Origin: a virus
Length of the DNA stretch: 64,000 nt
IMG/VR virus record: IMGVR_UViG_3300027833_001604
Span: 1 to 64,000 of that record
Strand: one strand, 5' to 3'
The notes below the pieces were generated by a model. The model was not told the DNA's origin, made no database searches, and saw nothing but the letters and a program-made list of their open reading frames with translations. How positions within the stretch are numbered: the stretch's first letter is position 1; every line of letters begins with the position of its first letter. Positions 1-64,000 of the stretch are shown piece by piece. The position numbers and the translations under genes are program-made.

Positions 1-3
1 TCT

Positions 4-1026
4 ATGACCATTGGTAAAGTAGGTTTTGCGTGTAAGTATTTGTATCACGACCAAACTAAGAAAAAGAAATTGCTAGAAGAAATTCAGCGTCCACTTACAG
101 AAAAATCTACAACTATTCGTTGGCTTAACAATCAAACACGTGAAGTAGCTGAACAACGTTTGTATGACATTATGGTCCACAATACACAAGCAGTTTACAA
201 CCTTGTTGAATTTGTAGGCAACTTACCCGAACATCAGCGTATGGTTAGACTAGGTAGCAATCAACTTCCTGCCGCAACACATCCAGACTGGCGTTACTTT
301 TGGCAACTGCCAGATATACGTAGCTATGCTGCTAAATATTATGGCAGAGCAGGTGAGCTTGCACGTGAACTAGGTGTGCGTGTTAGTATGCATCCAGGAC
401 AGTTTGTAGTGTTAGCAAGCGACACACCAGAAATTGTAGAACGCAGTATAGAGGAGTTCGAGTATCATGCGGATATCATCAGGTGGATGGGCTACGGTAA
501 AGAGTGGCAAGACTTCAAGTGTAACGTCCACATCTCAGGTAGACAAGGTCCAGCCGGTATCAAAGCCGCACTTCAACGATTGTCTCCAGAGGCACGAAAC
601 TGTATTACTATTGAAAACGACGAAAACAAGTGGGGTATCGATTCTAGCTTAGAACTAGAAAAAGATGTTGCACTGGTGCTAGACATACATCACCATTGGT
701 GTCACAGTGCAGGTGAATACATTAGCCCTAACGATGATAGAGTTAAGCGTGTTATTGATAGCTGGCGTGGTGTTAGACCTGCTATGCATTACAGTGTATC
801 ACGTGAAGATATACTTGTAGGCCATAGTGCTACAGAACTACCCGACTTTGGATCTTTGCTTGATCAGGGGTTTAAGAAAGCCAAATTGCGGGCACACAGC
901 GACTTTATGTGGAACACTGCCGTTAACGAGTGGGCAGGTGGATTCCGCAAAGACTTTGATATTATGGTAGAAGCTAAAGCAAAGAACTTGGCTAGTATAC
1001 CTTTTGAAGAAACTACAAATGACTAA
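4..1026 (+). CDS. uvsE: UV DNA damage endonuclease (UvsE/UvdE)
   Basis: GFACK, VRLGS, SMHPGQF, ITIENDE, VLDIHHHW, LRAHSD and IMVEAKAK motifs. Confidence 0.93.
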   Translation: MTIGKVGFACKYLYHDQTKKKKLLEEIQRPLTEKSTTIRWLNNQTREVAEQRLYDIMVHNTQAVYNLVEFVGNLPEHQRMVRLGSNQLPAATHPDWRYFWQLPDIRSYAAKYYGRAGELARELGVRVSMHPGQFVVLASDTPEIVERSIEEFEYHADIIRWMGYGKEWQDFKCNVHISGRQGPAGIKAALQRLSPEARNCITIENDENKWGIDSSLELEKDVALVLDIHHHWCHSAGEYISPNDDRVKRVIDSWRGVRPAMHYSVSREDILVGHSATELPDFGSLLDQGFKKAKLRAHSDFMWNTAVNEWAGGFRKDFDIMVEAKAKNLASIPFEETTND

Positions 1027-1114
1027 ATTAATATTATTAGGTATGGTAGTATTTGCTGCAACCTATTTTATTATTGTATATAAACTAACTGAAAATAAAA
1101 ATAATGACAAATGA
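1019..1114 (+). CDS. small single-TM peptide (31 aa, not in ORF track)
   Basis: Hand translation MTKLILLGMVVFAATYFIIVYKLTENKNNDK; fills the gap and overlaps both neighbours. Confidence 0.55.
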   Translation: MTKLILLGMVVFAATYFIIVYKLTENKNNDK

Positions 1115-1676
1115 CATATGGTTAATAAGCGATACACATTTCAATCAAGCAACTATGTTGGAGTTTACTGATTGGTCAGGTAAACAAACAAGACCAGGAT
1201 TCCGTGATGTAGAACACATGGACGACTTAATGATAGACAACTGGAATAGCGTGGTTAAGCCACATGATACAATATATCATTTAGGTGATTTAGTTGCAGG
1301 ACCAGATCCAGAAAAGTGGATGGTTCATAACTGGCATAGACTAAATGGTAATAAAAGGTTAGTAGTTGGCAATCACGATGATATAGAATTTCTAAGTGTT
1401 GGTGGCTTCTTTGAGAAAATTGAATACTGGAAGGTGTTAATAGAATTTGGTATTATATTATCACATGCACCATTGCATAGAGATGCACTAGTTCGACCTA
1501 AAGCAGAACATGGAGAACGAGCAGTAGATAAAAAGAACATGGACCTTTGGGCAGAAACAACAAACGTGCATGGACATGTGCATAGTAATCCTAGTCCAGA
1601 AGGACCTTATACATGTGTAAGTGTAGAACAAATAAATTATACACCTATACACATTGAAGAAGTGAGAACTACATGA
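1104..1676 (+). CDS. calcineurin-like metallophosphoesterase
   Basis: SDTHF, HLGD, GNHD, SHAP and HGHVH motifs. Confidence 0.9.
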   Translation: MTNDIWLISDTHFNQATMLEFTDWSGKQTRPGFRDVEHMDDLMIDNWNSVVKPHDTIYHLGDLVAGPDPEKWMVHNWHRLNGNKRLVVGNHDDIEFLSVGGFFEKIEYWKVLIEFGIILSHAPLHRDALVRPKAEHGERAVDKKNMDLWAETTNVHGHVHSNPSPEGPYTCVSVEQINYTPIHIEEVRTT

Positions 1677-1915
1677 AACTTCCAACAGTAAAAGAACTCG
1701 CAGAGATTTCAATGGCTGCAGAAGAAGGTGATCCATTTGATTGGGGAACTTTAAATGTAAGTAAGCAAGTAGCATACGAAATGATGGCCAATCATGCATT
1801 ATCATTATACTCAACACAAGGAAACGATAGAGATATTATATTATTATCTGCATTAACAAAAGCAATTGTAGAAAATTTTGTATTAAATCTTAAACTAAAA
1901 CAATATGAAAAATAA
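1673..1915 (+). CDS. hypothetical protein
   Basis: ATGA overlap with upstream gene. Confidence 0.7.
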   Translation: MKLPTVKELAEISMAAEEGDPFDWGTLNVSKQVAYEMMANHALSLYSTQGNDRDIILLSALTKAIVENFVLNLKLKQYEK

Positions 1916-2555
1916 ACAAAGTAGTAAATATTTTCTTAATTGGACCAGTGGAACAGGTGGCGATTTCCTAATAGCAATGTTACATTTGCTATATCCATTC
2001 CCACATACAAGTGGTGTAAAAGTAGATGAACGCAACATGTGGGCTAGCACTAATACAGCTGAAGATAGATTGCGTATGTTTCATTGCGAAGATGTTAATC
2101 TTATTCAACAGTCATTAAATGATATGCTTCCAGGTGAATTGTTTCAATATCATGAATATTACACGAATCCATTAATTATTCCCAAAGACGTATTGTCAAT
2201 TAATCTCACTACAAGTGATATATATGAAGAATGTTTAGTAGCACATTTATATAATATTAAAGCCAGGCCACCAGAAAATGTTTTAAATAACGCTATAGTT
2301 AGACAAAGCACACATATACCTAGTGCGGTTAACATTGATTATAAAACATTATTTGATAAGCCTACTAATGATATTGTATATAATATACTTAATATGTTTG
2401 GAAGATCTGATGCATTTTCACCCGCAGTAGTAGAATGTTTAAAAGCATATCATCAACGTAATTTAGACTTATTAAACGAACAATTAAACGAGCTTGTTCC
2501 ATATAAAAAAGATATTAATACATTCCAAGAACTATGTGATCACTTTGAAATATAA
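1905..2555 (+). CDS. hypothetical protein, possibly sulfotransferase/P-loop-like fold
   Basis: N-terminal beta-strand plus SGTGGDFL loop. Confidence 0.5.
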   Translation: MKNKQSSKYFLNWTSGTGGDFLIAMLHLLYPFPHTSGVKVDERNMWASTNTAEDRLRMFHCEDVNLIQQSLNDMLPGELFQYHEYYTNPLIIPKDVLSINLTTSDIYEECLVAHLYNIKARPPENVLNNAIVRQSTHIPSAVNIDYKTLFDKPTNDIVYNILNMFGRSDAFSPAVVECLKAYHQRNLDLLNEQLNELVPYKKDINTFQELCDHFEI

Positions 2556-2573
2556 CTCTTTTGTTCGGTAGGC

Positions 2574-2580
2574 ATAAATA
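2574..2580 (+). promoter_or_regulatory. T4-like late promoter (ATAAATA)
   Basis: Intergenic ATAAATACT heading the putative virion-cargo cluster; motif recurs before other genes. Confidence 0.7.
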
Positions 2581-2608
2581 CTACTAATAAGAAATATGGA
2601 GTTATACA

Positions 2609-3490
2609 ATGCGATTACACAATTTATTTGAATCAGACACACCAGAATCATTAACTGAAGATTATCTTGATATTGAGATTACTGAAGACTTTGCTATTGA
2701 AAGCAGAGTATTGGAATTCACAGAAGATGGTGGAGCAATTATTGAGCTTGATGAACAAGCACAAGAATTAGTCGATTTAGACGAAGAAACCCTTAATGAA
2801 TTTATACCATTAGCAATTGGTGCCGCTGCATTAGGCATGACAGCCTATGATGCTTATAGAAATTACAAGCAATATAAAGCAGGCGAAATTACAAAGGGTG
2901 ATCTAGCAAAGCGTGTAGGCATGGATGCTGCTATTGGAATTACAACAGGCGGTATTGGTAAACTTGCAAGCAAGGCATACAAAGGTGCTAAAGCCGGTAT
3001 TAAATCATTTAAGACAAACAGAGCGGCAGCTAAAATTGATACACCAACTACTCCAGTTGCAAAAACTACTCCGCCACCAGTTGCTAAAACTACAAAACCA
3101 AAAGGTAAAGGCAAAGGTAAAATTGCAAGAAAATTAGATAACCTTGTTCCAAATAGTTATGGTAGTAGATCATCATATGATAACCCATTACAAAGAGCGG
3201 TAAAGAACTTCTCATTTGAAGATGTAAACGAAGCAGAATACCAAGGACGTAAAGTTAAACTAAACAAACCTATGCAAGGTGATGTTAAAAAGTCAAAAGT
3301 ATATGTAAAGAACCCAAAAGGCAACGTAGTTAAAGTAAACTTTGGTCACGGCGGAAGCAGTGCTAAAGGTAAAACTATGAGTATTAAAAAGAATAACCCA
3401 GCACGTAGAAAATCATTTCGTGCTAGACATAACTGTAGTAATCCAGGACCAAAGCATAAAGCACGTTATTGGTCATGTAAAGCGTGGTAA
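2609..3490 (+). CDS. putative head-associated modular protein with basic C-terminal domain
   Basis: MRLHNLFE leader; Gly/Ala-rich hydrophobic segment; C-terminal EAEYQGRKVKL...ARRKSFRARHNC...YWSC module typical of large phages. Confidence 0.65.
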   Translation: MRLHNLFESDTPESLTEDYLDIEITEDFAIESRVLEFTEDGGAIIELDEQAQELVDLDEETLNEFIPLAIGAAALGMTAYDAYRNYKQYKAGEITKGDLAKRVGMDAAIGITTGGIGKLASKAYKGAKAGIKSFKTNRAAAKIDTPTTPVAKTTPPPVAKTTKPKGKGKGKIARKLDNLVPNSYGSRSSYDNPLQRAVKNFSFEDVNEAEYQGRKVKLNKPMQGDVKKSKVYVKNPKGNVVKVNFGHGGSSAKGKTMSIKKNNPARRKSFRARHNCSNPGPKHKARYWSCKAW

Positions 3491-3494
3491 TCCT

Positions 3495-3803
3495 ATGTTC
3501 ATTAGGGAGATTACCGAAAACAAAGCAATAGAAATGAAAATTAGCGATTTGACTATCAGTGATGCTGGTATGGCAATCGCACAATCAGTAGGTGGCGGAA
3601 GTAGAACAGATGCTCCGTTGGCAGTTACAAAACTTCCATCAGGTCATGTATATCTTGTAAATGGGTATCATAGATTGGTAGATGCTATGCAGGCTGGTAA
3701 AGATACTGTATCAGTAAAATATGTTCCATATGAAAAAGTAGAAATACTTTGGAAACAAGAACGTGAACAAGATATCAAATACGGTAAACAGTTTAATGAA
3801 TAA
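3495..3803 (+). CDS. ParB/Srx-like N-terminal domain protein
   Basis: YLVNGYHRL motif; start moved to MFIREITE. Confidence 0.6.
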   Translation: MFIREITENKAIEMKISDLTISDAGMAIAQSVGGGSRTDAPLAVTKLPSGHVYLVNGYHRLVDAMQAGKDTVSVKYVPYEKVEILWKQEREQDIKYGKQFNE

Positions 3804-4467
3804 GCTATTTGCATTTGGATGTAGTATGACGTCAGGCGCTGCGTTAGATGACGTATGGGATTTTGAAAATAATGTCCCGATTAATAAGCCAAGTAAGTTT
3901 GCATGGCCGCAACTGTTAGCAGATCAAATGAATTTAGAATGTGTTAACTTAGCAGTAAGTGGTTCTAGTAATAAAGAAATAAGCCATACAATAATTAATA
4001 CACCTAACATTACGTCAAATGATGTAGTGATTGTGCAATGGACAAATATAAATAGATGGTGCGTAATACAAGACGATTTATCTGTTAGGCAAATTGTTCC
4101 TAAAGACACAGGTGTAACAAAATTATACTACAGTAATTTGCATACAACCAGTGATTCATTATTTGATATAGAAATGAGACGCTCGTGGGCAGATTTATAT
4201 TTTAAAAATTTAGGTGTTACTATATATCATATACGCAGCAGAAGTGAACTTACAGATATAATGACGTTAAAAGACAGAGTAAATAGAACAATTGCAGAAT
4301 CTTCTATATTACATTTACAATCTAACGTTGAAGACATACAACAATCTTTAAAAACATCTGCCAATGATGCAGGTATAATGTTTAAAAAAGGCCATCCATG
4401 TAAAAACGCACATCGATTACATTCTTCTCAACTATTTGAACAAATAAAAGATATGGAGGTAGCATGA
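3796..4467 (+). CDS. SGNH/GDSL-like hydrolase/acyltransferase
   Basis: AFGCSMTSG, NLAVSGSSN, C-terminal GHP..AH. Confidence 0.65.
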   Translation: MNKLFAFGCSMTSGAALDDVWDFENNVPINKPSKFAWPQLLADQMNLECVNLAVSGSSNKEISHTIINTPNITSNDVVIVQWTNINRWCVIQDDLSVRQIVPKDTGVTKLYYSNLHTTSDSLFDIEMRRSWADLYFKNLGVTIYHIRSRSELTDIMTLKDRVNRTIAESSILHLQSNVEDIQQSLKTSANDAGIMFKKGHPCKNAHRLHSSQLFEQIKDMEVA

Positions 4468-4715
4468 ACGTAAGTAAAGAAAACATTTGGCATTTCACTT
4501 GTGATCACTGCATGGGTTTTTGGAGTGTAGCAACCATGGATAACTGGAAGCCTACAAATTTATATTGCACTCATTGTGGTAAACAAAATAAAAATGACAT
4601 GTGTTCATGCGGGCACAAAATTGTAAATTGTGATTGTGCGCCTGGATGCAAGTGTGAATGTAACAAGCGTTACTTAGATTCCGAAACAAGTTTTGATATG
4701 GAGAAATACACATGA
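4464..4715 (+). CDS. Cys-rich zinc-finger/metallothionein-like protein
   Basis: CDHC, CTHC, CSCGH and CDCAPGCKCEC. Confidence 0.6.
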   Translation: MNVSKENIWHFTCDHCMGFWSVATMDNWKPTNLYCTHCGKQNKNDMCSCGHKIVNCDCAPGCKCECNKRYLDSETSFDMEKYT

Positions 4716-4939
4716 CACAAGACGATATTTATAGATTACAATATCTTGCAGGTATCATAGACAAGCAAGGTGATACTATAAAACCAACTGATGAATCTAA
4801 TATAAGTATTGTTGGAAGTGCCAAAGGTGAATACATGCGTAAGCATAATGTTAAGCCAGGCACTGATGAATGGTTTAAATTATGGTTCAGTAGACCAAAG
4901 TTAACTGGCGAAGACCCTACACCAAAGCAAGGCGGATGA
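4712..4939 (+). CDS. hypothetical phage protein (LxxLAGI motif)
   Basis: RLQYLAGI and PGTDEWFKLWF; ATGA overlap. Confidence 0.65.
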   Translation: MTQDDIYRLQYLAGIIDKQGDTIKPTDESNISIVGSAKGEYMRKHNVKPGTDEWFKLWFSRPKLTGEDPTPKQGG

Positions 4940-4940
4940 C

Positions 4941-6089
4941 ATGTTAATCAACGAAGTTATAACTCTAAAGGAAGAAGCATTAGATATTAACTCTATTGTA
5001 ACACCTGCAATCAAATACTTGGATAAAGTATTTAAAGATAATAACTTTGAAATCCGCATAGTTGGCGGAGCAGTGCGTGACATTGCACTAAACAAATCAC
5101 CCAAAGATATTGACTTCGCCTCAGATGCAACACCAGATGAAATGATTGCTATGTTTGATAAAGAAGCAATCAAATACATTCCTACAGGTTTACAGCACGG
5201 AACAATTACCGCAGTTGTAAACGGAGAAGATTTTGAAATCACAACACTAAGAGCAGACAAAGAAACAGATGGTAGACATGCCGAAGTTGAGTTTGTTAAG
5301 AGTTGGGAAGAGGATGCTAAACGCAGAGACTTAACATACAATGCTATGAGCATGGATATCGATGGCGAGCTATACGATTACCACGATGGCATGGACGATC
5401 TACAAAACAAAGTAAGTAAATTTGTAGGTGATCCAGAACAAAGAATTACAGAAGATTATTTACGTATACTACGTTACTTCCGTTTCCAAGGCAGGTTAGC
5501 AGAGCCTACTTGGGATAAAGATACATTACAAGCAATTAAAAAACATGCTAAAGGACTATCTGGCGTAAGCGCCGAGAGAATATGGGCAGAAATGGGCAAA
5601 GCACTTTCAGGACAAAATGTTGCAAGTTTAGTATCTACAATGCACAAAACAGGTGTAGCACAAGTAATAGGATTAAACGTAAGCAATTTAAGTGTAATAA
5701 AAGATGGTGGCAATCCAATTATAGCATTGGCACAATTAGACAACAGTATAGATATTGCAAAGCGTTGGAAAATGAAAAACACAGAAGCAGAGTTATTGGG
5801 CTTTTTAGTTAAGCACAAAAACGATCCACTTGATCAAAAGAAAGTGGAAGATATGATTGCTGATGGTGTTAAGCGTGAGCTTATTACAGCACTAGCATCA
5901 ATGCAAAACAAAAACGTAAACATAGATGCAAAAGTTCCAGACTTTCCAGTTAGTGGCGCAGACTTAATTGCAACAGGCATGAAGCCAGGACCAGACTTAG
6001 GTAAGAAACTTGCACAACTAAAGCAACAATGGAAAGCTGGTAATTTTAAAGCCAGTAAGGAAGATTTGCTAAATACTAGCAAGGAGTAA
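4941..6089 (+). CDS. cca: class II tRNA nucleotidyltransferase (CCA-adding enzyme)
   Basis: VGGAVRD, DIDFA, FEITTLR, DAKRRDLTYNAM, EDYLRILRYFRF, SAERIWAE and C-terminal PVSGADL..GMKPGP motifs. Confidence 0.92.
   Translation: MLINEVITLKEEALDINSIVTPAIKYLDKVFKDNNFEIRIVGGAVRDIALNKSPKDIDFASDATPDEMIAMFDKEAIKYIPTGLQHGTITAVVNGEDFEITTLRADKETDGRHAEVEFVKSWEEDAKRRDLTYNAMSMDIDGELYDYHDGMDDLQNKVSKFVGDPEQRITEDYLRILRYFRFQGRLAEPTWDKDTLQAIKKHAKGLSGVSAERIWAEMGKALSGQNVASLVSTMHKTGVAQVIGLNVSNLSVIKDGGNPIIALAQLDNSIDIAKRWKMKNTEAELLGFLVKHKNDPLDQKKVEDMIADGVKRELITALASMQNKNVNIDAKVPDFPVSGADLIATGMKPGPDLGKKLAQLKQQWKAGNFKASKEDLLNTSKE
6069..6075 (+). promoter_or_regulatory. late promoter (CTAAATA)
   Basis: TAAATACT upstream of the AAGGAG RBS of the gene at 6094. 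Confidence 0.55.
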
Positions 6090-6093
6090 CACA

Positions 6094-7938
6094 ATGAGAA
6101 TTACAGAAGTAGACAACCCAGTAACACAGGCTGATATCGATCAGTTAGAAGTGTTCGCTGACCGTTTGTTTGCTAAAGTAGGCATTGATGTAGAATTTAC
6201 TCGACACTTTTTAGACAGAGTTAATGACGAACGTAATATAAAACAAATTACAATGTCAGAACTTACACGACTATTTAAACAAGAATACAAACGTTGGGGC
6301 AAGCCAATTGCACAACTAGGCCCAGATGCTGAAGCAGTAATGAAAGATATGGCAACAAATATTAACTTGCCATTTGCACTACGTTGGGATCATAAGAATA
6401 ATGAATTAGATCTTATTGCTAAAACAGTAATGCGTAAAGCAAACTTCACAACATCCAATCAAGAGTTTGCAGTAGAAGATGGATACAAGTCTATGTTTAG
6501 ACCAAGTGCATATGAGTTAGCTGCAGAAAGATTACACAGCGTATTACAACGTAAAGAAAAAGAAAACGGCGGTGTATTTAGACATGCGTTAGGTTGGTAT
6601 GCATCAAAGATTGCTGGTGGGTTTAAAAACATTGATACCAGAGAACTAATATCATTCTATCAAAAGAATTTTGATACAGTATTAAGTGAAAGTGATTTAC
6701 CTTATATTACAGAAGAAGCCGCATTTAAACTTGATTACGATCAATTAAGAATAAAAATACCTGCTAACGATAATTCTAAACCAATCAAAGGCGAAGTTAT
6801 TGATCTAAATGCTCGTAGAGCAGCAGCCAAAGAAGCACTCGGCAAAATGTCTGATGCAGAGAAAAAAGCCGCAAATGAATTTATTAAAAAGAACAAAACT
6901 CTACTACAAAGACTATCAGCAGTTGGAGCCAGATCAGCAGCAAGACATGGAATAGCAACAGTATCAAGTGCGGTAACAGGACCTGCAGCACCAGTTGTAG
7001 CAACAGTATTAAACGTTACATTGCTAGGGTGGGATTTAGTTGACGCAGGCATAGAAGTATGGAAGTGGGCAAGATCAAGCAATAGTAAAGACATTGGACA
7101 AGGTAATGCAAATAGAGAGTTTGGCAATGATTTTGCTTTAGAAATTCCAACATATCCTACAACGTGGCCAATGGATAGAACAGGCACAGTATTAAAAAGA
7201 AAACAATCAGAATGGATGAAAGAATTTGGTAATACACATTTACGTAATGGCAAACTTAATCCATCTGCAGGTTATCAAGATGCAATAATGAAAATTGCAC
7301 AAGCAAATGTTGATGCAAAAAATAAAGCAAGTGATAACGAGCTTATTAAAAAAGAACCAGAAAAAGAATTAGAAAAGGCTCCTGTTATTAACTTTACAGA
7401 AATTCCACCGTTGGAAGTACCAGAATTCAAACCAGGCGAAATTGAAATACCTAGGCCTGCAAAAGACCGAGAAATAGATATTGAAATTCCAAAGTTCCCT
7501 AATGCACCAAGCAAAGATAAACCATTTAAACAACCAGAGGCTCCAACAGGGCCTAAGATAGATCCAAACTACACCCCAAAACAACCAAAGAATCCAAACT
7601 ACGAACCGGATAATCCAGAGGTGCCGAACAGCACTCCATCTGATCAGCCAGATAAAATTCCACAGCCGCTTAACGCACCTCATAAGGATATACCATTCAT
7701 TCCAAATACAAATGTAACTGATCCAGAAATAGCATTTAAGAATGATCCAGCAGTAGTAGTTGTTCCTCCACCAGCTGCAGGCGGAAACGGGAAGAATCCA
7801 CCAGCCAATAAGAACAATAACAAACAAAAGAAACGCAAACAGAAAAAAGATTGGGGTTCTGGAGGCAGTAGTGAATATGATGATCCATTACAACGTTGGC
7901 AAAAGAAATATGGAACATGGGAGCCCACTGACAGATGA
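6094..7938 (+). CDS. putative head/ejection modular protein with Pro-rich C-terminus
   Basis: MRITEV leader, FTRHFLDRVND domain, hydrophobic Gly/Ala segment, Pro-rich tail. Confidence 0.6.
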   Translation: MRITEVDNPVTQADIDQLEVFADRLFAKVGIDVEFTRHFLDRVNDERNIKQITMSELTRLFKQEYKRWGKPIAQLGPDAEAVMKDMATNINLPFALRWDHKNNELDLIAKTVMRKANFTTSNQEFAVEDGYKSMFRPSAYELAAERLHSVLQRKEKENGGVFRHALGWYASKIAGGFKNIDTRELISFYQKNFDTVLSESDLPYITEEAAFKLDYDQLRIKIPANDNSKPIKGEVIDLNARRAAAKEALGKMSDAEKKAANEFIKKNKTLLQRLSAVGARSAARHGIATVSSAVTGPAAPVVATVLNVTLLGWDLVDAGIEVWKWARSSNSKDIGQGNANREFGNDFALEIPTYPTTWPMDRTGTVLKRKQSEWMKEFGNTHLRNGKLNPSAGYQDAIMKIAQANVDAKNKASDNELIKKEPEKELEKAPVINFTEIPPLEVPEFKPGEIEIPRPAKDREIDIEIPKFPNAPSKDKPFKQPEAPTGPKIDPNYTPKQPKNPNYEPDNPEVPNSTPSDQPDKIPQPLNAPHKDIPFIPNTNVTDPEIAFKNDPAVVVVPPPAAGGNGKNPPANKNNNKQKKRKQKKDWGSGGSSEYDDPLQRWQKKYGTWEPTDR

Positions 7939-8126
7939 AGATAAAAGACATACTAAAGTTACCTAGTATTGAAATTGGAGACGAGATACTAGTTGGCAAA
8001 TTTAAAAATCGTAAAGCTACAGTAACTGGCTTTGCAACAGACGAGAATAACCAGCCTGTTTTAAAAACAACTAAAGGCGATCAAAAACTATTCAAACCAA
8101 GAATAGTTAAATTAATGGACAAGTAA
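7935..8126 (+). CDS. small beta-rich hypothetical protein
   Basis: MKIKDIL leader; ATGA overlap. Confidence 0.65.
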   Translation: MKIKDILKLPSIEIGDEILVGKFKNRKATVTGFATDENNQPVLKTTKGDQKLFKPRIVKLMDK

Positions 8127-8127
8127 G

Positions 8128-9252
8128 ATGAAAATAAATGAAATTAGCTGTTGGGACGGTTACAAAAAACAAGGCACTAAAAAAGGCACTGGTAAAAACA
8201 AAGGCAAGCGTGTAAACAATTGCGTTAAAGAAGCCATAACAAGACCAGGCGATGATACAGATCCATCATTGTGGCAAAGAATTAAAAATTTATACAAAAT
8301 GAATCCATTAGGTACTGATGATAACAAATCTAGACGAAATAAATTAGATGATATTGAATCACGCAGAGCTGACAAAATTCAAAAACGTAATAAACAAGAT
8401 ACAGTTATTAGACAAAAGAATAAAATTAAAGGCGCAGAAGTTGATCAATTATTACGTAATAGGCGCAGAGAAAAAGATGCAGTTGAAGACATGATCGCTG
8501 ATGCAATTGCACAAGACAAATTTGGAAAAGATCATCATGAACTTGATGATCTAGATCGTAAAAATGTTATTAGAACTTCTAGACATCTAGCAAACGATAT
8601 AGAAGCATACCCTGATTTACTTGATGATCCAGATTATCAAGATGATTTTAAGAAAATATATCCACAAGGGTTAGTCCCACAACTTGGAAAAAAATTAGAT
8701 GGAACAGATGCAGATCCAGATTATAGTTGGATGAATCCCTCAAAACCTAAACAAGAATTCAAGCATCCAGCATTTATGACAGTGTATCAATATAACCAAG
8801 ATGGATATGATGATAACCAACAAACAAGACAAATACAAGATAAAAATTATACTCGATCAAAAGTAGCAAAAGATAATAACATAAACTTTGAACCACGACA
8901 AGACATTTACAATCTTGCCACATCACAAGCAAATAAAGAAATAGATGCAAGAATTGCCACTGGAAAAGCTAATATTAAAAATATAGAAATAAAAAGAAAA
9001 CTTAATAAAGCAACAACTACTCCTGCTCCTACTGATAACAGTCAGAAGAAATTTGCAAGAGAAATACAAAACGAAGACGGTGTTATAGTTCCAGGTGTTA
9101 ACACTACAGTAGATGTTAAACCAGGCGAAACTGAACGCCAAGCTGCAAAGTTTGGTAATGGTAAAATTAAGCCACTAATGCCTAAACGAGGCAAGTCACA
9201 AACAATGAATACACTGTATAATCTAGGCTTAGCCGAAAAAGCTTCTAAGTAA
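8128..9252 (+). CDS. putative head-associated modular protein
   Basis: MKINEI leader; CWDGYKKQG...VNNCV module; GVIVPGVNTTVDV module. Confidence 0.6.
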   Translation: MKINEISCWDGYKKQGTKKGTGKNKGKRVNNCVKEAITRPGDDTDPSLWQRIKNLYKMNPLGTDDNKSRRNKLDDIESRRADKIQKRNKQDTVIRQKNKIKGAEVDQLLRNRRREKDAVEDMIADAIAQDKFGKDHHELDDLDRKNVIRTSRHLANDIEAYPDLLDDPDYQDDFKKIYPQGLVPQLGKKLDGTDADPDYSWMNPSKPKQEFKHPAFMTVYQYNQDGYDDNQQTRQIQDKNYTRSKVAKDNNINFEPRQDIYNLATSQANKEIDARIATGKANIKNIEIKRKLNKATTTPAPTDNSQKKFAREIQNEDGVIVPGVNTTVDVKPGETERQAAKFGNGKIKPLMPKRGKSQTMNTLYNLGLAEKASK

Positions 9253-9272
9253 CCACAAAGGATATAGACGTA

Positions 9273-10496
9273 GTGTCTACACCAAGCGAAAATCTAATTA
9301 AAAAATACAACAAATCATTCTGTGTTAAACCATTCACAGAAATATCTAATTCTGCGGTTGGACATAGACAACTTTGTTGTAGAAGCGAAACAATAATTAA
9401 AACAAGTGATGTTAGTAGTTCTTCTATAACCGAAGACTTTTTTAACCACTCAAAGATGAATGAGATAAGAAGAAAAATGTTAGCAGGTGAAACTGTTGAC
9501 GAATGTTGGATGTGTGCAGAATCTGAAGCTATGAGAGGAACATCACATAGAACATTTATAATGCAAGACTTCGATCAAGCTGAAGTTGATGAAATATTTA
9601 AAACTGGTAAAGTAGAATTAAGATCTTTAGACATACGTTTTGGGACTAAATGTAACCTAGCATGTGTAATGTGTAGTCCTGGTAGCAGTAGTTTAATTGC
9701 AAAAGAAGAAGCTGATGATGAATATCAAGTAGTAGACTTAAATGATTTTTCATTAGATGCTATTAAAAAACATTCAAAAGGTATTGTGTTATTCAAAACA
9801 ACAGGTGGCGAACCTATGTTGTTGCCAGCATATAAGAAAACACTTGAGTTTTTTGTAGAGAAAGACCTTGCAAAGAATATAGAGTTTACAACTATTACAA
9901 ACGGCACAGTTGATTACAGCAACTTAATGCCGTTAATGAATCAGTTTAAACATTTTAAAATTAGTCATAGTATAGATGCTGCAGACGAGTCATATAATTA
10001 TGTTAGATGGCCTGGAAAAATGTCACGCATAGAGCGTATACATAAATGTGTCATAGAAAATGCTAAACCATATAAAAACATAAGACTTGAGTTTGGTGCA
10101 ACTATACATGTATTAAATGTAAATCAAGTAGTAAAGATTGCCAAATACTTAGCTGGATTAGATCAAATTGTTGAAGATAATTATGCAGTAGACATGGTAT
10201 ACGATCCAGACTATATGCAACCAGGGTTAGTTCCTAAACAAGTAATAGATGATTTAGAAAATGAATACCACGAATGGAGTAAGGTAGCTCCAACAGGATA
10301 CAGAGGACGAAAAGAATTGTTTGACTTTATTAAGGTTTTGCGTTATAATTATGATAAAATAAATAGTAATAAGGAACACAAACAAGAATTACTTGATCAA
10401 CTAGAAGCTAAAACAATATTTTGGAAAGCTAAAAGAAACCTAGATGTTCGTGATTATATTCCATATTATGAGGTGATGCAAACTAAATGCGAATAG
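9273..10496 (+). CDS. radical SAM protein with N-terminal twitch/SPASM-like domain
   Basis: CVKPF...LCC...CWMC, then CNLACVMC and GGEP. Confidence 0.88.
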   Translation: MSTPSENLIKKYNKSFCVKPFTEISNSAVGHRQLCCRSETIIKTSDVSSSSITEDFFNHSKMNEIRRKMLAGETVDECWMCAESEAMRGTSHRTFIMQDFDQAEVDEIFKTGKVELRSLDIRFGTKCNLACVMCSPGSSSLIAKEEADDEYQVVDLNDFSLDAIKKHSKGIVLFKTTGGEPMLLPAYKKTLEFFVEKDLAKNIEFTTITNGTVDYSNLMPLMNQFKHFKISHSIDAADESYNYVRWPGKMSRIERIHKCVIENAKPYKNIRLEFGATIHVLNVNQVVKIAKYLAGLDQIVEDNYAVDMVYDPDYMQPGLVPKQVIDDLENEYHEWSKVAPTGYRGRKELFDFIKVLRYNYDKINSNKEHKQELLDQLEAKTIFWKAKRNLDVRDYIPYYEVMQTKCE

Positions 10497-10900
10497 TATT
10501 AAAAAGATTAACTACAAAAGACTTATATAAATTAACATCTATATTAGATTATGATACTGCTATATTGGCAAATATTGATTGGCCATTTAATAGAAGTGCA
10601 GCAATGCAATTTATTAATGATTATAATACATGGGGAGTTTGGGTTAACCAAGACACATTAGTAGGAGCTGTTGAAGTGAAAAACGATTTAGAAACAGCAT
10701 ATTTTATTAAAAAGGGCTGGCGAAACACAGGCGTAGGCACACGTGCCATCGAACTATGTGTTAAAGAATTTGGCGACCAACAATTATGGTGTGTTATTAA
10801 TCCAGACAATAAAGCAAGTTTAAAAGTAGCACAAAAAGGCGGTTTACGAGTAAAATTTATTGACAATGATAGTAAAGACGTAATTACTGTTGTAAAATAG
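10487..10900 (+). CDS. GNAT acetyltransferase (RimJ/RimL-like)
   Basis: WRNTGVGTRA motif A and NKASLKVAQKGG motif B. Confidence 0.85.
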   Translation: MRIVLKRLTTKDLYKLTSILDYDTAILANIDWPFNRSAAMQFINDYNTWGVWVNQDTLVGAVEVKNDLETAYFIKKGWRNTGVGTRAIELCVKEFGDQQLWCVINPDNKASLKVAQKGGLRVKFIDNDSKDVITVVK

Positions 10901-10908
10901 AGAATGAT

Positions 10909-11166
10909 ATGGCTAATAAGAAGATTACCAAAGAAGATCAAACAGCTACAGAGGGTCCAATGAACAATGTAGCTAGTGAAGATGCAATGGTTTATGCTAA
11001 TGCTAACCCAGATAAACCGCTTGATGTTAAACGAAAACGTATTGTTGTAGCTAAAAAACAACAAATAAAGAAAAGTAGTAAGAAAGCAAACCGAAGAATT
11101 AATAACAGTTTGCTGAAAAATATAGATGAATTGCAAAAAGATAAGCAAAAGAAATCAAATAGATAA
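10909..11166 (+). CDS. basic hypothetical protein
   Basis: Lys-rich ORF in operon position. Confidence 0.6.
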   Translation: MANKKITKEDQTATEGPMNNVASEDAMVYANANPDKPLDVKRKRIVVAKKQQIKKSSKKANRRINNSLLKNIDELQKDKQKKSNR

Positions 11167-11169
11167 ATA
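11163..11169 (+). promoter_or_regulatory. late promoter, leaderless arrangement
   Basis: ATAAATA-ctagt-ATG(11175). Confidence 0.75.
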
Positions 11170-11174
11170 CTAGT

Positions 11175-11369
11175 ATGAAAATATATGACATCATAACAGA
11201 AGATGCTGAAGCAGGTTCTACAATGGCAGGTAATATTGCCAGTGTTTCTTTTCCATTATTTGGAAAAAAGAAGATGATCAGGCGTGCTGTTGATCCAAAA
11301 GGATATTTAGGTGACGGTAAGATTAAAAAACAATCTACTGGATACAATACGGAGGTTAAGTTAAAATGA
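11175..11369 (+). CDS. small putative head protein
   Basis: MKIYDIITE leader followed by DAEAGSTMAGNIASV. Confidence 0.7.
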   Translation: MKIYDIITEDAEAGSTMAGNIASVSFPLFGKKKMIRRAVDPKGYLGDGKIKKQSTGYNTEVKLK

Positions 11370-11665
11370 AGATTAACGAGATCAACGAATCAATATACCA
11401 GATGAATCCTGAAGAACCAATGAATCCTGAAGTCTTAATACAAGGTTATGGTAGATTAAATTTAAAGCAATTAGAAGATAAAGTAAGCAGAATGTTCGAA
11501 GAGCTTGCGGTTAGAGCCAAACAAGGCGATTGGGAAGGTGTGCAACACAACCTAAACAAAGGCCTAGTGCAGGAATTTATTAAAACCATCAATGTAGCAT
11601 ATGATGAGTTAGAACAAAAACGAAGACGCGGCGGTAAGAACAGTCGTGGCATCAATCAGAGGTAA
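11366..11665 (+). CDS. putative head protein
   Basis: MKINEINE leader; GGAGG RBS. Confidence 0.7.
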   Translation: MKINEINESIYQMNPEEPMNPEVLIQGYGRLNLKQLEDKVSRMFEELAVRAKQGDWEGVQHNLNKGLVQEFIKTINVAYDELEQKRRRGGKNSRGINQR

Positions 11666-11670
11666 CGACT

Positions 11671-12795
11671 ATGAGCAATAAAATTGACAACACATTTAGC
11701 AAAGCAGCAATCGAATTAGCTAAATTAGAAAAAGCATTTGCTGAGAATAGCAAATTAGAAAAAGCAGTTATGGAATCAAACGGAGATGTTTCAGTTATAG
11801 CTGAAGTTAGATCTCACATAGCACAAGCAATTAAATCATTAACACCACAAACTATTACAGAAGGTGTATTAGATGATGATGACGATGATGGGTTTATGGC
11901 CCGCAGTCAACTATACTTCTTAGCCAGAGATGCAATTAAGTTGCACAGCGTTATAGATGATAGAGATGACTTGGAGCCATGGGTTCAAAGTAAAATTGCT
12001 CAAGCTAGTAAAGACATGGATTCAGTTCGTCGTTACACTGAATACAATGCCATGAAAGCTCAAGTAGAACCAGAGATGCAGCCAGAAATGCAACCAGCGC
12101 CAGAAGTAGAATCATTAGAAGAAGATCCAGTAGATCGTAAAATGCAAGTAACAAATGCTGATAAAGAGGGAAACACTCCAGCATGGCAACGTTATAAAGC
12201 AGGTGATCCTAGATATGAATACAAAGCACCAGTAAAAGAGTTTGCCGGAGCAGATGGTCCAGGTAAAGCAAGTATGCCACAGGGCATTGCACTAGCAGGT
12301 GATAGCATTTGGTTAAACAGAGACGGAATGCAGTATGCAGATGACGTTGTAACAATTACAGATTACAAAGTTGAAGAAACTGACGGTATGATTGAAGTAT
12401 GGGTAGAACATAATGCTCCTTGGGAAATTTATACAGACTCAGGTTTTGCAAAAGGTATCAGCAGAATACTAGGTATTGATGTTGACTGGAGTGAACAAGG
12501 TATGCAAGCACAAGGTGTAGCACATTTAGAAGGCGACACTGACCTAGATGAAGCTATTCGTCCAGTAAGAAGTGCAGCTTCTAAACTAAACCAAATTGGA
12601 CAAGGCGTTCGTAATAAAACTAATGACGAAACACCAATGAAAGTTGGCGAACAGAAAAAGAAAAAGAAATACAAAGAAGCAGTTGCAGAAGAAACTAAGT
12701 TTGATGATAAGCCAGAGCACAGTGAATTAAAAACAGTTGCACAGGACATGTTTAAGAATGCATTAGCAAACGCTAAGAAAAAAGCGAGGAAATAA
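11671..12795 (+). CDS. acidic modular putative head/core protein
   Basis: MARSQLY...LEPWVQSKI module; many [ILV]-x-E junctions. Confidence 0.65.
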   Translation: MSNKIDNTFSKAAIELAKLEKAFAENSKLEKAVMESNGDVSVIAEVRSHIAQAIKSLTPQTITEGVLDDDDDDGFMARSQLYFLARDAIKLHSVIDDRDDLEPWVQSKIAQASKDMDSVRRYTEYNAMKAQVEPEMQPEMQPAPEVESLEEDPVDRKMQVTNADKEGNTPAWQRYKAGDPRYEYKAPVKEFAGADGPGKASMPQGIALAGDSIWLNRDGMQYADDVVTITDYKVEETDGMIEVWVEHNAPWEIYTDSGFAKGISRILGIDVDWSEQGMQAQGVAHLEGDTDLDEAIRPVRSAASKLNQIGQGVRNKTNDETPMKVGEQKKKKKYKEAVAEETKFDDKPEHSELKTVAQDMFKNALANAKKKARK

Positions 12796-12797
12796 TT

Positions 12798-13835
12798 ATG
12801 AAAGCTGATCAATTAAACGAGAAATTCGACAAAGCAGATTGGGATGAAAATGAATCGCATAACCTACATACTGAAAATGCAGTAGAGCTTGCTCATGCAT
12901 TTGGAACTCGAGACGAAGTAGAAGCTATGGAAAGAATAGCTGATCAGCATATGCGTAGAGGACACATTCTACCACACGAAATTGAAGAACGTAGTGCATT
13001 AATGAAGAAGTATTATAACATGTTAGAGAATGAAACAAATCCAACTGTTAGATCTAAAATGGAAGGCTACAAAGTTATGCCTCCAATGGATAGCAAGTAT
13101 GTAGCACGTAAAGGACTTGAAGGTCCTTTTACTACATTAAGCGGTAAGGTTGTTTATTACGATCCTAAAGAAGGAAAGTATTACGATCCAGACACAGACA
13201 TTTATCTTTCATACGATGAATTCCAACAGTATGATAACGATTACAGTGGCATAGGTGATGAAGAAGCAGATGATTTTGTTAAAGATATTGAACCAAAAGA
13301 AACTGTAAAAGGCCCAAGAGGTCATTTAAGTTCTATTGTAAATGCAGGCAAAGACATAGAAGATGAATCGTTTGAAGTTAACCCAAATGCAGGACACAGA
13401 GACCAAATGGCACATCCAGAAAATCAAATGGGCACAGGCCCAGGAATTAAAACTAAGCCAAAGTTACGTCCAGCACAACTTGGTAAGAAATTTCCAAAAA
13501 CTAAGCCAAAGTTACGCCCAGATAATTTAGGCGAAGCAGGCGGATATTATACACAACCAGTATATGATATGATTGAACAGCATGGTTATGAAAAAGTAAT
13601 GCACGAACTATTAACAAGTTTAGATGCAGATGTAATTCAAGACTTTTTACAACGTGCAGAGTTTGATGAATCAGTAAGTGAGACACTAAGTCCAGAAGAG
13701 AAAAAACTAGTTGCTAAAATGTATAACAAAGATGGCACACTAACTGATCTAGGCAAAAAAGTTATGAGAGAAGGCAAATACGTTAGCGATGCACAACGCA
13801 AAGCGGTTCATGCCTCAAAAGCGGAGAAAAAATAA
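12798..13835 (+). CDS. modular putative head protein
   Basis: MKADQLNE leader; GLEGPF...YYDPKEGKYYDP, KTKPKLRP x2 and SDAQRKAVHA modules. Confidence 0.65.
   Translation: MKADQLNEKFDKADWDENESHNLHTENAVELAHAFGTRDEVEAMERIADQHMRRGHILPHEIEERSALMKKYYNMLENETNPTVRSKMEGYKVMPPMDSKYVARKGLEGPFTTLSGKVVYYDPKEGKYYDPDTDIYLSYDEFQQYDNDYSGIGDEEADDFVKDIEPKETVKGPRGHLSSIVNAGKDIEDESFEVNPNAGHRDQMAHPENQMGTGPGIKTKPKLRPAQLGKKFPKTKPKLRPDNLGEAGGYYTQPVYDMIEQHGYEKVMHELLTSLDADVIQDFLQRAEFDESVSETLSPEEKKLVAKMYNKDGTLTDLGKKVMREGKYVSDAQRKAVHASKAEKK
13449..13516 (+). repeat. 20-bp direct repeat encoding part of KTKPKLRP
   Basis: aaaactaagccaaagttacg at 13449-13468 and 13497-13516. Confidence 0.85.
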
Positions 13836-14866
13836 TGGGTATATTAAGCGATATAGTAAATGAAGATAAGGTAGAGATGTGCCCAGAAGCATGTTGTGGA
13901 AAGCCTATAACAGAATGCAAATGTGGACCAGATTGCGAACACTGTGATTGTCATTCAAAAAATGCAATAAACGAAGGCACACAAGGTTGTGCTGATTGCG
14001 AATGGATTAAAGACGAAACAGACGGCGACATCACTACATGTGATGATTGTGCTGCAGAAAAACGTGAAAAAACTAATGAAGCAGAAAAGCGTTGGAAACA
14101 AACTAGTATGTCTCCACAAGAAGCAATAGCAAAATACGGCAAACCAAACGTAAAAGTTAAAAAAGGTGCATTGCGTAATGGCGATGACATGGTAGAAGTA
14201 TTTGTTGAAGGTTATAAGATCCGTGACAAATCACGTGGATATGGCGTAGCAGATGCGACATATAAAACACGTAAAGCAGCCCAAGATGCGGCAATAATGA
14301 AAGCGGCTTCAAACGGCGGCGATTGGGAAGTATTTGTTGAATCATATTCACCAGGTGATGTAGCTGAACTAGTAGGTGATATACATTATTCTAACAATCA
14401 TTATGATAGAGATGAGAGAAAAAGCGAAATGCAGGCCGATGCAGCCAAGCTAATGATGGCAGCAAAAAGCACAGGTGACGAAGATATTATAGCCAGTGCA
14501 GAATCTGTAGAACATTTGTGTCATCACTATGATTATGATGAAGCCAAAGATATGTTAAACAATAAACTACAAGAACTTAATCAGTTAGTAGGTGGCAACG
14601 AATTAGAAGTAGAAGAATCATATTCACCAGGTGATGAAATGGAAGATGGCGTAGTAAGTAATTGCTGTGGTGCTCCATTAATGGACTACAATGATGGACA
14701 TGGTAGATGTAGTGATTGTAAAGAAATGGCAGCCGGTGAAACTGATGAAGAATACTACGAATCAAAAGTTATGCAAGCCAGAGAACAAATAGCTCAAGAA
14801 GAATCACCTGTAATCGAAGCGGATGCCGAACTACAAAGGATTCAAGACTTAGTTAAGTTTAGATAA
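13835..14866 (+). CDS. Cys-rich modular putative head protein
   Basis: MGILSDIVNE leader; three Cys clusters; duplicated EVFVE and ESYSPGD junctions. Confidence 0.65.
   Translation: MGILSDIVNEDKVEMCPEACCGKPITECKCGPDCEHCDCHSKNAINEGTQGCADCEWIKDETDGDITTCDDCAAEKREKTNEAEKRWKQTSMSPQEAIAKYGKPNVKVKKGALRNGDDMVEVFVEGYKIRDKSRGYGVADATYKTRKAAQDAAIMKAASNGGDWEVFVESYSPGDVAELVGDIHYSNNHYDRDERKSEMQADAAKLMMAAKSTGDEDIIASAESVEHLCHHYDYDEAKDMLNNKLQELNQLVGGNELEVEESYSPGDEMEDGVVSNCCGAPLMDYNDGHGRCSDCKEMAAGETDEEYYESKVMQAREQIAQEESPVIEADAELQRIQDLVKFR
14195..14636 (+). repeat. two pairs of exact direct repeats bounding protein modules
   Basis: gaagtatttgttgaa at 14195-14209 and 14327-14341; gaatcatattcaccaggtgatg at 14339-14360 and 14615-14636. 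Confidence 0.9.
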
Positions 14867-14877
14867 GGAATAATAAA

Positions 14878-15918
14878 ATGAGATTACACCATTTATTTGA
14901 AAAGTCAATTGATCCTAAGCAGGCTAAAAAGATGCAACGTATCTATGCCAAGATGCAAGAAAATCCAGCAGTTATTGACGAGCTATGGAAGACAGTATCA
15001 ACAATGACTGCCGCAGAGGGTGGTGAACTTAAAAATAGAATACTTGTAGCAGTAGATCCAAAAAATACAGGCAATGAACAAGACCAAACATATGCAGAAG
15101 GTTTTATCGAAGGCTTAGTTAATGCTATTGATAAAACAGAAGGCACCACTGAAGAACGCATTGCGTTTGCTAAAGGGCTAGGAAAAGTAAGTCATATCGA
15201 TTCAACTGCATTACTACAACCATTAGCTGGTTGGGGTGACTGGTTAACTGGTACTGATTTCAGTAAAAGACTATTTGAAACATTATTTCTTGACCCAGCG
15301 TTCTTACAAGCAAACAAAGGACCAGGTGAATTTGCACTTGCAATACTAAGTCCTGATATTTCACTTACTGGTGCTAAGGGCGATATTCAAGTCAAGGGTA
15401 AACCAATTGAAGTAAAGTCAGGAAAAACAAGTTCTGGTGGTAGATTAACACCAACTGATGGAACACTTGGACAGTTATACAAGAACAAAGAATTTTGGGC
15501 AGCTATTGCAGGTGAAGATGAAGCAAAAGCAGGACAGTTAGCAGGTGTTAATAAAGTTAATGCAAACAACTATGCACAATTCTTAGATCAATACAACTTA
15601 GGTCCTGAACAATCAACACAAATATTAAAAGCAATCTTTAAACACCCAGATGCAGCACCGATGGCACAGTCAATTGGTAGATCTGGAACAAATGTAACAG
15701 CAGCAGACTTAATTAAGTTGTCAGTAAAGAACTATGGTGCATCACAAGGTGACGATCATTTCCTAATCCTACAAAAAGACATTAGAGCAAGTTTATATTT
15801 TGATGTAGACAACTTAGATCCAGTGCTTAATAGACTATCCTTCTCATTACCATTAATTGATAGTGATGCAAGAAGCCAAGGTAAAGCACAAATTGGTATC
15901 TTAAAGAAATCAAGATAA
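14878..15918 (+). CDS. PD-(D/E)XK nuclease-like protein
   Basis: GPGEFALA...GDIQVKGKPIEVK signature; MRLHHLFE leader. Confidence 0.55.
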   Translation: MRLHHLFEKSIDPKQAKKMQRIYAKMQENPAVIDELWKTVSTMTAAEGGELKNRILVAVDPKNTGNEQDQTYAEGFIEGLVNAIDKTEGTTEERIAFAKGLGKVSHIDSTALLQPLAGWGDWLTGTDFSKRLFETLFLDPAFLQANKGPGEFALAILSPDISLTGAKGDIQVKGKPIEVKSGKTSSGGRLTPTDGTLGQLYKNKEFWAAIAGEDEAKAGQLAGVNKVNANNYAQFLDQYNLGPEQSTQILKAIFKHPDAAPMAQSIGRSGTNVTAADLIKLSVKNYGASQGDDHFLILQKDIRASLYFDVDNLDPVLNRLSFSLPLIDSDARSQGKAQIGILKKSR

Positions 15919-15919
15919 T

Positions 15920-16195
15920 ATGTGGGATACTATTACACAACTGGCAACAGAAAGGTTGTGGATTTACACAGCATTAGCAGGAAGTATATTTGGTGCATTA
16001 TTCATTTACTGGATAAGAGACACATACATTGCCTTTTGGGCAATAAATAAGTGGGAAGCAATACTAGACTTCCTAGTCAATCGTTGGGGCTGGAGCTGGT
16101 TTAAACATAACCCAGACGCATGGAAGGCCGCTAACCCAAAACTTACAAAAAAGATAGAAGAACTAGAAGCTCGTATTAAAAAACTAGAAAAGTAA
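15920..16195 (+). CDS. small membrane protein with C-terminal coiled coil
   Basis: One TM helix; KKIEELEARIKKLE. Confidence 0.65.
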   Translation: MWDTITQLATERLWIYTALAGSIFGALFIYWIRDTYIAFWAINKWEAILDFLVNRWGWSWFKHNPDAWKAANPKLTKKIEELEARIKKLEK

Positions 16196-16202
16196 GTATA
16201 AT

Positions 16203-16994
16203 ATGGATAAAGTATTAATAATAGGTTGTAGCTTTTCAGCAGGCTGGTATGAACTTCAGATTAAATATCCTCACATTTCAAAGGTTACGGAAGAAAAAGT
16301 ATTTCATGACTATGGATGGTATGACGAATTGCCTGACCATAATCAATATACAGTGTATGCACACCCAGGTGGTGGATATTTAAACTATGCTTACCTATTA
16401 TATCAACTTTATAACTCTGGAGAACTCCAGAAATATTCTAAATGTATAATACAAGAAACGTGGGAACCTCGTATTTCTTTGTATCAGACCGACAATTATT
16501 CGCTCGACAGAAAAGAAGAAAAAATACATTTTTATCTTAAACACTGCAAGTTAGAGTTTATAAAAAGTATGGCTCTTATGGAACAAGGTAACATAATTAA
16601 CACATTACAAACAACATTTGACGTAGAGCTAACCGTGCCGTGGAAAAATTACTTGACAGATATTGGAAATTCTATATACTTAGAGGCAGCAGTAGATAGT
16701 AGTGCATTAGCAATTGATCGTCTTTTACAAGATGCAAATATTCCTACTTATAGGTTTTGTGTCAACCTATCCAGTGTTGATAGATTCGACGATAGCATTA
16801 GTAACAATAAATGGCCACATATAAAACATATGAAACAGATGGATATGTTGAATGAAATGAGTGAAATATACAAACATCATTTATGCTGGCCAAAAGGAAC
16901 TCATTTCCCAGATGAAAGATCAGGCCATTTAACGAAGCATGGAACAATGTTACTTGGAAAACTAGTAGCAACTAAATTAACAGACTTTTTGTAA
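16203..16994 (+). CDS. SGNH-like protein (paralog 1)
   Basis: IIGCSFSAG ... GHLT..G. Confidence 0.6.
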   Translation: MDKVLIIGCSFSAGWYELQIKYPHISKVTEEKVFHDYGWYDELPDHNQYTVYAHPGGGYLNYAYLLYQLYNSGELQKYSKCIIQETWEPRISLYQTDNYSLDRKEEKIHFYLKHCKLEFIKSMALMEQGNIINTLQTTFDVELTVPWKNYLTDIGNSIYLEAAVDSSALAIDRLLQDANIPTYRFCVNLSSVDRFDDSISNNKWPHIKHMKQMDMLNEMSEIYKHHLCWPKGTHFPDERSGHLTKHGTMLLGKLVATKLTDFL

Positions 16995-17011
16995 AGAGAT
17001 AGTGATATACA

Positions 17012-17782
17012 TTGAAAGATAAAGTATTAATAATAGGTTGTAGCTTTTCAGCAGGCTGGTGGACACTCGCAGAGAATCAAGGTAAAAAGAATACAAGTGC
17101 ATGCGAAGATTTACATGACGATTATGGATGGTATGATGAGCTTCCTAGCGAGGATGAATACACAATCTATTCACATCCAGCTGGTGGATATTTAAATTAT
17201 GCTCATCTAATTAATAAACTATCAGATTCTGGAGAGCTAAGTCAATATTCTAAATGTATAATACAAGAAACATGGGAACCACGTGTTTGTTTATTTGTGC
17301 ATGATGATTATATGCCTGTTTTATCCAGAGACAATATACATTTATATCAACAACGTGGTTTAAAATCATTTGTAAAGAATATGATATTACCAGGTAAAAG
17401 TGGATTAGTAGATGATATATCAAAAAGATGGTTTACTAGGTTTAGCGATGCTCAAAAAAACTACTTGACAGATATTGGAAACTCTGTATACTTAGATACA
17501 GCAATAGAAAGCAGTGCATTAGCAATTGATCGCATATTACAAAATGCAAATATTCCTGCTTATAGATTTAATGTTAGTGAAAAGCAAAATCATTTAGAAC
17601 TATCACATATAAGACACATAACTGAACTAGATATACACAAAGAAATGTTTACAATTTTTGATATACATAGAACTGGATCAGGATTGCCAGAACCACTTGG
17701 CACGTTAGGTGGACATCTAACAAAACAAGGAACAAAACTAATGGGCAAAGCAGTAGCCAATAAATTAAAGGATTTTTTGTGA
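17012..17782 (+). CDS. SGNH-like protein (paralog 2, tandem duplicate)
   Basis: Same motifs; 43 bp identical between 16206-16248 and 17018-17060. Confidence 0.6.
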   Translation: MKDKVLIIGCSFSAGWWTLAENQGKKNTSACEDLHDDYGWYDELPSEDEYTIYSHPAGGYLNYAHLINKLSDSGELSQYSKCIIQETWEPRVCLFVHDDYMPVLSRDNIHLYQQRGLKSFVKNMILPGKSGLVDDISKRWFTRFSDAQKNYLTDIGNSVYLDTAIESSALAIDRILQNANIPAYRFNVSEKQNHLELSHIRHITELDIHKEMFTIFDIHRTGSGLPEPLGTLGGHLTKQGTKLMGKAVANKLKDFL

Positions 17783-18645
17783 AACAACTATACCTAGTAT
17801 GCACCCGTAGTGCGGTTACCGCCAGTGCATTAACATATATAATTAACTCAAGCCCAGACTTTTATAACATGTCACACAATAATCTGTGGCTAGAAGAAAA
17901 TAGTGAATGGTTTGGTAAAGCACACATCATTAATGATTGGTGGAATGTGCATGATAGTATTTCAAAAGCGTATGATCCAGATTTTAGAAACAACATAGAG
18001 TTATCAGAAGAAAAACTAATTGCAGTTGTTGATGCATGGAATGATTTTCCAAGCAATAAACATTTATGTCTGTTTACACATGCCCGTAACACAGCAGATA
18101 TTATGCACTATGCACAGAAGAACAATTTACCTGTTAAAGTAGTTACAACAATTATGGGCAACAATTCACATCATTTTATCAGTGCATTTTTACGCAGAGA
18201 ATATAATGATGAAATGAACTCATTTGATGATATATTTGAAATATGGAAATACATATACTATCAACTATCACATCAAGATGACGTATGGCAAGAATCATAT
18301 GACTATTGTTTCCAAATGTCAGACTGGTTACATAATCCAACAGACTTGTATACTACATTAGGTGTAGAAACATGTGCTGATATTAGCATATGGACTGATC
18401 AATACTTAAAATGGAATGATAGTGACTATCTTGTAGAACCAAAAGATACTATGTTTAATGATAACGTAGTAACACGTATGGAATTCCTCACCTGGGCATT
18501 TAACAATGCAACAAATCTAAATAACAGTTCAGAAAAGATTAAGTTTGCTATTTTATTATACACCATGTATAACGACCACTACACAAATACCCCACAACAA
18601 TTTATCAAAGATGCCCAGAAAACATTAGGCATTGACTTGACATAA
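17779..18645 (+). CDS. hypothetical protein, possibly sulfotransferase-like
   Basis: N-terminal strand plus RSAVTASALTYIINS helix. Confidence 0.45.
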   Translation: MKQLYLVCTRSAVTASALTYIINSSPDFYNMSHNNLWLEENSEWFGKAHIINDWWNVHDSISKAYDPDFRNNIELSEEKLIAVVDAWNDFPSNKHLCLFTHARNTADIMHYAQKNNLPVKVVTTIMGNNSHHFISAFLRREYNDEMNSFDDIFEIWKYIYYQLSHQDDVWQESYDYCFQMSDWLHNPTDLYTTLGVETCADISIWTDQYLKWNDSDYLVEPKDTMFNDNVVTRMEFLTWAFNNATNLNNSSEKIKFAILLYTMYNDHYTNTPQQFIKDAQKTLGIDLT

Positions 18646-18665
18646 CAGTTTAAACCTGTTATAAT
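18637..18665 (+). promoter_or_regulatory. sigma70-type promoter of the replication operon
   Basis: TTGACA-N17-TATAAT with TG extension. Confidence 0.85.
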
Positions 18666-18699
18666 ATATACAATTACACACAAACACAGAGGTAGTAAA

Positions 18700-18954
18700 A
18701 TGACATCATTTTCTGAAGCAGACGTAAACAAATTGAAGCATCTTATTAAAGAAGGCATTCAAGTAACACAAGAAGTAGAAACCTTGCGAGAAGGACTTCG
18801 CGATACAGTAAAAGCAATCGCAGAAGAGATGGATATTAAGCCATCAATTCTTAATAAAGCAGTAAAGGTTGCATATAAGGCAGAATTTGCCAAAGCACGT
18901 GATGAGTTCGATGAACTTGAAACAATCCTAACAACAGTGGGCCGTGATACTTAA
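18700..18954 (+). CDS. DsbA/GapR-like dsDNA-binding protein
   Basis: Helical 84 aa, LREGLRDTVKAIAEEMDIKPSILNKAVK pattern, directly upstream of the polymerase. Confidence 0.65.
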   Translation: MTSFSEADVNKLKHLIKEGIQVTQEVETLREGLRDTVKAIAEEMDIKPSILNKAVKVAYKAEFAKARDEFDELETILTTVGRDT

Positions 18955-21647
18955 TGAGTTATGTAGACGGTTATTTTAATAGAGATAAAGATTGTCTACA
19001 CGTAGTAGAACGAGTTAATGGTGAACGAAAGTTTAAAGACTTTCCTGCACGTTATCAGTTTTACTATAAAGACCCACGTGGCAAATATACAAGTATATTT
19101 GGCGATAAACTTGATCGTGTTGTATGCAACACAAGTAAAAAGTTTAATACAGAGAAAAAGATTCACGGACATAAAAAGTTATTTGAAAGTGATCTTAATC
19201 CACTTTTTAGATGCTTTTCCGAGAACTATGATCCTACGGAAACACCAGAACTGCACACAGCATTTTTCGATATTGAGACAGATTTTGATATGGAAAAGGG
19301 CTTTGCGCCACCTGAAGATCCGTTTAATAGCATAACAGCAATCAGTTTACATTTAAGTTGGTTGACAAGAACTATCTGTCTTACAATTAAACCTAAAACA
19401 TTAACTAAAGAACAAGCACAGGCAACATGTGATAAGTTTGAAGATACAGTATTGTTTGATACCGAAGCAGGTATGCTTGAAGCATTTTTAGACTTAATAG
19501 ATGATGCAGATATTTTAACTGGTTGGAACAGCGAAGGCTTTGATATTCCATATACTGTTAATCGTGTAGCAAGAGTATTAAGCAAAAGCCATACTAGGCA
19601 GTTTTGTTTATGGGGGCAGTATCCTAAACGTAGAACATTTGAACGCTTTGGTGCAGAAAACGAAACATTTGATTTACTAGGCAGAGTTCATTTAGACTAC
19701 ATGCAATTGTATCGTAAGTATACATATCACGAAATGCATTCCTATAGTTTGGATGCAATTGGCGAATATGAACTTAATGAACGTAAAGTTGATTATGAAG
19801 GAACACTAGATCAGTTATATAACAATGACTTTGAAACTTTTATTGCATATTCTAGGCAAGACGTTGACTTGTTGGTAAGACTGGACGCTAAATTACAGTT
19901 TATTGACTTAGCTAATGTGTTAGCACACTCTAACACAGTGCTTCTGCAAACAACAATGGGTGCGGTTGCACAAACAGACCAAGCTATTGTTAACGAAGCA
20001 CATCAGCAAGGCTTTATTGTTCCCGATAAGAAGTTTGATAAAGACACTACACAAGCTGCAGGCGCCTATGTTGCAGATCCTAAACGTGGAATGCACAAGT
20101 GGATTGGTAGTATGGATTTAAACTCACTGTATCCTAGTATTATTCGTAGTTGTAATATGAGCACCGAGACTATTATTGGTCAAGTGCGTCATACATTTAC
20201 ACGTGACTTGCTAGACAAGGCAAAAACAATTCCAGAAGCATGGGAGGGTCGTTTTGCAACACCAGAGTATGAACTTGTTATGGACAAAGATACAACAGAG
20301 CTCATGCATATTGACTTTGAAAACGGCGATGCGTTTGAAGCCACTGGCGCAGAGATATATGAAATTGTGTTTAACAGTGGACAACCTTGGATTATTAGTG
20401 CTAACGGAACTATCTTTACATACGAGAAAAAAGGTATTATTCCTGGCTTGCTAGAGCGTTGGTATGCTGAACGTAAAGAACTGCAAGCAAAGGCAGTAGC
20501 GGCACGTGAAGAAGGTGGCGATAAGTTTGCGTTTTGGGATAAGCGACAGTTGGTTAAAAAGATTAACTTGAACAGTTTGTATGGTGCGTTACTTAATCCT
20601 GGCAGTAGATTCTTTGACAGTAGACTAGGACAATCAACTACACTTACAGGGCGTAGTATTGCACGACATATGGCTGCAAAGTGTAATGAGATTATGGCAG
20701 GCGAATATGATCATGTAGGCAAAAGCATTGTTTATGGTGATACTGACTCTACATACTTTAGTGCATATCCTATTCTCAAGCCTGAGATAGACAAAGGTGA
20801 AATACAATGGGATAAAGATACTATTACAAGTTACTATGAAGCAGTGTGTGAAGAAGTCAACAAAACATTTCCTAACTATATGAATAAAGCGTTCCATACT
20901 ACAGTAGAGTTGGGTGCAATTATTGCCGCTGGTAGAGAAATATCAGCACAGTCAGGATTGTTTATTACTAAGAAGCGTTATGCAGCATTAGTATATGACA
21001 ACGAAGGCAAGCGTGAAGATAAAGATGGTAAGCCAGGCAAGGTAAAAGCAATGGGCTTGGACTTGAAGCGTAGTGATACGCCGGCATTTATGCAAGAGTT
21101 CCTTAAAGAATTGTTAATGACTACACTAACAGACGGCACTGAAGAAGATGTTATCAAACGTATTATTGAATTCCGCAAAGAGTTTCGTAGTATGGATAGT
21201 TGGAAAAAAGGCACCCCAAAACGTGTTAATAATCTAACAAAGTTCCGTGGTATTGTTAATAACTATGATAAGACAAAGAATAAAGCTATTAGAGATGGAC
21301 GTAGTGCTAACGATGTTAAGAAACCTGCATTACCAGGACACGTTAGAGCCGCATTAAATTGGAATACCTTGCGTGACATCAATAATGACAAGTATAGTAT
21401 TGAAATTAATGATGGTATGAAAACTATTGTTTGTAAATTAAAAGATAATCCACTAGGCTACACAAGTGTTGGGTATCCTACAGATGAAACACGTTTACCT
21501 CAATGGTTTACTGAACTACCATTCGATGATGACTTAATGGAACATACTATTATTACTAAAAAGTTAGAAAACTTATTAGGTGTTTTAAAGTGGGATTTGG
21601 ATGCTGGTGCGGCACGTAATACGTTTGCTGATTTGTTTGATTTTTAA
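18954..21647 (+). CDS. polB: family B DNA polymerase
   Basis: Exonuclease FDIETD and GWNSEGFDIPY; polymerase DLNSLYPS, KINLNSLYG, YGDTDS, KKRYA. Confidence 0.97.
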   Translation: MSYVDGYFNRDKDCLHVVERVNGERKFKDFPARYQFYYKDPRGKYTSIFGDKLDRVVCNTSKKFNTEKKIHGHKKLFESDLNPLFRCFSENYDPTETPELHTAFFDIETDFDMEKGFAPPEDPFNSITAISLHLSWLTRTICLTIKPKTLTKEQAQATCDKFEDTVLFDTEAGMLEAFLDLIDDADILTGWNSEGFDIPYTVNRVARVLSKSHTRQFCLWGQYPKRRTFERFGAENETFDLLGRVHLDYMQLYRKYTYHEMHSYSLDAIGEYELNERKVDYEGTLDQLYNNDFETFIAYSRQDVDLLVRLDAKLQFIDLANVLAHSNTVLLQTTMGAVAQTDQAIVNEAHQQGFIVPDKKFDKDTTQAAGAYVADPKRGMHKWIGSMDLNSLYPSIIRSCNMSTETIIGQVRHTFTRDLLDKAKTIPEAWEGRFATPEYELVMDKDTTELMHIDFENGDAFEATGAEIYEIVFNSGQPWIISANGTIFTYEKKGIIPGLLERWYAERKELQAKAVAAREEGGDKFAFWDKRQLVKKINLNSLYGALLNPGSRFFDSRLGQSTTLTGRSIARHMAAKCNEIMAGEYDHVGKSIVYGDTDSTYFSAYPILKPEIDKGEIQWDKDTITSYYEAVCEEVNKTFPNYMNKAFHTTVELGAIIAAGREISAQSGLFITKKRYAALVYDNEGKREDKDGKPGKVKAMGLDLKRSDTPAFMQEFLKELLMTTLTDGTEEDVIKRIIEFRKEFRSMDSWKKGTPKRVNNLTKFRGIVNNYDKTKNKAIRDGRSANDVKKPALPGHVRAALNWNTLRDINNDKYSIEINDGMKTIVCKLKDNPLGYTSVGYPTDETRLPQWFTELPFDDDLMEHTIITKKLENLLGVLKWDLDAGAARNTFADLFDF

Positions 21648-21653
21648 TAAATA
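21647..21653 (+). promoter_or_regulatory. late promoter, leaderless arrangement
   Basis: ATAAATA-ctagt-ATG(21659). Confidence 0.72.
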
Positions 21654-21658
21654 CTAGT

Positions 21659-21868
21659 ATGGAATATATTGGAATAATAACAACAGTAGTTTTCCTATCT
21701 ATATTATGGTTCTTTATAGTGCTATTAGTATGTAAGAAAATGAATATCAAAAAAGATGCACCTTTTTCTAAGATCATGTGCTGTCTTATTGTAATGGGAC
21801 CCATTGGTTGGAGTCTTCTTTTAGTGGCAATTGCCTACGAATTAGTGGATAAACTCACTAAAAAGTAG
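21659..21868 (+). CDS. two-TM small membrane protein
   Basis: Two hydrophobic helices. Confidence 0.65.
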   Translation: MEYIGIITTVVFLSILWFFIVLLVCKKMNIKKDAPFSKIMCCLIVMGPIGWSLLLVAIAYELVDKLTKK

Positions 21869-21901
21869 TAAAATTACATAAAAATAATCAAAAAAACTTA
21901 T

Positions 21902-21928
21902 AAACCCTTGCATTTCAAGGGTTTTTTT
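21902..21928 (+). terminator. rho-independent terminator
   Basis: aaacccttg-cattt-caagggttt plus T tract. Confidence 0.88.
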
Positions 21929-21941
21929 ATGCCTATAAAGG

Positions 21942-21970
21942 TTGACAACCAAGACATCTTATCGTATAAT
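21942..21970 (+). promoter_or_regulatory. sigma70 early promoter with AAGACATCTT spacer element
   Basis: TTGACA-acc-AAGACATCTT-atcg-TATAAT (17-bp spacer). Confidence 0.88.
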
Positions 21971-21999
21971 ATATGTATAAGTTAAGAAAAGAGGGTTAA

Positions 22000-22473
22000 A
22001 TGACAGTTGTAGTTAACATCAAAGGCGGAAGCAAAACACAAAAGAAACATACTAGAACAATGGTAGAGTTTTGTGTTAATATGCTTATGCCACGTATGAA
22101 AACACTAGAAATTAATGTTCATATTAAAGACTTCAAAGAAGATGATTCTTATGGATACGCTATTGCAACAAATGAGGCATGTGATGTTCGTCCTAGAGAG
22201 TTTGATGTTGATATAAATAAACACACTAGGTTACGTAGACTACTTGAAACAGTAGCACACGAAATGGTGCATGTAAAACAGTTTGCACGTGGTGAATTAT
22301 ACCAGAGTTCAATGACAGCAAAGCATCGTTGGCAGGGTAAATGGCAACGTGGTGAAAAACATTATTATGATTTACCTTGGGAGATTGAGGCTCACGGTAG
22401 AGAAATTGGTCTATTCGTAAGATGGGCAGAACAGTTTGGCCATGCCAACAAAGCATGGACACAAGAAGACTAA
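22000..22473 (+). CDS. zincin-like metallopeptidase domain protein
   Basis: AHEMVHVKQ (HExxH) and PWEIEA. Confidence 0.8.
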   Translation: MTVVVNIKGGSKTQKKHTRTMVEFCVNMLMPRMKTLEINVHIKDFKEDDSYGYAIATNEACDVRPREFDVDINKHTRLRRLLETVAHEMVHVKQFARGELYQSSMTAKHRWQGKWQRGEKHYYDLPWEIEAHGREIGLFVRWAEQFGHANKAWTQED

Positions 22474-22496
22474 ATTTAACAAGAGCAGGAAATACT

Positions 22497-23018
22497 ATGA
22501 TAAAACTTATTACTTCTTTAGTCCTAATAATTGGATTGTCAACTACAACTAGAGCAGATAGTCAAACATTTGCATTTGATCAAAAAGACTTCCCAGAAGT
22601 GCATTGTTTGGCACTTAATATCTATTACGAAGCACGTGGTAGTAACTTTGCAGATCAAGTTGGTGTAGCAGACGTTGTATTAAATCGTGTAAACGACAGA
22701 CGTTATCCAGACTCAGTATGTGGCGTTGTTCAGCAAGGGAAGAAAACGCCTAGTTGGAAAGATTCTAGCGTAATGATTATGGTTCGTAACATGTGTCAGT
22801 TCAGCTGGTATTGTGATGGTAAGGCTGACAATCCACACCAAGGTGATGCATGGGTTAATGCACAAACAGTAGCATGGCGAATTATGCAGTTTGGTGAGTT
22901 CCGTGGTATAAGCGAAGGCGCAACACATTATCATGCAACATATGTAGATCCTAATTGGGCAGGATCATTGCAAATGGTAGGAACAATAGGCAAGCATATC
23001 TTCTACAGGTGGAATTAA
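22497..23018 (+). CDS. cell wall hydrolase (SleB/Hydrolase_2)
   Basis: Signal peptide; CLALNIYYEARG, VLNRV, CQFSWYCDG, GATHYHA, IGKHIFY. Confidence 0.92.
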   Translation: MIKLITSLVLIIGLSTTTRADSQTFAFDQKDFPEVHCLALNIYYEARGSNFADQVGVADVVLNRVNDRRYPDSVCGVVQQGKKTPSWKDSSVMIMVRNMCQFSWYCDGKADNPHQGDAWVNAQTVAWRIMQFGEFRGISEGATHYHATYVDPNWAGSLQMVGTIGKHIFYRWN

Positions 23019-23689
23019 TGAATCACAAAGACTTTAAAGAACCACAATATCTAAAGAGTAAATTCTTCAAAGAGTTTACACTAGGAGTAGATGAACCTGG
23101 TCGCTATAATTGGATAGAAAAAGGCGAGAAAGAATTGGGATGTGCATTAGGATATACTGAAACTTGTGTAGAATATTTTATCAACAGTTGGCGTTATAGA
23201 GGACAACTACTTCCAGAAGAAGGTGCAGATGCAGCATTTGGTTGCAGTTATACATTTGGATACGGAGTTAATGTTAGTTGGCCAGCACTAATGGGTGTTG
23301 TAAATTGTGGACAAAGCGGTGTAAGTAATGATGCAATTGCTAGACTGGCAATCACATATTGTAAAACATTTAATCCTAAAAATATATATGTAATGTGGAC
23401 GTTTGCAGGCAGGCGAGAACATGCAAATGGAACAGGTGTAGAGCGTTTCAAATTAAAACCTGGCAATAAAATTTTTGATGCATATACTATACTATCAAAT
23501 GACGGATCTGATTTATATAATACACAAAAGAATCAGTTACTACTAGAAAGCTTCTGTGAAGCAAATGACATTAATTTACATCAATTAACTGTTAACTATT
23601 TTAACAAAGATGAGTATCCTTTAGCTAGAGATAATATGCATCCAGGACCAGATTGGCATTTAAATGTTAGCTCATCACTCTCAACTTAA
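23018..23689 (+). CDS. SGNH-like protein
   Basis: AFGCSYTFGYG, NCGQSGVSND, ARDNMHPG. Confidence 0.65.
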   Translation: MNHKDFKEPQYLKSKFFKEFTLGVDEPGRYNWIEKGEKELGCALGYTETCVEYFINSWRYRGQLLPEEGADAAFGCSYTFGYGVNVSWPALMGVVNCGQSGVSNDAIARLAITYCKTFNPKNIYVMWTFAGRREHANGTGVERFKLKPGNKIFDAYTILSNDGSDLYNTQKNQLLLESFCEANDINLHQLTVNYFNKDEYPLARDNMHPGPDWHLNVSSSLST

Positions 23690-24467
23690 AGATTGGTTTG
23701 ACAAACACAACGAACTTGGCGGCTATGTCGCTAGTTGTTATGTTGACTGGAATATAGTAACCAGTCCTTTGTATGAATTTATAAAGTTATTAGAAGCATA
23801 TAAAAAAATTGAATATCTTGATATAGAAGATTTTGCACAATCTGAGGTGATGGATAATACTATGCCTGATAGATGGATAATGGAAGATATCAGTAAAATT
23901 AAATATCTTACCGAAGAAATAATGGCAGATTCACTATTATTTCATCCACAGATTATACACGAACCATGGTTTGATAGATATAGAGTTCATCCGGGCAGTG
24001 GCAGAGCAATAGCATTATGGTTATGTGGATATAAACAGTTTAAAACAATATACACACACTTTGATGAGGCAGGGTTTGCTCCACCAGGTCACACTATAAA
24101 ATTAGACAGTTGGGAAAGTTTAGCCAAGGAGATTATTTGCACAGGACCCGCAAACAGTTTTCGCAGTGCATATGATGTAGAGACGTTTAGAGCCTTTCCA
24201 AAATTACACAAAGATATAAAACATACCAGACAAAAAGACATTGAATGGGCTCCGAATTTTACTAGCAGTAAACCTTGGGAGTTCTTGATATATAGCGAAG
24301 GTAAGGAATTCTTACACTTTAAACGAGAATGGCGTTCACACAGTTATGACATGTATACTGACTTACAACACAGTATTACTCAAATAGGTAGGACTATTTT
24401 TGAGTTTAAAAAAGATAAAGTAGTGCGAGTAATTAGAGGCGATGAAACATATAATATCGTTGACTAA
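23664..24467 (+). CDS. hypothetical protein (possible ParB/Srx-like segment)
   Basis: YRVHPGSGRAIAL. Confidence 0.5.
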   Translation: MLAHHSQLKDWFDKHNELGGYVASCYVDWNIVTSPLYEFIKLLEAYKKIEYLDIEDFAQSEVMDNTMPDRWIMEDISKIKYLTEEIMADSLLFHPQIIHEPWFDRYRVHPGSGRAIALWLCGYKQFKTIYTHFDEAGFAPPGHTIKLDSWESLAKEIICTGPANSFRSAYDVETFRAFPKLHKDIKHTRQKDIEWAPNFTSSKPWEFLIYSEGKEFLHFKREWRSHSYDMYTDLQHSITQIGRTIFEFKKDKVVRVIRGDETYNIVD

Positions 24468-24507
24468 ATTACTGTTTTAATGTATAATAAATTTAATTAC
24501 ATAAATA
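24460..24507 (+). promoter_or_regulatory. sigma70 promoter plus late promoter upstream of queD
   Basis: TTGACT-N17-TATAAT (24460-24488) and ATAAATA (24501-24507). Confidence 0.75.
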
Positions 24508-24512
24508 CATAC

Positions 24513-24572
24513 GAGGACTTAAAATGGATCGACCCTCTCTAAATACTCCGCTCCTAGCAAACATTAAAGGAG
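24513..24572 (+). ncRNA. candidate cis-regulatory leader RNA of queD
   Basis: GAGG/CCTC and TGGA/TCCG interleaved pairings; CTCCT complementary to the AGGAG RBS. Confidence 0.35.
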
Positions 24573-24578
24573 AAGAAT

Positions 24579-25028
24579 ATGCCAAATTATTTTAGCACAA
24601 AAAGATACGGACACAACATCGGATTATCCGCAGTGTTCCGTCAACCAAATGCAGAGCATTCGCATTGCCATTTGTTGCATGGTTACAGTTTAGCATTTAA
24701 ATTTACATTTGCTTGTGATGAACTTGATAACAAAAACTGGGCAGTTGACTTTGGTGGACTAAAGCCACTAAAGAAATGGTTGGAAGATAACTTTGATCAT
24801 AAGACAGTTATTGACAGAGAAGATCCATTCTTATATAAGTTCGCAGAACTTGAGAACATGGGATTAGCAGAAATTGTAGTAATGGATGGAGTAGGCGCAG
24901 AAAAGTTTGCCGAACATGCATTTAACTTTGCAAATAACTTAATTAAAGAAAAGAGTAATGGGCGTTGTTGGTGTGTAGAGGCTGAAGTTGCCGAACACGG
25001 TGCCAACTCAGCAATCTACAGAGGATAA
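24579..25028 (+). CDS. queD: 6-carboxy-5,6,7,8-tetrahydropterin synthase
   Basis: HCHLLHGY, VDFGGLK, FDH, AEKFAE, VAEH. Confidence 0.88.
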   Translation: MPNYFSTKRYGHNIGLSAVFRQPNAEHSHCHLLHGYSLAFKFTFACDELDNKNWAVDFGGLKPLKKWLEDNFDHKTVIDREDPFLYKFAELENMGLAEIVVMDGVGAEKFAEHAFNFANNLIKEKSNGRCWCVEAEVAEHGANSAIYRG

Positions 25029-25037
25029 TAAATTAAT

Positions 25038-26882
25038 ATGAGAATAGCAGTAATTGGTTGCGGCTTTGTCGGCAGCACAGTAGCTAACTTCTTGGAGAAG
25101 AATGGCAGCAATGATGGCATAGAAATTGTTAGAATTGATCCTAAAATTGAAGGTGCACCAACCATTGAGGAAGTAAACGATTTAGATGCAGCTATCTTAT
25201 GTTTAAATGCACCCACCAATGAGTTTAACTCAATAGTTGAGGTTGGTTTAACTAGGTTATATGTTGATACTATTCAAGCACAGTTTGGCAACATACCTGT
25301 TATGATTAAAAGCACTATGCCTATGTTTACTGATTTTAAAAATATAGGTAATGAGTGGGCGAATCACGTAGTTTACAATCCTGAGTTTTTAACTGCTGCA
25401 AATGCCGAAGAAGATTTTGCAAATCAACAGTTGTTTGTTTTAGGAATTGATCCATCTGTTATAACACATGATTCACCAGCAGAAGAAAACAAAGATGCAA
25501 GGTTTTGGACAAATATATTTGCACCTAGTTTACCAAACACTGAGTTCATTTACACAGATAGAGAAACAGCAATAATGGTCAAGTATACACACAATGCTTG
25601 GTTGGCTACAAAGATTACATTTTTTCATTCGTTAAGCCAACTCATGCCAGGAGTATCCAACTACGAAGAAATGACTAATATACTAGCTAAGTTTCCTAAC
25701 ATAGGACCTAGTCATATGAAGGTTCCTAATGCAATTGGTGGACTTGGATATGAAGGATTTTGTTTTCCAAAAGATATGAAAGCATTAGAAGGTATAACAC
25801 AGTCAACATTGTTAGATGCAATAATACATGAAAATCATCTATTAGCTGCTACACAGAAACCTAAAAATAATATAGAATCATCTCTTCAAAAAAAAATTCC
25901 AAAAAATGACTTCATAATAGTTCTAGGAACTAGTCATACATTTGGTGAATGTAATAGTATTAGAATTCCTTCTTATGTAAAAACATTACAGTCGCACATT
26001 GACATGGACATAGTCGAAGTTGGAAACTCAGGAGCAAGGAATATAGATTTAATTGCAACGCTAACCGAATTAAACGATCTAGGTTTCCTTAATGAGCGTT
26101 GTAAACTTGTGTTAGTAGAGCCACGTGTAAAAGATCCAGTAATATCTACATCAATTGATACCATTATTGGTGAAAAACAGATGCGTAAGCTACTAGTTGC
26201 AGAGAATAATCGAACAATAAATCTTTGTAGAACTTCACTTGGATTTGATGATGATAGCTATGGTAAACCAATTAAATGGCCGGTTACTACTAGAGAGTCT
26301 ATAGGAATAAAATCAGGGCCTGGAAACTTACATAATGCTAAAGAAAGATTAGATGGTAGACTTGGGCTATCTGCACACACAGATGCAGATAAAAAACAAC
26401 TGGTAAAAGATATATGGGAAAAGAATGATGCATTTGGTGGAGATAATTCAGTTAATGAGTGGTTAACTAGTGCAACACATGAGATAACTACTACAGCAGA
26501 GGGTATGTTAAACCTGTTAAATGATTTAACTTTAATAGAATCTATGGCAGCTATAGTAAAAAACAAAGGTATTGGATTTAGGTGGTTTGTAATGGACGAC
26601 AGAGATAAAGAAATAAGTATGTTACAGTTTTTAAATAGCAAGACGTCTGACATATTTAAAGACAGATTATTAAGCAAATCAATTCAACGATTAATGCTTG
26701 ACTTGTTACCCCATAAAAAACCGACACAGTTTCATGAAGCTTTAAGCTTCAATGAAGCTTATAACCATTTATTATGTGATTGTGGACATTATTCAGAAAC
26801 AGGTAACCAATACATTGCAAACAATATTATTGGACCAGCAGTAAGTAAGACATTAAATAAAATTTCTAGGAGAGAAAAGTGA
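25038..26882 (+). CDS. UDP-glucose/GDP-mannose dehydrogenase-like domain fused to SGNH-like domain
   Basis: [35 protein letters not shown]; then LGTSHTFG ... GHY. Confidence 0.75.
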
Positions 26883-27238
26883 CATATGTAGTAAAAGACG
26901 ATTGTATCAAATGCAAATACACTGATTGTGTCGCAGTATGCCCAGTGGATTGTTTCTATGAAGGCGAAAACTTTCTAGTTATTAATCCAGAAGAGTGCAT
27001 TGACTGTGGTGTATGCGAACCAGAATGTCCAGCAGGTGCTATTGTGCCTGATACAGCATTAGATAAGAACGATCCAATAGATTGGGTTGCAGTAAATCAA
27101 AAGTATGCAGATATGTGGCCAGTGATTACCGAACAAATTGACCCTATGCCTGATGCAGATAAGTTCAATCCCAAAGAGGGATATGATGGTCCTAACAAGT
27201 TTAGTGAGTTAAGTGAAAAGCCCGGAGAGGGAAATTAG
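26879..27238 (+). CDS. fdxA: 7Fe ferredoxin (FdxA family)
   Basis: [21 protein letters not shown]...[12 protein letters not shown]. Confidence 0.93.
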
Positions 27239-27259
27239 AATATAAGCCAGGAGGCAAAG

Positions 27260-27394
27260 ATGGGTAAAAGGAATATACCGTTTATAGCAAGCAAACGTGG
27301 ACAACCACAAGCAAAGAAAAACATGAGTCATGGAACGTTTAAAGTTAAACGTAAACCAAATAGTAAAAGAGTTACTAACGGCTCAATGAAATAA
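27260..27394 (+). CDS. small basic protein (44 aa, not in ORF track)
   Basis: AGGAGG RBS; MGKRNIPFIASKRGQPQAKKNMSHGTFKVKRKPNSKRVTNGSMK. Confidence 0.7.
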   Translation: MGKRNIPFIASKRGQPQAKKNMSHGTFKVKRKPNSKRVTNGSMK

Positions 27395-27405
27395 AGGAGC
27401 AAAAA

Positions 27406-27735
27406 ATGCCAGATAAAACAATGCAAGAAATACTAAAGCAAGTTGAAGAAGTAATGGAAAAATATGTGAATCCAAATGTAGCAATGCATGGTGGTAAAAT
27501 TAACATAATCAAATTTGATGAAACGACTGGATTTTTACACACACAAATGAGTGGAAGTTGTAGTGGATGTGCTAGTAGCACAGAAACACTTAAAATGGGT
27601 GTAGAAAATACACTAATGCATTTTATTCCAGAAATCAATGGCGTTACAAGTGAGGATGATCCAATGTTTAATGACCCATACTATGTAGCCGATCATGGAA
27701 TGATGGACGACTTCCCGCCAATGGACAATGATTAA
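27406..27735 (+). CDS. NifU-C/NfuA Fe-S carrier domain protein
   Basis: VNPNVAMHGG...GSCSGCASSTETLKMGVE...PEI. Confidence 0.9.
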   Translation: MPDKTMQEILKQVEEVMEKYVNPNVAMHGGKINIIKFDETTGFLHTQMSGSCSGCASSTETLKMGVENTLMHFIPEINGVTSEDDPMFNDPYYVADHGMMDDFPPMDND

Positions 27736-28251
27736 GTGAACATCAAAGATTACATAAGAACAGTTCCAGATTATCCTATCGAGGGTGTGAACTTTTATGA
27801 TGTTAACAGCTTGTTTGCTAGTAACTTATGGACAAGCGAAGTAGAAGATATTGCAAAAAGAATACAAGACAGTATTGAGTTTCTGCCAACACATATTGTT
27901 GGTATTGAAAGCCGAGGTTTTGTATTAGGTGCAGCATTATCACAAGAATTAGATATACCCTTTGTTATGATAAGGAAGAAAGGTGCTAAATACCCAGGTA
28001 AGCTGCTCGAAGAAAGCTACGAACTTGAGTATGGGACCGATACACTTACACTACAAGAGGGTATATTAGGTCATACAAGCAGAGTTCTTATAGCAGACGA
28101 CTTAGTTGCTACAGGGGGAAGTATGAACGCTAGTAAACTCTTATGTGAGCAAACTGGTGCAATAGTATTAGGTGGAGTTACGATAGTTAACTTAAAATAC
28201 CTAAACGGAGAAGAGATGGAACTCTTGTCCTCAGTGGAGATAGAACAATGA
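27736..28251 (+). CDS. apt: adenine phosphoribosyltransferase
   Basis: IRTVPDYP, GIESRGF, IRKKG, YELEYG, IADDLVATGGS. Confidence 0.93.
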   Translation: MNIKDYIRTVPDYPIEGVNFYDVNSLFASNLWTSEVEDIAKRIQDSIEFLPTHIVGIESRGFVLGAALSQELDIPFVMIRKKGAKYPGKLLEESYELEYGTDTLTLQEGILGHTSRVLIADDLVATGGSMNASKLLCEQTGAIVLGGVTIVNLKYLNGEEMELLSSVEIEQ

Positions 28252-28652
28252 TAGAAGTTAGCCAAAAAGCAAAAGAATATATGAAGGGTATTGCAGACGC
28301 AGACGCCACACCAGGCAAAGTAGTATTCCTTGGAATTAAAGGTGGTGGTTGTTCAGGGTTCAGTTACGATTGGTCGTTAAAAACAGAAGAAGAACTTGAT
28401 GAATATTCAGATGAGATTATTGATCTGGAAAACGGCACTAAACTTGCAATTGATGGAACAAGTTTAATGTATCTATATGGTAGTCAAATTAATCTAAAGC
28501 AAGATTTGTTTGGCACTACATTAGAGATATCAGCGCCATCAACAGCAAGCTCATGTGGATGTGGAGAAAGCATCAACTTTGATATGACAAAAGTTGAAGG
28601 CAATATGGACTTAATTAAAGAATTAAAAATACCTACAGAACAAAAAGCATAA
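28248..28652 (+). CDS. A-type Fe-S carrier (IscA/SufA/HesB)
   Basis: GGGCSGFSY and CGCGES. Confidence 0.92.
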   Translation: MIEVSQKAKEYMKGIADADATPGKVVFLGIKGGGCSGFSYDWSLKTEEELDEYSDEIIDLENGTKLAIDGTSLMYLYGSQINLKQDLFGTTLEISAPSTASSCGCGESINFDMTKVEGNMDLIKELKIPTEQKA

Positions 28653-28663
28653 AGGAAAATAAA

Positions 28664-29077
28664 TTGACTAATAAAGTAGACTTAAACGCATATAACGACT
28701 TTGTAAAAGAAGTAACTAGTAATGAATCAATGGATTCAGTAGCAATGTATGAACGTATTATTGACATCGAAAAAACAAGCGGAGTCAATATGGCTTCACT
28801 ACTAACAGGCTCGATTGGAATGGCGAGCGAAGGAGGAGAGTTCAGTGAAATTGTTAAAAAATGTGTATTTCAAGGTAAACCAATGGATGATGCAACAATC
28901 TTTCATGCCAAACGAGAACTTGGCGATATTATTTGGTATTGGATTACTGCTTGTCGGGCGCTCAATTTAGACCCTAATGAAGTAATCGAAGAGAATGTGA
29001 ATAAACTGAAGTCACGCTATCCTGGTGGAGACTTTGATGTTCACTATAGTGAAAACAGGAAAGACGGAGATCTATGA
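28664..29077 (+). CDS. MazG-like nucleotide pyrophosphohydrolase
   Basis: SEGGEFSEIVKK, RELGDIIWY, NVNKLKSRYP. Confidence 0.88.
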   Translation: MTNKVDLNAYNDFVKEVTSNESMDSVAMYERIIDIEKTSGVNMASLLTGSIGMASEGGEFSEIVKKCVFQGKPMDDATIFHAKRELGDIIWYWITACRALNLDPNEVIEENVNKLKSRYPGGDFDVHYSENRKDGDL

Positions 29078-29247
29078 CAGACAAAGAATACTCAGAATAT
29101 GGGTATAGAGGATTAGAAGAAGTTTTAGCCAAAGATGCAGAAATCAAAGAACTTAAAAAAGAGATTTCTGAGTTAAAGATGAAACTGCAACAAGCAGAAA
29201 ATCAAAACAACAATCTTATGGCAACAGCTAACTTACCTAAATACTAA
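29074..29247 (+). CDS. small coiled-coil protein (57 aa, not in ORF track)
   Basis: ATGA overlap; MTDKEYSEYGYRGLEEVLAKDAEIKELKKEISELKMKLQQ... Confidence 0.65.
   Translation: MTDKEYSEYGYRGLEEVLAKDAEIKELKKEISELKMKLQQAENQNNNLMATANLPKY
29237..29243 (+). promoter_or_regulatory. late promoter, leaderless arrangement
   Basis: CTAAATA-ctaat-ATG(29249). Confidence 0.65.
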
Positions 29248-29248
29248 T

Positions 29249-29650
29249 ATGATCGAATATAAAGGCAAAGCCTACACTGAATTAAACTTCAATGAATGCA
29301 TTGAGTTTGAAAAAGAACTATTGAAAAAAGTTATTGCTGCCGGCAGGGCTGGTATGGGTGATGAATTAATCCACCAACTAAACGTTTTTATTGATTTGCT
29401 ACGAGACCAAAAGGCAGAGGCAATTAGGAAAGAGATGAAGCAAAAAGGTGACGACAAAGAAGACGGTATTGTATTAGATACTTCTCCACCTGAATTAGAG
29501 ATTATAGAACCTGAGCCAGAATATCCAAAAATGAAGAAAACACAAGTCGAATTAACTAGATCAGATAAGTTAAAAATAGCAGACATGTATAAGCCATCAA
29601 TTGATCCAGAAGCAGTTAAATTAGCAGAGACATACAAAAATGAAAAATAA
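29249..29650 (+). CDS. hypothetical protein
   Basis: ORF in operon position. Confidence 0.65.
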   Translation: MIEYKGKAYTELNFNECIEFEKELLKKVIAAGRAGMGDELIHQLNVFIDLLRDQKAEAIRKEMKQKGDDKEDGIVLDTSPPELEIIEPEPEYPKMKKTQVELTRSDKLKIADMYKPSIDPEAVKLAETYKNEK

Positions 29651-30413
29651 CATATTTGGAATATGGTATGAGCCAGGTGATATCGGAACTTGGTTTGCAT
29701 GGTTTATTAATCAACATCATGGTTATTCAAAACCAGACATTGAAATTAGATATGATGCCGAGGGCGATAAGTTTAATCATATTGCCACCGATTATTGCTG
29801 CAATAAAATTTCATGGTATATCCCAGCCGGATTACATGCCATACCGCCTCGCTCACATAAATTTATCAAATCATTTGATGAATTTCATAAATTAGCAGGT
29901 GGTGGCGATCTAGCCTACAAAATAATTCCTTGGCATAATCCGTTTCAGACCAATTCAGAAGAAATGCCTGACGGAATGTCACCAACTCAAGTGTGTAAAC
30001 AACTGTTAGAAGAAACTAATACTGATGCAATTATCATTCCACAAGTAGAAGTAAGCTATAAATTGTTTGCAAAAAGGCTTGCATTTATTAGGCCTAGATT
30101 TACAGTAGAAGAAACTGAAAAATATTACAGACAGCGAATGGAAAAAGGCTACAACAACACGTTAACACAGATGCGTGAAGCTATTCCAGGTATAAAAATT
30201 CACACAATAGCAATAGATAAATTAATTCTACAAAATGATGTCAGCGAGTATCAGAAACTGTTAGATATATTAAAAGTTCCTGCATTAGATAATTGGACAT
30301 CACATACAAATAACTATTACGAAAAGATATTTGCTCCGTGGGAACATATTAAGTCTGAAGAATTAAATATCAGACCAGAAACACTTAATGCTATCAAAGA
30401 AAACCCATATTAA
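29640..30413 (+). CDS. hypothetical protein, sulfotransferase-like (paralog A)
   Basis: PGDIGTWFAWFINQH; shares motifs with the next gene. Confidence 0.5.
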   Translation: MKNNIFGIWYEPGDIGTWFAWFINQHHGYSKPDIEIRYDAEGDKFNHIATDYCCNKISWYIPAGLHAIPPRSHKFIKSFDEFHKLAGGGDLAYKIIPWHNPFQTNSEEMPDGMSPTQVCKQLLEETNTDAIIIPQVEVSYKLFAKRLAFIRPRFTVEETEKYYRQRMEKGYNNTLTQMREAIPGIKIHTIAIDKLILQNDVSEYQKLLDILKVPALDNWTSHTNNYYEKIFAPWEHIKSEELNIRPETLNAIKENPY

Positions 30414-31087
30414 TGAATACTTATTGTGTGTTATTCAGTAATGGATTAAGTGGAACATGGCTAACATGGTTTATTAACCAACACAAAGACTTTCCAGATA
30501 GACTAGAACTTGATCCTGCACATAGTGATCCTGAACATCCGGATCGTATAACTGATTACAGCACACAACCAAACTGGTGGCATGCTGAACAGAGTTGGGA
30601 AGATTTTATGGTATATTGTGAAAGACAAGATCATCCAAACGAACGTGAAAATGAACCAGATATAAGATGGGGGTTTAGTAACTTAGCATTTAAGGTGCAG
30701 CCATATCATGAATTCTTTGGACCAGATATGAACTCTGATCAGTCTAAAGAAGCCTGTAAGTTTGTATTAGATAAAAGTAATTGTAAACAAGTAATAGTGC
30801 CAGTATGCAACGAAGTGTTATATAAACCAATATATAACAGATTAATTGCAATTAGACACTATTATACCGTTGACAAAGACCCAAAAAAGTGGTATAATAG
30901 TATATTGTATGAGTATATACAACAGGAACTAAAAGTGCCGTTGTTATATTTAGACATAGGAAAGATACTAAGTGGAAATGATTCAGAGTATCAAACGTTA
31001 ATACAAACACTTAAAGTTCCTGAATTAAACAATTGGAAAGAACTTGTAAATGACTGCAGACGAGAAATATATGATAATTACAAGTAA
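30413..31087 (+). CDS. hypothetical protein, sulfotransferase-like (paralog B)
   Basis: NGLSGTWLTWFINQH; shared K..P.H and EYQ.L...LKVP.L.NW. Confidence 0.5.
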   Translation: MNTYCVLFSNGLSGTWLTWFINQHKDFPDRLELDPAHSDPEHPDRITDYSTQPNWWHAEQSWEDFMVYCERQDHPNERENEPDIRWGFSNLAFKVQPYHEFFGPDMNSDQSKEACKFVLDKSNCKQVIVPVCNEVLYKPIYNRLIAIRHYYTVDKDPKKWYNSILYEYIQQELKVPLLYLDIGKILSGNDSEYQTLIQTLKVPELNNWKELVNDCRREIYDNYK

Positions 31088-31094
31088 GTATGAT

Positions 31095-31601
31095 ATGAAG
31101 CAAAATCAACATGGACAGACAATAGTAAACGAAGTAGATTTAATCGACAGTTGGCTATCTGGTAAGCATGTTAGTGATGTAATTATGGATGATGTAGAGC
31201 CGATAAATATATACAACAACTGGTGTAATATGTATGACAACAAAGACGTTATTACTGCACAGCCAGAATATAAGAAAGATGATTACATTGAAAAATGTAT
31301 GAGTAATTGGGCAATGCCTGAAGAATATAAAGAACTTGATGTGGTTAGATTTATTAATAATAGAGAGCTAACATATCAAGAGCGTGATAGAGTGCATTTA
31401 GAAATTGAAATGTATCGTGAACGTGGCTTAATTCCAGTGCTAAGATTTTTAGTTTACTTAGTGGATTTATGCAAACAAAATAACATTGTATTAGGTGTTG
31501 GACGTGGATCAAGTGTAGCAAGTTATGTATTATATTTGTTAGGAGTTCACAAAGTAAACAGCATTAAATATGATTTAGACATAAAGGAGTTTTTGAAATG
31601 A
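31095..31601 (+). CDS. stand-alone DnaE (Pol III alpha) NTPase-domain fragment
   Basis: RVHLEI...GVGRGSSVASYVLYLLGV...IKYDL..EFL; ends before the catalytic DxD. Confidence 0.8.
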   Translation: MKQNQHGQTIVNEVDLIDSWLSGKHVSDVIMDDVEPINIYNNWCNMYDNKDVITAQPEYKKDDYIEKCMSNWAMPEEYKELDVVRFINNRELTYQERDRVHLEIEMYRERGLIPVLRFLVYLVDLCKQNNIVLGVGRGSSVASYVLYLLGVHKVNSIKYDLDIKEFLK

Positions 31602-32011
31602 AAACAGTTAAAACAGCAAAAGGTAGAATGCTAGACATGGGTGCGTTAGCAGCCCAAAACGAGGAAACTCGTGCTATCAGTAATGTGCCTATAAACGCAA
31701 GAGGCGATATCATTGATAACCGTGGAAACGTTAAAATTTCACGTGAAGATATTTCTAAAGAATTTTATAAAGAAACTGTTCCAGGAAATGTCGTAGAGCA
31801 AGGTATCAAAGAAGAAACTATACTAACACCTGTTGAACAGCCAGAACCAAAACAAGAACCAGTGCAAAAAGAAGCAATAGTCGATGATGGTCCAGTTGAA
31901 ATCTCACGTAAAGAACGTGAGCGTAAAGACGGTAGTAAATACTTTGAAATAGAGTATATGGATGGCAGCATGGAAGAAGTTGATATTCCCCAAAACAAAA
32001 ACAAGAAATAG
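31598..32011 (+). CDS. hypothetical phage protein
   Basis: TAKGRMLDM...NARGDII motif upstream of GroES. Confidence 0.7.
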   Translation: MKTVKTAKGRMLDMGALAAQNEETRAISNVPINARGDIIDNRGNVKISREDISKEFYKETVPGNVVEQGIKEETILTPVEQPEPKQEPVQKEAIVDDGPVEISRKERERKDGSKYFEIEYMDGSMEEVDIPQNKNKK

Positions 32012-32019
32012 GATATAAA

Positions 32020-32421
32020 ATGAGCCTTAAAGTAAAAGCAATGCGTAATAAGATCTTAGCAGAAATGATTGATGATCCAGGTGATGAAATAACAACAGCC
32101 GGTGGTATTATTCTTATATCAAAAGATGGAACTGAATCCGCAGTTAGACCACGTTGGTTTCAAGTATACAGTGTAGGCGATGACATTGATTGGTTAACAG
32201 AAGGCGCATATGTGCTAGTTGATCATGGACGTTGGAGCAATGGCATGAAAGTAGACAACGACTTGAAAATCTATCTATTAGATAATAAAGATTGTTTAAT
32301 GGTATCAGATGACAATCCAATGTTAAATGCTAATATCATGATTGGTAGTAAACCAGTCGCCAGGCGTCCATCCGATGATGCAAGTAGACATGGTGTAACA
32401 ACAGGCTACGTCCCAAATTAA
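32020..32421 (+). CDS. groES: GroES-like co-chaperonin
   Basis: TTAGGIIL mobile loop, VYSVG, GAYVL. Confidence 0.75.
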   Translation: MSLKVKAMRNKILAEMIDDPGDEITTAGGIILISKDGTESAVRPRWFQVYSVGDDIDWLTEGAYVLVDHGRWSNGMKVDNDLKIYLLDNKDCLMVSDDNPMLNANIMIGSKPVARRPSDDASRHGVTTGYVPN

Positions 32422-32443
32422 ATCTAAAAGGAAATTAATAATA

Positions 32444-33082
32444 ATGAAAAAATTAACAGGCGTTATTCCTGAACCTAAAGAAGTGCCTACACCACCTCCT
32501 GCTCCACCAATGCCTACTCCACCAATTCCGCCTAAACAACCAGGCGACTATTTGCGTGAGAATGGTATCTTGCATATGGACAAAGAGTTTAATCAAGAGA
32601 ATTGTATGCCGTTGGTTAAGATGATTATGGAATATAATCTTATGCCTGACCTTAAAGCACCTGAAGTTATTCACCTATATATTAATTCACCAGGTGGGTA
32701 TGTTGACAGTTGTATGCACTTAATTGATATTATTAAACAGTCACGCATTCCAGTTTATACATACGGAATGGGCTCAATTGCATCGTGTGGCGTTATGCTT
32801 ATGATGGCAGGCGTTAAAGGACATAGATACCTCACACAAAATACGGCAGTTATGAGTCACGAATTTAGTGGCGGAACAAAAGGCCAATATCATGATATGG
32901 TAGAAAGCCGTAAGCACATGGACTGGACAAATCAAAAATTAATGGAACACTACGTTAAATGCACAGGCAAAAAAGAACCTTACATTCGTAAGCATTTGCT
33001 TGCACCTAAAACTGATCATTGGTTAACACCCGAAGAAGCAGTTAAACATGGCATTGCAGATTTAGTTATAGAGTCTTACTAA
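32444..33082 (+). CDS. clpP: ClpP protease subunit
   Basis: LYINSPGG, GSIASCG, MSH, DHWLTPEEAVKHGIAD. Confidence 0.9.
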   Translation: MKKLTGVIPEPKEVPTPPPAPPMPTPPIPPKQPGDYLRENGILHMDKEFNQENCMPLVKMIMEYNLMPDLKAPEVIHLYINSPGGYVDSCMHLIDIIKQSRIPVYTYGMGSIASCGVMLMMAGVKGHRYLTQNTAVMSHEFSGGTKGQYHDMVESRKHMDWTNQKLMEHYVKCTGKKEPYIRKHLLAPKTDHWLTPEEAVKHGIADLVIESY

Positions 33083-33083
33083 A

Positions 33084-34460
33084 ATGGGTCAACTGAGAAA
33101 TCCTAATCTCGAAACTATGAAGCGAGAACTTGATGAAATGGGATTTAACTCAGAGACATTTTGCACGGCTCCATATCTTAACATTGACTTAGATCAAGAC
33201 GGAGCAATATATACCTGTTATCGTGGTAAAACTAATGTAGGTGACTGGAAAAAAGAAAGCCTGAAAGATAGTTTTAATGGACCACAGATGCAAAAGATTC
33301 GTAAAGATCTTTACGAAGGTAGACAAAACAAAAACTGTCGTAGTTGTTGGGCCGCAGAGAAAAAAGGTAGTAACAGTCCTAGAGTGCATTTTTATTATGA
33401 TTTTATGGATCAATATTATGAAGATAATCCAGAAGGCGCCCAAGAATATTTAGATAAAATTAAAGCAGACTATATAAAAGGCAAGATAGCAGACATAAAG
33501 CGTGGCGAACTAAGACCAAGTAGTTTATGTAATCTACGTTGTATGCATTGTGGTCCACATAGTAGCACTAAGTGGGTAGAAACACTAACCAAAGGTGACA
33601 ATGCAAAAGTTTATATGGAAAACGAAGGCTTAATGGAAAACGGCAATGGTATTATTAATCATAACATTATTGACACAGGCCTAACAACATACTATAAAAA
33701 TACATTAACAAGTGACACAGATTACGAAGAAGATCTATTAGAAGTTTTAGATTCACTTGAGCATATAAGTTTTACAGGTGGCGAGCCGTTGCTTACACCA
33801 GAACACCCACGTTACTTACAACATTTTATCGACAGTGGAAATGCTAAAAATATGTATTTGGAATACAATACAAATCTAAATATCAAAAACATTGAAAAGT
33901 TCTTTCCATTATGGGAGAATTTTAAGCACTTACATATTAGAGCAAGTATTGATGCTAGTTTTGACACTTACGAATACTTTAGAACATACGGTAAAATTGA
34001 TCTACTTAAAGATTGTCTACAAAAAATACAAAAATTCCGTTTAGAAAAAATGGGTGGCAAAAGACGTATGAAAATCAATGCTACTGTAACACACAATTTG
34101 TTTAGTGCGTTACGTTGGAAAGATCTCACAAGAGATTGGACTACACATGGCGTAGCATTTCACGTAAGTCTAATTATTGACCATCCTATAAGTGTTATAT
34201 ACATGCCAAAAGAATTGCGTGAAAAAGCAGTTGCGGAGATGCAGTGGTGTTATGACAATATAGAGCAATTCACAGACGACGAAGATTATATAGATATATA
34301 CAGACATCACACAGAACAGTGTATCAAATACACAGCAGAACAAAATCACGAAAGTGATAAGTTCCCTGAACAAACTATAAAGTATATTGAGTTCTGTGAC
34401 AAAACAAGTGGTAAAAGCTACAAAGATTATTTTCCAGAATTAATAAAATATTTAGAATAA
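33084..34460 (+). CDS. radical SAM protein with N-terminal twitch/SPASM-like domain
   Basis: CTAPY...TC...CRSC, then CNLRCMHC, GGEP, YNTN. Confidence 0.88.
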   Translation: MGQLRNPNLETMKRELDEMGFNSETFCTAPYLNIDLDQDGAIYTCYRGKTNVGDWKKESLKDSFNGPQMQKIRKDLYEGRQNKNCRSCWAAEKKGSNSPRVHFYYDFMDQYYEDNPEGAQEYLDKIKADYIKGKIADIKRGELRPSSLCNLRCMHCGPHSSTKWVETLTKGDNAKVYMENEGLMENGNGIINHNIIDTGLTTYYKNTLTSDTDYEEDLLEVLDSLEHISFTGGEPLLTPEHPRYLQHFIDSGNAKNMYLEYNTNLNIKNIEKFFPLWENFKHLHIRASIDASFDTYEYFRTYGKIDLLKDCLQKIQKFRLEKMGGKRRMKINATVTHNLFSALRWKDLTRDWTTHGVAFHVSLIIDHPISVIYMPKELREKAVAEMQWCYDNIEQFTDDEDYIDIYRHHTEQCIKYTAEQNHESDKFPEQTIKYIEFCDKTSGKSYKDYFPELIKYLE

Positions 34461-34471
34461 CGGAGTTACAA

Positions 34472-34963
34472 TTGAAATCAATCAAAGATACCTATGCAGA
34501 TTTTTTCAAATGGGTTAAGGGCACAGAGCTTGTAGAACTAGAAAATATTAATGTAGAAGAAGATCCAGTAAGACCAGAACTAAGTTTAGAATGGCGTAAG
34601 GCTAATGGTCGTAAGATTTACGGACTAAAATATCAAGACACAATAGAAGGTATCGTGTGCGTAGCATTTACCAATGACATACCTACTACTGTTAAAGAAC
34701 TAGAACTTATGAGTGAGAATGCTAGTTTAAAAAATGATTTCAATACCGCAGTTGCATATACTGTATGGTCACGTAAGCGTGGCGCAGGTAAAGAGATAAT
34801 ACATAAACTATTAACCCATGTTAAAACAAACGAAGAGATTAAGACAGTAGTTACTCTATCGCCATTAACACCAATGGCAACACACTTTCATATTAAGAAC
34901 GGTGCTAAACTAAAGAAAATTAGTGCTGAAACACAAAACTTTGAATACAAGATTAATACTTGA
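34472..34963 (+). CDS. GNAT-like hypothetical protein
   Basis: YTVWSRKRGAGK, VTLSP...A..FHIKNGA. Confidence 0.6.
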   Translation: MKSIKDTYADFFKWVKGTELVELENINVEEDPVRPELSLEWRKANGRKIYGLKYQDTIEGIVCVAFTNDIPTTVKELELMSENASLKNDFNTAVAYTVWSRKRGAGKEIIHKLLTHVKTNEEIKTVVTLSPLTPMATHFHIKNGAKLKKISAETQNFEYKINT

Positions 34964-34987
34964 CAAATGAGTAATATCGTATATAAT
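34960..34987 (+). promoter_or_regulatory. sigma70-type promoter of the clamp loader gene
   Basis: TTGACA-N16-TATAAT. Confidence 0.7.
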
Positions 34988-35019
34988 AGTAGAATAAAGA
35001 AAGAAACACGGAGAATAAC

Positions 35020-35943
35020 TTGAAAGACTTATGGGTAGAAAAGTATCGTCCAACTAATGTTGGCGAATATGTATTTAAAGATGATTCACAGCGTAAGCAA
35101 GTGCAAAACTGGATTGACGACAAAGGTATTCCACACTTGTTATTCAGCGGTAGCCCAGGCACTGGCAAAACTACACTAGCAAAAGTTTTGATTGCAGAAC
35201 TAAGTGTAGAAAAAGCAGACGTGCTTTATATTAATGCTAGTAGAGATAATGGCGTTGAAATGATTCGTAAGCGTATTAGTGCATTTAGTGAAACTATGCC
35301 TTGGGGTGATTTTAAAGTTATCTTGCTAGACGAAGCAGACCATATTAGTCCTGAAGGACAAGCAGCATTACGTGGGGTTATGGAACAGTATCATGCAAGT
35401 GTGCGTTTTATTTTAACGTGTAACTATCCTAACATGATTATTCCTGCACTACACAGCAGATGTCAAGGCTTCCACATTGAAGAACTTGACCATACCGATT
35501 TCACAGTGCGTGTAGGAGAGATCCTGGCACAAAACGCAGTTCAATTTGATATTGAGACCTTAGACGCAATGGTCCGTGCAAATTATCCTGACTTACGTAA
35601 AACTATTAACACAGTGCAAATGACCATTGTGGATAATATACTTGCTATGCCCGATGACGGTGGCAGCACAAGCGAGTGGCGATTAGCAATGGTAGAGCTA
35701 TTTCGCAGTGGTAAGATACAGGATGCACGTAAACTCATAATCAAATCTGCACGTGCTGATGAGTATAATGATATATTTACTTGGCTTTACAAGAACTTAG
35801 ATCTTTATACAAAGAATGACTTTCAATATGATAGTTGCGTATTAGCAATTAGAGAAGGCATGATTAAGCACACTCAAGTAGCAGATCCTGAGATTAATCT
35901 TAGTGCTACAATGATTGAGTTGGCAAGAACTCTAAATGAGTAG
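35020..35943 (+). CDS. clamp loader AAA+ subunit (gp44/RFC small subunit-like)
   Basis: LWVEKYRP, GSPGTGKTT, INAS, LDEAD, SRC. Confidence 0.93.
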   Translation: MKDLWVEKYRPTNVGEYVFKDDSQRKQVQNWIDDKGIPHLLFSGSPGTGKTTLAKVLIAELSVEKADVLYINASRDNGVEMIRKRISAFSETMPWGDFKVILLDEADHISPEGQAALRGVMEQYHASVRFILTCNYPNMIIPALHSRCQGFHIEELDHTDFTVRVGEILAQNAVQFDIETLDAMVRANYPDLRKTINTVQMTIVDNILAMPDDGGSTSEWRLAMVELFRSGKIQDARKLIIKSARADEYNDIFTWLYKNLDLYTKNDFQYDSCVLAIREGMIKHTQVADPEINLSATMIELARTLNE

Positions 35944-36994
35944 GTTAGAAAACCTATTACTTCCAGTTACATTTAACAATTGGAATACTTACTCGTATAG
36001 TCCAAGGGTTAATACACTAATGAGTCTTAGTTTTAGTATGGGTGCAATGCCCAAGCCATTAGCATATGTTTCAACTTCACCTGATTACTTTTTTGATGAC
36101 AACGGCAACGTAGTTAATTTGCTTGATCAGTGTAAAGCAATAGACGGCAGTGAAACACTAGAACAAGACATAATAGATATGCTGCAAGATGTAAAAGATA
36201 TTGAGAATGAGCCTATACTAGATTCAAACTTTAAATTTACATTGCCGTATGCATTTCAATATGCCCAAGCAAAAGATATTACATGTAAAAAATTCCATAC
36301 ACACTACGCAGATAGTTTATGGATGGGATTACTTGAGTATAAGACCAACGAACGATTTGATCCTGATGTCGTAAACTTTACATATAAAAGTAACTTAGCA
36401 GACATTGACTTAATGTTGAATTCATATCTTAATGAACACATTAATCTAGCAGGTGCTGACAATTATCTGTTGGCTATTATAGATGAAATAGCATTACGTA
36501 GAAATGAAGAAGTTAACGTGGGTGATGCATGTGATTACTTCTTAAACAAGCCTTTTAGAATGTTATTATTAGCTGTTGACAATGGCCTAAACCATATTAT
36601 GGAAAACGGTTATGAAGTATACAGAGATCAATTAATTGCTGGTTACCAAATTACACGACCAAAGCGTGAAGAAGTTCCGTTTGTTTATTCAACAAGATTG
36701 TTTGACCATAACTATATTGAAAAGTCATCAATTTCATATGAAGTAACGTGTGAACGAGTTGATATACAACCTAATTATAATCTGTTTGAAGAATGGCATT
36801 ACTATAATTTTAAGGGCTGTAACACCCATGAAGATAATCTAGTAAATACTATTGTTAGGATATCCACAGGATATGATTTCACTCTTGCTAACTGGAACTA
36901 TTTCCAACAAGCAGTATTTGAAGTAGGATGTAAGCAATATACAGATGAAGCCAGCAATAGCATTTTTAAGACATGGATCGACAGTCGAAGGTAG
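35936..36994 (+). CDS. hypothetical protein
   Basis: 352-aa ORF, translationally coupled. Confidence 0.65.
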   Translation: MSRLENLLLPVTFNNWNTYSYSPRVNTLMSLSFSMGAMPKPLAYVSTSPDYFFDDNGNVVNLLDQCKAIDGSETLEQDIIDMLQDVKDIENEPILDSNFKFTLPYAFQYAQAKDITCKKFHTHYADSLWMGLLEYKTNERFDPDVVNFTYKSNLADIDLMLNSYLNEHINLAGADNYLLAIIDEIALRRNEEVNVGDACDYFLNKPFRMLLLAVDNGLNHIMENGYEVYRDQLIAGYQITRPKREEVPFVYSTRLFDHNYIEKSSISYEVTCERVDIQPNYNLFEEWHYYNFKGCNTHEDNLVNTIVRISTGYDFTLANWNYFQQAVFEVGCKQYTDEASNSIFKTWIDSRR

Positions 36995-37187
36995 AGAAGT
37001 ATTCCTAGTAACAATGCTAGGCAAAGCCTTTATAGACTTAGATTTAGACACCGCAGTAATCGTTCCACGTGGTAATATTACTACAACAAGCGAACAATAT
37101 CTATTAGAAAAAACAACCCAATTAGTTTCCGCTTACATTTTTCTAGATGAAAAAGAAGCCATGCTGTTTAGGATTAAGTATACATAA
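36945..37187 (+). CDS. hypothetical protein
   Basis: C-terminal F.DEKEAMLFRIKY; overlaps upstream gene. Confidence 0.5.
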   Translation: MKPAIAFLRHGSTVEGREVFLVTMLGKAFIDLDLDTAVIVPRGNITTTSEQYLLEKTTQLVSAYIFLDEKEAMLFRIKYT

Positions 37188-37206
37188 TAGTAGAGCACAA
37201 AACGGC

Positions 37207-37213
37207 ATAAATA
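37207..37213 (+). promoter_or_regulatory. late promoter (ATAAATA)
   Basis: Intergenic, upstream of the MotA/ExbB-like cassette. Confidence 0.55.
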
Positions 37214-37346
37214 AGTATAGCAATGAAAAGTAAAGAATGAATATTACACACTGCAATAGAGTATAATATACCGCATTGAAGTAGACAACAGCAAACTACA
37301 ACATGGTCGAGACTTTTCCTAAGATATAATATAAGGATGGATTACG

Positions 37347-37790
37347 ATGAATACTCGGTTTATGATATGGTGGCTGGCCACCGTTATACAGATTATTGGT
37401 GTAGGTCTTGCTATTAACTTTGGAGCAATTTCTTTTTTACTAGAAGCAGATCAAACATATTTAAGCTTCGTAACAACTGGACTATGGATTATTGGCTCAA
37501 TAACAATTGGCTATCTTGCATGGAAAAAAGAAACAGATTATGACACACCTTGGTTTATTGCGGAAAGCTGCATAAGCGTAGGTATGATTGGAACACTAAT
37601 TGGCTTTATGCTAATGTTGGGTTCCAGCTTAGGCGATGTAGACCCAAGCAATATGCAATCAATGAAGCAAGTAATTAGTGACATGGCAAGTGGTATGAGT
37701 ACCGCACTTGTTACAACATTATCAGGATTAGTATTCAGCTTATTCCTGAAGATACAAATTACAATTCAAGAACATAAAATGGTAGAGTAA
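37347..37790 (+). CDS. MotA/TolQ/ExbB proton-channel family protein
   Basis: Four TM helices; VGMIGTLIG and GMSTALVTTLSGL. Confidence 0.85.
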   Translation: MNTRFMIWWLATVIQIIGVGLAINFGAISFLLEADQTYLSFVTTGLWIIGSITIGYLAWKKETDYDTPWFIAESCISVGMIGTLIGFMLMLGSSLGDVDPSNMQSMKQVISDMASGMSTALVTTLSGLVFSLFLKIQITIQEHKMVE

Positions 37791-37793
37791 CAC

Positions 37794-38432
37794 ATGGCAC
37801 GTAGACGCAGCGGGAATCAGCTCGCATTCAACGATATGCTATTTAATATATTACTAGGATTTGTTGTCCTATTTGTTATTGCATTTTTGTTGATCAACCC
37901 TATAACTAAAAAACAAGATGTGCCGTCAAAGGCAGAAGCTATGATCATAATGGAATGGGCTGATAACAGCTACACCGATATGGATTTATGGATTCAACGT
38001 GACGACAATAGCCCTGTGGGATTCAACAATAAATCAGGACAAGGCATGAACTTAGAACGTGATGACCTAGGCTCTACAAATGATAGATTTTATGTAGATG
38101 GGCAAGTGTCAATTGTTAAAACAAACAGAGAAGTTGTTAATGTTAGAGGTATTGTTCCTGGTAATTATTATCCAAATGTGCATACTTATAATTGGAGTGA
38201 TACAGAACCTTTAGAAATTACAATAACAGTAGTAGACATTAATCCAGTATATAGAGAAATATATTCTATAAAAGTAATAGTAAGTAAAAGAGGTGATGTT
38301 GTAAGACTACCTGGATTTGTAATAGATGCTGAAGGTCGTATAGGCAATGTGTTTAATCACACAAAAACCGTAGTTCCAAACCGAGGTAGAGTCGGCGATA
38401 CACAAGGCACCAACTTTCAAAGTAATGAGTAA
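37794..38432 (+). CDS. ExbD/MotB-like single-pass partner
   Basis: Basic N-terminus, AFNDMLFNILLGFVVLF (intramembrane Asp), beta-rich extracytoplasmic domain with DMDLW. Confidence 0.65.
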   Translation: MARRRSGNQLAFNDMLFNILLGFVVLFVIAFLLINPITKKQDVPSKAEAMIIMEWADNSYTDMDLWIQRDDNSPVGFNNKSGQGMNLERDDLGSTNDRFYVDGQVSIVKTNREVVNVRGIVPGNYYPNVHTYNWSDTEPLEITITVVDINPVYREIYSIKVIVSKRGDVVRLPGFVIDAEGRIGNVFNHTKTVVPNRGRVGDTQGTNFQSNE

Positions 38433-39687
38433 TATGCAATACATTGTTAATAACATAAAAAATGCAAATTCCAGAATAATAAATGATATAAAAATCCTAG
38501 AGTTTGAAAACTTCTTCCCTCCAGAACATTTAGAAAAAATGATGTGGGCTACACAGCAGGTTCACTTAATAGACAGTTCTGAGCCTGTTAGTGGATTAAA
38601 GCCAAGTGCGTTTTGCATTAGTGCATTAACCAAAGACCATTTTTTTAGAGATATTAATGCAGAGTTCAAAACAACAGAATTTAAAACAGAATTATTAAAT
38701 AGATTTGGACTGAATAATGTAGATTATTTAATGCAATATTTAGACATTGATATAAGCATACACACAGATCAAGGACATCAATTTGATGATGCACACTCCG
38801 ATCAAAAGAATAACTTATTCTCATTAACCTTACAAATATACCTGCCCGAAACAGATGAAAATGCTGAATACGGAACTATATTTTTTGACAACAAAGGCAA
38901 TGAATTACATACAGTAGAGTTTAGAAAAAATACAGGTTATTGTTTCTTATCACACAACAACAGTTGGCATGCCGGAAAGCCAGGTATAAAGCGTAATAGC
39001 TTCTTTATAAGAATGGACATTAAACCACACTATGAATTTACTTCTAGTGTATTCAATTATGATTCTAATATAGATACATGCTATCTTATATGGGACAAGT
39101 ATATGGAAGTTCCACGTCATTACACAGACTATTTGCTACAAGTATCTATGCTAAATGCACAAGAGCTTGGTATTGAAAACGTTGTAGTTTCACAAGATCC
39201 GTGGAAAAACAAGTGTGCATTGTTACACAAACTAAAAGAACTTGGCTTTAAAAAGGCGTTTATAGTGCTAGGTGGGGTGCATTGGAATACAAAACAAGCA
39301 GGCACATATGCACAAGAATTAGACTTAACTGTTACTGTATGTGGCAGATCTAACTCAGATAGTCCTACGCATTTACTAAGACAGTATGCAGTAATAGATA
39401 TAAATAAAGTTATAGAATTCGAAACAACTCTTCCAGCATATTTTCCAAATACAGAACGTTACTTTGGTGAATGTGTTGATAAAAATGATTTCATCGAAAT
39501 AGATGATGATTTAGCAGACATACAACAGTTCTATCACATGGACGAAGATATAGATGAATGTGATACATTTACAGCATGGGTTAGATGGTCTGATACATAC
39601 GAACACGACGATATTAAATATCTCGAAGCATATAAAGAAAACAATAGGCATTTGACAGGACTAACAAAGTCAATGCACAAAGGATAA
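38425..39687 (+). CDS. 2OG-Fe(II) oxygenase domain fused to unknown C-terminal domain
   Basis: HSD...TLQIYLP...GT...SWH...R. Confidence 0.65.
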   Translation: MSNMQYIVNNIKNANSRIINDIKILEFENFFPPEHLEKMMWATQQVHLIDSSEPVSGLKPSAFCISALTKDHFFRDINAEFKTTEFKTELLNRFGLNNVDYLMQYLDIDISIHTDQGHQFDDAHSDQKNNLFSLTLQIYLPETDENAEYGTIFFDNKGNELHTVEFRKNTGYCFLSHNNSWHAGKPGIKRNSFFIRMDIKPHYEFTSSVFNYDSNIDTCYLIWDKYMEVPRHYTDYLLQVSMLNAQELGIENVVVSQDPWKNKCALLHKLKELGFKKAFIVLGGVHWNTKQAGTYAQELDLTVTVCGRSNSDSPTHLLRQYAVIDINKVIEFETTLPAYFPNTERYFGECVDKNDFIEIDDDLADIQQFYHMDEDIDECDTFTAWVRWSDTYEHDDIKYLEAYKENNRHLTGLTKSMHKG

Positions 39688-39690
39688 ATT

Positions 39691-40341
39691 ATGGTTTACT
39701 TAGCTACAGCATTAATTTTTATAACAAGTGTAATTACACTTTACGCTCTTATTTTAAATAGAAAAAACCCACTCATATTAATGGTGCTAATTCCTGCACT
39801 ATTAACATCTGGTATATATACAGGCTACTCAATATATGCATTACAAGGAACACCTATTTCAACAGGTTTACCAACTAATACACAAGTTGAAATTGTATGG
39901 ATGGAACCTGCTAAGCCAGTTATACGTTTATTACTAAGAATAGAAGGAGATGAAGCTCCTACATATTATAGTATAGATTATACAGAAAAGAATATGGAAG
40001 AATTAAACAAAGCAATTGCACAAGCAGCCGCTCAAGGCAAAGAAGGTGTAGATGGCGAATTTAAACCAAACAATGGTGGTGAAGAAACTGGTGGTGAATT
40101 CTTCTTTGTGCAAAAACCTAAATCATTAGGACCTGTAAAAAAACAACAAGATAAAACACCAGGTTTCTACAGTGAACCAAGACGACCAAATGGTCCTGGC
40201 AGTGATGCAGAAGATAGTGCTGATGCTGACCGTAACGGAATAGGCACTGGATTTGCTAATCCTATCTTTGATAGCTATAAAGGACTTATACTTGAAGAAG
40301 ATCTACACGCATGCGATACACACTTTGGATGCGGTCCATAG
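39691..40341 (+). CDS. membrane protein with low-complexity C-terminus
   Basis: Two N-terminal TM helices, Gly/Pro/acidic tail. Confidence 0.6.
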   Translation: MVYLATALIFITSVITLYALILNRKNPLILMVLIPALLTSGIYTGYSIYALQGTPISTGLPTNTQVEIVWMEPAKPVIRLLLRIEGDEAPTYYSIDYTEKNMEELNKAIAQAAAQGKEGVDGEFKPNNGGEETGGEFFFVQKPKSLGPVKKQQDKTPGFYSEPRRPNGPGSDAEDSADADRNGIGTGFANPIFDSYKGLILEEDLHACDTHFGCGP

Positions 40342-40359
40342 TATTACCCCAAAAAGTCA

Positions 40360-40387
40360 TTGACAACACTAATATGTGTGTTACAAT
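40360..40387 (+). promoter_or_regulatory. sigma70-type promoter of the deoD-folA-thyA operon
   Basis: TTGACA-N16-TACAAT with TG extension. Confidence 0.6.
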
Positions 40388-40413
40388 AAAGAAGTAACAC
40401 TAGAGGATAAATT

Positions 40414-41091
40414 GTGACCCCACATATAGAAGCTAAAAAAGGAGATTATGCTCCTACTGTATTAATGCCTGGCGACCCTTTGCGAGCTAAATGGATTGCT
40501 GAAACATTTTTAGAAGATTGTAAACAAGTTAATGGTATAAGAAATTGCTTAGGCTATACTGGTTACTATAATGGAACTAGAGTAAGTGTTCAAGCAAGTG
40601 GTATGGGACAAGCAAGTTTAGGAATTTATACACATGAGCTATATAATTTTTATGATGTAGAAACTATTATAAGAGTAGGTAGTTGCGGTGGAATGGCAGA
40701 ACATATTAATGTGGGTGATATAGTTGTTGCAATGACGGCTCACAATGAAAGCATTGTAAAGCCTTCAGCCTGGCCTTGTGCTAATATTGAATTGTTAAAT
40801 AAACTTGTTGACAACATACCAGAAGAAAAAGTTCACCATGTGGGACCAATCGTAAGCACAGATCAATTCTATAATGTAAACAAAGACTGGTGGAAACCTT
40901 TAGCTGCTAATGGTATTCTTGCAGTTGAAATGGAAGCTCACTTGTTATATAAGTTAGCTATAAGATTTAACAAAAAAGCACTTGCTGTTTGCACAGTTAG
41001 TGACTTATTAAATAGAAAAGAAAGTATGTCACCGGTTGAACGAGAAACTGGTTTTAGTGACATGATTAACATAGTATTGGACACTATATGA
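40414..41091 (+). CDS. deoD: purine nucleoside phosphorylase (DeoD type)
   Basis: TPHI, PGDPLRA, SGMG, IIRVGSCG, AVEME, CTVSD. Confidence 0.93.
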   Translation: MTPHIEAKKGDYAPTVLMPGDPLRAKWIAETFLEDCKQVNGIRNCLGYTGYYNGTRVSVQASGMGQASLGIYTHELYNFYDVETIIRVGSCGGMAEHINVGDIVVAMTAHNESIVKPSAWPCANIELLNKLVDNIPEEKVHHVGPIVSTDQFYNVNKDWWKPLAANGILAVEMEAHLLYKLAIRFNKKALAVCTVSDLLNRKESMSPVERETGFSDMINIVLDTI

Positions 41092-41363
41092 AAAACGTAA
41101 TTAAATTTTTTAAGAAAAGCTATGCAACTGACCGCACGGCTTTTTATGCAGAAATAGTAGAAACAACATTGCTAATAGTTGCAAGTGCAGTATTGAGTTT
41201 TACAATACTTGATCCTGCAACAAAGATATTTGTTCCACTGTATCTAATAGGCAGTATACTTGCTGTCTTTAGCACATACAGGCGAGGCAGTAGTGCTATT
41301 GTGCTATGTGCTTGGTTTACTGTTATGAACAGTTGGGCATTCTTGCAGTTGTTTGTGCTATGA
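41088..41363 (+). CDS. small multi-TM membrane protein
   Basis: Three hydrophobic helices. Confidence 0.65.
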   Translation: MKNVIKFFKKSYATDRTAFYAEIVETTLLIVASAVLSFTILDPATKIFVPLYLIGSILAVFSTYRRGSSAIVLCAWFTVMNSWAFLQLFVL

Positions 41364-41836
41364 TTAAAGCAATACTGGCATGTGATGATGCGTGGGGCAT
41401 AGGTAAAGACGGAACGCTACCTTGGCCGCACAATGCTGCAGATCAGAAATGGTTTGCACAAACAACAAAGGGTGGTGTTGTTGTAATGGGTAGCACAACA
41501 TGGAAAGATCCAGATATGCCAAAGCCACTGCCAGGACGATATAATGTTGTGGTATCACGTGGTGTAGCCGATGAGGCGCATTGTGTAGTTCCTATGAGTG
41601 AAGTTGAAAAACTATTAGTAGAAGATTTAGAACAGGAAGATGTTTGGATTATTGGCGGGGCTAAACTTGTAAAAGCATTGATGCCAATAATTGATCAATT
41701 GTGGTTAAGTAGAATAACAGGCGTATACGATTGTGATACACACTTACCAGAAGATAATATATTAAAAAACTACAAACTAGTTGATGTTGATACTAGTATC
41801 GATACGTTAAGTATTGAAACATGGAGTAAATTATGA
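41360..41836 (+). CDS. folA: dihydrofolate reductase
   Basis: GIGKDGTLPW, VVMGSTTW, PLPGRYNVVVS, IIGGA, CDT. Confidence 0.93.
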   Translation: MIKAILACDDAWGIGKDGTLPWPHNAADQKWFAQTTKGGVVVMGSTTWKDPDMPKPLPGRYNVVVSRGVADEAHCVVPMSEVEKLLVEDLEQEDVWIIGGAKLVKALMPIIDQLWLSRITGVYDCDTHLPEDNILKNYKLVDVDTSIDTLSIETWSKL

Positions 41837-42714
41837 AAACATATTTAAATGCACTAGGGCATATCCTAGCAAATGGCAAAGAAAAAGGTGACAGAACAGG
41901 AACTGGCACCAAAGGCGTGTTTGGTTATCAAATGCACTTTGATTTAGAAAAAGGATTTCCTGCCGTAACAACCAAAACACTTGCATGGAAAAGTGTTGTA
42001 AGTGAACTGTTATGGTTATTAGAAGGTAGCACAGATGAACGTAGGCTTGCAGAATTACGCTACGGCTTACCACGTGAGGAGTTAGTAGACAAGACTACTA
42101 TTTGGACTGCTAATGCAGATGCACAGGGTGTAGCACTTGGTTATGAAAATACAGATACCGTCAAAGAACTAGGACCAGTATATGGTAAACAATGGCGTGG
42201 ACGCGATACTCGATTCCACATATCAACACACCAAGGCGTGGATCAAATAGCACAAATCATTGAACAAATTAAAACAGACCCAGACAGTAGACGCATTATA
42301 TTAAATGCATGGAACGTCGGCGAAATAGATAAAATGGCATTACCACCATGTCATGCACTTGCACAATTTTATGTAGTAGAAGGCAAACTAAGTTGTCAAC
42401 TGTATCAACGTAGTGCAGATATGTTCTTGGGTGTTCCATTTAATATTGCTAGCTATAGTCTACTTACTCATATGCTTGCACAAATTTGTAATTTAAAAGT
42501 AGGCGAGTTTGTATGGACAGGTGGCGACTGTCACATATATCAAAACCATATGCCACAGGTATTGCAACAGCTTTCACGTAAACCTGCTAAATCACCTGTA
42601 TTAGTTATGCCAGAATTTGCTTCACTTGAAGAAGTGTTAAATAGTAGTATAGAGGATTATGTATTAGAAAACTATGCACCTCTACCTACAATTAAGGCAG
42701 AAATGGCAGTATAA
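41833..42714 (+). CDS. thyA: thymidylate synthase
   Basis: DRTGTGT, PDSRR, LPPCH, YQRSADMFLGVPFNIASY, DCHIY. Confidence 0.96.
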   Translation: MKTYLNALGHILANGKEKGDRTGTGTKGVFGYQMHFDLEKGFPAVTTKTLAWKSVVSELLWLLEGSTDERRLAELRYGLPREELVDKTTIWTANADAQGVALGYENTDTVKELGPVYGKQWRGRDTRFHISTHQGVDQIAQIIEQIKTDPDSRRIILNAWNVGEIDKMALPPCHALAQFYVVEGKLSCQLYQRSADMFLGVPFNIASYSLLTHMLAQICNLKVGEFVWTGGDCHIYQNHMPQVLQQLSRKPAKSPVLVMPEFASLEEVLNSSIEDYVLENYAPLPTIKAEMAV

Positions 42715-42715
42715 T

Positions 42716-43246
42716 ATGGATAAAGAGATTAGAGACAAATACTTTGGTAATAATTGGAATCCCAATTATGATCATTACAAATACAGTGGATGGGCGTTAC
42801 TTGATAAAGTTGAACCCGAAGAAGAAGTATTGGATATTGGTTGCGGCTTTAATCTATTTAAAGATGCGTTTGGCGACAGACTACATGGCATAGATCCTGC
42901 AAATACAAAGGCCGATGAACTTGTTGGTATTATGGAGTTTGAAACAGATAAGCAATGGGACGTTGCATTTGCTTTAGGTAGTTTAAACTTTGGAACAGCA
43001 GAAGAGGTGGAGCCACAAGTAGAAAAAGCAATTAGTTTACTAAAACCAGGTGGACGTATTTACTGGAGGCAAAATCCAGGACTAGGTGACCATCCATGGA
43101 AAGGAATGGAAGAAATTGTTTTCTTCCCATGGAGCATGCAACTTAACTATGAATGGGCAGACAAATTTAAATGTGTAGTAGTTGAATGTAAATGGGATGC
43201 GGAAAGCGATCGAATTTATGCTGAATGGAAGAAATCAACTGTATGA
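42716..43246 (+). CDS. class I SAM-dependent methyltransferase
   Basis: VLDIGCG, GID, LLKPGG. Confidence 0.85.
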   Translation: MDKEIRDKYFGNNWNPNYDHYKYSGWALLDKVEPEEEVLDIGCGFNLFKDAFGDRLHGIDPANTKADELVGIMEFETDKQWDVAFALGSLNFGTAEEVEPQVEKAISLLKPGGRIYWRQNPGLGDHPWKGMEEIVFFPWSMQLNYEWADKFKCVVVECKWDAESDRIYAEWKKSTV

Positions 43247-44235
43247 ATTGGTTAGATAAATTTAATAGTATTAAGGTTGAAATTACTTCGCATTGTAATG
43301 CAAAGTGTCCAGGTTGCACTCGCAACATAACTGGCGGTAAAAATGTTTCAGATTTAAAATTAGATCATATGCCATATGAACTATGGCATAGAGTTATGCA
43401 CGAAGATACCAAAGGCATGGAAATAGTAGAAGTATTGTTTGACGGCAATGTAGGTGATTTCTGTATGAATCCTAAAGCTATTGACTTTATTAAAACGGCC
43501 CATGAAGCACACCCTGATATGTTTATACAAATTAATACCAATGGTGGTGCTAGAACAGAAGAATGGTGGGCAGAGTTTGGCGAGGTTATTGCTGAAATTC
43601 CACATAGAGTAAACTTTGCAATTGATGGATTAGAAGATACACATCATATACACAGACGTTCAACAACATATGAGATAGTTGTGCGTAATATGAAAGCATT
43701 TGTTTCAAAGGGTGGAAATGCTAACTGGATATTTACATACTTTGACCATAACTTACATCAAGTAGACGAAGCAAGAAAACGTGCAATTGATTATGGTTGC
43801 TACTGGTTTCAAACTAGATGGAGTTGTATACCAGGCGAAGATTTGTATGTGAAAACTGACACAGAAGAATACGAAATTGGCACTGAGAACATATATGAAA
43901 TGGAAGAATACATGGATCATATAAGACCTCTAAAACATATGCAACCAGAGTTTGAAGAAGGTGAACATATGTGTCCAGCATATACACAAGGACAGATTAC
44001 TATTGACTTCAGAGGTATATTATGGCCATGCAGTTACATATATTCTACAGAAGTTAGAACACAAGAGTTTGCCAGTCCTTTTCGCATAGAAATGCAACAC
44101 CCCGGCGAAACAATAAGTTTACATAAACACGCATTACCAGATATACTTTCTAATACTTTCTTTAAGGACCAATTACCAGATGCAATAACTAATAAAAAGT
44201 TGAGCATTTGTAACATGTGGTGCTTTAACGACTAA
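43243..44235 (+). CDS. radical SAM/SPASM protein
   Basis: CNAKCPGC, NTNGG, FAIDG; C-terminal C...WPC...C...C. Confidence 0.88.
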   Translation: MNWLDKFNSIKVEITSHCNAKCPGCTRNITGGKNVSDLKLDHMPYELWHRVMHEDTKGMEIVEVLFDGNVGDFCMNPKAIDFIKTAHEAHPDMFIQINTNGGARTEEWWAEFGEVIAEIPHRVNFAIDGLEDTHHIHRRSTTYEIVVRNMKAFVSKGGNANWIFTYFDHNLHQVDEARKRAIDYGCYWFQTRWSCIPGEDLYVKTDTEEYEIGTENIYEMEEYMDHIRPLKHMQPEFEEGEHMCPAYTQGQITIDFRGILWPCSYIYSTEVRTQEFASPFRIEMQHPGETISLHKHALPDILSNTFFKDQLPDAITNKKLSICNMWCFND

Positions 44236-44251
44236 TCCTAAACAGTTATAG

Positions 44252-44258
44252 ATAAATA
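44252..44258 (+). promoter_or_regulatory. late promoter (ATAAATA)
   Basis: Intergenic ATAAATACT upstream of the HtrA-like gene. Confidence 0.6.
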
Positions 44259-44286
44259 CTTATAACTAAAATAGGATGGAATACTA

Positions 44287-45564
44287 GTGAAAAGTTTGAA
44301 AAAAATCACGTTGCTTATGCTTGCAACGGTAATTCTTAGTGTCGTTATCAACTCACACTATAGAAGCATACAAGAAACATTACACGAAGGAATAAGTTGG
44401 GTTTGGAAACAAAACGAAACAGTTGGAGAAGCCCTATATGATACAAATGCATTTCTATTTAACGGCGATGCTTTTGATCATGAACGTAGAATAAAAGATT
44501 ACATCTATAGTTCATTTCCTAGCGTTGTAATGATAAATGTTTTTCCTAACGAACAATCCCAAAATAACCCATTAGTTCAACGCAAGGCTGGACGAGGCAC
44601 TGGATTTTTCGTGTCTGTAGATGATGAATCAGCAACTATAATGACTAACTATCATGTTATAGAAGGTTACATAGGTTCTGAAAATTTACTAGATCTTAAA
44701 ATCAATACTGCAATAGATATGTGGGTATACGAAGCCACAATCATTGGGTATGACATAGTGGCAGACATTGCCCTTATTAAAATACTTAAAAAAGATAACG
44801 AAAAATGGGAAGCACTAGAGTTTGCAGATCCAGAAGAAATCAGCGAAGGCGATCCTGTTGTAGTTATTGGTCATGGTATGAGCTTACCTTGGAACAGCAC
44901 ACAGGGTATTGTTACATATGACGGCAGATTTGGACAACGTCCTTATTCATTAATGCTACAAGTTGATGCAGTTATTAACCAAGGTAACAGTGGCGGACCT
45001 GTTATAGGCACTGACCGTAAAGTATATGGAGTTGCACAATCAATACTAAGCCCAGGTAGAGCAATACCAGGTTGGGATGGTGTAGGATTAGCAGTTGGCT
45101 CCAGACAAGCAAAACGTAGCATGGATTATATTCTATCTGATGCATACGCAGAAAAAGGTTATGTTCCATATTCAGACTTATTGTTTAATACAAAAAACTT
45201 TGAAATAAAAAGTGTTATCGACACTAAACGCGAAGATAGACACATGTCATACTTTAATATACTAGAACCTGATCTAGATGTAAAAGCACCAACTATGGAA
45301 GTTGAACCAGTAAAACTAAATGCAGGACAGATTGCCGGAATGCAAGAAGGTGATATCATACTAGAGTTAAACGGTAAAAGTGTTTATACAGCATTTAAAA
45401 TATTCATCGAAACTATGTATGCAATACCAGGCGACACAGCAACGATTAAAGTATTACGTGGCGAAGAAGAATTAGAGTTTACTTTAGTTTACCAAGAAAT
45501 AGACTTTCAAAAACTAAAAAAATCTATCGAAGACCGTAATAAGTTGCAAAGAGGCGGCAAATAA
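44287..45564 (+). CDS. HtrA/DegS-like trypsin serine protease with PDZ domain
   Basis: N-terminal TM, TNYHV, DIAL, NQGNSGGP, AGMQEGDIILELNG. Confidence 0.9.
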   Translation: MKSLKKITLLMLATVILSVVINSHYRSIQETLHEGISWVWKQNETVGEALYDTNAFLFNGDAFDHERRIKDYIYSSFPSVVMINVFPNEQSQNNPLVQRKAGRGTGFFVSVDDESATIMTNYHVIEGYIGSENLLDLKINTAIDMWVYEATIIGYDIVADIALIKILKKDNEKWEALEFADPEEISEGDPVVVIGHGMSLPWNSTQGIVTYDGRFGQRPYSLMLQVDAVINQGNSGGPVIGTDRKVYGVAQSILSPGRAIPGWDGVGLAVGSRQAKRSMDYILSDAYAEKGYVPYSDLLFNTKNFEIKSVIDTKREDRHMSYFNILEPDLDVKAPTMEVEPVKLNAGQIAGMQEGDIILELNGKSVYTAFKIFIETMYAIPGDTATIKVLRGEEELEFTLVYQEIDFQKLKKSIEDRNKLQRGGK

Positions 45565-45568
45565 TAGG

Positions 45569-45597
45569 TTGACATAACCAAGAGTTCTTGTTATAAT
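45569..45597 (+). promoter_or_regulatory. sigma70 early promoter with CAAGAGTTCTTG spacer element
   Basis: TTGACA-N17-TATAAT. Confidence 0.85.
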
Positions 45598-45631
45598 ATA
45601 GTTTATATACAATATAACTATGGAGAACAAG

Positions 45632-47023
45632 ATGAAATACCTATCGCTATTGCTAGTGTTCATGACATCAGCATGCGTTGTAGCTGAAACAACCCCTCAG
45701 TTACGACCAGCTTCTTTTCAAACTACACAAAATACACTGCCGCTGATGCAATCATCAGGTGCAATTGACCATTCTTATTACGCAAAATCAGATTTTGTAA
45801 ATTTAACAATTCCTGAAGACTTTCAATTTGTTAACACAGTAAAACTTAAATATTTACTATCAACTGGTAAATGGCGAGATTATGCATTATTCAGTCACCA
45901 AGTAAGAAAGTTTAAAACTAGTTACAACTGTAAGGCTAGATTAAAAGATTTTGGTATTACATCTCAGACTAAAATGGTTGAGACTAGAAAAGAAGATTAT
46001 GCAGATGCTGCCAAAGCCGGATTTCGAAAGATAATAATATGTGCTGAAGACGTGGGTGGATTGATTCATTTAGATTATCCATGGATAACCGAACAAATGG
46101 CAGAGATTATCTTATATCATGCAACAGAACGTAATGTTATTGAAGATGGCGTAACACATATGCCTAGTCAAGTGCAATATGCAAAGTATATGGTAATGGC
46201 ACAGGACGCTGAGTTCTACGCTTATTTCAAGGATTTGATGCCTTTAACCCCACCAGAACATGCGACTATTACTGCATACTTTGATGAAATATTCATGGGT
46301 AATATATTCCATCCACAACAACGCAGACAACAGTGTAATGTAAACTATCCAAGCCTAATTGCATCAACTGGTGAACATGGACAACACGGTTGCGGCACCA
46401 ATGGAACAGCCATGCTTCAGGCCTCATTAGCGTATGCATTGTCTACAAATAACAATAAACTATTTGAACGTGCAAAAGCAAACTTAACATATTGGTTAGG
46501 CACATTTGACAATGACGGAATACATGTATTACAAGCATCACGTGGAGCGGCATTAGGATATCATAAAGATATTAGTATTCGTTTAGGGTCTATAACTGAA
46601 GTTATGCAAACAATAGATTATGATTTCTTAGAACACACAATGCCACGTAGTGGAATTAAAGTTCATGAAGTATTAGATACACATTTCGAAATTCTAAACA
46701 ATCATAAACTAGTTGGAAAGTATGCAAAATATAATAATGGAGTATGGGATAAATGGTCGTCAATTTCAAACTTATCAACTGAAGCGGCAAACCGTAAAAT
46801 CAGTGGATTTGGTTGGTGGCATATTGCAAACGCTAATAGACGTTATGTAATAAACTACAGAAAACAACCCACTATGATGCGAGGTAAACTTATAGATTGG
46901 CAAGAATGGATTAAGAAAGATCTAAATACAGGACCACAAGATAGATGGGATGCAGCAGGTGAATTTTGGAAACATGCACTAATACCTGCTCAATATATGT
47001 ATGAAATTAACGAATCTAGGTAG
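45632..47023 (+). CDS. exported alginate-lyase-like (alpha/alpha toroid) protein
   Basis: Signal or lipobox-like MTSAC; LFERAK...DNDG...RGAALGYH. Confidence 0.5.
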   Translation: MKYLSLLLVFMTSACVVAETTPQLRPASFQTTQNTLPLMQSSGAIDHSYYAKSDFVNLTIPEDFQFVNTVKLKYLLSTGKWRDYALFSHQVRKFKTSYNCKARLKDFGITSQTKMVETRKEDYADAAKAGFRKIIICAEDVGGLIHLDYPWITEQMAEIILYHATERNVIEDGVTHMPSQVQYAKYMVMAQDAEFYAYFKDLMPLTPPEHATITAYFDEIFMGNIFHPQQRRQQCNVNYPSLIASTGEHGQHGCGTNGTAMLQASLAYALSTNNNKLFERAKANLTYWLGTFDNDGIHVLQASRGAALGYHKDISIRLGSITEVMQTIDYDFLEHTMPRSGIKVHEVLDTHFEILNNHKLVGKYAKYNNGVWDKWSSISNLSTEAANRKISGFGWWHIANANRRYVINYRKQPTMMRGKLIDWQEWIKKDLNTGPQDRWDAAGEFWKHALIPAQYMYEINESR

Positions 47024-47088
47024 TTAACATACACTATATAGTGCCATTAAACGCTAACTAATTGGTGATTGGCACTATATATTGTTAA
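47024..47088. repeat. inverted repeat/hairpin
   Basis: tatatagtgcca (47035-47046) / tggcactatata (47070-47081), outer ttaaca/tgttaa. Confidence 0.8.
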
Positions 47089-47092
47089 AAGG

Positions 47093-47121
47093 TTGACAAT
47101 ATCAACTAAATATCTTATAAT
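47093..47121 (+). promoter_or_regulatory. sigma70 promoter
   Basis: TTGACA-N17-TATAAT. Confidence 0.85.
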
Positions 47122-47144
47122 AGTGTAGTAATAAAAAAATTAAG

Positions 47145-47211
47145 GTTAGTGAAAGGGATGGGATCAGTTGTGACCGCTGAAGCTCACACTAACATAACAA
47201 AATCGGTCACG
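47145..47211 (+). ncRNA. candidate pseudoknotted 5' UTR RNA (riboswitch-like)
   Basis: gttagtg/cactaac stem, tcag/ctga inner stem, loop gtgaccg pairs with downstream cggtcac. Confidence 0.55.
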
Positions 47212-47231
47212 AAAACGTAGGAGAAATAACT

Positions 47232-47453
47232 ATGTTAGATAAAATCAAAGGTGTAGTAGCTGGCGGTGTTGATATTGGTGTAATGCTAATTGGACTTGCT
47301 ATCGTGCTACAAATAGTATTTGGTGGATCTGTGCCTTTCTTAGGTGGAGATGTTATCGGAACTGTTATTGGAATAGTTGGACAACTTGGTTCAGCTGGAC
47401 TAACTGGTCTTATTGCCGCAGCAGTTTTGTGGAAACTATTTGATCGTGACTAA
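47232..47453 (+). CDS. small Gly-rich membrane protein
   Basis: AGGAG RBS, hydrophobic GxxxG-rich helices; own promoter and terminator. Confidence 0.8.
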   Translation: MLDKIKGVVAGGVDIGVMLIGLAIVLQIVFGGSVPFLGGDVIGTVIGIVGQLGSAGLTGLIAAAVLWKLFDRD

Positions 47454-47454
47454 G

Positions 47455-47474
47455 ATATATTACTAGTAATATAT
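47455..47474. repeat. perfect 20-bp palindrome
   Basis: ATATATTACTAGTAATATAT. Confidence 0.8.
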
Positions 47475-47480
47475 TTACTT

Positions 47481-47512
47481 AAAACCCATGTATTTTTTAC
47501 ATGGGTTTTTTT
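47481..47512 (+). terminator. rho-independent terminator
   Basis: aaaacccatgta-loop-tacatgggtttt plus T tract. Confidence 0.88.
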
Positions 47513-47593
47513 ATGACTAATGTAAATAAAGGTAGACCTTAGTATGTAATAAATGTTATAATAGCTACATACATTAAAACGAAGAGAAAGATT

Positions 47594-47845
47594 ATGATTA
47601 AATATAAAATTGCAGTATTAGAGCGTATGATCGAGCATTACACAAAGAACATTGAGATGTTTTCAACCCTTCCCCCAACTAATACAGTGCTTGACAGTAT
47701 GGCAGAAATGGTTGCTGCTCGCAGAGTAGTAGCAAGTTTTATTGAAAACGATGGTGTGCCTACAATTCCGCCAGGTTGGCACAATGGTAATGTTCACTTT
47801 GATGGTATGGTAAATGCCGCTGCAAGTGGAGTAGAAATATTTTAA
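47594..47845 (+). CDS. early hypothetical protein
   Basis: ORF after a TGnTATAAT promoter-like element. Confidence 0.65.
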   Translation: MIKYKIAVLERMIEHYTKNIEMFSTLPPTNTVLDSMAEMVAARRVVASFIENDGVPTIPPGWHNGNVHFDGMVNAAASGVEIF

Positions 47846-47863
47846 AAAAGATGCATTATTCGG

Positions 47864-47892
47864 TTGACAACCAAGACATCTTACTGTATACT
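47864..47892 (+). promoter_or_regulatory. sigma70 early promoter with AAGACATCTT spacer element
   Basis: TTGACA-acc-AAGACATCTT-actg-TATACT. Confidence 0.85.
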
Positions 47893-47926
47893 GTATGTAT
47901 AAGTTAATAAAAAGTAGGAGTAATAC

Positions 47927-48130
47927 ATGAATATAAAATTTAATGATGTAACAAACATAGAACTAGGTGGCGTTGATATGAACGACTATCCAGATTTTTG
48001 TGATGCATATGTAGAAAGTGCAGAAAAGTTAGATGGAACACCACTAACTGATGTTGAACTAGAAGCGTTTAGCGAACTAGACGAAACAGCATCTTATATT
48101 AATGAGAATGCATACGAAAGTTTATTTTAA
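47927..48130 (+). CDS. early acidic hypothetical protein
   Basis: AGGAG RBS; DYPDFCDAYVESA motif. Confidence 0.75.
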   Translation: MNIKFNDVTNIELGGVDMNDYPDFCDAYVESAEKLDGTPLTDVELEAFSELDETASYINENAYESLF

Positions 48131-48143
48131 AAAGGACTACATT

Positions 48144-48323
48144 ATGAAAACATTTACATTTGAAAATCATTTAGGTGAAACGTTTACTGCAAAAGCAGAA
48201 AAAGGTTTAGACGTAATGGAAGATGCAAACAAGGCTATATTGTGGCCTACTTGGAAAGACGGAATGTGGCAACAAGTAAGCGATACAAAATTTGTTTGGG
48301 TTTTAGGTAACTTTTTTAATTAA
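48144..48323 (+). CDS. early hypothetical protein
   Basis: AAGGA RBS. Confidence 0.65.
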   Translation: MKTFTFENHLGETFTAKAEKGLDVMEDANKAILWPTWKDGMWQQVSDTKFVWVLGNFFN

Positions 48324-48328
48324 AAAGG

Positions 48329-48357
48329 TTGACAAGTAAGACATCTTGCCGTATAAT
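48329..48357 (+). promoter_or_regulatory. sigma70 early promoter with AAGACATCTT spacer element
   Basis: TTGACA-agt-AAGACATCTT-gccg-TATAAT. Confidence 0.88.
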
Positions 48358-48397
48358 ATAAGTATAAACACTAAAAAATTAACTACTGGAGAATAAT

Positions 48398-48745
48398 ATG
48401 AATTTAGAATATGATGTAAATGAACTTAAAACAATTGTTGCTCAAGCTAAGAAGGCAGCATATGAGGCCGCTAGTGATTACTTTATGGAAAAACTAGATG
48501 GTAAAGACAATTATCCTTGTGGATTTGCATGGGTTAAGATTCATGGTATTAAAGGTAATACTAAATTAGGTCGTGCTATGAAACAAGCTGGTATTGAACA
48601 AGACTATACTAAAGCATTTCAAATTTACAACCCTTCAGGTGTTAACGTGCAAAACGTTGATGTTAAAGAAGTTGGCGCAATGGCGGCAGCTAATGTTTTT
48701 GAATCGTTTGGTTTCAAAGCATATGCAGGAAGTAGGTTAGACTAA
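48398..48745 (+). CDS. early hypothetical phage protein
   Basis: GGAG RBS; CGFAWV ... SRLD conserved-looking motif. Confidence 0.75.
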   Translation: MNLEYDVNELKTIVAQAKKAAYEAASDYFMEKLDGKDNYPCGFAWVKIHGIKGNTKLGRAMKQAGIEQDYTKAFQIYNPSGVNVQNVDVKEVGAMAAANVFESFGFKAYAGSRLD

Positions 48746-48912
48746 TGGTAGATGTTTTAAAAGATATCGAAGTGCTAGAATCTGCACTTATTAATATCCA
48801 AGAAGGTGCAAGCGATGAAGTATACGCTGCACTATGGAGCTTGGAAAAGCTCTTACTAGAAAAGAAAGACATGGTTGCTGCGTTTGAAGATGACATGGCA
48901 CCAAAGTTATAA
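48745..48912 (+). CDS. small acidic protein (55 aa, not in ORF track)
   Basis: TAATG overlap; MVDVLKDIEVLESALINIQEGASDE... Confidence 0.65.
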   Translation: MVDVLKDIEVLESALINIQEGASDEVYAALWSLEKLLLEKKDMVAAFEDDMAPKL

Positions 48913-48915
48913 ATA
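48908..48915 (+). promoter_or_regulatory. T4 consensus late promoter TATAAATA
   Basis: Upstream of the GGGAGG RBS of the nuclease gene. Confidence 0.7.
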
Positions 48916-48937
48916 CTCTAACGGGAGGTTAGACTAC

Positions 48938-49405
48938 ATGAGAAATAATGAAAACGTTGGCAGAGGATTAATTGTTATAGCAATTTTACTTGTTGGCTTT
49001 ATAATTGCAAATCCAATATTTGCTAAAGACGTAGATATGGAAGTCTATGACTTTCCTATTACACGAATTATCGACGGCGACACAGTTGCCTTTGAAGCAG
49101 AATTTTTACCAGATCCACTTAAAAAAGAATTAAGCATTCGTGTATACGGTGTTGATACTCCAGAAAAAAGTTGGAGAGGTGAATGCGACAGTGAAAAAGA
49201 ACTAGGAGAAAAAGCTAGTAAGTTCACTAAAAAACTAATCGATGAAGCAGTTGACGTTCAGGTTGCAATTTACAAATGGGATAAGTTTGGCGGGCGTGTA
49301 TTGGGTGATATAATTATTGATGGGAAGAGTTTGAGATATGCTCTTATCGAAAAAGGTTATGCACGTGAATATTACGGTGATAAAAAGGAGAGCTGGTGTG
49401 AATAA
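48938..49405 (+). CDS. thermonuclease (SNase) family protein with N-terminal TM
   Basis: IIDGDT, IRVYGVDTPE, DKFGGRVLG, LIEKGYA. Confidence 0.9.
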   Translation: MRNNENVGRGLIVIAILLVGFIIANPIFAKDVDMEVYDFPITRIIDGDTVAFEAEFLPDPLKKELSIRVYGVDTPEKSWRGECDSEKELGEKASKFTKKLIDEAVDVQVAIYKWDKFGGRVLGDIIIDGKSLRYALIEKGYAREYYGDKKESWCE

Positions 49406-49427
49406 CGCTAGTTAATGGTAGGCAGAG

Positions 49428-49451
49428 AAACGCCTTAACTGGCGTTTTTTT
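49428..49451. terminator. terminator at the convergent strand switch
   Basis: aaacgcc-ttaact-ggcgttt plus T tract. Confidence 0.8.
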
Positions 49452-49455
49452 GTGA

Positions 49456-49812
49456 CTAATTATTGCTACAGTTGTTAACACATACCTTAGGCGGCATGTC
49501 ACTTTTCCAACCTTCGTAGTAAACATGAGTTTGAAATATTTCATGTGCAATGATTTCTTCAAGGCTATGATGTTCTAAATTATTCCAATTTGGATCATTT
49601 TCCATTAGTGTCATTATGCGTGTATCTTCTTTTAAGTCTTTGGTATCTTTTTCTACAAGTTGACCACTACCATCTTTTTTGTATACATTTCGCATATCCC
49701 ATGCATTACTAAAGAAGCAACAAGGCCACACTATGCCTTCGGGTGTTACTTCCCAACGTCTTACATCATTGTGATAATCAATTGCTTTACATTTAATATC
49801 ACACTTAGGCAT
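49456..49812 (-). CDS. stand-alone SPASM/twitch domain protein
   Basis: C...VTPEGIVWPCC...NNL..HSLEEI...CVNNC. Confidence 0.75.
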   Translation of the reverse strand: MPKCDIKCKAIDYHNDVRRWEVTPEGIVWPCCFFSNAWDMRNVYKKDGSGQLVEKDTKDLKEDTRIMTLMENDPNWNNLEHHSLEEIIAHEIFQTHVYYEGWKSDMPPKVCVNNCSNN

Positions 49813-50458
49813 AATTGTAACCTATATTAATCTCATTGTCGGCACATAGTTTATCACATGCTTGCATATTTGTATCTGTAATTAATCCATAAGAACGATC
49901 ATTGTAACGGAATATAATATTAACATTCATGTCATCTGCTAGTTGTTTAGCTAATGTAACCTGTTGCCAATTCCAATCAAATATTAGATATAACCAATTA
50001 GTATTGCCACCGTTACTAGAAAATGCTTTCATATTATCAATTGCTCGGTCAAAGTCAACGCCTTCTCTATACAACCAGTTAACATCATGTGTGGCGCCAT
50101 CTATTGCAAAGTCTATCTTTAATCTTTGCTTATACTTTTGTGCAATTGTTTCATACCAATCTGGTGTGCGTAGTCCACCGTTTGTTGATATACTAACCAT
50201 TGGAGCATAATCCAATGCAGTTTGTATAAAGGTATCAACTTGTGGATGCATCATAGGATCGCCAAACTCTCCACAAAATTCAATGTCGTCAAGTTCTACA
50301 GTTTTAAGATTTGATAGTCTGCGTTTAAATACTTCTAGGTCCATGTGCTTTAATTTGACCCATTCATTCTTTTCGCCAGTTTCTTCATTGGTTCTAGCAC
50401 AACTACGACATTTGGCTTGACAATAAGTTGTAAGTGCAAAGTCAAAAGAATGTTTCAT
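49805..50458 (-). CDS. radical SAM core domain protein
   Basis: CQAKCRSC, CGEFGDP, STNGG, FAIDG. Confidence 0.85.
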   Translation of the reverse strand: MKHSFDFALTTYCQAKCRSCARTNEETGEKNEWVKLKHMDLEVFKRRLSNLKTVELDDIEFCGEFGDPMMHPQVDTFIQTALDYAPMVSISTNGGLRTPDWYETIAQKYKQRLKIDFAIDGATHDVNWLYREGVDFDRAIDNMKAFSSNGGNTNWLYLIFDWNWQQVTLAKQLADDMNVNIIFRYNDRSYGLITDTNMQACDKLCADNEINIGYNYA

Positions 50459-51090
50459 CTCTCTCGTAACCGCTCTTGTATAAATCTAATGCTATCGTCT
50501 GTTACTTGTGCATTAACTACTAACCAAATGCTATCGTGTGATGTGCTGCAATTAAATAATGTGTGTTGCTTTGTTGTATTGACTACATAACACTCGCCAT
50601 AATCAAAGTGAAGTGTGTTATTTTCTAACATGAATCTACAATGAGGTGCGTTACAATTTTCTAATGCCCATATAAGTCTAAAACTAGTTTGCTCACCCCA
50701 TACATGATCTCTATGTGGTGGAAAGTATCCACCTGGTGGTAGTCTTAGGAAGTGTGATCTAACACTCCAGTCTAACATAGGTCCTACTACTCGTTGTAAC
50801 TCAGAGCTGGTATGATATAATTCTGTAGGAACATTAAAATCTTCTTCTTGGAAGTTTGTTCCATACTCTCTATTCCATTCACCTAAACTATCTAGTGCTG
50901 GTCCTGGGCCACACTTACCACTTTCATTAATAATACACAAGCCGTGACGTTTAATCCAATCTTTGCGTGGATTATACTTTGCCCACTTGTCATCATGCAC
51001 TGAGACTTCGCCAAGCAATTTGTCTATATCAAATTCGGCGCCAATCTGATAAAAGTCACCGAACTGCGTAATTTTTGAAATATCATTCAA
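50455..51090 (-). CDS. Asp/Asn beta-hydroxylase-like 2OG-Fe(II) oxygenase
   Basis: LPPGGYFPPHRD ... NTTKQHTLFN. Confidence 0.75.
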   Translation of the reverse strand: MNDISKITQFGDFYQIGAEFDIDKLLGEVSVHDDKWAKYNPRKDWIKRHGLCIINESGKCGPGPALDSLGEWNREYGTNFQEEDFNVPTELYHTSSELQRVVGPMLDWSVRSHFLRLPPGGYFPPHRDHVWGEQTSFRLIWALENCNAPHCRFMLENNTLHFDYGECYVVNTTKQHTLFNCSTSHDSIWLVVNAQVTDDSIRFIQERLRER

Positions 51091-51099
51091 TTTGATTTC

Positions 51100-51936
51100 C
51101 TACTCGTCGTGTGTGTTGACATAGTTCTGTTTGAACGATGTCTGCGGATTCTCTCCGCCATTTACACGGTTGTTTAGATGTTTTACATATTGGACCATGT
51201 TATGATCGGAAAATGAATCTAATTTACCTTTAAACAATCCTCTAATAATACCACGCCACACATCTTTGACTCGTTGCCATCCTGTTAAGTTTCTAAGGTT
51301 ACCATAGTGATTAAAGTATTGGCATTGTCCATGATGAACATAACCAAATATTATAAATGGAACTCTAGCTACTATGTCTGCGTTGTTAAGCCAACGATAA
51401 TGTGTAAAAGGAAAATTGTCAAGGTAAGTTCTCCAACCTACTCTTGGTGATCCAAATGTATGTAATTCTTTAGGATTATATAATGCACTGTCGCCTCTGC
51501 AACGACTTGCTACTATAGTTGACATAGCTGCACCAAGTGAATGTCCACATAACCAAATGTGACGTTTTGCTTGTTCTCTAACTAGGTCTTCTTTGATTAA
51601 ATCCCATAGTTTGTCTACTTCACCTTTAAACCCACCATGCACTCTGCCCACTGTTTCTGCAACAACTGGAAATGCTCTGGCGTCTGCTTTAATATCATTG
51701 TATTGTGTTGGCTGTGTGCCTCTGCATGCAATCACTAAATCATGTTTATTCATAAAGCGATATGCTTCTGCACCATCTATGTTATAAAACTCAACAGTAG
51801 TGAATCCTAATTTCCTTGCTAGTTTTTTAACCTCACTTGCTTCATAATAAGCAATTTGGGCCAGTTCTGCAAATAATAAGGCTCGTTCATTACCTGATAG
51901 TAATTCTATTTTAGTTTTTAGTTTTGTGCTAAACAT
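51100..51936 (-). CDS. class 3 lipase
   Basis: CRGT, VHGGF, GHSLGAA, TFGSPRVG, DIVARVP, DH. Confidence 0.9.
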   Translation of the reverse strand: MFSTKLKTKIELLSGNERALLFAELAQIAYYEASEVKKLARKLGFTTVEFYNIDGAEAYRFMNKHDLVIACRGTQPTQYNDIKADARAFPVVAETVGRVHGGFKGEVDKLWDLIKEDLVREQAKRHIWLCGHSLGAAMSTIVASRCRGDSALYNPKELHTFGSPRVGWRTYLDNFPFTHYRWLNNADIVARVPFIIFGYVHHGQCQYFNHYGNLRNLTGWQRVKDVWRGIIRGLFKGKLDSFSDHNMVQYVKHLNNRVNGGENPQTSFKQNYVNTHDE

Positions 51937-51941
51937 AGTTG

Positions 51942-51949
51942 TATTTATA
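51942..51949 (-). promoter_or_regulatory. late promoter TATAAATA, leaderless arrangement
   Basis: On - strand: TATAAATA-caact-ATG(51936). Confidence 0.75.
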
Positions 51950-53075
51950 CCTTACGTTTAGGTATCTTACTATCTGCACTTGAAACACATGCTTTTGTTG
52001 TGCATATTGTAGGTTTATCAAACAATTTAAACCCTGTTTCAATATTACCTAACGGTTGATCACCACAACTATAACTACGTTTTATACTTCCGTCTGGCTC
52101 ACGTATGATAATACCTTGGTATCCACTGTTACACATCCAGCCTTTGAAGTTATTAAACTCAAATGCATTAAAACGTTCCGCTTGGTCCATATACCATTTT
52201 TTGCCTTTAGAGTCTGTAAACTCTACTTGCATGTTCCACGGAACACTAGCATCGTTTCTACCAATAGTATACTCTGGCATTTCAAAACTTGGCTTAGGAC
52301 GTTCAACTACTCTTGCTTCTGCAGCTTTTTGTTCTGTATAACTACGCTGTGGCATTCCATTGTGTAATTTCTTTTTCATCTCAGGTGTATAACCATCTAC
52401 TACTCTACTTGCAGTTGGATCTGACTGAGGTTTTAGTGTAACGTTAATACCTTGTTTATGAAAGAACAATGCATTATCATAATATGTATCAAACAGCTCA
52501 GGCACCATAACCATGTTAATAGTTATTTGCACATCATGTTCTTGACAAAGTATTAGTTTATCTGCAAGGTCTTGCATCTTCTCTGGTGTGTCAACATGCT
52601 CGATATGTAAACTACATGTAATACTAGCTCTATGAAAATGCTTTACGTAATCAACATACGTTTCAAACCATTTCATTGGCCTACTACAATTGCTTGTCAT
52701 ATGCACACTTGTATAGTTTGTGTTATGCACATCATCTGCTAGATGTTTTAACATATCTAAGTAACCAGGATGGAATGTAGGCTCGCCTCCACTTAAACTA
52801 AAATGGAAACTATTGAATCCGTTTTGTCTTGCTTGGCGTTTTATCTCGTCTATTGTTTTTAAGTTAAGTTCAGTAGGACGATGGTCCTTGCGATCACTAC
52901 GAGCATAAGGCCAGCAATAAGAACATCTGTAGTTACAGAATCTTCCTAGTAACCAACTAACTGTAAATAAATCACGATACAATAAAGTCCGTTGACCAAC
53001 TTGAACTAAATCATCAAATGGTATTTTTGTAAAATCATAATTTGACCACTTTAAGTCGTCTGTATCATTGCTCAT
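51945..53075 (-). CDS. radical SAM protein with C-terminal Cys cluster
   Basis: CNYRCSYC, SGGEP; C...DG...C...LGNI...C...C. Confidence 0.88.
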   Translation of the reverse strand: MSNDTDDLKWSNYDFTKIPFDDLVQVGQRTLLYRDLFTVSWLLGRFCNYRCSYCWPYARSDRKDHRPTELNLKTIDEIKRQARQNGFNSFHFSLSGGEPTFHPGYLDMLKHLADDVHNTNYTSVHMTSNCSRPMKWFETYVDYVKHFHRASITCSLHIEHVDTPEKMQDLADKLILCQEHDVQITINMVMVPELFDTYYDNALFFHKQGINVTLKPQSDPTASRVVDGYTPEMKKKLHNGMPQRSYTEQKAAEARVVERPKPSFEMPEYTIGRNDASVPWNMQVEFTDSKGKKWYMDQAERFNAFEFNNFKGWMCNSGYQGIIIREPDGSIKRSYSCGDQPLGNIETGFKLFDKPTICTTKACVSSADSKIPKRKV

Positions 53076-53637
53076 CTTTGTTTCCTATTTGTAATGGATC
53101 CACGCTTAGTTCATTAACTGATAAATGCTCTGGCATATTAATTACGTATTCAATTAAGTCTACGGCTTCGTCTAGTGTCATTGTTTTACGTCCTGGGTGC
53201 TTGTGTGCATTGTTCTCTAATGTGCCAAATGTAACATAACTTACCTTAGGACCACCTGACCAAATGCTTTTTAGACCCATTGCATTGCTTGTGCTACGTA
53301 GGGCCTTCTTTTCTTGTTGATAAAGCCAATCGCTACCCTTTGTAGCTCTGTCAGTTGTGGAGCCTAAATTAACTATATGTAGTCGTTTAAGGTGTCTTAA
53401 AGCGTCTTTATAGACTACATCTAGCACCAGTGTTTGATTGAAGCGCCATAATGCACTAGAGTTAATAAAAACGTCAAAGTTAAGAGCCTTTTCTGCAAGC
53501 TTCTCTCTATAGCCATTTTCAGTTAAATCGTAGCCCCATGTAGTTCTACCAACAAATACTGTATCAGGCCATCTTTTGGCAATAGCACTTGCTAAACCTT
53601 TTTCTGGATTACCTGTGCATAGTATTGTTTTAGACAT
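53065..53637 (-). CDS. short-chain dehydrogenase/reductase
   Basis: TGNPEKGLA, DVFINSS, NLGS, YQQEK (YxxxK). Confidence 0.75.
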   Translation of the reverse strand: MSKTILCTGNPEKGLASAIAKRWPDTVFVGRTTWGYDLTENGYREKLAEKALNFDVFINSSALWRFNQTLVLDVVYKDALRHLKRLHIVNLGSTTDRATKGSDWLYQQEKKALRSTSNAMGLKSIWSGGPKVSYVTFGTLENNAHKHPGRKTMTLDEAVDLIEYVINMPEHLSVNELSVDPLQIGNKDEQ

Positions 53638-54856
53638 CAATGTATCCTTCAAACTCAGGACATGCTTCAAGTAGTTTACCACGTTGCAGTTCATCCATTT
53701 TGAGATTGTAATCAACAAACTGTTGCCATAAATCTTCGTGCCAATCTTCAGCTGTCATATACTTTAGTGTGTCCATTACTTTAGGCCACTTTTGGTATGG
53801 TAGTAAATTTAATGCTGCTTTTTCTTTTAATGCCACAGGTAATACACGTATGTTCATACAATCTGGATGATTAAGAATATTAAGATACACTTGATCACCT
53901 TCCAATCCACGTGACTCTGCAAAGTCCAATAGTTCATGTAATGCACATATGTTAAGTGCTTGAACTGTGCAATGTATTTGAATATCTACATTATCAAACG
54001 TGCTTAATTCATCAAAGTTTTTCTCTACTTTTTCCCAACTACTTGGATAACGAATATATCTATCACGATGTCCAACTGCATCAATACTACAGTTAAGTTG
54101 CACACGTTTAAACTTACTCCAGTATTCAATCATCTTAGGTGGAATATTAGTTAGGTTAGTATTATATTTTAGTTTAATTCCACCTGCTAAATCATTTTCA
54201 ATACAATAGTCAAGTAATTTATATTGTGATGTAGCTAGTGTAGGCTCACCACCTGTTAAGTATATCTCTTGAACTGTATGTGCAATGTCTTGGAAGTTTA
54301 GCCCTGTCTTTTTAAAGTCTGGCCATTCAGTCATTACGTTCATAAACTTTAAAGTCTCACCTGTAAGTTCTACTGGTGGATCTAATTTCGCTGTTGGAAC
54401 TACTGCATTCCAATCTTTAACCCACATGCTACTTGCCCAAGGATTACACATTCTGCATTTTAAATTACATAGGTTGCCTAAACGTAAATCAACATAACGC
54501 ACATCCACTGGAATCTTAGTATCTACTTTAACATCATCTGTCCACCACTTTTCATTAAAGCCTGCACGTGGGCTACGAATGCCTGCGTCTTCTTCACGGA
54601 AACAACGAACACACATCTCTGGCTTTTCACCATTGAGAAACTCTTCTCTGATTTTTGTGTATGTAGGACTGTTCCATACTTCTTCTAAGTCATGTTTATA
54701 AATTTTAAACGGCTTGTCTGTTTCAGGGTTTACAATTTGATTTGTATTAGGATTACTGTTACAACACACCCTAAAGCTACCCGCAGCATTTGTTGCCACA
54801 TGCATAAACGGTAGCACACAAAATGTCTTACTTGGTAATGGTTTATCTGTTTTCAT
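53630..54856 (-). CDS. radical SAM protein with N-terminal twitch/SPASM-like domain
   Basis: CVLPF...VCC...CVRC, then CNLKCRMC, GGEP, YIRYP. Confidence 0.9.
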   Translation of the reverse strand: MKTDKPLPSKTFCVLPFMHVATNAAGSFRVCCNSNPNTNQIVNPETDKPFKIYKHDLEEVWNSPTYTKIREEFLNGEKPEMCVRCFREEDAGIRSPRAGFNEKWWTDDVKVDTKIPVDVRYVDLRLGNLCNLKCRMCNPWASSMWVKDWNAVVPTAKLDPPVELTGETLKFMNVMTEWPDFKKTGLNFQDIAHTVQEIYLTGGEPTLATSQYKLLDYCIENDLAGGIKLKYNTNLTNIPPKMIEYWSKFKRVQLNCSIDAVGHRDRYIRYPSSWEKVEKNFDELSTFDNVDIQIHCTVQALNICALHELLDFAESRGLEGDQVYLNILNHPDCMNIRVLPVALKEKAALNLLPYQKWPKVMDTLKYMTAEDWHEDLWQQFVDYNLKMDELQRGKLLEACPEFEGYIDV

Positions 54857-54858
54857 TA

Positions 54859-54975
54859 TTATTCTCGTTTTGATAGTTTGGATTGTTTGTTTTTACCTGA
54901 CAGGTAACGGACCTCATCTGGCTCTCCAAACAGTTTTGTCCACCACTTTGTGATTAAGGCTTCCAGTTTTTTCAT
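54859..54975 (-). CDS. small peptide (38 aa, not in ORF track)
   Basis: MKKLEALITKWWTKLFGEPDEVRYLSGKNKQSKLSKRE; ATAAATA at 54995-55001 upstream. Confidence 0.6.
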   Translation of the reverse strand: MKKLEALITKWWTKLFGEPDEVRYLSGKNKQSKLSKRE

Positions 54976-55002
54976 ATGTTTCTCATAACGTTACTATTTA
55001 TT

Positions 55003-55974
55003 TTAAATAAAGTCTTGGTAGTTAGTACCATGTATCTCATCCATAATTTCGCTTTGTTCTATTAATATCTTTCTTAGTATTCCATCTTGCATTGCGTCAG
55101 GCGACATAAATGCTGGTTTTATTACAGGAGTTGATTGAAAGTAGTTTATTTTATTACTGTCACACCAATCTATTATTTCATCTAAGTTGTTTCTATTAAA
55201 CACCATAGGAAGTATAGTCACAGTCATATGTGTGTTCTTAGGTTTTTGCTTATTAAATATAACAGCATTTTCACTAGTTGTCAACCAGCTAGAACCAGGG
55301 CGTATGTATTCATAACGTTCACCTACTGCTTCTATGCTTATGTTTATTTCTACTCTTCTAAACTTCTCAAACAAATGATTCCATGCTGTCATGTCATAGC
55401 TTCCATTTGTTATTAAGTGTAATTCAATTGCAGATGCAACATCTTCGTCAATTAGACGTTGTATTATTTTCTTTACTTGTGGTATCATAAATGGTTCACC
55501 ACCTGTAAATTTTACAATCTTTGCATCTAACATAAGATGACTGAACTCTACTGCCTGCTTTGCCCAACGTGTATTAGGTTTATTATCATATTGCTTAGAC
55601 CAATTTTTATCTTGGTTATCTCTAACTATATTTGCCCATGTGCTACTGCTTGTCATATTACACATTCTACAAGCAAAATTACAAGTGTTGTTTATCTTTA
55701 AATCCCAATGCTTAATTCCTACTTCGTTTTCAAATTGCTTGTTATATGTTGTGCGTAAACTATCTCCTGTGAGTTCTTCACTTAGTTTACATTCAGCACA
55801 TTCATCTAGCCATTCAGTTTCACTACGCTTTCCCCATTCAGCATGACGTGTTTGCCAGTCGTCGGTCCAGAACAGGTTTTGTGTTCCTTGTTTTACTTCA
55901 AATGCACAACATGGCCTTACTGCTCCAGTAGGTCCTATTGTTACACCGTTTTTAAATATCGAACATCTTGGCAT
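55003..55974 (-). CDS. radical SAM protein with N-terminal twitch-like domain
   Basis: C...PCC...CAEC, then CNFACRMC, GGEP. Confidence 0.88.
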   Translation of the reverse strand: MPRCSIFKNGVTIGPTGAVRPCCAFEVKQGTQNLFWTDDWQTRHAEWGKRSETEWLDECAECKLSEELTGDSLRTTYNKQFENEVGIKHWDLKINNTCNFACRMCNMTSSSTWANIVRDNQDKNWSKQYDNKPNTRWAKQAVEFSHLMLDAKIVKFTGGEPFMIPQVKKIIQRLIDEDVASAIELHLITNGSYDMTAWNHLFEKFRRVEINISIEAVGERYEYIRPGSSWLTTSENAVIFNKQKPKNTHMTVTILPMVFNRNNLDEIIDWCDSNKINYFQSTPVIKPAFMSPDAMQDGILRKILIEQSEIMDEIHGTNYQDFI

Positions 55975-56707
55975 AATTTTTGTTTACTATTCTCTTAAAA
56001 TCGTCAGTTGGTCCACCATCGAATATCATATGTATACGTGGCTCTTCGCTACGATTCCATACTGCATGATAATGGCCAGTGTTAATCTTCATTGCCAGTC
56101 CAGGCTCAAATGGCATAGTGCCGTAATCTTGTATAACTAGTTTGCACCCATCTGGATTATTAATGGCTACATTAGTTGCACCTAGTCCTGTCATTCGTTC
56201 TCTGTCTTGATGTGGTCTAATCCAACCGCCTGGTAGTAGTGCCATAAATCTAACACGACTAAAGTTTTCGTATAGCATTTCATCTTGCATCCATTCTTTA
56301 GTAATTGGTGTAAATTTACTAATGTCTGTCCAGTCACTTAATTCATGTTCTGCTTCGTCTGGCATTCCGTAATCTTCTGGACAATTAGTATGCACACTAC
56401 TCATACCATGCACACATAAACTTAACCAGCCACCGCCGCTGTTTGCTCTGTGTAAACTAAAGCATTCAGTTTCTAGCAAGTGTATTGCTTCTGCATGTAT
56501 TTCTTTCCATGGCACATTAATATCTGGTAATGCTACCCATGGGACTCTTGTGTTATCACCAACGTCATTTAAATCTTCTGGTATAATTTGTTCTTTGTCA
56601 GCACTACCGGGCGAGCGTTGTGAATGTTTACGTTCGTTAGCGTAGAACCACTCCTTTGACTCTTCGTCAATTTCTTCCCAATATGCTAAACGTTTATAAT
56701 CTTTCAT
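55952..56707 (-). CDS. Asp/Asn beta-hydroxylase-like 2OG-Fe(II) oxygenase
   Basis: RFMALLPGGWIRPHQD ... HAVWNRSEEPRIHMI. Confidence 0.8.
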   Translation of the reverse strand: MKDYKRLAYWEEIDEESKEWFYANERKHSQRSPGSADKEQIIPEDLNDVGDNTRVPWVALPDINVPWKEIHAEAIHLLETECFSLHRANSGGGWLSLCVHGMSSVHTNCPEDYGMPDEAEHELSDWTDISKFTPITKEWMQDEMLYENFSRVRFMALLPGGWIRPHQDRERMTGLGATNVAINNPDGCKLVIQDYGTMPFEPGLAMKINTGHYHAVWNRSEEPRIHMIFDGGPTDDFKRIVNKNYAKMFDI

Positions 56708-58185
56708 TATATTATTCCTGGTAACAATCTCATGTTTTGATACTCGTAGTATTCACCACCTGGTGTATCACCTGAGAAATATATAGTTTTGTTATTTTGC
56801 AATAACTCGTTGAATAGATCAACGAATGCCGCTTGTGCATTAAAGTTTGGTGAGTTAATATAATTGATTTCATATTGCCAGATATTACTTAGTTGTAACA
56901 ATGCTATACGATCTTTTCCAATTAGACTTGATAAACGTTTCCATTCTTTTACTATGTCAATTTTAATAAATTGATGATCCAGTGTTCTAATAAAATCCCA
57001 ATGCTCTAACCAATCTTCTTCGCTGTCATAACTTTCAATAAAGGCTAATGCATTTTCTTTGTCATACCAGATAAACTCATCACTTGGTAATCCCAAGTCA
57101 GTAATCACATGGAAGTTATCTTTATAGAACTTATCAAAGTCTAATCCATCCCAATGTTTTAATAGATGTTCTGTCCAGCCAATACCAAACGGACTAAAGT
57201 CTGTCCATAATATACGCTTGAGTGTATCACGTTGATGACTGATGTGCTTAAACTGATGTAACCCACTACACGGAACTACAAGTGTATCAATGCCCAGTGG
57301 GTCACCACCTGGAACATGTTCTGTATTAGTAACATACATAATATGTGTGTCCATTACTTTATATTGAAATAGTTCACGCTTGTCATCATTTACTAAATTA
57401 TATCCGTAACTACGACTTTCGTCAAGGCTAAGTCTTGTGTTAAAGTCATAATCAAAAAACCATTCTTTTGTAAATTCTAAATCATCTTCTACATAGCAAC
57501 ATATCTTATGATTACGTATATCGTAATCTAAGTTATGTATTGTTAAACCATTTAAAAATGCTAACGGAAATAACGTATTAAAAAAGTCATCATTAAAATC
57601 TTCTGGCTTATCAATTATTTCGCTGTCACCGTCAAACACTGCATCTTTGGCAGATACCCATGTAGGGGTGTAGTTATCATGCATATGTTCAGTTGATGAT
57701 CTATAGCTTGGATGTTGTTGTAACTGATCACCAATATTCTCTAAACTTTCAAACTGTGATAATAAAGGTTCAAATGCTTTAAGGTTAAGAACAATGCATT
57801 GCTCATGCCACTTAGGAGCCTGTCCTACATAGTCTATAATATGACCAGCTGCTAACCAATCAGTTTTGTTCCACTTGTTATCTATTGCATTTATTACTTC
57901 CTCGTCAAACTCTGTTTCGCCTGGCCAATTCCCATCAAACCAAATCACAGCATTTTGATATCCAAGAATACATAGATGTCTAATAGCATCTCCAAAAAAT
58001 CCTTCACGATATCTATCACAATGCAAGAAAGAATATTCTGTGCTGTTGTTAATATTGATTTGCATAAGTTTTTTTAGTTTGCCTGCATAAGCATCTTCTT
58101 CTTTTAAAGCAGGATGCAATACTTCATTGAAGAACACATGAACTATCTTATTATCTTTTAACTCTGGTTTTATTTTTAAATACAT
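56707..58185 (-). CDS. hypothetical two-domain protein (paralog of 58185-59636)
   Basis: Shared WF[DE]G, NTE, W.DF and SNI..Y motifs. Confidence 0.6.
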   Translation of the reverse strand: MYLKIKPELKDNKIVHVFFNEVLHPALKEEDAYAGKLKKLMQININNSTEYSFLHCDRYREGFFGDAIRHLCILGYQNAVIWFDGNWPGETEFDEEVINAIDNKWNKTDWLAAGHIIDYVGQAPKWHEQCIVLNLKAFEPLLSQFESLENIGDQLQQHPSYRSSTEHMHDNYTPTWVSAKDAVFDGDSEIIDKPEDFNDDFFNTLFPLAFLNGLTIHNLDYDIRNHKICCYVEDDLEFTKEWFFDYDFNTRLSLDESRSYGYNLVNDDKRELFQYKVMDTHIMYVTNTEHVPGGDPLGIDTLVVPCSGLHQFKHISHQRDTLKRILWTDFSPFGIGWTEHLLKHWDGLDFDKFYKDNFHVITDLGLPSDEFIWYDKENALAFIESYDSEEDWLEHWDFIRTLDHQFIKIDIVKEWKRLSSLIGKDRIALLQLSNIWQYEINYINSPNFNAQAAFVDLFNELLQNNKTIYFSGDTPGGEYYEYQNMRLLPGII

Positions 58186-59636
58186 TATTCGAATCCTATT
58201 CCTCTATTATCTGTTGCACTAAGAATTGCACTAGCAGGACACATTAAATCATTATCATTTATATCTGTTCCACTAAACCAACTATCTTCGTGTGTGTTAC
58301 ATACTCGTTCTATCATTTGTGTAAAACTTGTTTCAAGTGCAAACGGCTTTGCCATTAGTTTTGGTGTGATATAGCTATATATGTTACTACTCCAAAATAA
58401 TGTTTTGCTGTCATCCATTTGTTTAAACATATCATCGTGGTCGTATATTAGATCAATGTTAAAATATTGATGATTACACTGCTTTACTTTATTCCAAAAC
58501 TCTAACCACTTTACTGGGCCATCAAAGTAATCAATTACTCTCGACCAACGTTCGTGTGCCATTGCTACTAAACGGTCATTACAACCTGGGTGTGCGTGAA
58601 CCCACATGTCTACCCATTTTGGAAAGTCTTCTCCGTTCCAATGCTTTATTGTATCACGTTTAAACTGAACACTATCAGCGTCAAAGTCAAACCATACAAA
58701 ACGTGTATTCTCTGTCATTCCATACTTGTAAGCATAGTATAGAAGCTTAAAACCAGCCGTAGCGCCTACGTATTGCTCAAAGTTAGTATCTAGTGCTTGT
58801 TGTGAAATACTTGGGCTACTAGGCTCTGTATTAACGAAATAGATAGGGCTAGTTGGCCCATGTATTCTACTGATTAATCTATTGCCTTGATTAGATACAA
58901 CGCTATTATTGTATTCTTGTCCTGTAATACCCTTTTCAAATTCTGTTGTTCCCATGTGTGCTTTAGGCGTAAAAACATGTTCCATTAGGTTATCTGATAA
59001 TCCCCACACTGTAAGATTTTGAATGAAACTAAGTTGCATCCAATTGGAACCAAAGTTATGTTGATTTGAAAAATGCTCAGGACGAGGATCTGTAAACTTC
59101 CAATCAGGGTGAACATTAAGTCTGTAGTCACTGTCCTCGTAATTTAAACTTGTATCATAGTTTATACATTCTGGGTGATGTTCTGATTCCCAATATGGAC
59201 TTATGCTGTTATGTTTAATCCATTGTGGTATGTTTATTACTAGTAAAGTTCTTTCAAAGTAAGGATACTTGTCATTACCAGTTCGAAGTTGTCCACTAAT
59301 GATCCAATTTGGATCTTCTTTATTATTACGATCTATTTCATTTAGTAATGTTAAATTAAAATCCATTGTATCAGGCCATACACCTTCAAACCACAAACAT
59401 GCATATTTGTATCCTAATTTGTTCATAGCTGTTAGCCATGTTGCATCATATTGATTGTATACATTAACAATACCACCACGTAAATGATTGTTACATTCTA
59501 CATCTTGCAATACACTAAGTTTTTGTTTTAATATAGGTGTGTCATTGAGTTCTTTGTCAAGTGGCAAAAATGCATTAACGATAGGCCAGCTACCATCCAC
59601 ATGATTATATTCCCAACTTTGTTGACCTTGCTTCAT
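58185..59636 (-). CDS. hypothetical two-domain protein
   Basis: Paralogous to the adjacent gene. Confidence 0.6.
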   Translation of the reverse strand: MKQGQQSWEYNHVDGSWPIVNAFLPLDKELNDTPILKQKLSVLQDVECNNHLRGGIVNVYNQYDATWLTAMNKLGYKYACLWFEGVWPDTMDFNLTLLNEIDRNNKEDPNWIISGQLRTGNDKYPYFERTLLVINIPQWIKHNSISPYWESEHHPECINYDTSLNYEDSDYRLNVHPDWKFTDPRPEHFSNQHNFGSNWMQLSFIQNLTVWGLSDNLMEHVFTPKAHMGTTEFEKGITGQEYNNSVVSNQGNRLISRIHGPTSPIYFVNTEPSSPSISQQALDTNFEQYVGATAGFKLLYYAYKYGMTENTRFVWFDFDADSVQFKRDTIKHWNGEDFPKWVDMWVHAHPGCNDRLVAMAHERWSRVIDYFDGPVKWLEFWNKVKQCNHQYFNIDLIYDHDDMFKQMDDSKTLFWSSNIYSYITPKLMAKPFALETSFTQMIERVCNTHEDSWFSGTDINDNDLMCPASAILSATDNRGIGFE

Positions 59637-59767
59637 TTAGCTGCTTGCTCCAACAGTTGATTTAATTTAATTCGTAACTTGTCTAAATGCTTGTCGCTAA
59701 TTTTTTCAGCCTCGCATACACTTATACGTTCTTTTATGATTTCAATTTCTTTTAGAATATCTTTCAT
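59633..59767 (-). CDS. small helical protein (44 aa, not in ORF track)
   Basis: GGAGG RBS; MKDILKEIEIIKERISVCEAEK...; ATGA overlaps on both sides. Confidence 0.65.
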   Translation of the reverse strand: MKDILKEIEIIKERISVCEAEKISDKHLDKLRIKLNQLLEQAAK

Positions 59768-59943
59768 TCAATTTTCCTCCAATGATGTGTGTCTTGTTCA
59801 GTTGGCAGTTGGCCAATATATTCTTCACCTGTTTCCATATCTATTAGTTTCCATTTGCTTGGACATTTAGTCTTTACTTTTAATGTTATTGCTACATCAT
59901 AAGCAGGCACTTCTGCACCACTGACTCTTAACTTACGGTTCAT
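59764..59943 (-). CDS. small hypothetical protein (59 aa, not in ORF track)
   Basis: MNRKLRVSG...TKCPSKWKLIDMETGEEYIG...; ATGA overlaps. Confidence 0.7.
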   Translation of the reverse strand: MNRKLRVSGAEVPAYDVAITLKVKTKCPSKWKLIDMETGEEYIGQLPTEQDTHHWRKIE

Positions 59944-61175
59944 TTACTTTGTCTTTCGTTTTCCTGTGCTACAATGTCCATACCCTCAAGTGGCATATTC
60001 AAATAAGTCTTAACCATTTTCTTTAGGTTTATATCTTGTTTATAACGTTCTTCTATATCACGTGTATACTTTCGCATACGAGCATATATCATATAATCGC
60101 TTTGATTGTTTTCCATGTAGGTTGCAAACCTTTTCATCTCTGGATGTTCGTGTTGGTTAGCTCGTAACTTTCTAATAATAGCATCTCTGTAGTCGCCTTG
60201 CCAGATTGCTGGAGACAAATACTTAGGGGTATGTAGTATGTTGGCTGTAATAAACTTTAGGTCAACTGGGCTGTCTTTCCAAAACTGAAAGAACTCTGGC
60301 ATTTGATATATGTTGTGTGCTTGCACTGTAATACCAGCGGCAACATCAATTCCAGGTTCATTGTTTAGTGCCATCATGTTAGCGTAAACTGTATCCCAAT
60401 TGCCGTCTTGTCTAATGTAATTGTATACATCATCAATACCGTCCATACTTACTTTAATGTTTACGTGTTTAAATTCATTCCATATTTTAATTAAGTCATA
60501 CTTCTTAAACTTAATATAACTTAGATTAGTAGCATAACGTAATTTTATTTTCTTCTTAAGATCCTGTGGTATTCCAGCTAACAAGTCGTAGTGTTCTTTA
60601 TTAATGATAGGCTCACCGCCAGTAAACTGTAGTGTATGCACTGTGTCCCATAGTTCAGGCCATTCATTTAAACTAGCAAACAAATCAGTTGGACGCAACA
60701 AACGTGTTTCATATCCATCTTTAGTATACTTGCTAATGATGTCTAAGTCTGCTACACGCTTGTAAGAACTGTGTGTGCTACACATAATACACTTTAGGTT
60801 ACAGAAGTTACTTACTTTAAGTTCCACCCAGTAAGGCGGGTTGTTGACGCTGTAATCGTCATTTACGCTTATCTTATCTGCAAATGTATCCCAATTATCT
60901 TTTTCCCATTGTATGCGGTTGCTAACGATTCCACTGTCCTCGTTGTGCCAGCACACTTCACAGCGTTCTGGTCTTTCGTCATTTGCTAAGGCCCGTCTTA
61001 GCTCTTTATAGTTGTCGTTATTCCAGCTCTCAAGTGCTGACTCGCCTGGGTTATTCAATGGGACTTCTTGTGCTTCGCAACATGGAACCATGTCACCACC
61101 AGCACTGCCATAGATATGCATATACGGTAGCATGCAAAAACTTTTGCTATTTTTGAGTTTGTCTTTGTTAATCAT
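59940..61175 (-). CDS. radical SAM protein with N-terminal twitch/SPASM-like domain
   Basis: CMLPY...PCC...CEVC, then CNLKCIMC, GGEP. Confidence 0.9.
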   Translation of the reverse strand: MINKDKLKNSKSFCMLPYMHIYGSAGGDMVPCCEAQEVPLNNPGESALESWNNDNYKELRRALANDERPERCEVCWHNEDSGIVSNRIQWEKDNWDTFADKISVNDDYSVNNPPYWVELKVSNFCNLKCIMCSTHSSYKRVADLDIISKYTKDGYETRLLRPTDLFASLNEWPELWDTVHTLQFTGGEPIINKEHYDLLAGIPQDLKKKIKLRYATNLSYIKFKKYDLIKIWNEFKHVNIKVSMDGIDDVYNYIRQDGNWDTVYANMMALNNEPGIDVAAGITVQAHNIYQMPEFFQFWKDSPVDLKFITANILHTPKYLSPAIWQGDYRDAIIRKLRANQHEHPEMKRFATYMENNQSDYMIYARMRKYTRDIEERYKQDINLKKMVKTYLNMPLEGMDIVAQENERQSK

Positions 61176-62383
61176 TAGTAAGGTATATACTCTATTTTAT
61201 CTTTATACTCTGCTTCACACAAAGTTTTTAATCTGCGTATGCATGGCTCGTTAAAATCAAAGCCACGTATTTTCCAAATATGTTTTAGGTTAGCCAAATA
61301 AGCTGCACTGAAATCTTCAGCACCGTTTGGCTTACACATATCTTCTACTAGTTTTTTCATCTTGTTAACACGGTTAGGATTGATAACCGTTTCATTATAC
61401 TGATAACGAAATGCGTCTAGTAGTTTTTCTTTAAACCAATCAGGCCAGTGTGTAACACTAAGGTTGTTTGGTTCGTATACTGTTTGTAGTATAACATTAT
61501 TTACTTTCTTTACACTGCGGGCCCAAACAACAAAGTCAAACAAGTATAGTATATTCATAATACTAATTGTGCATGCTATATTAACTTTAACTTTGTCTGG
61601 ATACTCTTGCTTAAATGCCAGCCACTTGTCTAGTGTATCTTCTATCTTTTCCCACTTGCTAGGATAACGTATCATGTCATTAAGTTTACCATGTGCGTCA
61701 ATACTCATGCTAAGTGTAAGTTCTTTGAATTGAAACAATGCATCATATTCTGCTTTCTTTGGCCAAAATGTGCAATTGCTAAAAATTTCCATATGTATCT
61801 GTGGAGCCAATCCTGCGTCTGCAAGTCTTAAAACAAACTTCATAAACTGTGGATGCAAGAATGGTTCACCACCTGTAACTTTCATATGCTTTAGATGTTT
61901 TAATGCATCCAAGTCAATTGAATCAAAATCTACAACTTGATTCTTTTTTAGTTTAGTAATCAAGTCAATTGCTGCTTGTGAGTTTTTGTTAAACTTCAAG
62001 TAGTCGTCATCCCAATTGTGACTAAACTCTGGTCCACATGTTTGACATGTTAAGTTGCATAATCTACCCACTGTAATTTCTAAATACTCTAAACGCACCT
62101 CATCAGTAAAGTCTGTAAAGAACTCATCTGCTTCAGTTCTCATACTGCTACCTTTGGTTTCCTCATCAGCTTTACATTTGTAGCAACCAGGGTGCCATTC
62201 ATTACGCATCATAGTTTCACGTATGTCAGTGAACATCTCACCATACACGTTAACATGTTCCTTGTCGCTTTCTTCTAGAAACCTATCATGGAATCTACAA
62301 CAAGGTGTAGTTGGAACACCATGCATAATCATACCCGCTTTAAACGGATATGCACATGCGTTTTTAGGTAGTTGTTTAGACAT
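61175..62383 (-). CDS. radical SAM protein with N-terminal twitch/SPASM-like domain
   Basis: CAYPF...PCC...CYKC, then CNLTCQTC, GGEP. Confidence 0.9.
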   Translation of the reverse strand: MSKQLPKNACAYPFKAGMIMHGVPTTPCCRFHDRFLEESDKEHVNVYGEMFTDIRETMMRNEWHPGCYKCKADEETKGSSMRTEADEFFTDFTDEVRLEYLEITVGRLCNLTCQTCGPEFSHNWDDDYLKFNKNSQAAIDLITKLKKNQVVDFDSIDLDALKHLKHMKVTGGEPFLHPQFMKFVLRLADAGLAPQIHMEIFSNCTFWPKKAEYDALFQFKELTLSMSIDAHGKLNDMIRYPSKWEKIEDTLDKWLAFKQEYPDKVKVNIACTISIMNILYLFDFVVWARSVKKVNNVILQTVYEPNNLSVTHWPDWFKEKLLDAFRYQYNETVINPNRVNKMKKLVEDMCKPNGAEDFSAAYLANLKHIWKIRGFDFNEPCIRRLKTLCEAEYKDKIEYIPY

Positions 62384-63369
62384 TAAAGCCAGGTACCCTT
62401 TTGTTTGTAGTTTTTAAGTGCATGTCTAATGTTTACTCTATTATACACGCCATCTTTTTTAAATCGTTTCCATTGTTCCGCCTCTGGTGCTTGTGCAATG
62501 TGTATTGTATTAGTTGGCTCAAGTCCGTAGTGTTCACATAGTTCTACGTGTTCTTTCATATACTTCTTAGGCATAGTGTCAGGGCTAAAATTTCTCATAA
62601 GCTCGTTTGCAATGCATACGTTTAAGTGAATACCATGCTTCCATTCTGTTTGCACTGCTAATGCGCCTTCGTTTAGTTTACTGAATACGATACCTGCACG
62701 CCAGTTACCACAGCTAAGACCTTTTGTAGTGCTGAATGCAACCATCTTAATACACTTTCTATCAAGGTTAATTTCAATACCGTGACATGTTCCAAACCAA
62801 GCCATGTCTACAAATACAGGAATGTCGTTTGCATCACAGAAGTCTAACGACTCTTCCATCTTGCTATGCTTTGCACCAGTGCCACTAAATGGCAAACTAA
62901 TAAGCAATGCATCGCCTTTTTGCAATGGAGTGTCATCAATGTAACGATGGCTTAACCATTCTTCGCCTAGGATTGCGTCTCTATTGTATGGATACTCTCC
63001 ACGGAACATACGGAACTCACGTCCATTTTGTAAACACCAGTAGTGCCACCAATCCATTCCTTGTGTAGTTCCTAGGCTTACAAACCTATTTGGATAACTA
63101 CGTAAGCCTTCAATTTTATTTAACTTACTGCTTTCAATCCAATCTGGATACAATTCTAAATATGCATCACATTCGTCTTGCATACTAAAGATATCCATGT
63201 TGCCAAACACATGTTCAACTACATGATCATAAAACGGCATATTCCAAATACTGTTGCCGTTTGTTTCAAAAATTTCAGTTAGCTTTTTTGCTTCTTCTAC
63301 ATTAAGATGATCGAACGGACTATAGTGCGGTGTCATCTCGGTTCTGCTTGTTACTTTTTCATTCTTCAT
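62383..63369 (-). CDS. PLP-dependent fold-type I enzyme (aminotransferase-like)
   Basis: GTTQG, VFVDMAW, FSTTKG...RAG. Confidence 0.7.
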   Translation of the reverse strand: MKNEKVTSRTEMTPHYSPFDHLNVEEAKKLTEIFETNGNSIWNMPFYDHVVEHVFGNMDIFSMQDECDAYLELYPDWIESSKLNKIEGLRSYPNRFVSLGTTQGMDWWHYWCLQNGREFRMFRGEYPYNRDAILGEEWLSHRYIDDTPLQKGDALLISLPFSGTGAKHSKMEESLDFCDANDIPVFVDMAWFGTCHGIEINLDRKCIKMVAFSTTKGLSCGNWRAGIVFSKLNEGALAVQTEWKHGIHLNVCIANELMRNFSPDTMPKKYMKEHVELCEHYGLEPTNTIHIAQAPEAEQWKRFKKDGVYNRVNIRHALKNYKQKGTWL

Positions 63370-63946
63370 AATCTAAATCCCTTAATAAAACTTCTTTCCA
63401 ACGCTCACCGTCAAAGAATAATAATTTTGCACGAGTTGAATTGACTTCCATATAAGAAGCTAGTGTTCCTGCTCCTACGGAATGATCCATTTTATCAGCA
63501 TTGTATATGTTATGTAATCGCACCGGTGCATTAATATCTACCTGTTTTGCGGATGCATTAACAACTACTTTAACATCTCTGTCGTTAAGTGATTTTGGAG
63601 TTCCAACCACAAGTTGAGCTTCGTGATATTTACTTGTTCTATATACACCTCTAAAAGCTGCGGTTGTAACTGTAATACTTTTCTCATTGTCTACTTCAAG
63701 TGAGTTTGATATACCAAAGTATATTTGTTGTCCTACATTATCTTCAAAGTTTCCGTTAATTGCTGAATAGTCATGTAATATTCCTCTAAACAAATCTTCA
63801 TTGTTTTCACTTGGAATTTTATCCCATCGCATATTTGTTTGTAATGGGTAATCAAACGAGTTAAAATCGGTTTTATGGTTCTCAAACTTTTCTATATCAA
63901 CTGGCTTAATTTTTTTGTGTGTGTGACGTGCTGGTGTAAAATTCAT
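63359..63946 (-). CDS. hypothetical protein
   Basis: 195-aa ORF coupled to the downstream gene. Confidence 0.6.
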   Translation of the reverse strand: MNFTPARHTHKKIKPVDIEKFENHKTDFNSFDYPLQTNMRWDKIPSENNEDLFRGILHDYSAINGNFEDNVGQQIYFGISNSLEVDNEKSITVTTAAFRGVYRTSKYHEAQLVVGTPKSLNDRDVKVVVNASAKQVDINAPVRLHNIYNADKMDHSVGAGTLASYMEVNSTRAKLLFFDGERWKEVLLRDLDYEE

Positions 63947-64000
63947 TTGTAATTCTTCATTTCTGGTATACTGTTAAATGTATCGGTGTTTCTAAGTCTG

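Follow-up and report, generated by a model that had tools for sequence, protein, structure and literature searches.

In bacteriophage T4, the unrelated proteins IPI, IPII, IPIII and Alt carry the same short N-terminal propeptide, the capsid-targeting sequence (CTS), which is processed by the prohead protease gp21 (Mullaney and Black 1996; reviews: PMC9026906, PMC3012670, PMC5694885). IPII and IPIII begin with the experimentally defined form, MKTYQEFIAE (PMC9026906 section 2.6; PMC5694885), and IPI with MKTFKEF. The phiKZ-like giants (phiKZ, 201phi2-1, SPN3US) likewise have many head-internal proteins cut after Glu and a gp21-related protease, but their propeptides mostly exceed 100 residues, with cleavage at A/S/G-x-E (PMC5694885, PMC10052503), and no short common N-terminal tag is known among them. 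In cyanophages, non-structural enzymes have been detected in the virions of S-CREM2, S-SCSM1 and S-SZBM1, including cytidylyltransferase/NMNAT-like enzymes, kinases and a SAM hydrolase (PMC10665884); the text of that report contains no mention of capsid targeting, and its authors caution that proteins present in abundance may end up as contaminants of purified virions.

Here, we describe a locus in which a T4-like principle appears to be used on a larger scale. The window, the 64,000-nucleotide stretch that was analysed (IMGVR_UViG_3300027833_001604:1-64000), belongs to a 109-kb contig (G000) that covers about 30% of the genome of a roughly 360-kb uncultured marine phage related to the RaK2/GAP32/Atu_ph07 group. 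The lineage is not phiKZ-like and has T4-type polymerase and head genes. The best joint explanation, to which we give a probability of roughly 0.7, is that the leaders found here are shortened capsid-targeting propeptides of the T4 kind, serving a head-packaging mechanism that is fed by a plastic cargo locus.

A block of genes with a common leader

The sequence-only reading had singled out eleven ORFs between positions 2609 and 15918 for a common N-terminal pattern, usually ending in Glu, and had taken this for an address tag that loads cargo into the prohead. All eleven lie on the + strand with the starts and N-termini proposed (Table 1), and in ten of them [ILV]-x-E is completed at residue 5-12; only 7935 (MKIKDIL...) deviates, with no Glu among its first 12 residues. 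In general, the first 8-12 residues contain two or three hydrophobic positions spaced three apart, usually followed by [ILV]-x-Glu. That the proteins are otherwise unrelated was borne out by all-against-all BLASTP, which returned one weak, low-complexity match (2609/6094, E 0.001). The least certain gene is 3495, because its ATG, 5 nt past the 2609 stop, is internal to a longer GTG frame, its ribosome site is weak and no homologue was found in any relative examined. A 39-nt direct repeat spans the ribosome site and the leader codons of both the first gene of the block (2609) and the last (14878). The block adjoins replication genes.

Table 1. Features of the block between positions 2609 and 15918 and of its immediate upstream region.
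Feature	Position	Strand	Remarks
TAAATA late-promoter-like element	2575..2580	+	28 nt upstream of 2609 ATG
39-nt direct repeat	2594..2632	+	85% identical to 14863-14901
Leader protein 1, MRLHNLFE	2609..3490	+	293 aa; C-terminal phrog_7595 domain
Possible leader protein, MFIREITE, doubtful gene	3495..3803	+	102 aa; weak PHROG match
Three genes without leader	3763..4939	+	SGNH-like (by eye); 83-aa Cys-rich; 75-aa with RLQYLAGI motif
tRNA CCA-adding enzyme with N-terminal add-on MLINEVITLKEE...	4941..6089	+	382 aa; Pfam PolyA_pol
TAAATA late-promoter-like element	6070..6075	+	18 nt upstream of 6094 ATG
Leader protein, MRITEV	6094..7938	+	614 aa; conserved N-domain (7-128), hydrophobic stretch, Pro-rich tail
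Small basic protein, MKIKDIL, leader without Glu	7935..8126	+	63 aa
Leader protein, MKINEIS then CWDGYKK...NCVKE motif	8128..9252	+	374 aa; very basic, hydrophilic
Three genes without leader	9273..11166	+	By eye: radical-SAM-like (9273), GNAT-like acetyltransferase (10487), 85-aa basic
TAAATA late-promoter-like element	11164..11169	+	Exactly 5 nt upstream of 11175 ATG
Small leader protein, MKIYDIITE	11175..11369	+	64 aa
Leader protein, MKINEINE	11366..11665	+	99 aa
Acidic protein without leader	11671..12795	+	374 aa
Leader protein, MKADQLNE	12798..13835	+	345 aa; acidic; internal 25-nt repeat
Leader protein, MGILSDIVNE	13835..14866	+	343 aa; Cys-rich, acidic; exact 22-nt repeat at 14339 and 14615
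Leader protein, MRLHHLFE	14878..15918	+	346 aa; probably PD-(D/E)xK nuclease-like enzyme

The leader is concentrated in this block. [ILV]xE occurs within the first 12 residues of 10 of its 18 genes, compared with 17 of the 136 genes on the rest of the contig (Fisher p ~1e-4, for a region picked post hoc), and the rate outside the block, 13%, equals that following internal Met. A stricter pattern, M[KR][ILFA]x[DEQN][ILV], fits 7/18 versus 1/136, and the common start is indeed missing from the replication and metabolism genes, as had been claimed. When the strict pattern was slightly widened (V at position 3 and F at position 6 also accepted) and counted over seven contigs of the lineage, it was present at 4.1% of N-termini versus 0.19% of internal Met. 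Six of the seven have 6-8 such matches each where ~0.2-0.5 are expected (binomial p 1e-6 to 1e-10), and G001 has 3 where 0.22 are expected (p 0.0016); in six related contigs the start is found at 20-30x expectation.

TAAATA elements, noted earlier as late promoters ahead of 2609, 6094 and 11175, were located close to all three start codons (Table 1). The element at 11164 and its spacing to the ATG are conserved in L002 and L007, and the 11175 mRNA may be leaderless. In the related contig G011, which encodes a gp55-like late sigma factor, the same NTAAATA motif is found ahead of a head-module ORF, the large terminase, the tail tube and virion genes.

Ties to complete enzymes, the T4 sequence and the head

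The leader is an add-on ahead of complete enzyme domains: it is present on the CCA enzyme and on cytidylyltransferases and missing from their Atu_ph07 and RaK2 counterparts. By its domain composition, a PolyA_pol head (PF01743, E 1e-34, from residue 38) joined to an RNA-binding domain (PF12627, E 1e-10), the 4941 product is a class II tRNA nucleotidyltransferase. Annotated phage CCA enzymes share 31-41% identity with it, in alignments that begin at its residue 17-27, and its N-terminal extension of 18-19 aa is lacking in the enzyme of Atu_ph07, the closest cultured homologue (41% identical); the orthologue in G006 begins MRIGELLIYEE. One point against the cargo reading is that a capsid is an unusual place for a tRNA enzyme. 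For the cytidylyltransferase, the leader is found in G011, Melnitz, S-SSM5 and S-CREM2, and the RaK2 version is without it.

S-CREM2 ties such leaders to virions. Its virion enzymes begin MKNFSSFLTE, MKDFDSFLEE, MKRFDAFLTE and MKDLHSFLTE; 5/5 of its proteins with T4-type leaders were detected in virions and 0/126 of its non-detected genes have the leader (PMC10665884, Table 3), giving a Fisher p of 0.0017, or 1e-4 against non-structural genes only, with a pattern drawn up after some of these sequences had been seen. Like the S-CREM2 cytidylyltransferase, its homologues in our lineage bear leaders (G011 24515, MRAREILE; G001 89098, MFLRELFE). Unlike S-CREM2, the window has no homologue of these particular enzymes, and the link runs via relatives.

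The link between the window leaders and the T4 sequence is, on present alignments, a graded series and not identity. Hydrophobic residues three apart and a following [ILV]-x-Glu are common to both, but the window leaders are one or two residues shorter (MKIYDIITE, MRLHHLFE), have Ile/Leu for T4 Tyr/Phe and fail the T4-type pattern; near-T4 leaders are found on sister proteins of the same families. Homologues of the 6094 N-domain are PANV1 gp42 (47% identity), whose start is MKSFEQYIEE, Melnitz gp31 and the C-terminal end of a phiM12 protein. In PANV1 gp34, the Cys motif of 8128 follows MKTFKQFTLE (annotated TTG start taken as Met), and about ten consecutive PANV1 genes have T4-type leaders.

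In relatives, the leader also reaches the head module. The small ORF between portal and protease begins MRARDFILNE in G011, MKLVELFE in Vibrio phage 2.275.O and MLDEIFE in CBB, and the ORFs at the gp68 position begin MKSYQEFLVE (PANV1) and MKSFKQLVE (phiM12). Head protease, capsid and portal genes were found neither on the 109-kb contig nor on ten related contigs searched, all of them fragments. The gp21-like protease to be sought elsewhere in the genome is thus absent from the contig itself, but G011 has a Peptidase_S77 gene together with a 59% orthologue of 14878, and every cultured relative tested has a gp21-type protease. The lineage shares the protease family of T4, and its capsid protein has L-x-E at the T4 gp23 position: Leu63 and Glu65 of gp23, which we take to be its cut site, are invariant when the capsid proteins of G011 and CBB are aligned with it. 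Such an alignment is consistent with an L/I-x-E protease specificity kept in the lineage.

A leader directed to the prohead core could also mark proteins of the core or scaffold itself, degraded and expelled like T4 gp22, gp67 and gp68. The small ORF at the gp67 position has the same leader, the block includes a number of acidic or low-complexity proteins (pI 4.5-5.3), and T4 core proteins are cut to fragments that exit the head (PMC5694885). We nevertheless consider this unlikely: several leader proteins are complete enzymes, enzyme homologues are found in mature S-CREM2 virions, and there is no enrichment of internal cut motifs. Against the retained-cargo reading, on the other hand, the leader proteins show no significant depletion of [IL]-x-E in their interior. 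Slightly less probable still is a sorting or turnover tag unconnected with the capsid, either an N-terminal signal read by a host AAA+ protease or a peptide that docks onto a replication/nucleotide-metabolism complex. Some ClpX N-terminal signals start with Met-basic-hydrophobic, nucleotides or RNA are the substrates of many tagged proteins, and replication genes are the neighbours of the block. Such a tag would leave unexplained the leader on head-module ORFs, the near identity to the T4 CTS in sister families and the detection in S-CREM2 virions.

Conservation of the leader and turnover of its putative cargo

The 14878 family illustrates how firmly the leader is held. Nearly all of 74 homologues begin M-R-x-x-[ED]-F-x-x-E, mostly as MRAYEFLTE or MRYREFITE (also MRASQFLRE and MKKFSEFIIE), and R2 and E8 are >=90% conserved. 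The leader persists down to 22-28% identity, and the 8-20 residues just after it are variable, with indels. Judged from these comparisons, selection on the protein level keeps the leader, because it outlasts the diverging sequence in the 74 homologues and orthologue leaders show synonymous codon differences under an unchanged peptide. The product itself is probably a PD-(D/E)xK nuclease-like enzyme: 33 sequences all keep D169, E178 and K180, and the best fold matches of its structure model (pLDDT 83) are the type II restriction enzymes HhaI, NhoI, HinP1I, MspI and PvuII, all weak (Z 2.7-4.1). Foldseek returned nothing significant.

What stands behind the leader changes readily, and the block is probably a plastic cargo locus, in which the leader is retained and proteins are swapped, fused and split. 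In G007, whose DNA polymerase is 93% identical, MRLHHLFE heads a protein only 29% identical to 14878. The 2609 protein consists of an acidic N-part, a Gly/Ala-rich hydrophobic stretch, a Pro/Lys-rich linker and the phrog_7595 domain, and relatives have this C-terminal domain attached to other N-termini (e.g. MRIQDLYE in G009). The 7935 protein is fused to the C-module of 8128 in G008 and G009, and in relatives the 11366 protein forms the C-terminal part of longer leader proteins. Orthologues of 11175 begin MKITDIITE and MKINEIISE; homologues of 12798 in L002, L007 and G006 begin MFTKA..., without the leader, which, like the missing Glu of 7935, counts against the favoured reading. Genes outside the head module, at a locus that varies among relatives while the leader is retained, are also a feature of the T4 internal proteins.

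Two further readings look for the origin of the pattern outside head assembly. The leader could be the recognition sequence of a modifying enzyme of the block (radical-SAM 9273 or acetyltransferase 10487), as in RiPP systems, where a single maturase acts on many precursors. The genome is unusually rich in radical-SAM enzymes, and one such gene is found within the block in this phage and G007 and adjacent to the block in L002, L007 and G011. We regard this as improbable, given that the 9273 orthologue is found only in G007, that in G006, G008 and G009 a distance of 16-40 kb separates the leader block from the nearest radical-SAM genes, that the tagged proteins are large enzymes and not peptides, and that S-CREM2, PANV1, Melnitz and T4 have several leader proteins, and Vibrio phage 2.275.O one (the head-module ORF), in genomes from which a SPASM-domain gene is absent. 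Least probable of all is that there is no protein signal, only A+U-rich early codons favouring translation initiation or a base-composition effect: Lys, Ile, Asn, Glu and Asp codons are A/U-rich and the genome has 35% G+C, but the pattern is tied to particular positions (hydrophobic residues at 3 and 6, an acidic/polar one at 5), occurs at ~8x the product of positional residue frequencies and ~20x the rate after internal Met, sits on synonymous changes under a fixed peptide, and comes with third-position A+T in the first ten codons that matches the remaining genes in G000 and in its two closest relatives, G007 and G006 (raised in G008 and G009).

A probable short capsid address with enzyme cargo

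Leader-tagged proteins are thus probably packed into the capsid, and the proposed address tag is supported, indirectly, because of the leader patterns, the G011 protease and the S-CREM2 virion homologues, to which enrichment, conservation, the grading towards T4 and the head-gene link add. In the model we favour, the leader proteins would be made late, the leader peptide (the first 8-12 residues) would bind the assembling prohead core, and a head protease of the T4 gp21 type would cut it off after Glu. The mature protein would then remain in the head with the DNA and could enter the host at infection, injection being extrapolated from T4.

The principle is already known from T4; new here are the short leader and the enzyme cargo in a giant marine phage. 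T4 has three or four cargo genes, mainly for small basic proteins, whereas this phage has about ten candidates, and its putative cargo includes sizeable enzymes, the CCA-adding enzyme and the nuclease-like protein among them. More speculatively, and with the odds against it, the leader may be a generic plug-in capsid address, used in this lineage and in T4-like marine phages, that delivers an enzyme kit with the DNA to act before phage gene expression. If so, the kit would comprise a CCA-adding enzyme together with a nuclease, joined in relatives by a 5'-nucleotidase, a P-loop kinase and an NMNAT-like transferase, and it may repair tRNA or restore nucleotide/NAD pools hit by host defence systems.

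The leader block and its relatives

The 18 genes at the start of the window include eleven ORFs, named here by their start positions, for which the sequence-only reading had described a shared short N-terminal leader, and all eleven and their N-termini were recovered as given there. The block proteins are mutually unrelated beyond this leader, which usually ends in [ILV]-x-Glu; that of 7935 is without the Glu, and 3495 is a doubtful gene. The leader is enriched in the block: [ILV]-x-E lies within the first 12 residues of 10/18 block genes versus 17/136 elsewhere on the contig (Fisher p ~1e-4, for a region picked post hoc), the outside rate of 13% being that seen after internal Met. A stricter start, M-[KR]-[ILFA]-x-[DEQN]-[ILV], is found in seven of the 18 block genes and in one of the 136 others. 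Six related contigs, each having a DNA polymerase 67–93% identical to that of the window or an orthologue of 14878, were taken whole and scanned with a slightly wider pattern, allowing V at position 3 and F at position 6. Five of them have 6–8 matches each against 0.2–0.5 expected (p 1e-6 to 1e-10) and the sixth, G001, has three against 0.22 (p 0.0016); this pattern occurs in 4.1% of N-termini versus 0.19% of internal Met. Many matches lie just upstream of the polymerase in G007, G006, G008 and G009, as in the window. Strict matches cluster significantly in gene order only in G007 and the window's whole contig (G000), and are enriched but more dispersed in the others.

The signal lies in the peptide of the leader and not in its nucleotides. 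Nearly all of the 74 homologues of the 14878 protein start M-R-x-x-[ED]-F-x-x-E (e.g. MRAYEFLTE, MRYREFITE, MRAFEFLTE, MRASQFLRE and MKKFSEFIIE), the leader is kept even at 22–28% identity, and a variable stretch of 8–20 residues with indels separates it from the conserved core. An origin in base composition or in the translation start was rejected on the pattern frequencies, on the A+T content at third positions over the first ten codons (the same as in other genes in G000, G007 and G006, and somewhat higher in G008 and G009) and on the synonymous variation of leader codons between orthologues (TTA/TTG/CTA, GAA/GAG, TAT/TAC).

The window covers the first 64 kb of a linear IMG/VR contig of 109,013 bp, estimated by CheckV to be 30% complete, which gives a phage genome of roughly 360 kb. 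Its DNA polymerase shares 42–49% identity with its counterparts in Phosso, Atu_ph07, Vibrio phage 2.275.O, GAP32, CBB and 121Q, all giant myoviruses of the T4 superfamily. A further contig, of 346,728 bp, encodes a 40% homologue (P0065). Among 50,697 phage records, megablast found no nucleotide-level relative of the block, and the 14878 protein had no tblastn match in phage records. In G007, whose DNA polymerase is 93% identical to the window's, MRLHHLFE is kept at the gene syntenic to 14878, and the rest of the product matches at only 29% identity; between the two, the leader has been conserved and its cargo exchanged. In addition, 7935 and the C-module of 8128 form one fused protein in G008 and G009, and the longer leader proteins of L007 and G006 contain 11366 as their C-terminal module. 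The first and last block genes share a 39-nt direct repeat (85% identical) that spans the ribosome site and the MRLH(N/H)LFE codons and could provide recombination arms by which the entire 12-kb block is exchanged or lost. Shorter repeats lie within 12798 and 13835, and three leaderless paralogues, which by eye resemble SGNH/GDSL-type hydrolases, are found inside the block (one) and just after it (two).

Likeness to the T4 targeting sequence and tagged enzymes

The T4 internal proteins IPII and IPIII start with MKTYQEFIAE and IPI with MKTFKEF. In T4, replacing the Glu by Asp prevents cleavage and leaves loading intact. The T4 targeting peptide is necessary and sufficient for loading proteins into T4 heads, targeting depending on residues 4 and 7 and cleavage on residues 8 and 10 (PMC9026906, section 2.6), and it is the sole common part of the diverse internal proteins of T-even phages (PMC3012670). 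In comparison, the window's leader is one or two residues shorter, with its hydrophobic positions spaced alike and a Glu again at the end. PANV1, a T4-like phage with the gp21 prohead protease, has about ten adjacent leader genes (e.g. MKSFDQFVAE, MKTFSEYLTE and MKTFSTFMAE); its gp42 (MKSFEQYIEE) is homologous to the N-domain of 6094, and in its gp34 (MKTFKQFTLE, with the TTG start read as Met) the leader is followed by a CW...NCVKE motif that matches the start of 8128. The PANV1 paper is without virion proteomics. By these comparisons, the window's leader seems to grade into the T4 capsid-targeting sequence. The annotated start of Atu_ph07 AUZ94910.1 looks too far downstream; its open frame starts MKTLQDYLTE, which fits the conserved start of phrog_14802, a ‘virion structural protein’ in several RaK2-like phages whose marine and Atu_ph07 members start MKTLKQYLAE, MKSFTEYLTE or MKDLNTILTE.

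The leader is also an add-on placed in front of complete enzymes. In the CCA-adding enzyme 4941 (Pfam E 1e-34) the domain begins at residue 38, the N-terminus is 18–19 residues longer than in the closest cultured homologue (Atu_ph07), and alignments to other phage CCA enzymes begin at residue 17–27. Tag-headed proteins of the relatives include a 5'-nucleotidase, a zeta-toxin-like P-loop kinase and a DUF6267 protein, and a cytidylyltransferase is tagged in G011, Melnitz, S-SSM5 and S-CREM2, the RaK2 enzyme being without a tag. The 14878 product is probably a PD-(D/E)xK nuclease, with D169, E178 and K180 invariant in the family; its structure model is confident (pLDDT 83), and type II restriction enzymes were the best matches in a wide structural search, but weak ones, with nothing below E 0.7 against the PDB in Foldseek.

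Head genes and the S-CREM2 virion

On the related contig G011 (107.5 kb, 29% complete), a 59% orthologue of 14878 (MRAYEFLTE) adjoins the large terminase. The gp21-like protease sought after the sequence-only reading is present in the head module of G011; searches of the window's contig and of ten related IMG/VR contigs gave no member of the family, an absence that is uninformative because all contigs searched are fragments. MRARDFILNE heads the 74-aa ORF of the G011 module, with MKLVELFE at the start of its Vibrio phage 2.275.O homologue and MLDEIFE in the CBB one, and ORFs at the gp68 position start MKSYQEFLVE (PANV1) and MKSFKQLVE (phiM12); T4 gp67 and gp68 are without an IPIII-type leader (MEGLIE..., MLLIPE...). 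Leu63 and Glu65 of T4 gp23 (L-T-E), at the gp21 cleavage site, line up with L-A-E in the capsid protein of G011 and with L-R-E in that of CBB. The leader proteins show no significant shortage of internal [IL]-x-E: the ratio is 0.77 for the window (Poisson p 0.16) and exceeds 1 in G008 and G009.

TAAATA, noted earlier as a late promoter ahead of 2609, 6094 and 11175, does precede these genes, by 28, 18 and 5 nt, respectively. G011 encodes a gp55-like late sigma factor; NTAAATA there stands ahead of the head-module ORF, the terminase, the tail tube and virion genes, in many cases exactly 5 nt upstream of the ATG, a spacing that may mean that late transcripts are leaderless or nearly so. In G011 this exact spacing is seen at, among others, the genes for the large terminase and a virion protein and the small ORF of the head module, and it recurs in the window. 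The motif of a second class lies 18–28 nt upstream, with a GGAG ribosome site after it.

For the T4-like cyanophage S-CREM2, 52 virion proteins are listed (PMC10665884, Table 3). With 177 genes called in its genome, all five proteins fitting a T4-type pattern are virion-detected and none of 126 non-detected genes fits (Fisher p 0.0017, or 1e-4 versus non-structural genes only), the pattern having been written after several of these starts had been seen. The short-form gp15 (MNFSEFNE) is likewise virion-detected. As gp154 is homologous to G011 24515 (MRAREILE, 38% identity) and G001 89098 (MFLRELFE), the window's L-F-E leader type also heads a protein homologous to a virion-detected enzyme. The proteome paper makes no mention of capsid targeting (PMC10665884), and a literature search on cytidylyltransferase in virions gave nothing useful. 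The annotated start of the virion-detected gp12 may be too far upstream.

Features of the window, its relatives and comparison phages
Genome	Feature	Coordinates	Detail
Window	Leader block	2609–15918	18 genes
Window	Gene 14878	14878–15918	
G007	Gene syntenic to 14878	14011–15045	
Window	DNA polymerase	18954–21647	
Window	39-nt direct repeat	2594–2632 / 14863–14901	
Window	Exact 22-nt repeat in 13835	14339–14360 / 14615–14636	Encodes ESYSPGD, each just after Val-Glu or Glu-Glu
Window	25-nt repeat in 12798	13449–13473 / 13497–13521	Encodes KTKPKLRP
Window	Three leaderless paralogues	3763–4467, 16203–16994, 17012–17782	GCS-x-x-x-G start motif
Window	NTAAATA exactly 5 nt before ATG	11164–11177, 29238–29251, 51937–51950 (- strand)	
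G000	Eight SPASM-domain matches	33162–73378	Five above Pfam cut-off
Atu_ph07 (MF403008)	AUZ94910.1	1501–2256	
G011	Head module		Order: capsid protein, scaffold-like protein, gp21-type protease, acidic protein, 74-aa ORF, portal
S-CREM2 (OR473000)	gp12, ‘Cas9-like nuclease’	7704–10313, - strand	Leader-like LRFASFMAE-A at residues 17–25 of annotated protein
S-CREM2	gp6, SAM hydrolase		MKDFDSFLEE, in virion proteome
S-CREM2	gp13		MKDLHSFLTE, in virion proteome
S-CREM2	gp14, kinase		MKRFDAFLTE, in virion proteome
S-CREM2	gp136		MQTFSMFFSE, in virion proteome
S-CREM2	gp154, cytidylyltransferase		MKNFSSFLTE, in virion proteome

Alternatives and implications

The capsid-targeting interpretation of the sequence-only reading emerges as the best supported, on the indirect evidence of the add-on leader, its grading into the T4 sequence, the link to head genes and the S-CREM2 proteome, and we consider it likely (probability roughly 0.7) that the leaders of this phage are T4-type capsid-targeting tags on cargo. 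Among the leader proteins, the acidic, low-complexity members may instead be core material that is degraded, not cargo for delivery. Were the leader a sorting or turnover tag with no role in the capsid, the head-module ORFs and the S-CREM2 proteome would be left unexplained. A recognition tag for the radical-SAM enzyme of the block is unlikely, the enzyme having an orthologue in G007 only, and a tie to SPASM radical-SAM proteins was rejected because S-CREM2, PANV1, Melnitz, Vibrio phage 2.275.O and T4, all leader carriers, have no SPASM gene. The radical-SAM gene 9273 is not among the SPASM-domain matches of G000.

The principle of capsid targeting is already established for T4, and what appears to be new is the shorter tag, the set of about ten cargo genes including enzymes, and the giant marine lineage. 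Capsid targeting, if correct, would make the protein payload that uncultured T4-superfamily phages deliver predictable by a short sequence rule, with no more than the genome at hand, and it would account for the enzymes that recur in cyanophage virion proteomes, for which no tie to a targeting tag is drawn in PMC10665884. A minimal tag of 8–9 residues would also lend itself well to the loading of phage heads with foreign proteins. The cargo, which includes a tRNA CCA-adding enzyme, a nuclease-like protein and, in the relatives, nucleotide enzymes, suggests that marine phages commonly carry counter-defence or takeover enzymes made in advance.

What the first reader, a model, noticed from the sequence alone, without database searches (positions are those of the whole stretch)
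11671..14866. Bead-on-a-string polyproteins with Glu-ended junctions and exact DNA repeats at module borders
Seen: three adjacent ORFs consist of short, compositionally distinct modules separated by x-x-E sites (ITE|GVLD, LEE|DPV, VKE|FAG, LDE|AIR; LNE|KFD, KME|GYK, LGE|AGG, MRE|GKY; VNE|DKV, INE|GTQ, TNE|AEK, FVE|GYK, FVE|SYS, VEE|SYS, VIE|ADA). In 13835-14866 one module is bracketed by an exact 15-bp repeat (14195 and 14327) and the next by an exact 22-bp repeat (14339 and 14615), both overlapping the Glu codon. Inference: the prohead protease releases a set of small peptides, and modules are gained or lost by recombination at the cleavage-site DNA, forming an integron-like accretion system for injected micro-effectors.
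Basis: partly seen in the sequence, partly recalled or inferred. Interest (0 to 1): 0.8.

Follow-up and report, generated by a model that had tools for sequence, protein, structure and literature searches.

The report
Swappable mini-protein chains in phage
Three neighbouring genes of an uncultured marine giant phage are chains of small, freely swappable protein modules joined at the motif that T4-type head proteases cut, so they are probably loaded into the capsid and cut into mini-proteins, though no cutting or packaging has been measured.

Summary
ORFs 11671-12795, 12798-13835 and 13835-14866 are mosaics of 35-110-residue modules. The 15-bp and 22-bp exact repeats sit where stated.

Hundreds of metagenomic relatives carry the same modules in other orders and combinations. 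Across 128 distinct module junctions, the residue before the module is Glu in 118, and P3 is L/I/V/M/F in 90. DNA similarity of up to 98% stops exactly at the junction codons.

The two repeats are footprints of two insertions into an EVFVE|SYSPGD junction that three relatives still have intact.

The junction motif matches the L/I-x-E rule of T4 protease gp21. Related contigs and the nearest cultured phages encode that protease. The N-terminal leaders resemble T4 capsid-targeting sequences. A motif in these proteins resembles the C-terminus of the relatives' scaffold protein.

So "head-loaded, protease-cut polyprotein" is the best reading (about 0.6). It is inferred only: this 109-kb fragment holds no head genes, and no proteomics exist.

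"Integron-like" is not supported, and "injected effectors" is speculation.

The scan has noted the same pattern on other phage genomes. I found no paper describing it. It is a new variant of the T4 internal-protein system.

The parts
11671..12795 (+). ORF A, 374 aa. It has a conserved N-terminal region (1-151) followed by swappable pieces. Candidate joints lie after E64, E151, E190 and E294.
   Evidence: There are full-length relatives at 60-98% identity. There are also mosaics that keep only residues 1-140 in front of other modules (P0072, P0105).
12124..12240 (+). ORF A module, residues 152-190 (DPVDRKMQVTNADKEGNTPAWQRYKAG...VKE).
   Evidence: HSP starts at 153 and ends at 185. The same module occurs in the T4-like cyanophage S-SM2 gp186.
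12798..13835 (+). ORF B, 345 aa. It comprises the leader MKADQLNE, a helical piece (9-89), a beta-rich piece (90 to about 150), a roughly 100-residue disordered basic stretch, the AGGYYTQP module (247-325) and the GKYVSDAQRKAVHASKAEKK tail.
   Evidence: It has 1298 relatives, most of which match only 17-50% of its length.
13065..13250 (+). ORF B beta-rich module (GLEGPF..YYDPKEGKYYDPDTDIYLSYDEF).
   Evidence: pLDDT 82-88. phrog_13298 E = 5e-14. It stands alone as the 83-aa KVP40.0154 in an early-gene region.
13536..13772 (+). ORF B module AGGYYTQPVYDMIEQHGYEKVMHELL.., preceded by LGE.
   Evidence: It occurs in 16 or more different contexts, always after x-x-E. DNA identity to many loci is 80-91% from 13532.
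13835..14866 (+). ORF C, 343 aa: a leader, six modules and a C-terminal motif.
13835..13864 (+). 10-residue leader MGILSDIVNE, a candidate capsid-targeting propeptide.
   Evidence: The same leader precedes four different first modules in relatives. It has the same length and h-x-E end as the T4 IPII/IPIII leader MKTYQEFIAE.
13865..13975 (+). M1, a Cys-rich module (8 Cys, 2 His) ending in INE.
13976..14080 (+). M2, a CxxC..CxxC module (GTQGCADCEW..TNE).
   Evidence: It occurs in about 50 contexts, always after x-x-E. DNA HSPs start at 13969-13973.
14081..14209 (+). M3, AEKRWKQTSMSP..DDMVEVFVE.
   Evidence: It occurs in 80 or more contexts. There are 37 distinct DNA copies that are about 90% alike even at synonymous sites. 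HSPs end exactly at 14209.
14210..14341 (+). M4, GYKIRDK..GGDWEVFVE, an insertion relative to L019, L032 and L053.
   Evidence: It is bracketed by the 15-bp repeat. It is a well-predicted beta-alpha-beta unit with pLDDT 82-90. In other proteins it ends in EVIEE.
14342..14617 (+). M5, a helical module, the second insertion.
   Evidence: It is bracketed by the 22-bp repeat. In P0002 and P0003 it starts with SMNEGGND or SINEDGYD instead of SYSPGD.
14618..14818 (+). M6, SYSPGD..CC..CxxC module plus a helix, ending in VIE.
   Evidence: It occurs in about 58 contexts after x-x-E. In L005, similarity resumes at 14822.
14819..14863 (+). C-terminal motif ADAELQRIQDLVKFR.
   Evidence: It belongs to the E[IV]xRL[KR][ED]L[SA]GI / ..RIQDLVKFR motif class. 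That class gives 65 of 71 hits in module proteins. It resembles the scaffold C-termini IEIKRLAGLN and INLKKLAGIN of relatives.
14195..14209 (+). First copy of the 15-bp exact repeat (EVFVE).
14327..14360 (+). Second copy of the 15-bp repeat overlapping the first copy of the 22-bp repeat. Together they form the 34-bp ancestral EVFVE|SYSPGD junction.
   Evidence: It is 100% identical to L019, L032 and L053, where M3 and M6 are directly joined.
14615..14636 (+). Second copy of the 22-bp exact repeat (ESYSPGD).

Best explanation
ORFs A, B and C belong to a hypervariable locus upstream of the DNA polymerase gene in uncultured marine T4-superfamily giant phages. Each protein is a chain of small, independently folding modules: zinc-ribbon-like, Cys-rich, small alpha/beta, helical and basic disordered pieces. 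The modules are drawn from a pool shared by hundreds of related phages.

Shown here:
- Modules occur in many orders and combinations.
- Nearly every joint reads [V/L/I/M]-x-E followed by a small residue.
- Module DNA is exchanged between phages with breakpoints at the joint codons.
- The two exact repeats in ORF C mark two insertions into a formerly direct EVFVE|SYSPGD joint, made by crossovers in short shared coding sequence.

Inferred:
- A short N-terminal leader, and possibly the scaffold-tail-like RLKELSGI/RIQDLVKFR motif, bring the chains into the prohead core.
- The T4 gp21-type head protease cuts after the joint Glu residues and frees the modules. Some modules then stay in the head with the DNA.

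What the freed modules do is unknown. Possibilities are anti-defence or host take-over after injection, DNA charge balancing, or simply core filling.
For: Mosaicism:
- ORFs C, B and A have 394, 1298 and 285 relatives. Most match only 12-50% of the query at up to 98% identity.
- Seven tracked modules occur in 45 different orders in 194 proteins, with both orders seen for several pairs.

Joint rule:
- P1 is E in 118 of 128 contexts, P3 is hydrophobic in 90 of 128 and P2 is N in 48 of 128 (lists).

DNA breakpoints:
- HSPs of 80-98% identity stop at 14209 and start at about 14075 or 13969.
- The nearest relative L005 is 96% identical over 14822-16116 and 93% over 13769-14209, with nothing between. 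This is a cassette swap bounded by FVE| and VIE|.
- The locus is syntenic next to the polymerase gene, but the number and size of its genes vary.

Protease link:
- The gp21 motif is L/I-x-E, and T4 capsid-targeting sequences are 10-19 residues (PMC9026906).
- T4 leaders read from the record are MKTYQEFIAE|A, MKTFKEF..ITE|A and gp24 MAKINELLRE|S. Compare MGILSDIVNE|D, MKADQLNE|K and the relative's MKTFTEYLKE|G.
- Peptidase_S77 and Gp23 are present on two long contigs that carry the modules. Peptidase_S77 is also present in Atu_ph07, Vibrio phage 2.275.O, KVP40 and the T4 control.
- The capsid-protein propeptides of these relatives have VME|S, VLE|N and LSE|S/A sites.
- The scaffold-tail-like motif is enriched in module proteins.

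Structure:
- pTM is 0.31 and 0.26, with low pLDDT at 1-12, 41-52, 82-91 and 258-270 of ORF C, and at 80-91, 153-253 and 326-345 of ORF B.
Against: - No cut, packaging or injection has been observed for any member.
- The window's own record (109 kb, about 30% complete) has no protease, capsid or scaffold gene. The protease link therefore rests on relatives.
- The locus lies among replication and metabolic genes, and the T4 late-promoter motif TATAAATA is not enriched.
- One module stands alone as a small protein in an early region of KVP40.
- Joints 125|126 and 169|170 sit inside confidently predicted beta strands.
- Pieces of 35-45 residues might leave the head as T4 scaffold fragments do (PMC9026906, PMC5694885).
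- The junction contexts are not phylogenetically independent.
Confidence: 0.6

Rival explanations
1. The chains are not cut. They act as whole multi-domain, partly disordered cytoplasmic proteins, for example early host take-over or hub proteins. In this reading the h-x-E joints are only a favoured linker.
For: - The locus lies next to the DNA polymerase gene among non-structural genes.
- A stand-alone homologous module sits in the KVP40 early region.
- No late-promoter signal was found.
- Two joints lie inside predicted strands.
Against: - A plain linker does not explain an almost invariant Glu with hydrophobic P3 across 128 contexts.
- It does not explain the free permutation of order.
- It does not explain the T4-like leaders.
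- It does not explain the scaffold-tail-like motif.
- T4 internal-protein genes also lie outside the head gene cluster.
Confidence: 0.2
2. The chains are loaded and cut, but they serve only as auxiliary core or scaffold material, like T4 gp67, gp68 and gp22. The fragments are expelled, so there is no injected cargo.
For: - T4 core proteins are cut into small pieces that mostly leave the head (PMC9026906, PMC5694885).
- These proteins share a motif with the scaffold C-terminus.
- Many pieces are acidic.
Against: - Filler would not need conserved Zn-ribbon-like and alpha/beta folds.
- It would not explain module DNA kept at about 90% identity, even at synonymous sites, in 37 contexts.
- It would not explain hypervariability between near-identical phages.
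- T4 does keep some internal peptides. This last point is from my own knowledge and was not checked here.
Confidence: 0.13
3. The chains are multi-core precursors of modified peptides (RiPP-like), matured by the many radical SAM enzymes of this phage and released by a leader-type peptidase.
For: - About eleven radical SAM paralogues lie in the record.
- One lies just upstream at 9273-10496, and a counterpart sits beside the modular gene in L035, L053 and L038.
- M1 is Cys-rich.
Against: - The enzymes are N-terminal-twitch radical SAM proteins (NF033640), not known peptide maturases. Matches to maturase families are far below their cut-offs.
- Most modules have no Cys.
- The chains are 340-940 residues of folded modules.
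- The joint motif and leaders fit the head protease.
Confidence: 0.04
4. The chains are cut by another phage protease, the HtrA-like Trypsin_2 + PDZ protein at 44287-45564.
For: A trypsin-fold protease with a PDZ domain is encoded in the window.
Against: - It has an N-terminal membrane or signal segment, so it probably faces the periplasm.
- HtrA-type enzymes are not Glu-specific (my own knowledge).
- The motif matches gp21.
Confidence: 0.03

Closest known systems
Phage T4 internal proteins IPI, IPII, IPIII and Alt: capsid-targeting sequence plus gp21 processing
   Same: - A short N-terminal leader ends in h-x-E.
- The lineage has an S77 head protease.
- The genes lie outside the head cluster.
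- Content varies strongly between close relatives, as described for T-even internal proteins (PMC9026906, PMC3012670).
   Different: - T4 internal proteins are single proteins with one N-terminal cut (Alt is cut at both ends). Here 5-8 unrelated mini-modules are strung in one chain with a site at each joint.
- Modules are shuffled as cassettes between genes and phages.
- Most pieces are acidic or Zn-binding rather than basic.
- No experimental data exist.
T4 prohead core proteins gp22, gp67 and gp68, which are cut at many sites
   Same: - There are many L/I-x-E sites per chain.
- A C-terminal motif resembles that of the relatives' scaffold, and T4 gp68 ends in ..RRKALGLS.
   Different: Core proteins are conserved, non-modular and coiled-coil or acidic. 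These chains are mosaics of folded modules and are hypervariable.
Polyvalent proteins of phages and conjugative elements (Iyer et al. 2017, PMC5512222)
   Same: Many unrelated domains sit in one polypeptide, and they are predicted to be packaged and delivered with the DNA.
   Different: - Polyvalent proteins are built from recognisable enzymatic conflict domains, often with their own zincin-like peptidase or a MuF domain.
- Here no module matches Pfam.
- The modules are 35-110 residues long, and release would depend on the head protease.
Processed head and ejection proteins of phiKZ-like giant phages (SPN3US, PMC5694885)
   Same: Many head proteins are cut after Glu by the head protease, with several sites per substrate.
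   Different: - The motif differs (A/S/G-x-E) and the propeptides are long.
- There is no cassette-type module shuffling.
- The lineage is different.

Membership tests
T4-type head-internal proteins (CTS-tagged gp21 substrates) | N-terminal propeptide of about 10-19 residues ending in L/I-x-E | tested here: met
   ORF C has MGILSDIVNE|D and ORF B has MKADQLNE|K. Relatives have MKTFTEYLKE|G, MKANQIHE|G and MKLSQLIE|S. T4 has MKTYQEFIAE|A, MKTFKEF..ITE|A and MAKINELLRE|S. ORF A is unclear: its first [LIVMF]xE site is at residue 25. This is sequence resemblance only.
T4-type head-internal proteins (CTS-tagged gp21 substrates) | The phage encodes a gp21-type (Peptidase_S77) prohead protease | tested here: inconclusive
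   None was found in the window's own 109-kb record, which is about 30% complete. It is present on two module-bearing contigs and in the nearest cultured relatives, with T4 as a positive control.
T4-type head-internal proteins (CTS-tagged gp21 substrates) | The protein is found in proheads or virions and is cut at the predicted site | not testable with these tools
   No cultured member exists. tblastn of ORF C against 50,697 phage records found nothing.
T4-type head-internal proteins (CTS-tagged gp21 substrates) | The locus is hypervariable between closely related phages | tested here: met
   In L005 the flanks are 93-96% identical and ORF D is 99% identical, while the middle of ORF C is replaced and ORFs A and B are only 50-58% identical in pieces.
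Polyvalent proteins (Iyer et al. 2017) | A chain of recognisable conflict-related enzymatic domains, often with MuF, a portal link or a zincin-like peptidase | tested here: not met
   No Pfam domain passes its cut-off in ORFs A, B or C. PHROG hits are only to unknown-function families.
Integron or gene-cassette system | A site-specific integrase with attI/attC recombination sites | tested here: not met
   There is no Phage_integrase match in the record, and the control search hit 14 of 14 genomes. The repeats are in-frame coding sequence with no structured inverted repeats at the borders. The record is a fragment.
RiPP precursor with radical SAM maturase | An adjacent maturase of a known peptide-modifying family and short leader-core precursors | tested here: not met
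   The neighbouring enzyme matches NF033640 (N-terminal twitch rSAM) at 239 bits. Matches to peptide-maturase families score 20-37 bits against cut-offs of 300-650. The precursors are 343-374 residues of folded modules.

The most novel reading that the evidence does not exclude
Abundant marine giant phages run a natural cartridge system. Exchangeable Zn-binding and other mini-proteins are written into a few polyprotein genes, loaded into every capsid through a short leader and a scaffold-tail mimic, cut free by the head protease, and injected with the DNA as a fast-evolving set of anti-defence or take-over micro-effectors. New modules are acquired by recombination in the shared joint-coding DNA.
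Probability: 0.3. Interest if true: 0.85.

Novelty: new variant of a known kind. Interest (0 to 1): 0.7.

Why it matters
If the chains are loaded and cut as inferred, T4's one-protein, one-tag internal-protein system has a polyprotein form in widespread ocean phages. A handful of genes would then supply dozens of interchangeable mini-proteins to the virion.

That would matter in three ways:
- It would give a directly testable source of new small anti-defence or host-control proteins.
- It would explain a large class of 'hypothetical' mosaic genes in marine viromes. Each ORF here has hundreds to more than a thousand relatives.
- It would offer natural rules (leader, joint motif, scaffold-tail motif) for loading foreign cargo into large phage capsids.

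Even if the chains are never cut, the strict Glu-ended joint grammar and cassette exchange at up to 98% DNA identity are an unusually clean case of domain shuffling in viruses.

Tried and rejected
- **Family and structure searches.** Pfam and PHROGs gave no informative family for ORFs A, B or C. Foldseek of the ORF C model against the PDB found nothing at E <= 0.001. The ESM Atlas returned only unnamed viral clusters for the ORF A N-terminus.
- **Cultured phages.** tblastn of ORF C found no match. For ORFs A and B, only single modules matched, in KVP40-like vibriophages and T4-like cyanophages.
- **Head genes.** A search for Peptidase_S77 in the own record found none, because it is a fragment. 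The other 45 kb of the record holds only metabolic and replication genes. Eight more module-bearing contigs of 45-80 kb also lack the protease; all are 13-22% complete.
- **Late promoter.** The T4 motif TATAAATA occurs 6 times against about 11 expected, so there is no signal.
- **Junction-specific DNA conservation.** Rejected. The whole of M3 is about 90% conserved at synonymous sites, not only its ends.
- **Integron idea.** No integrase was found.
- **RiPP idea.** The rSAM enzymes are not of a known peptide-maturase family.
- **HtrA-like protease.** It is membrane-anchored or periplasmic.
- I therefore could not fetch the DNA of the closest protein relatives P0004 and P0013, and used IMG/VR loci instead.
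- **Capsid cut site.** The exact cleavage site in relatives cannot be fixed. A BLAST alignment places T4 Glu65 on VME|S, and LSE|S lies 12 residues later.
Full report
**What the window is.** The window is the first 64 kb of a 109-kb IMG/VR virus record judged about 30% complete. Its family-B DNA polymerase (18954-21647) is 49% identical to those of Agrobacterium phage Atu_ph07 and Sinorhizobium phage Phosso. It is 43-44% identical to those of Vibrio phage 2.275.O, GAP32 and CBB. So this is an uncultured giant phage of the T4 superfamily. Several relatives of its proteins come from TARA ocean samples.

ORFs A (11671-12795), B (12798-13835) and C (13835-14866) are as described. The exact repeats are as described:
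- 15 bp at 14195 and 14327, encoding EVFVE.
- 22 bp at 14339 and 14615, encoding ESYSPGD.

**The proteins are mosaics.**
- ORF C has 394 relatives, ORF B has 1298 and ORF A has 285, in a 5.8-billion-protein collection. Most match only 12-50% of the query, often at 75-98% identity.
- Local BLAST shows the same blocks in different orders and with different neighbours.
- Blocks of A, B and C are mixed within single proteins elsewhere.
- For seven tracked modules I counted 45 different orders in 194 proteins. Both orders occur for M2/M3, M3/M6, M2/M6 and AGG/M3.
- ORF A is the least mosaic. It has full-length relatives at 60-98% identity, but its first 140 residues also head quite different chains.

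**The joints obey a rule.**
- I projected each module onto every hit and read the flanks.
- In 128 distinct six-residue left flanks, the residue before the module is Glu in 118 (background 10%).
- P3 is L/I/V/M/F in 90 (background 22%) and P2 is Asn in 48 (background 5%).
- The first residue of the module is usually A, S, G or D.
- Short spacers such as SMNE, SVNE and SINE often give two sites in a row (FVE|SMNE|).
- These contexts are related by descent, so the p-values overstate independence. The effect is still far too large to be a composition artefact.

**The exchange is visible in DNA.**
- In blastn of 11671-14866 against 65 IMG/VR loci, dozens of HSPs at 80-98% identity end exactly at 14209, the last base of EVFVE.
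- Those HSPs start at about 14075 (TNE|AEKRWK) or about 13969 (INE|GTQGC).
- The closest relative, L005, is 96% identical over 14822-16116 and 93% over 13769-14209, with nothing between.
- So the middle of ORF C has been swapped between FVE| and VIE|, while the next gene (14878-15918) is 99% identical in protein.
- The locus sits upstream of a small ORF and the polymerase gene in many relatives. It holds from one 690-940-residue gene to several 200-400-residue genes.

**Origin of the two repeats.**
- The 34 bp at 14327-14360 (EVFVESYSPGD) is 100% identical to L019, L032 and L053, where M3 and M6 are directly joined.
- Elsewhere M4 ends in EVIEE.
- Elsewhere M5 starts with SMNEGGND or SINEDGYD.
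- So M4 and M5 were each joined into that junction by crossovers in a few shared bases, which left the 15-bp and 22-bp duplications.
The mechanism looks like ordinary recombination at short coding homology.
- There is no integrase in the record and there are no att-like structures.
- Synonymous sites are about 90% conserved across the whole of M3 in 37 distinct DNA copies, not only at its ends. This points to recent spread of whole cassettes.

**Fold predictions.**
- ORF C: mean pLDDT 65.5, pTM 0.31. Segments below 50 are at 1-12, 41-52, 82-91, 178-190 and 258-270, which is at or next to five joints. M4 and M5 are confidently folded.
- ORF B: mean pLDDT 54, pTM 0.26. It has a confident beta-rich island at 100-150 and a disordered stretch at 153-253.
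- One caution: joints 125|126 and 169|170 lie inside predicted strands.

**Why the head protease is the best candidate.**
- T4 gp21 cuts after Glu in L/I-x-E. T4 internal proteins carry 10-19-residue capsid-targeting leaders that end in that motif (PMC9026906).
- From the T4 record I read IPII/IPIII MKTYQEFIAE|A, IPI MKTFKEF..ITE|A and gp24 MAKINELLRE|S.
- ORF C starts MGILSDIVNE|D and ORF B starts MKADQLNE|K.
- Relatives start MKTFTEYLKE|G, MKANQIHE|G and MKLSQLIE|S. One leader heads several different first modules.
- Two long module-bearing contigs (306 kb and 121 kb) encode Peptidase_S77 and a Gp23 capsid protein.
- Atu_ph07, Vibrio phage 2.275.O and KVP40 also encode Peptidase_S77, with T4 as the positive control.
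- The capsid propeptides on those two contigs contain VME|S, VLE|N and LSE|S/A.
- Their scaffold proteins end in ..IEIKRLAGLN and ..INLKKLAGIN.
- A very similar element, E[IV]xRL[KR]ELSGI or ..LQRIQDLVKFR, occurs at the ends of or between modules. It gave 65 of 71 hits in the 168 module proteins among 1543 ORFs.
- ORF C ends with this element.

**What remains inference.**
- Nothing shows cutting, packaging or injection.
- The window's own record has no head genes.
- The locus lies among replication and metabolic genes, and the T4 late-promoter motif is not enriched.
- One module stands alone in an early region of KVP40.
- In T4, small fragments mostly leave the head (PMC9026906, PMC5694885).
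- I put 0.6 on loading and cutting, and 0.3 on the further claim that the pieces are injected effectors.

**Rivals.**
- Uncut multi-domain proteins: 0.2.
- Cut but expelled core filler: 0.13.
- RiPP-like precursors: 0.04. The neighbouring radical SAM enzymes are N-terminal-twitch proteins (NF033640), not known maturases.
- Cutting by the membrane-anchored HtrA-like protease at 44287-45564: 0.03.

**Comparison with what is known.**
- The nearest system is the T4 internal-protein system. The differences are the polyprotein build, a site at every joint, cassette exchange, and the small, mostly acidic or metal-binding pieces.
- These are not polyvalent proteins in the sense of PMC5512222, because no recognisable domains are present.
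- Full-text searches found no paper describing such chains.
- The scan's own notebook holds similar notes from other phage genomes, including follow-ups that reached the same reading. Those are unchecked AI notes and are not counted as evidence.
- One such note led me to check the gp24 leader.

Noticed in passing
window 11175-11369 (+): This 64-aa ORF has the leader MKIYDIITE|D. Its next residues, DAEAGSTMAGNIASVS, copy the capsid protein of a relative around its predicted maturation site (LSE|SANAGTTMAGNVASLN): 58% identity over 19 residues, pairwise E = 1e-5. An MIRRAV motif follows, like the capsid VIRRVM. It may be a mimic of the capsid N-arm.
   Followed up: partly
window 9273-10496, 33084-34460, 51945-62383 and record 63943-73417: About eleven paralogous radical SAM genes lie in a 109-kb fragment. 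Most are N-terminal-twitch radical SAM proteins (NF033640, 184-375 bits). A counterpart sits beside the modular gene in L035, L053 and L038. Their substrate is unknown.
   Followed up: partly
window 44287-45564 (+): A phage-encoded HtrA-like protease (Trypsin_2 plus PDZ) with an N-terminal hydrophobic segment, which probably faces the envelope.
   Followed up: partly
window 14878-15918 (+): The gene after ORF C starts MRLHHLFE|K, nearly the same leader as ORF 2609-3490 (MRLHNLFE|S). It is 99% identical in the relative L005, while the modular genes beside it are scrambled.
   Followed up: partly
window 2609-3490 (+) and 8128-9252 (+): Two further leader-bearing ORFs share modules with the same pool. 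One module is AEYQGRKV..RHNC..YWSC (48% identical to the P0080 group). The other is the CWDGYKK..GKRVNNCVKE peptide, which also appears inside relatives of ORF B.
   Followed up: partly
window 4712-4939 (+): A 75-aa ORF begins MTQDDIYRLQYLAGII. The scaffold-tail-like LAGI motif is therefore at its N-terminus, as in some relatives (MDLRDLVKLAGIVN).
   Followed up: no
window 16203-16994 and 17012-17782 (+): Tandem paralogues (47% identity) share the motif LIIGCSFSAGW. No Pfam family matched the one that was scanned, 16203-16994.
   Followed up: no
L032 66-3077 (+): A relative carries two tandem copies of the AGGYYTQP module separated by DLDESVNE. Module dosage can therefore be raised by duplication.
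   Followed up: no
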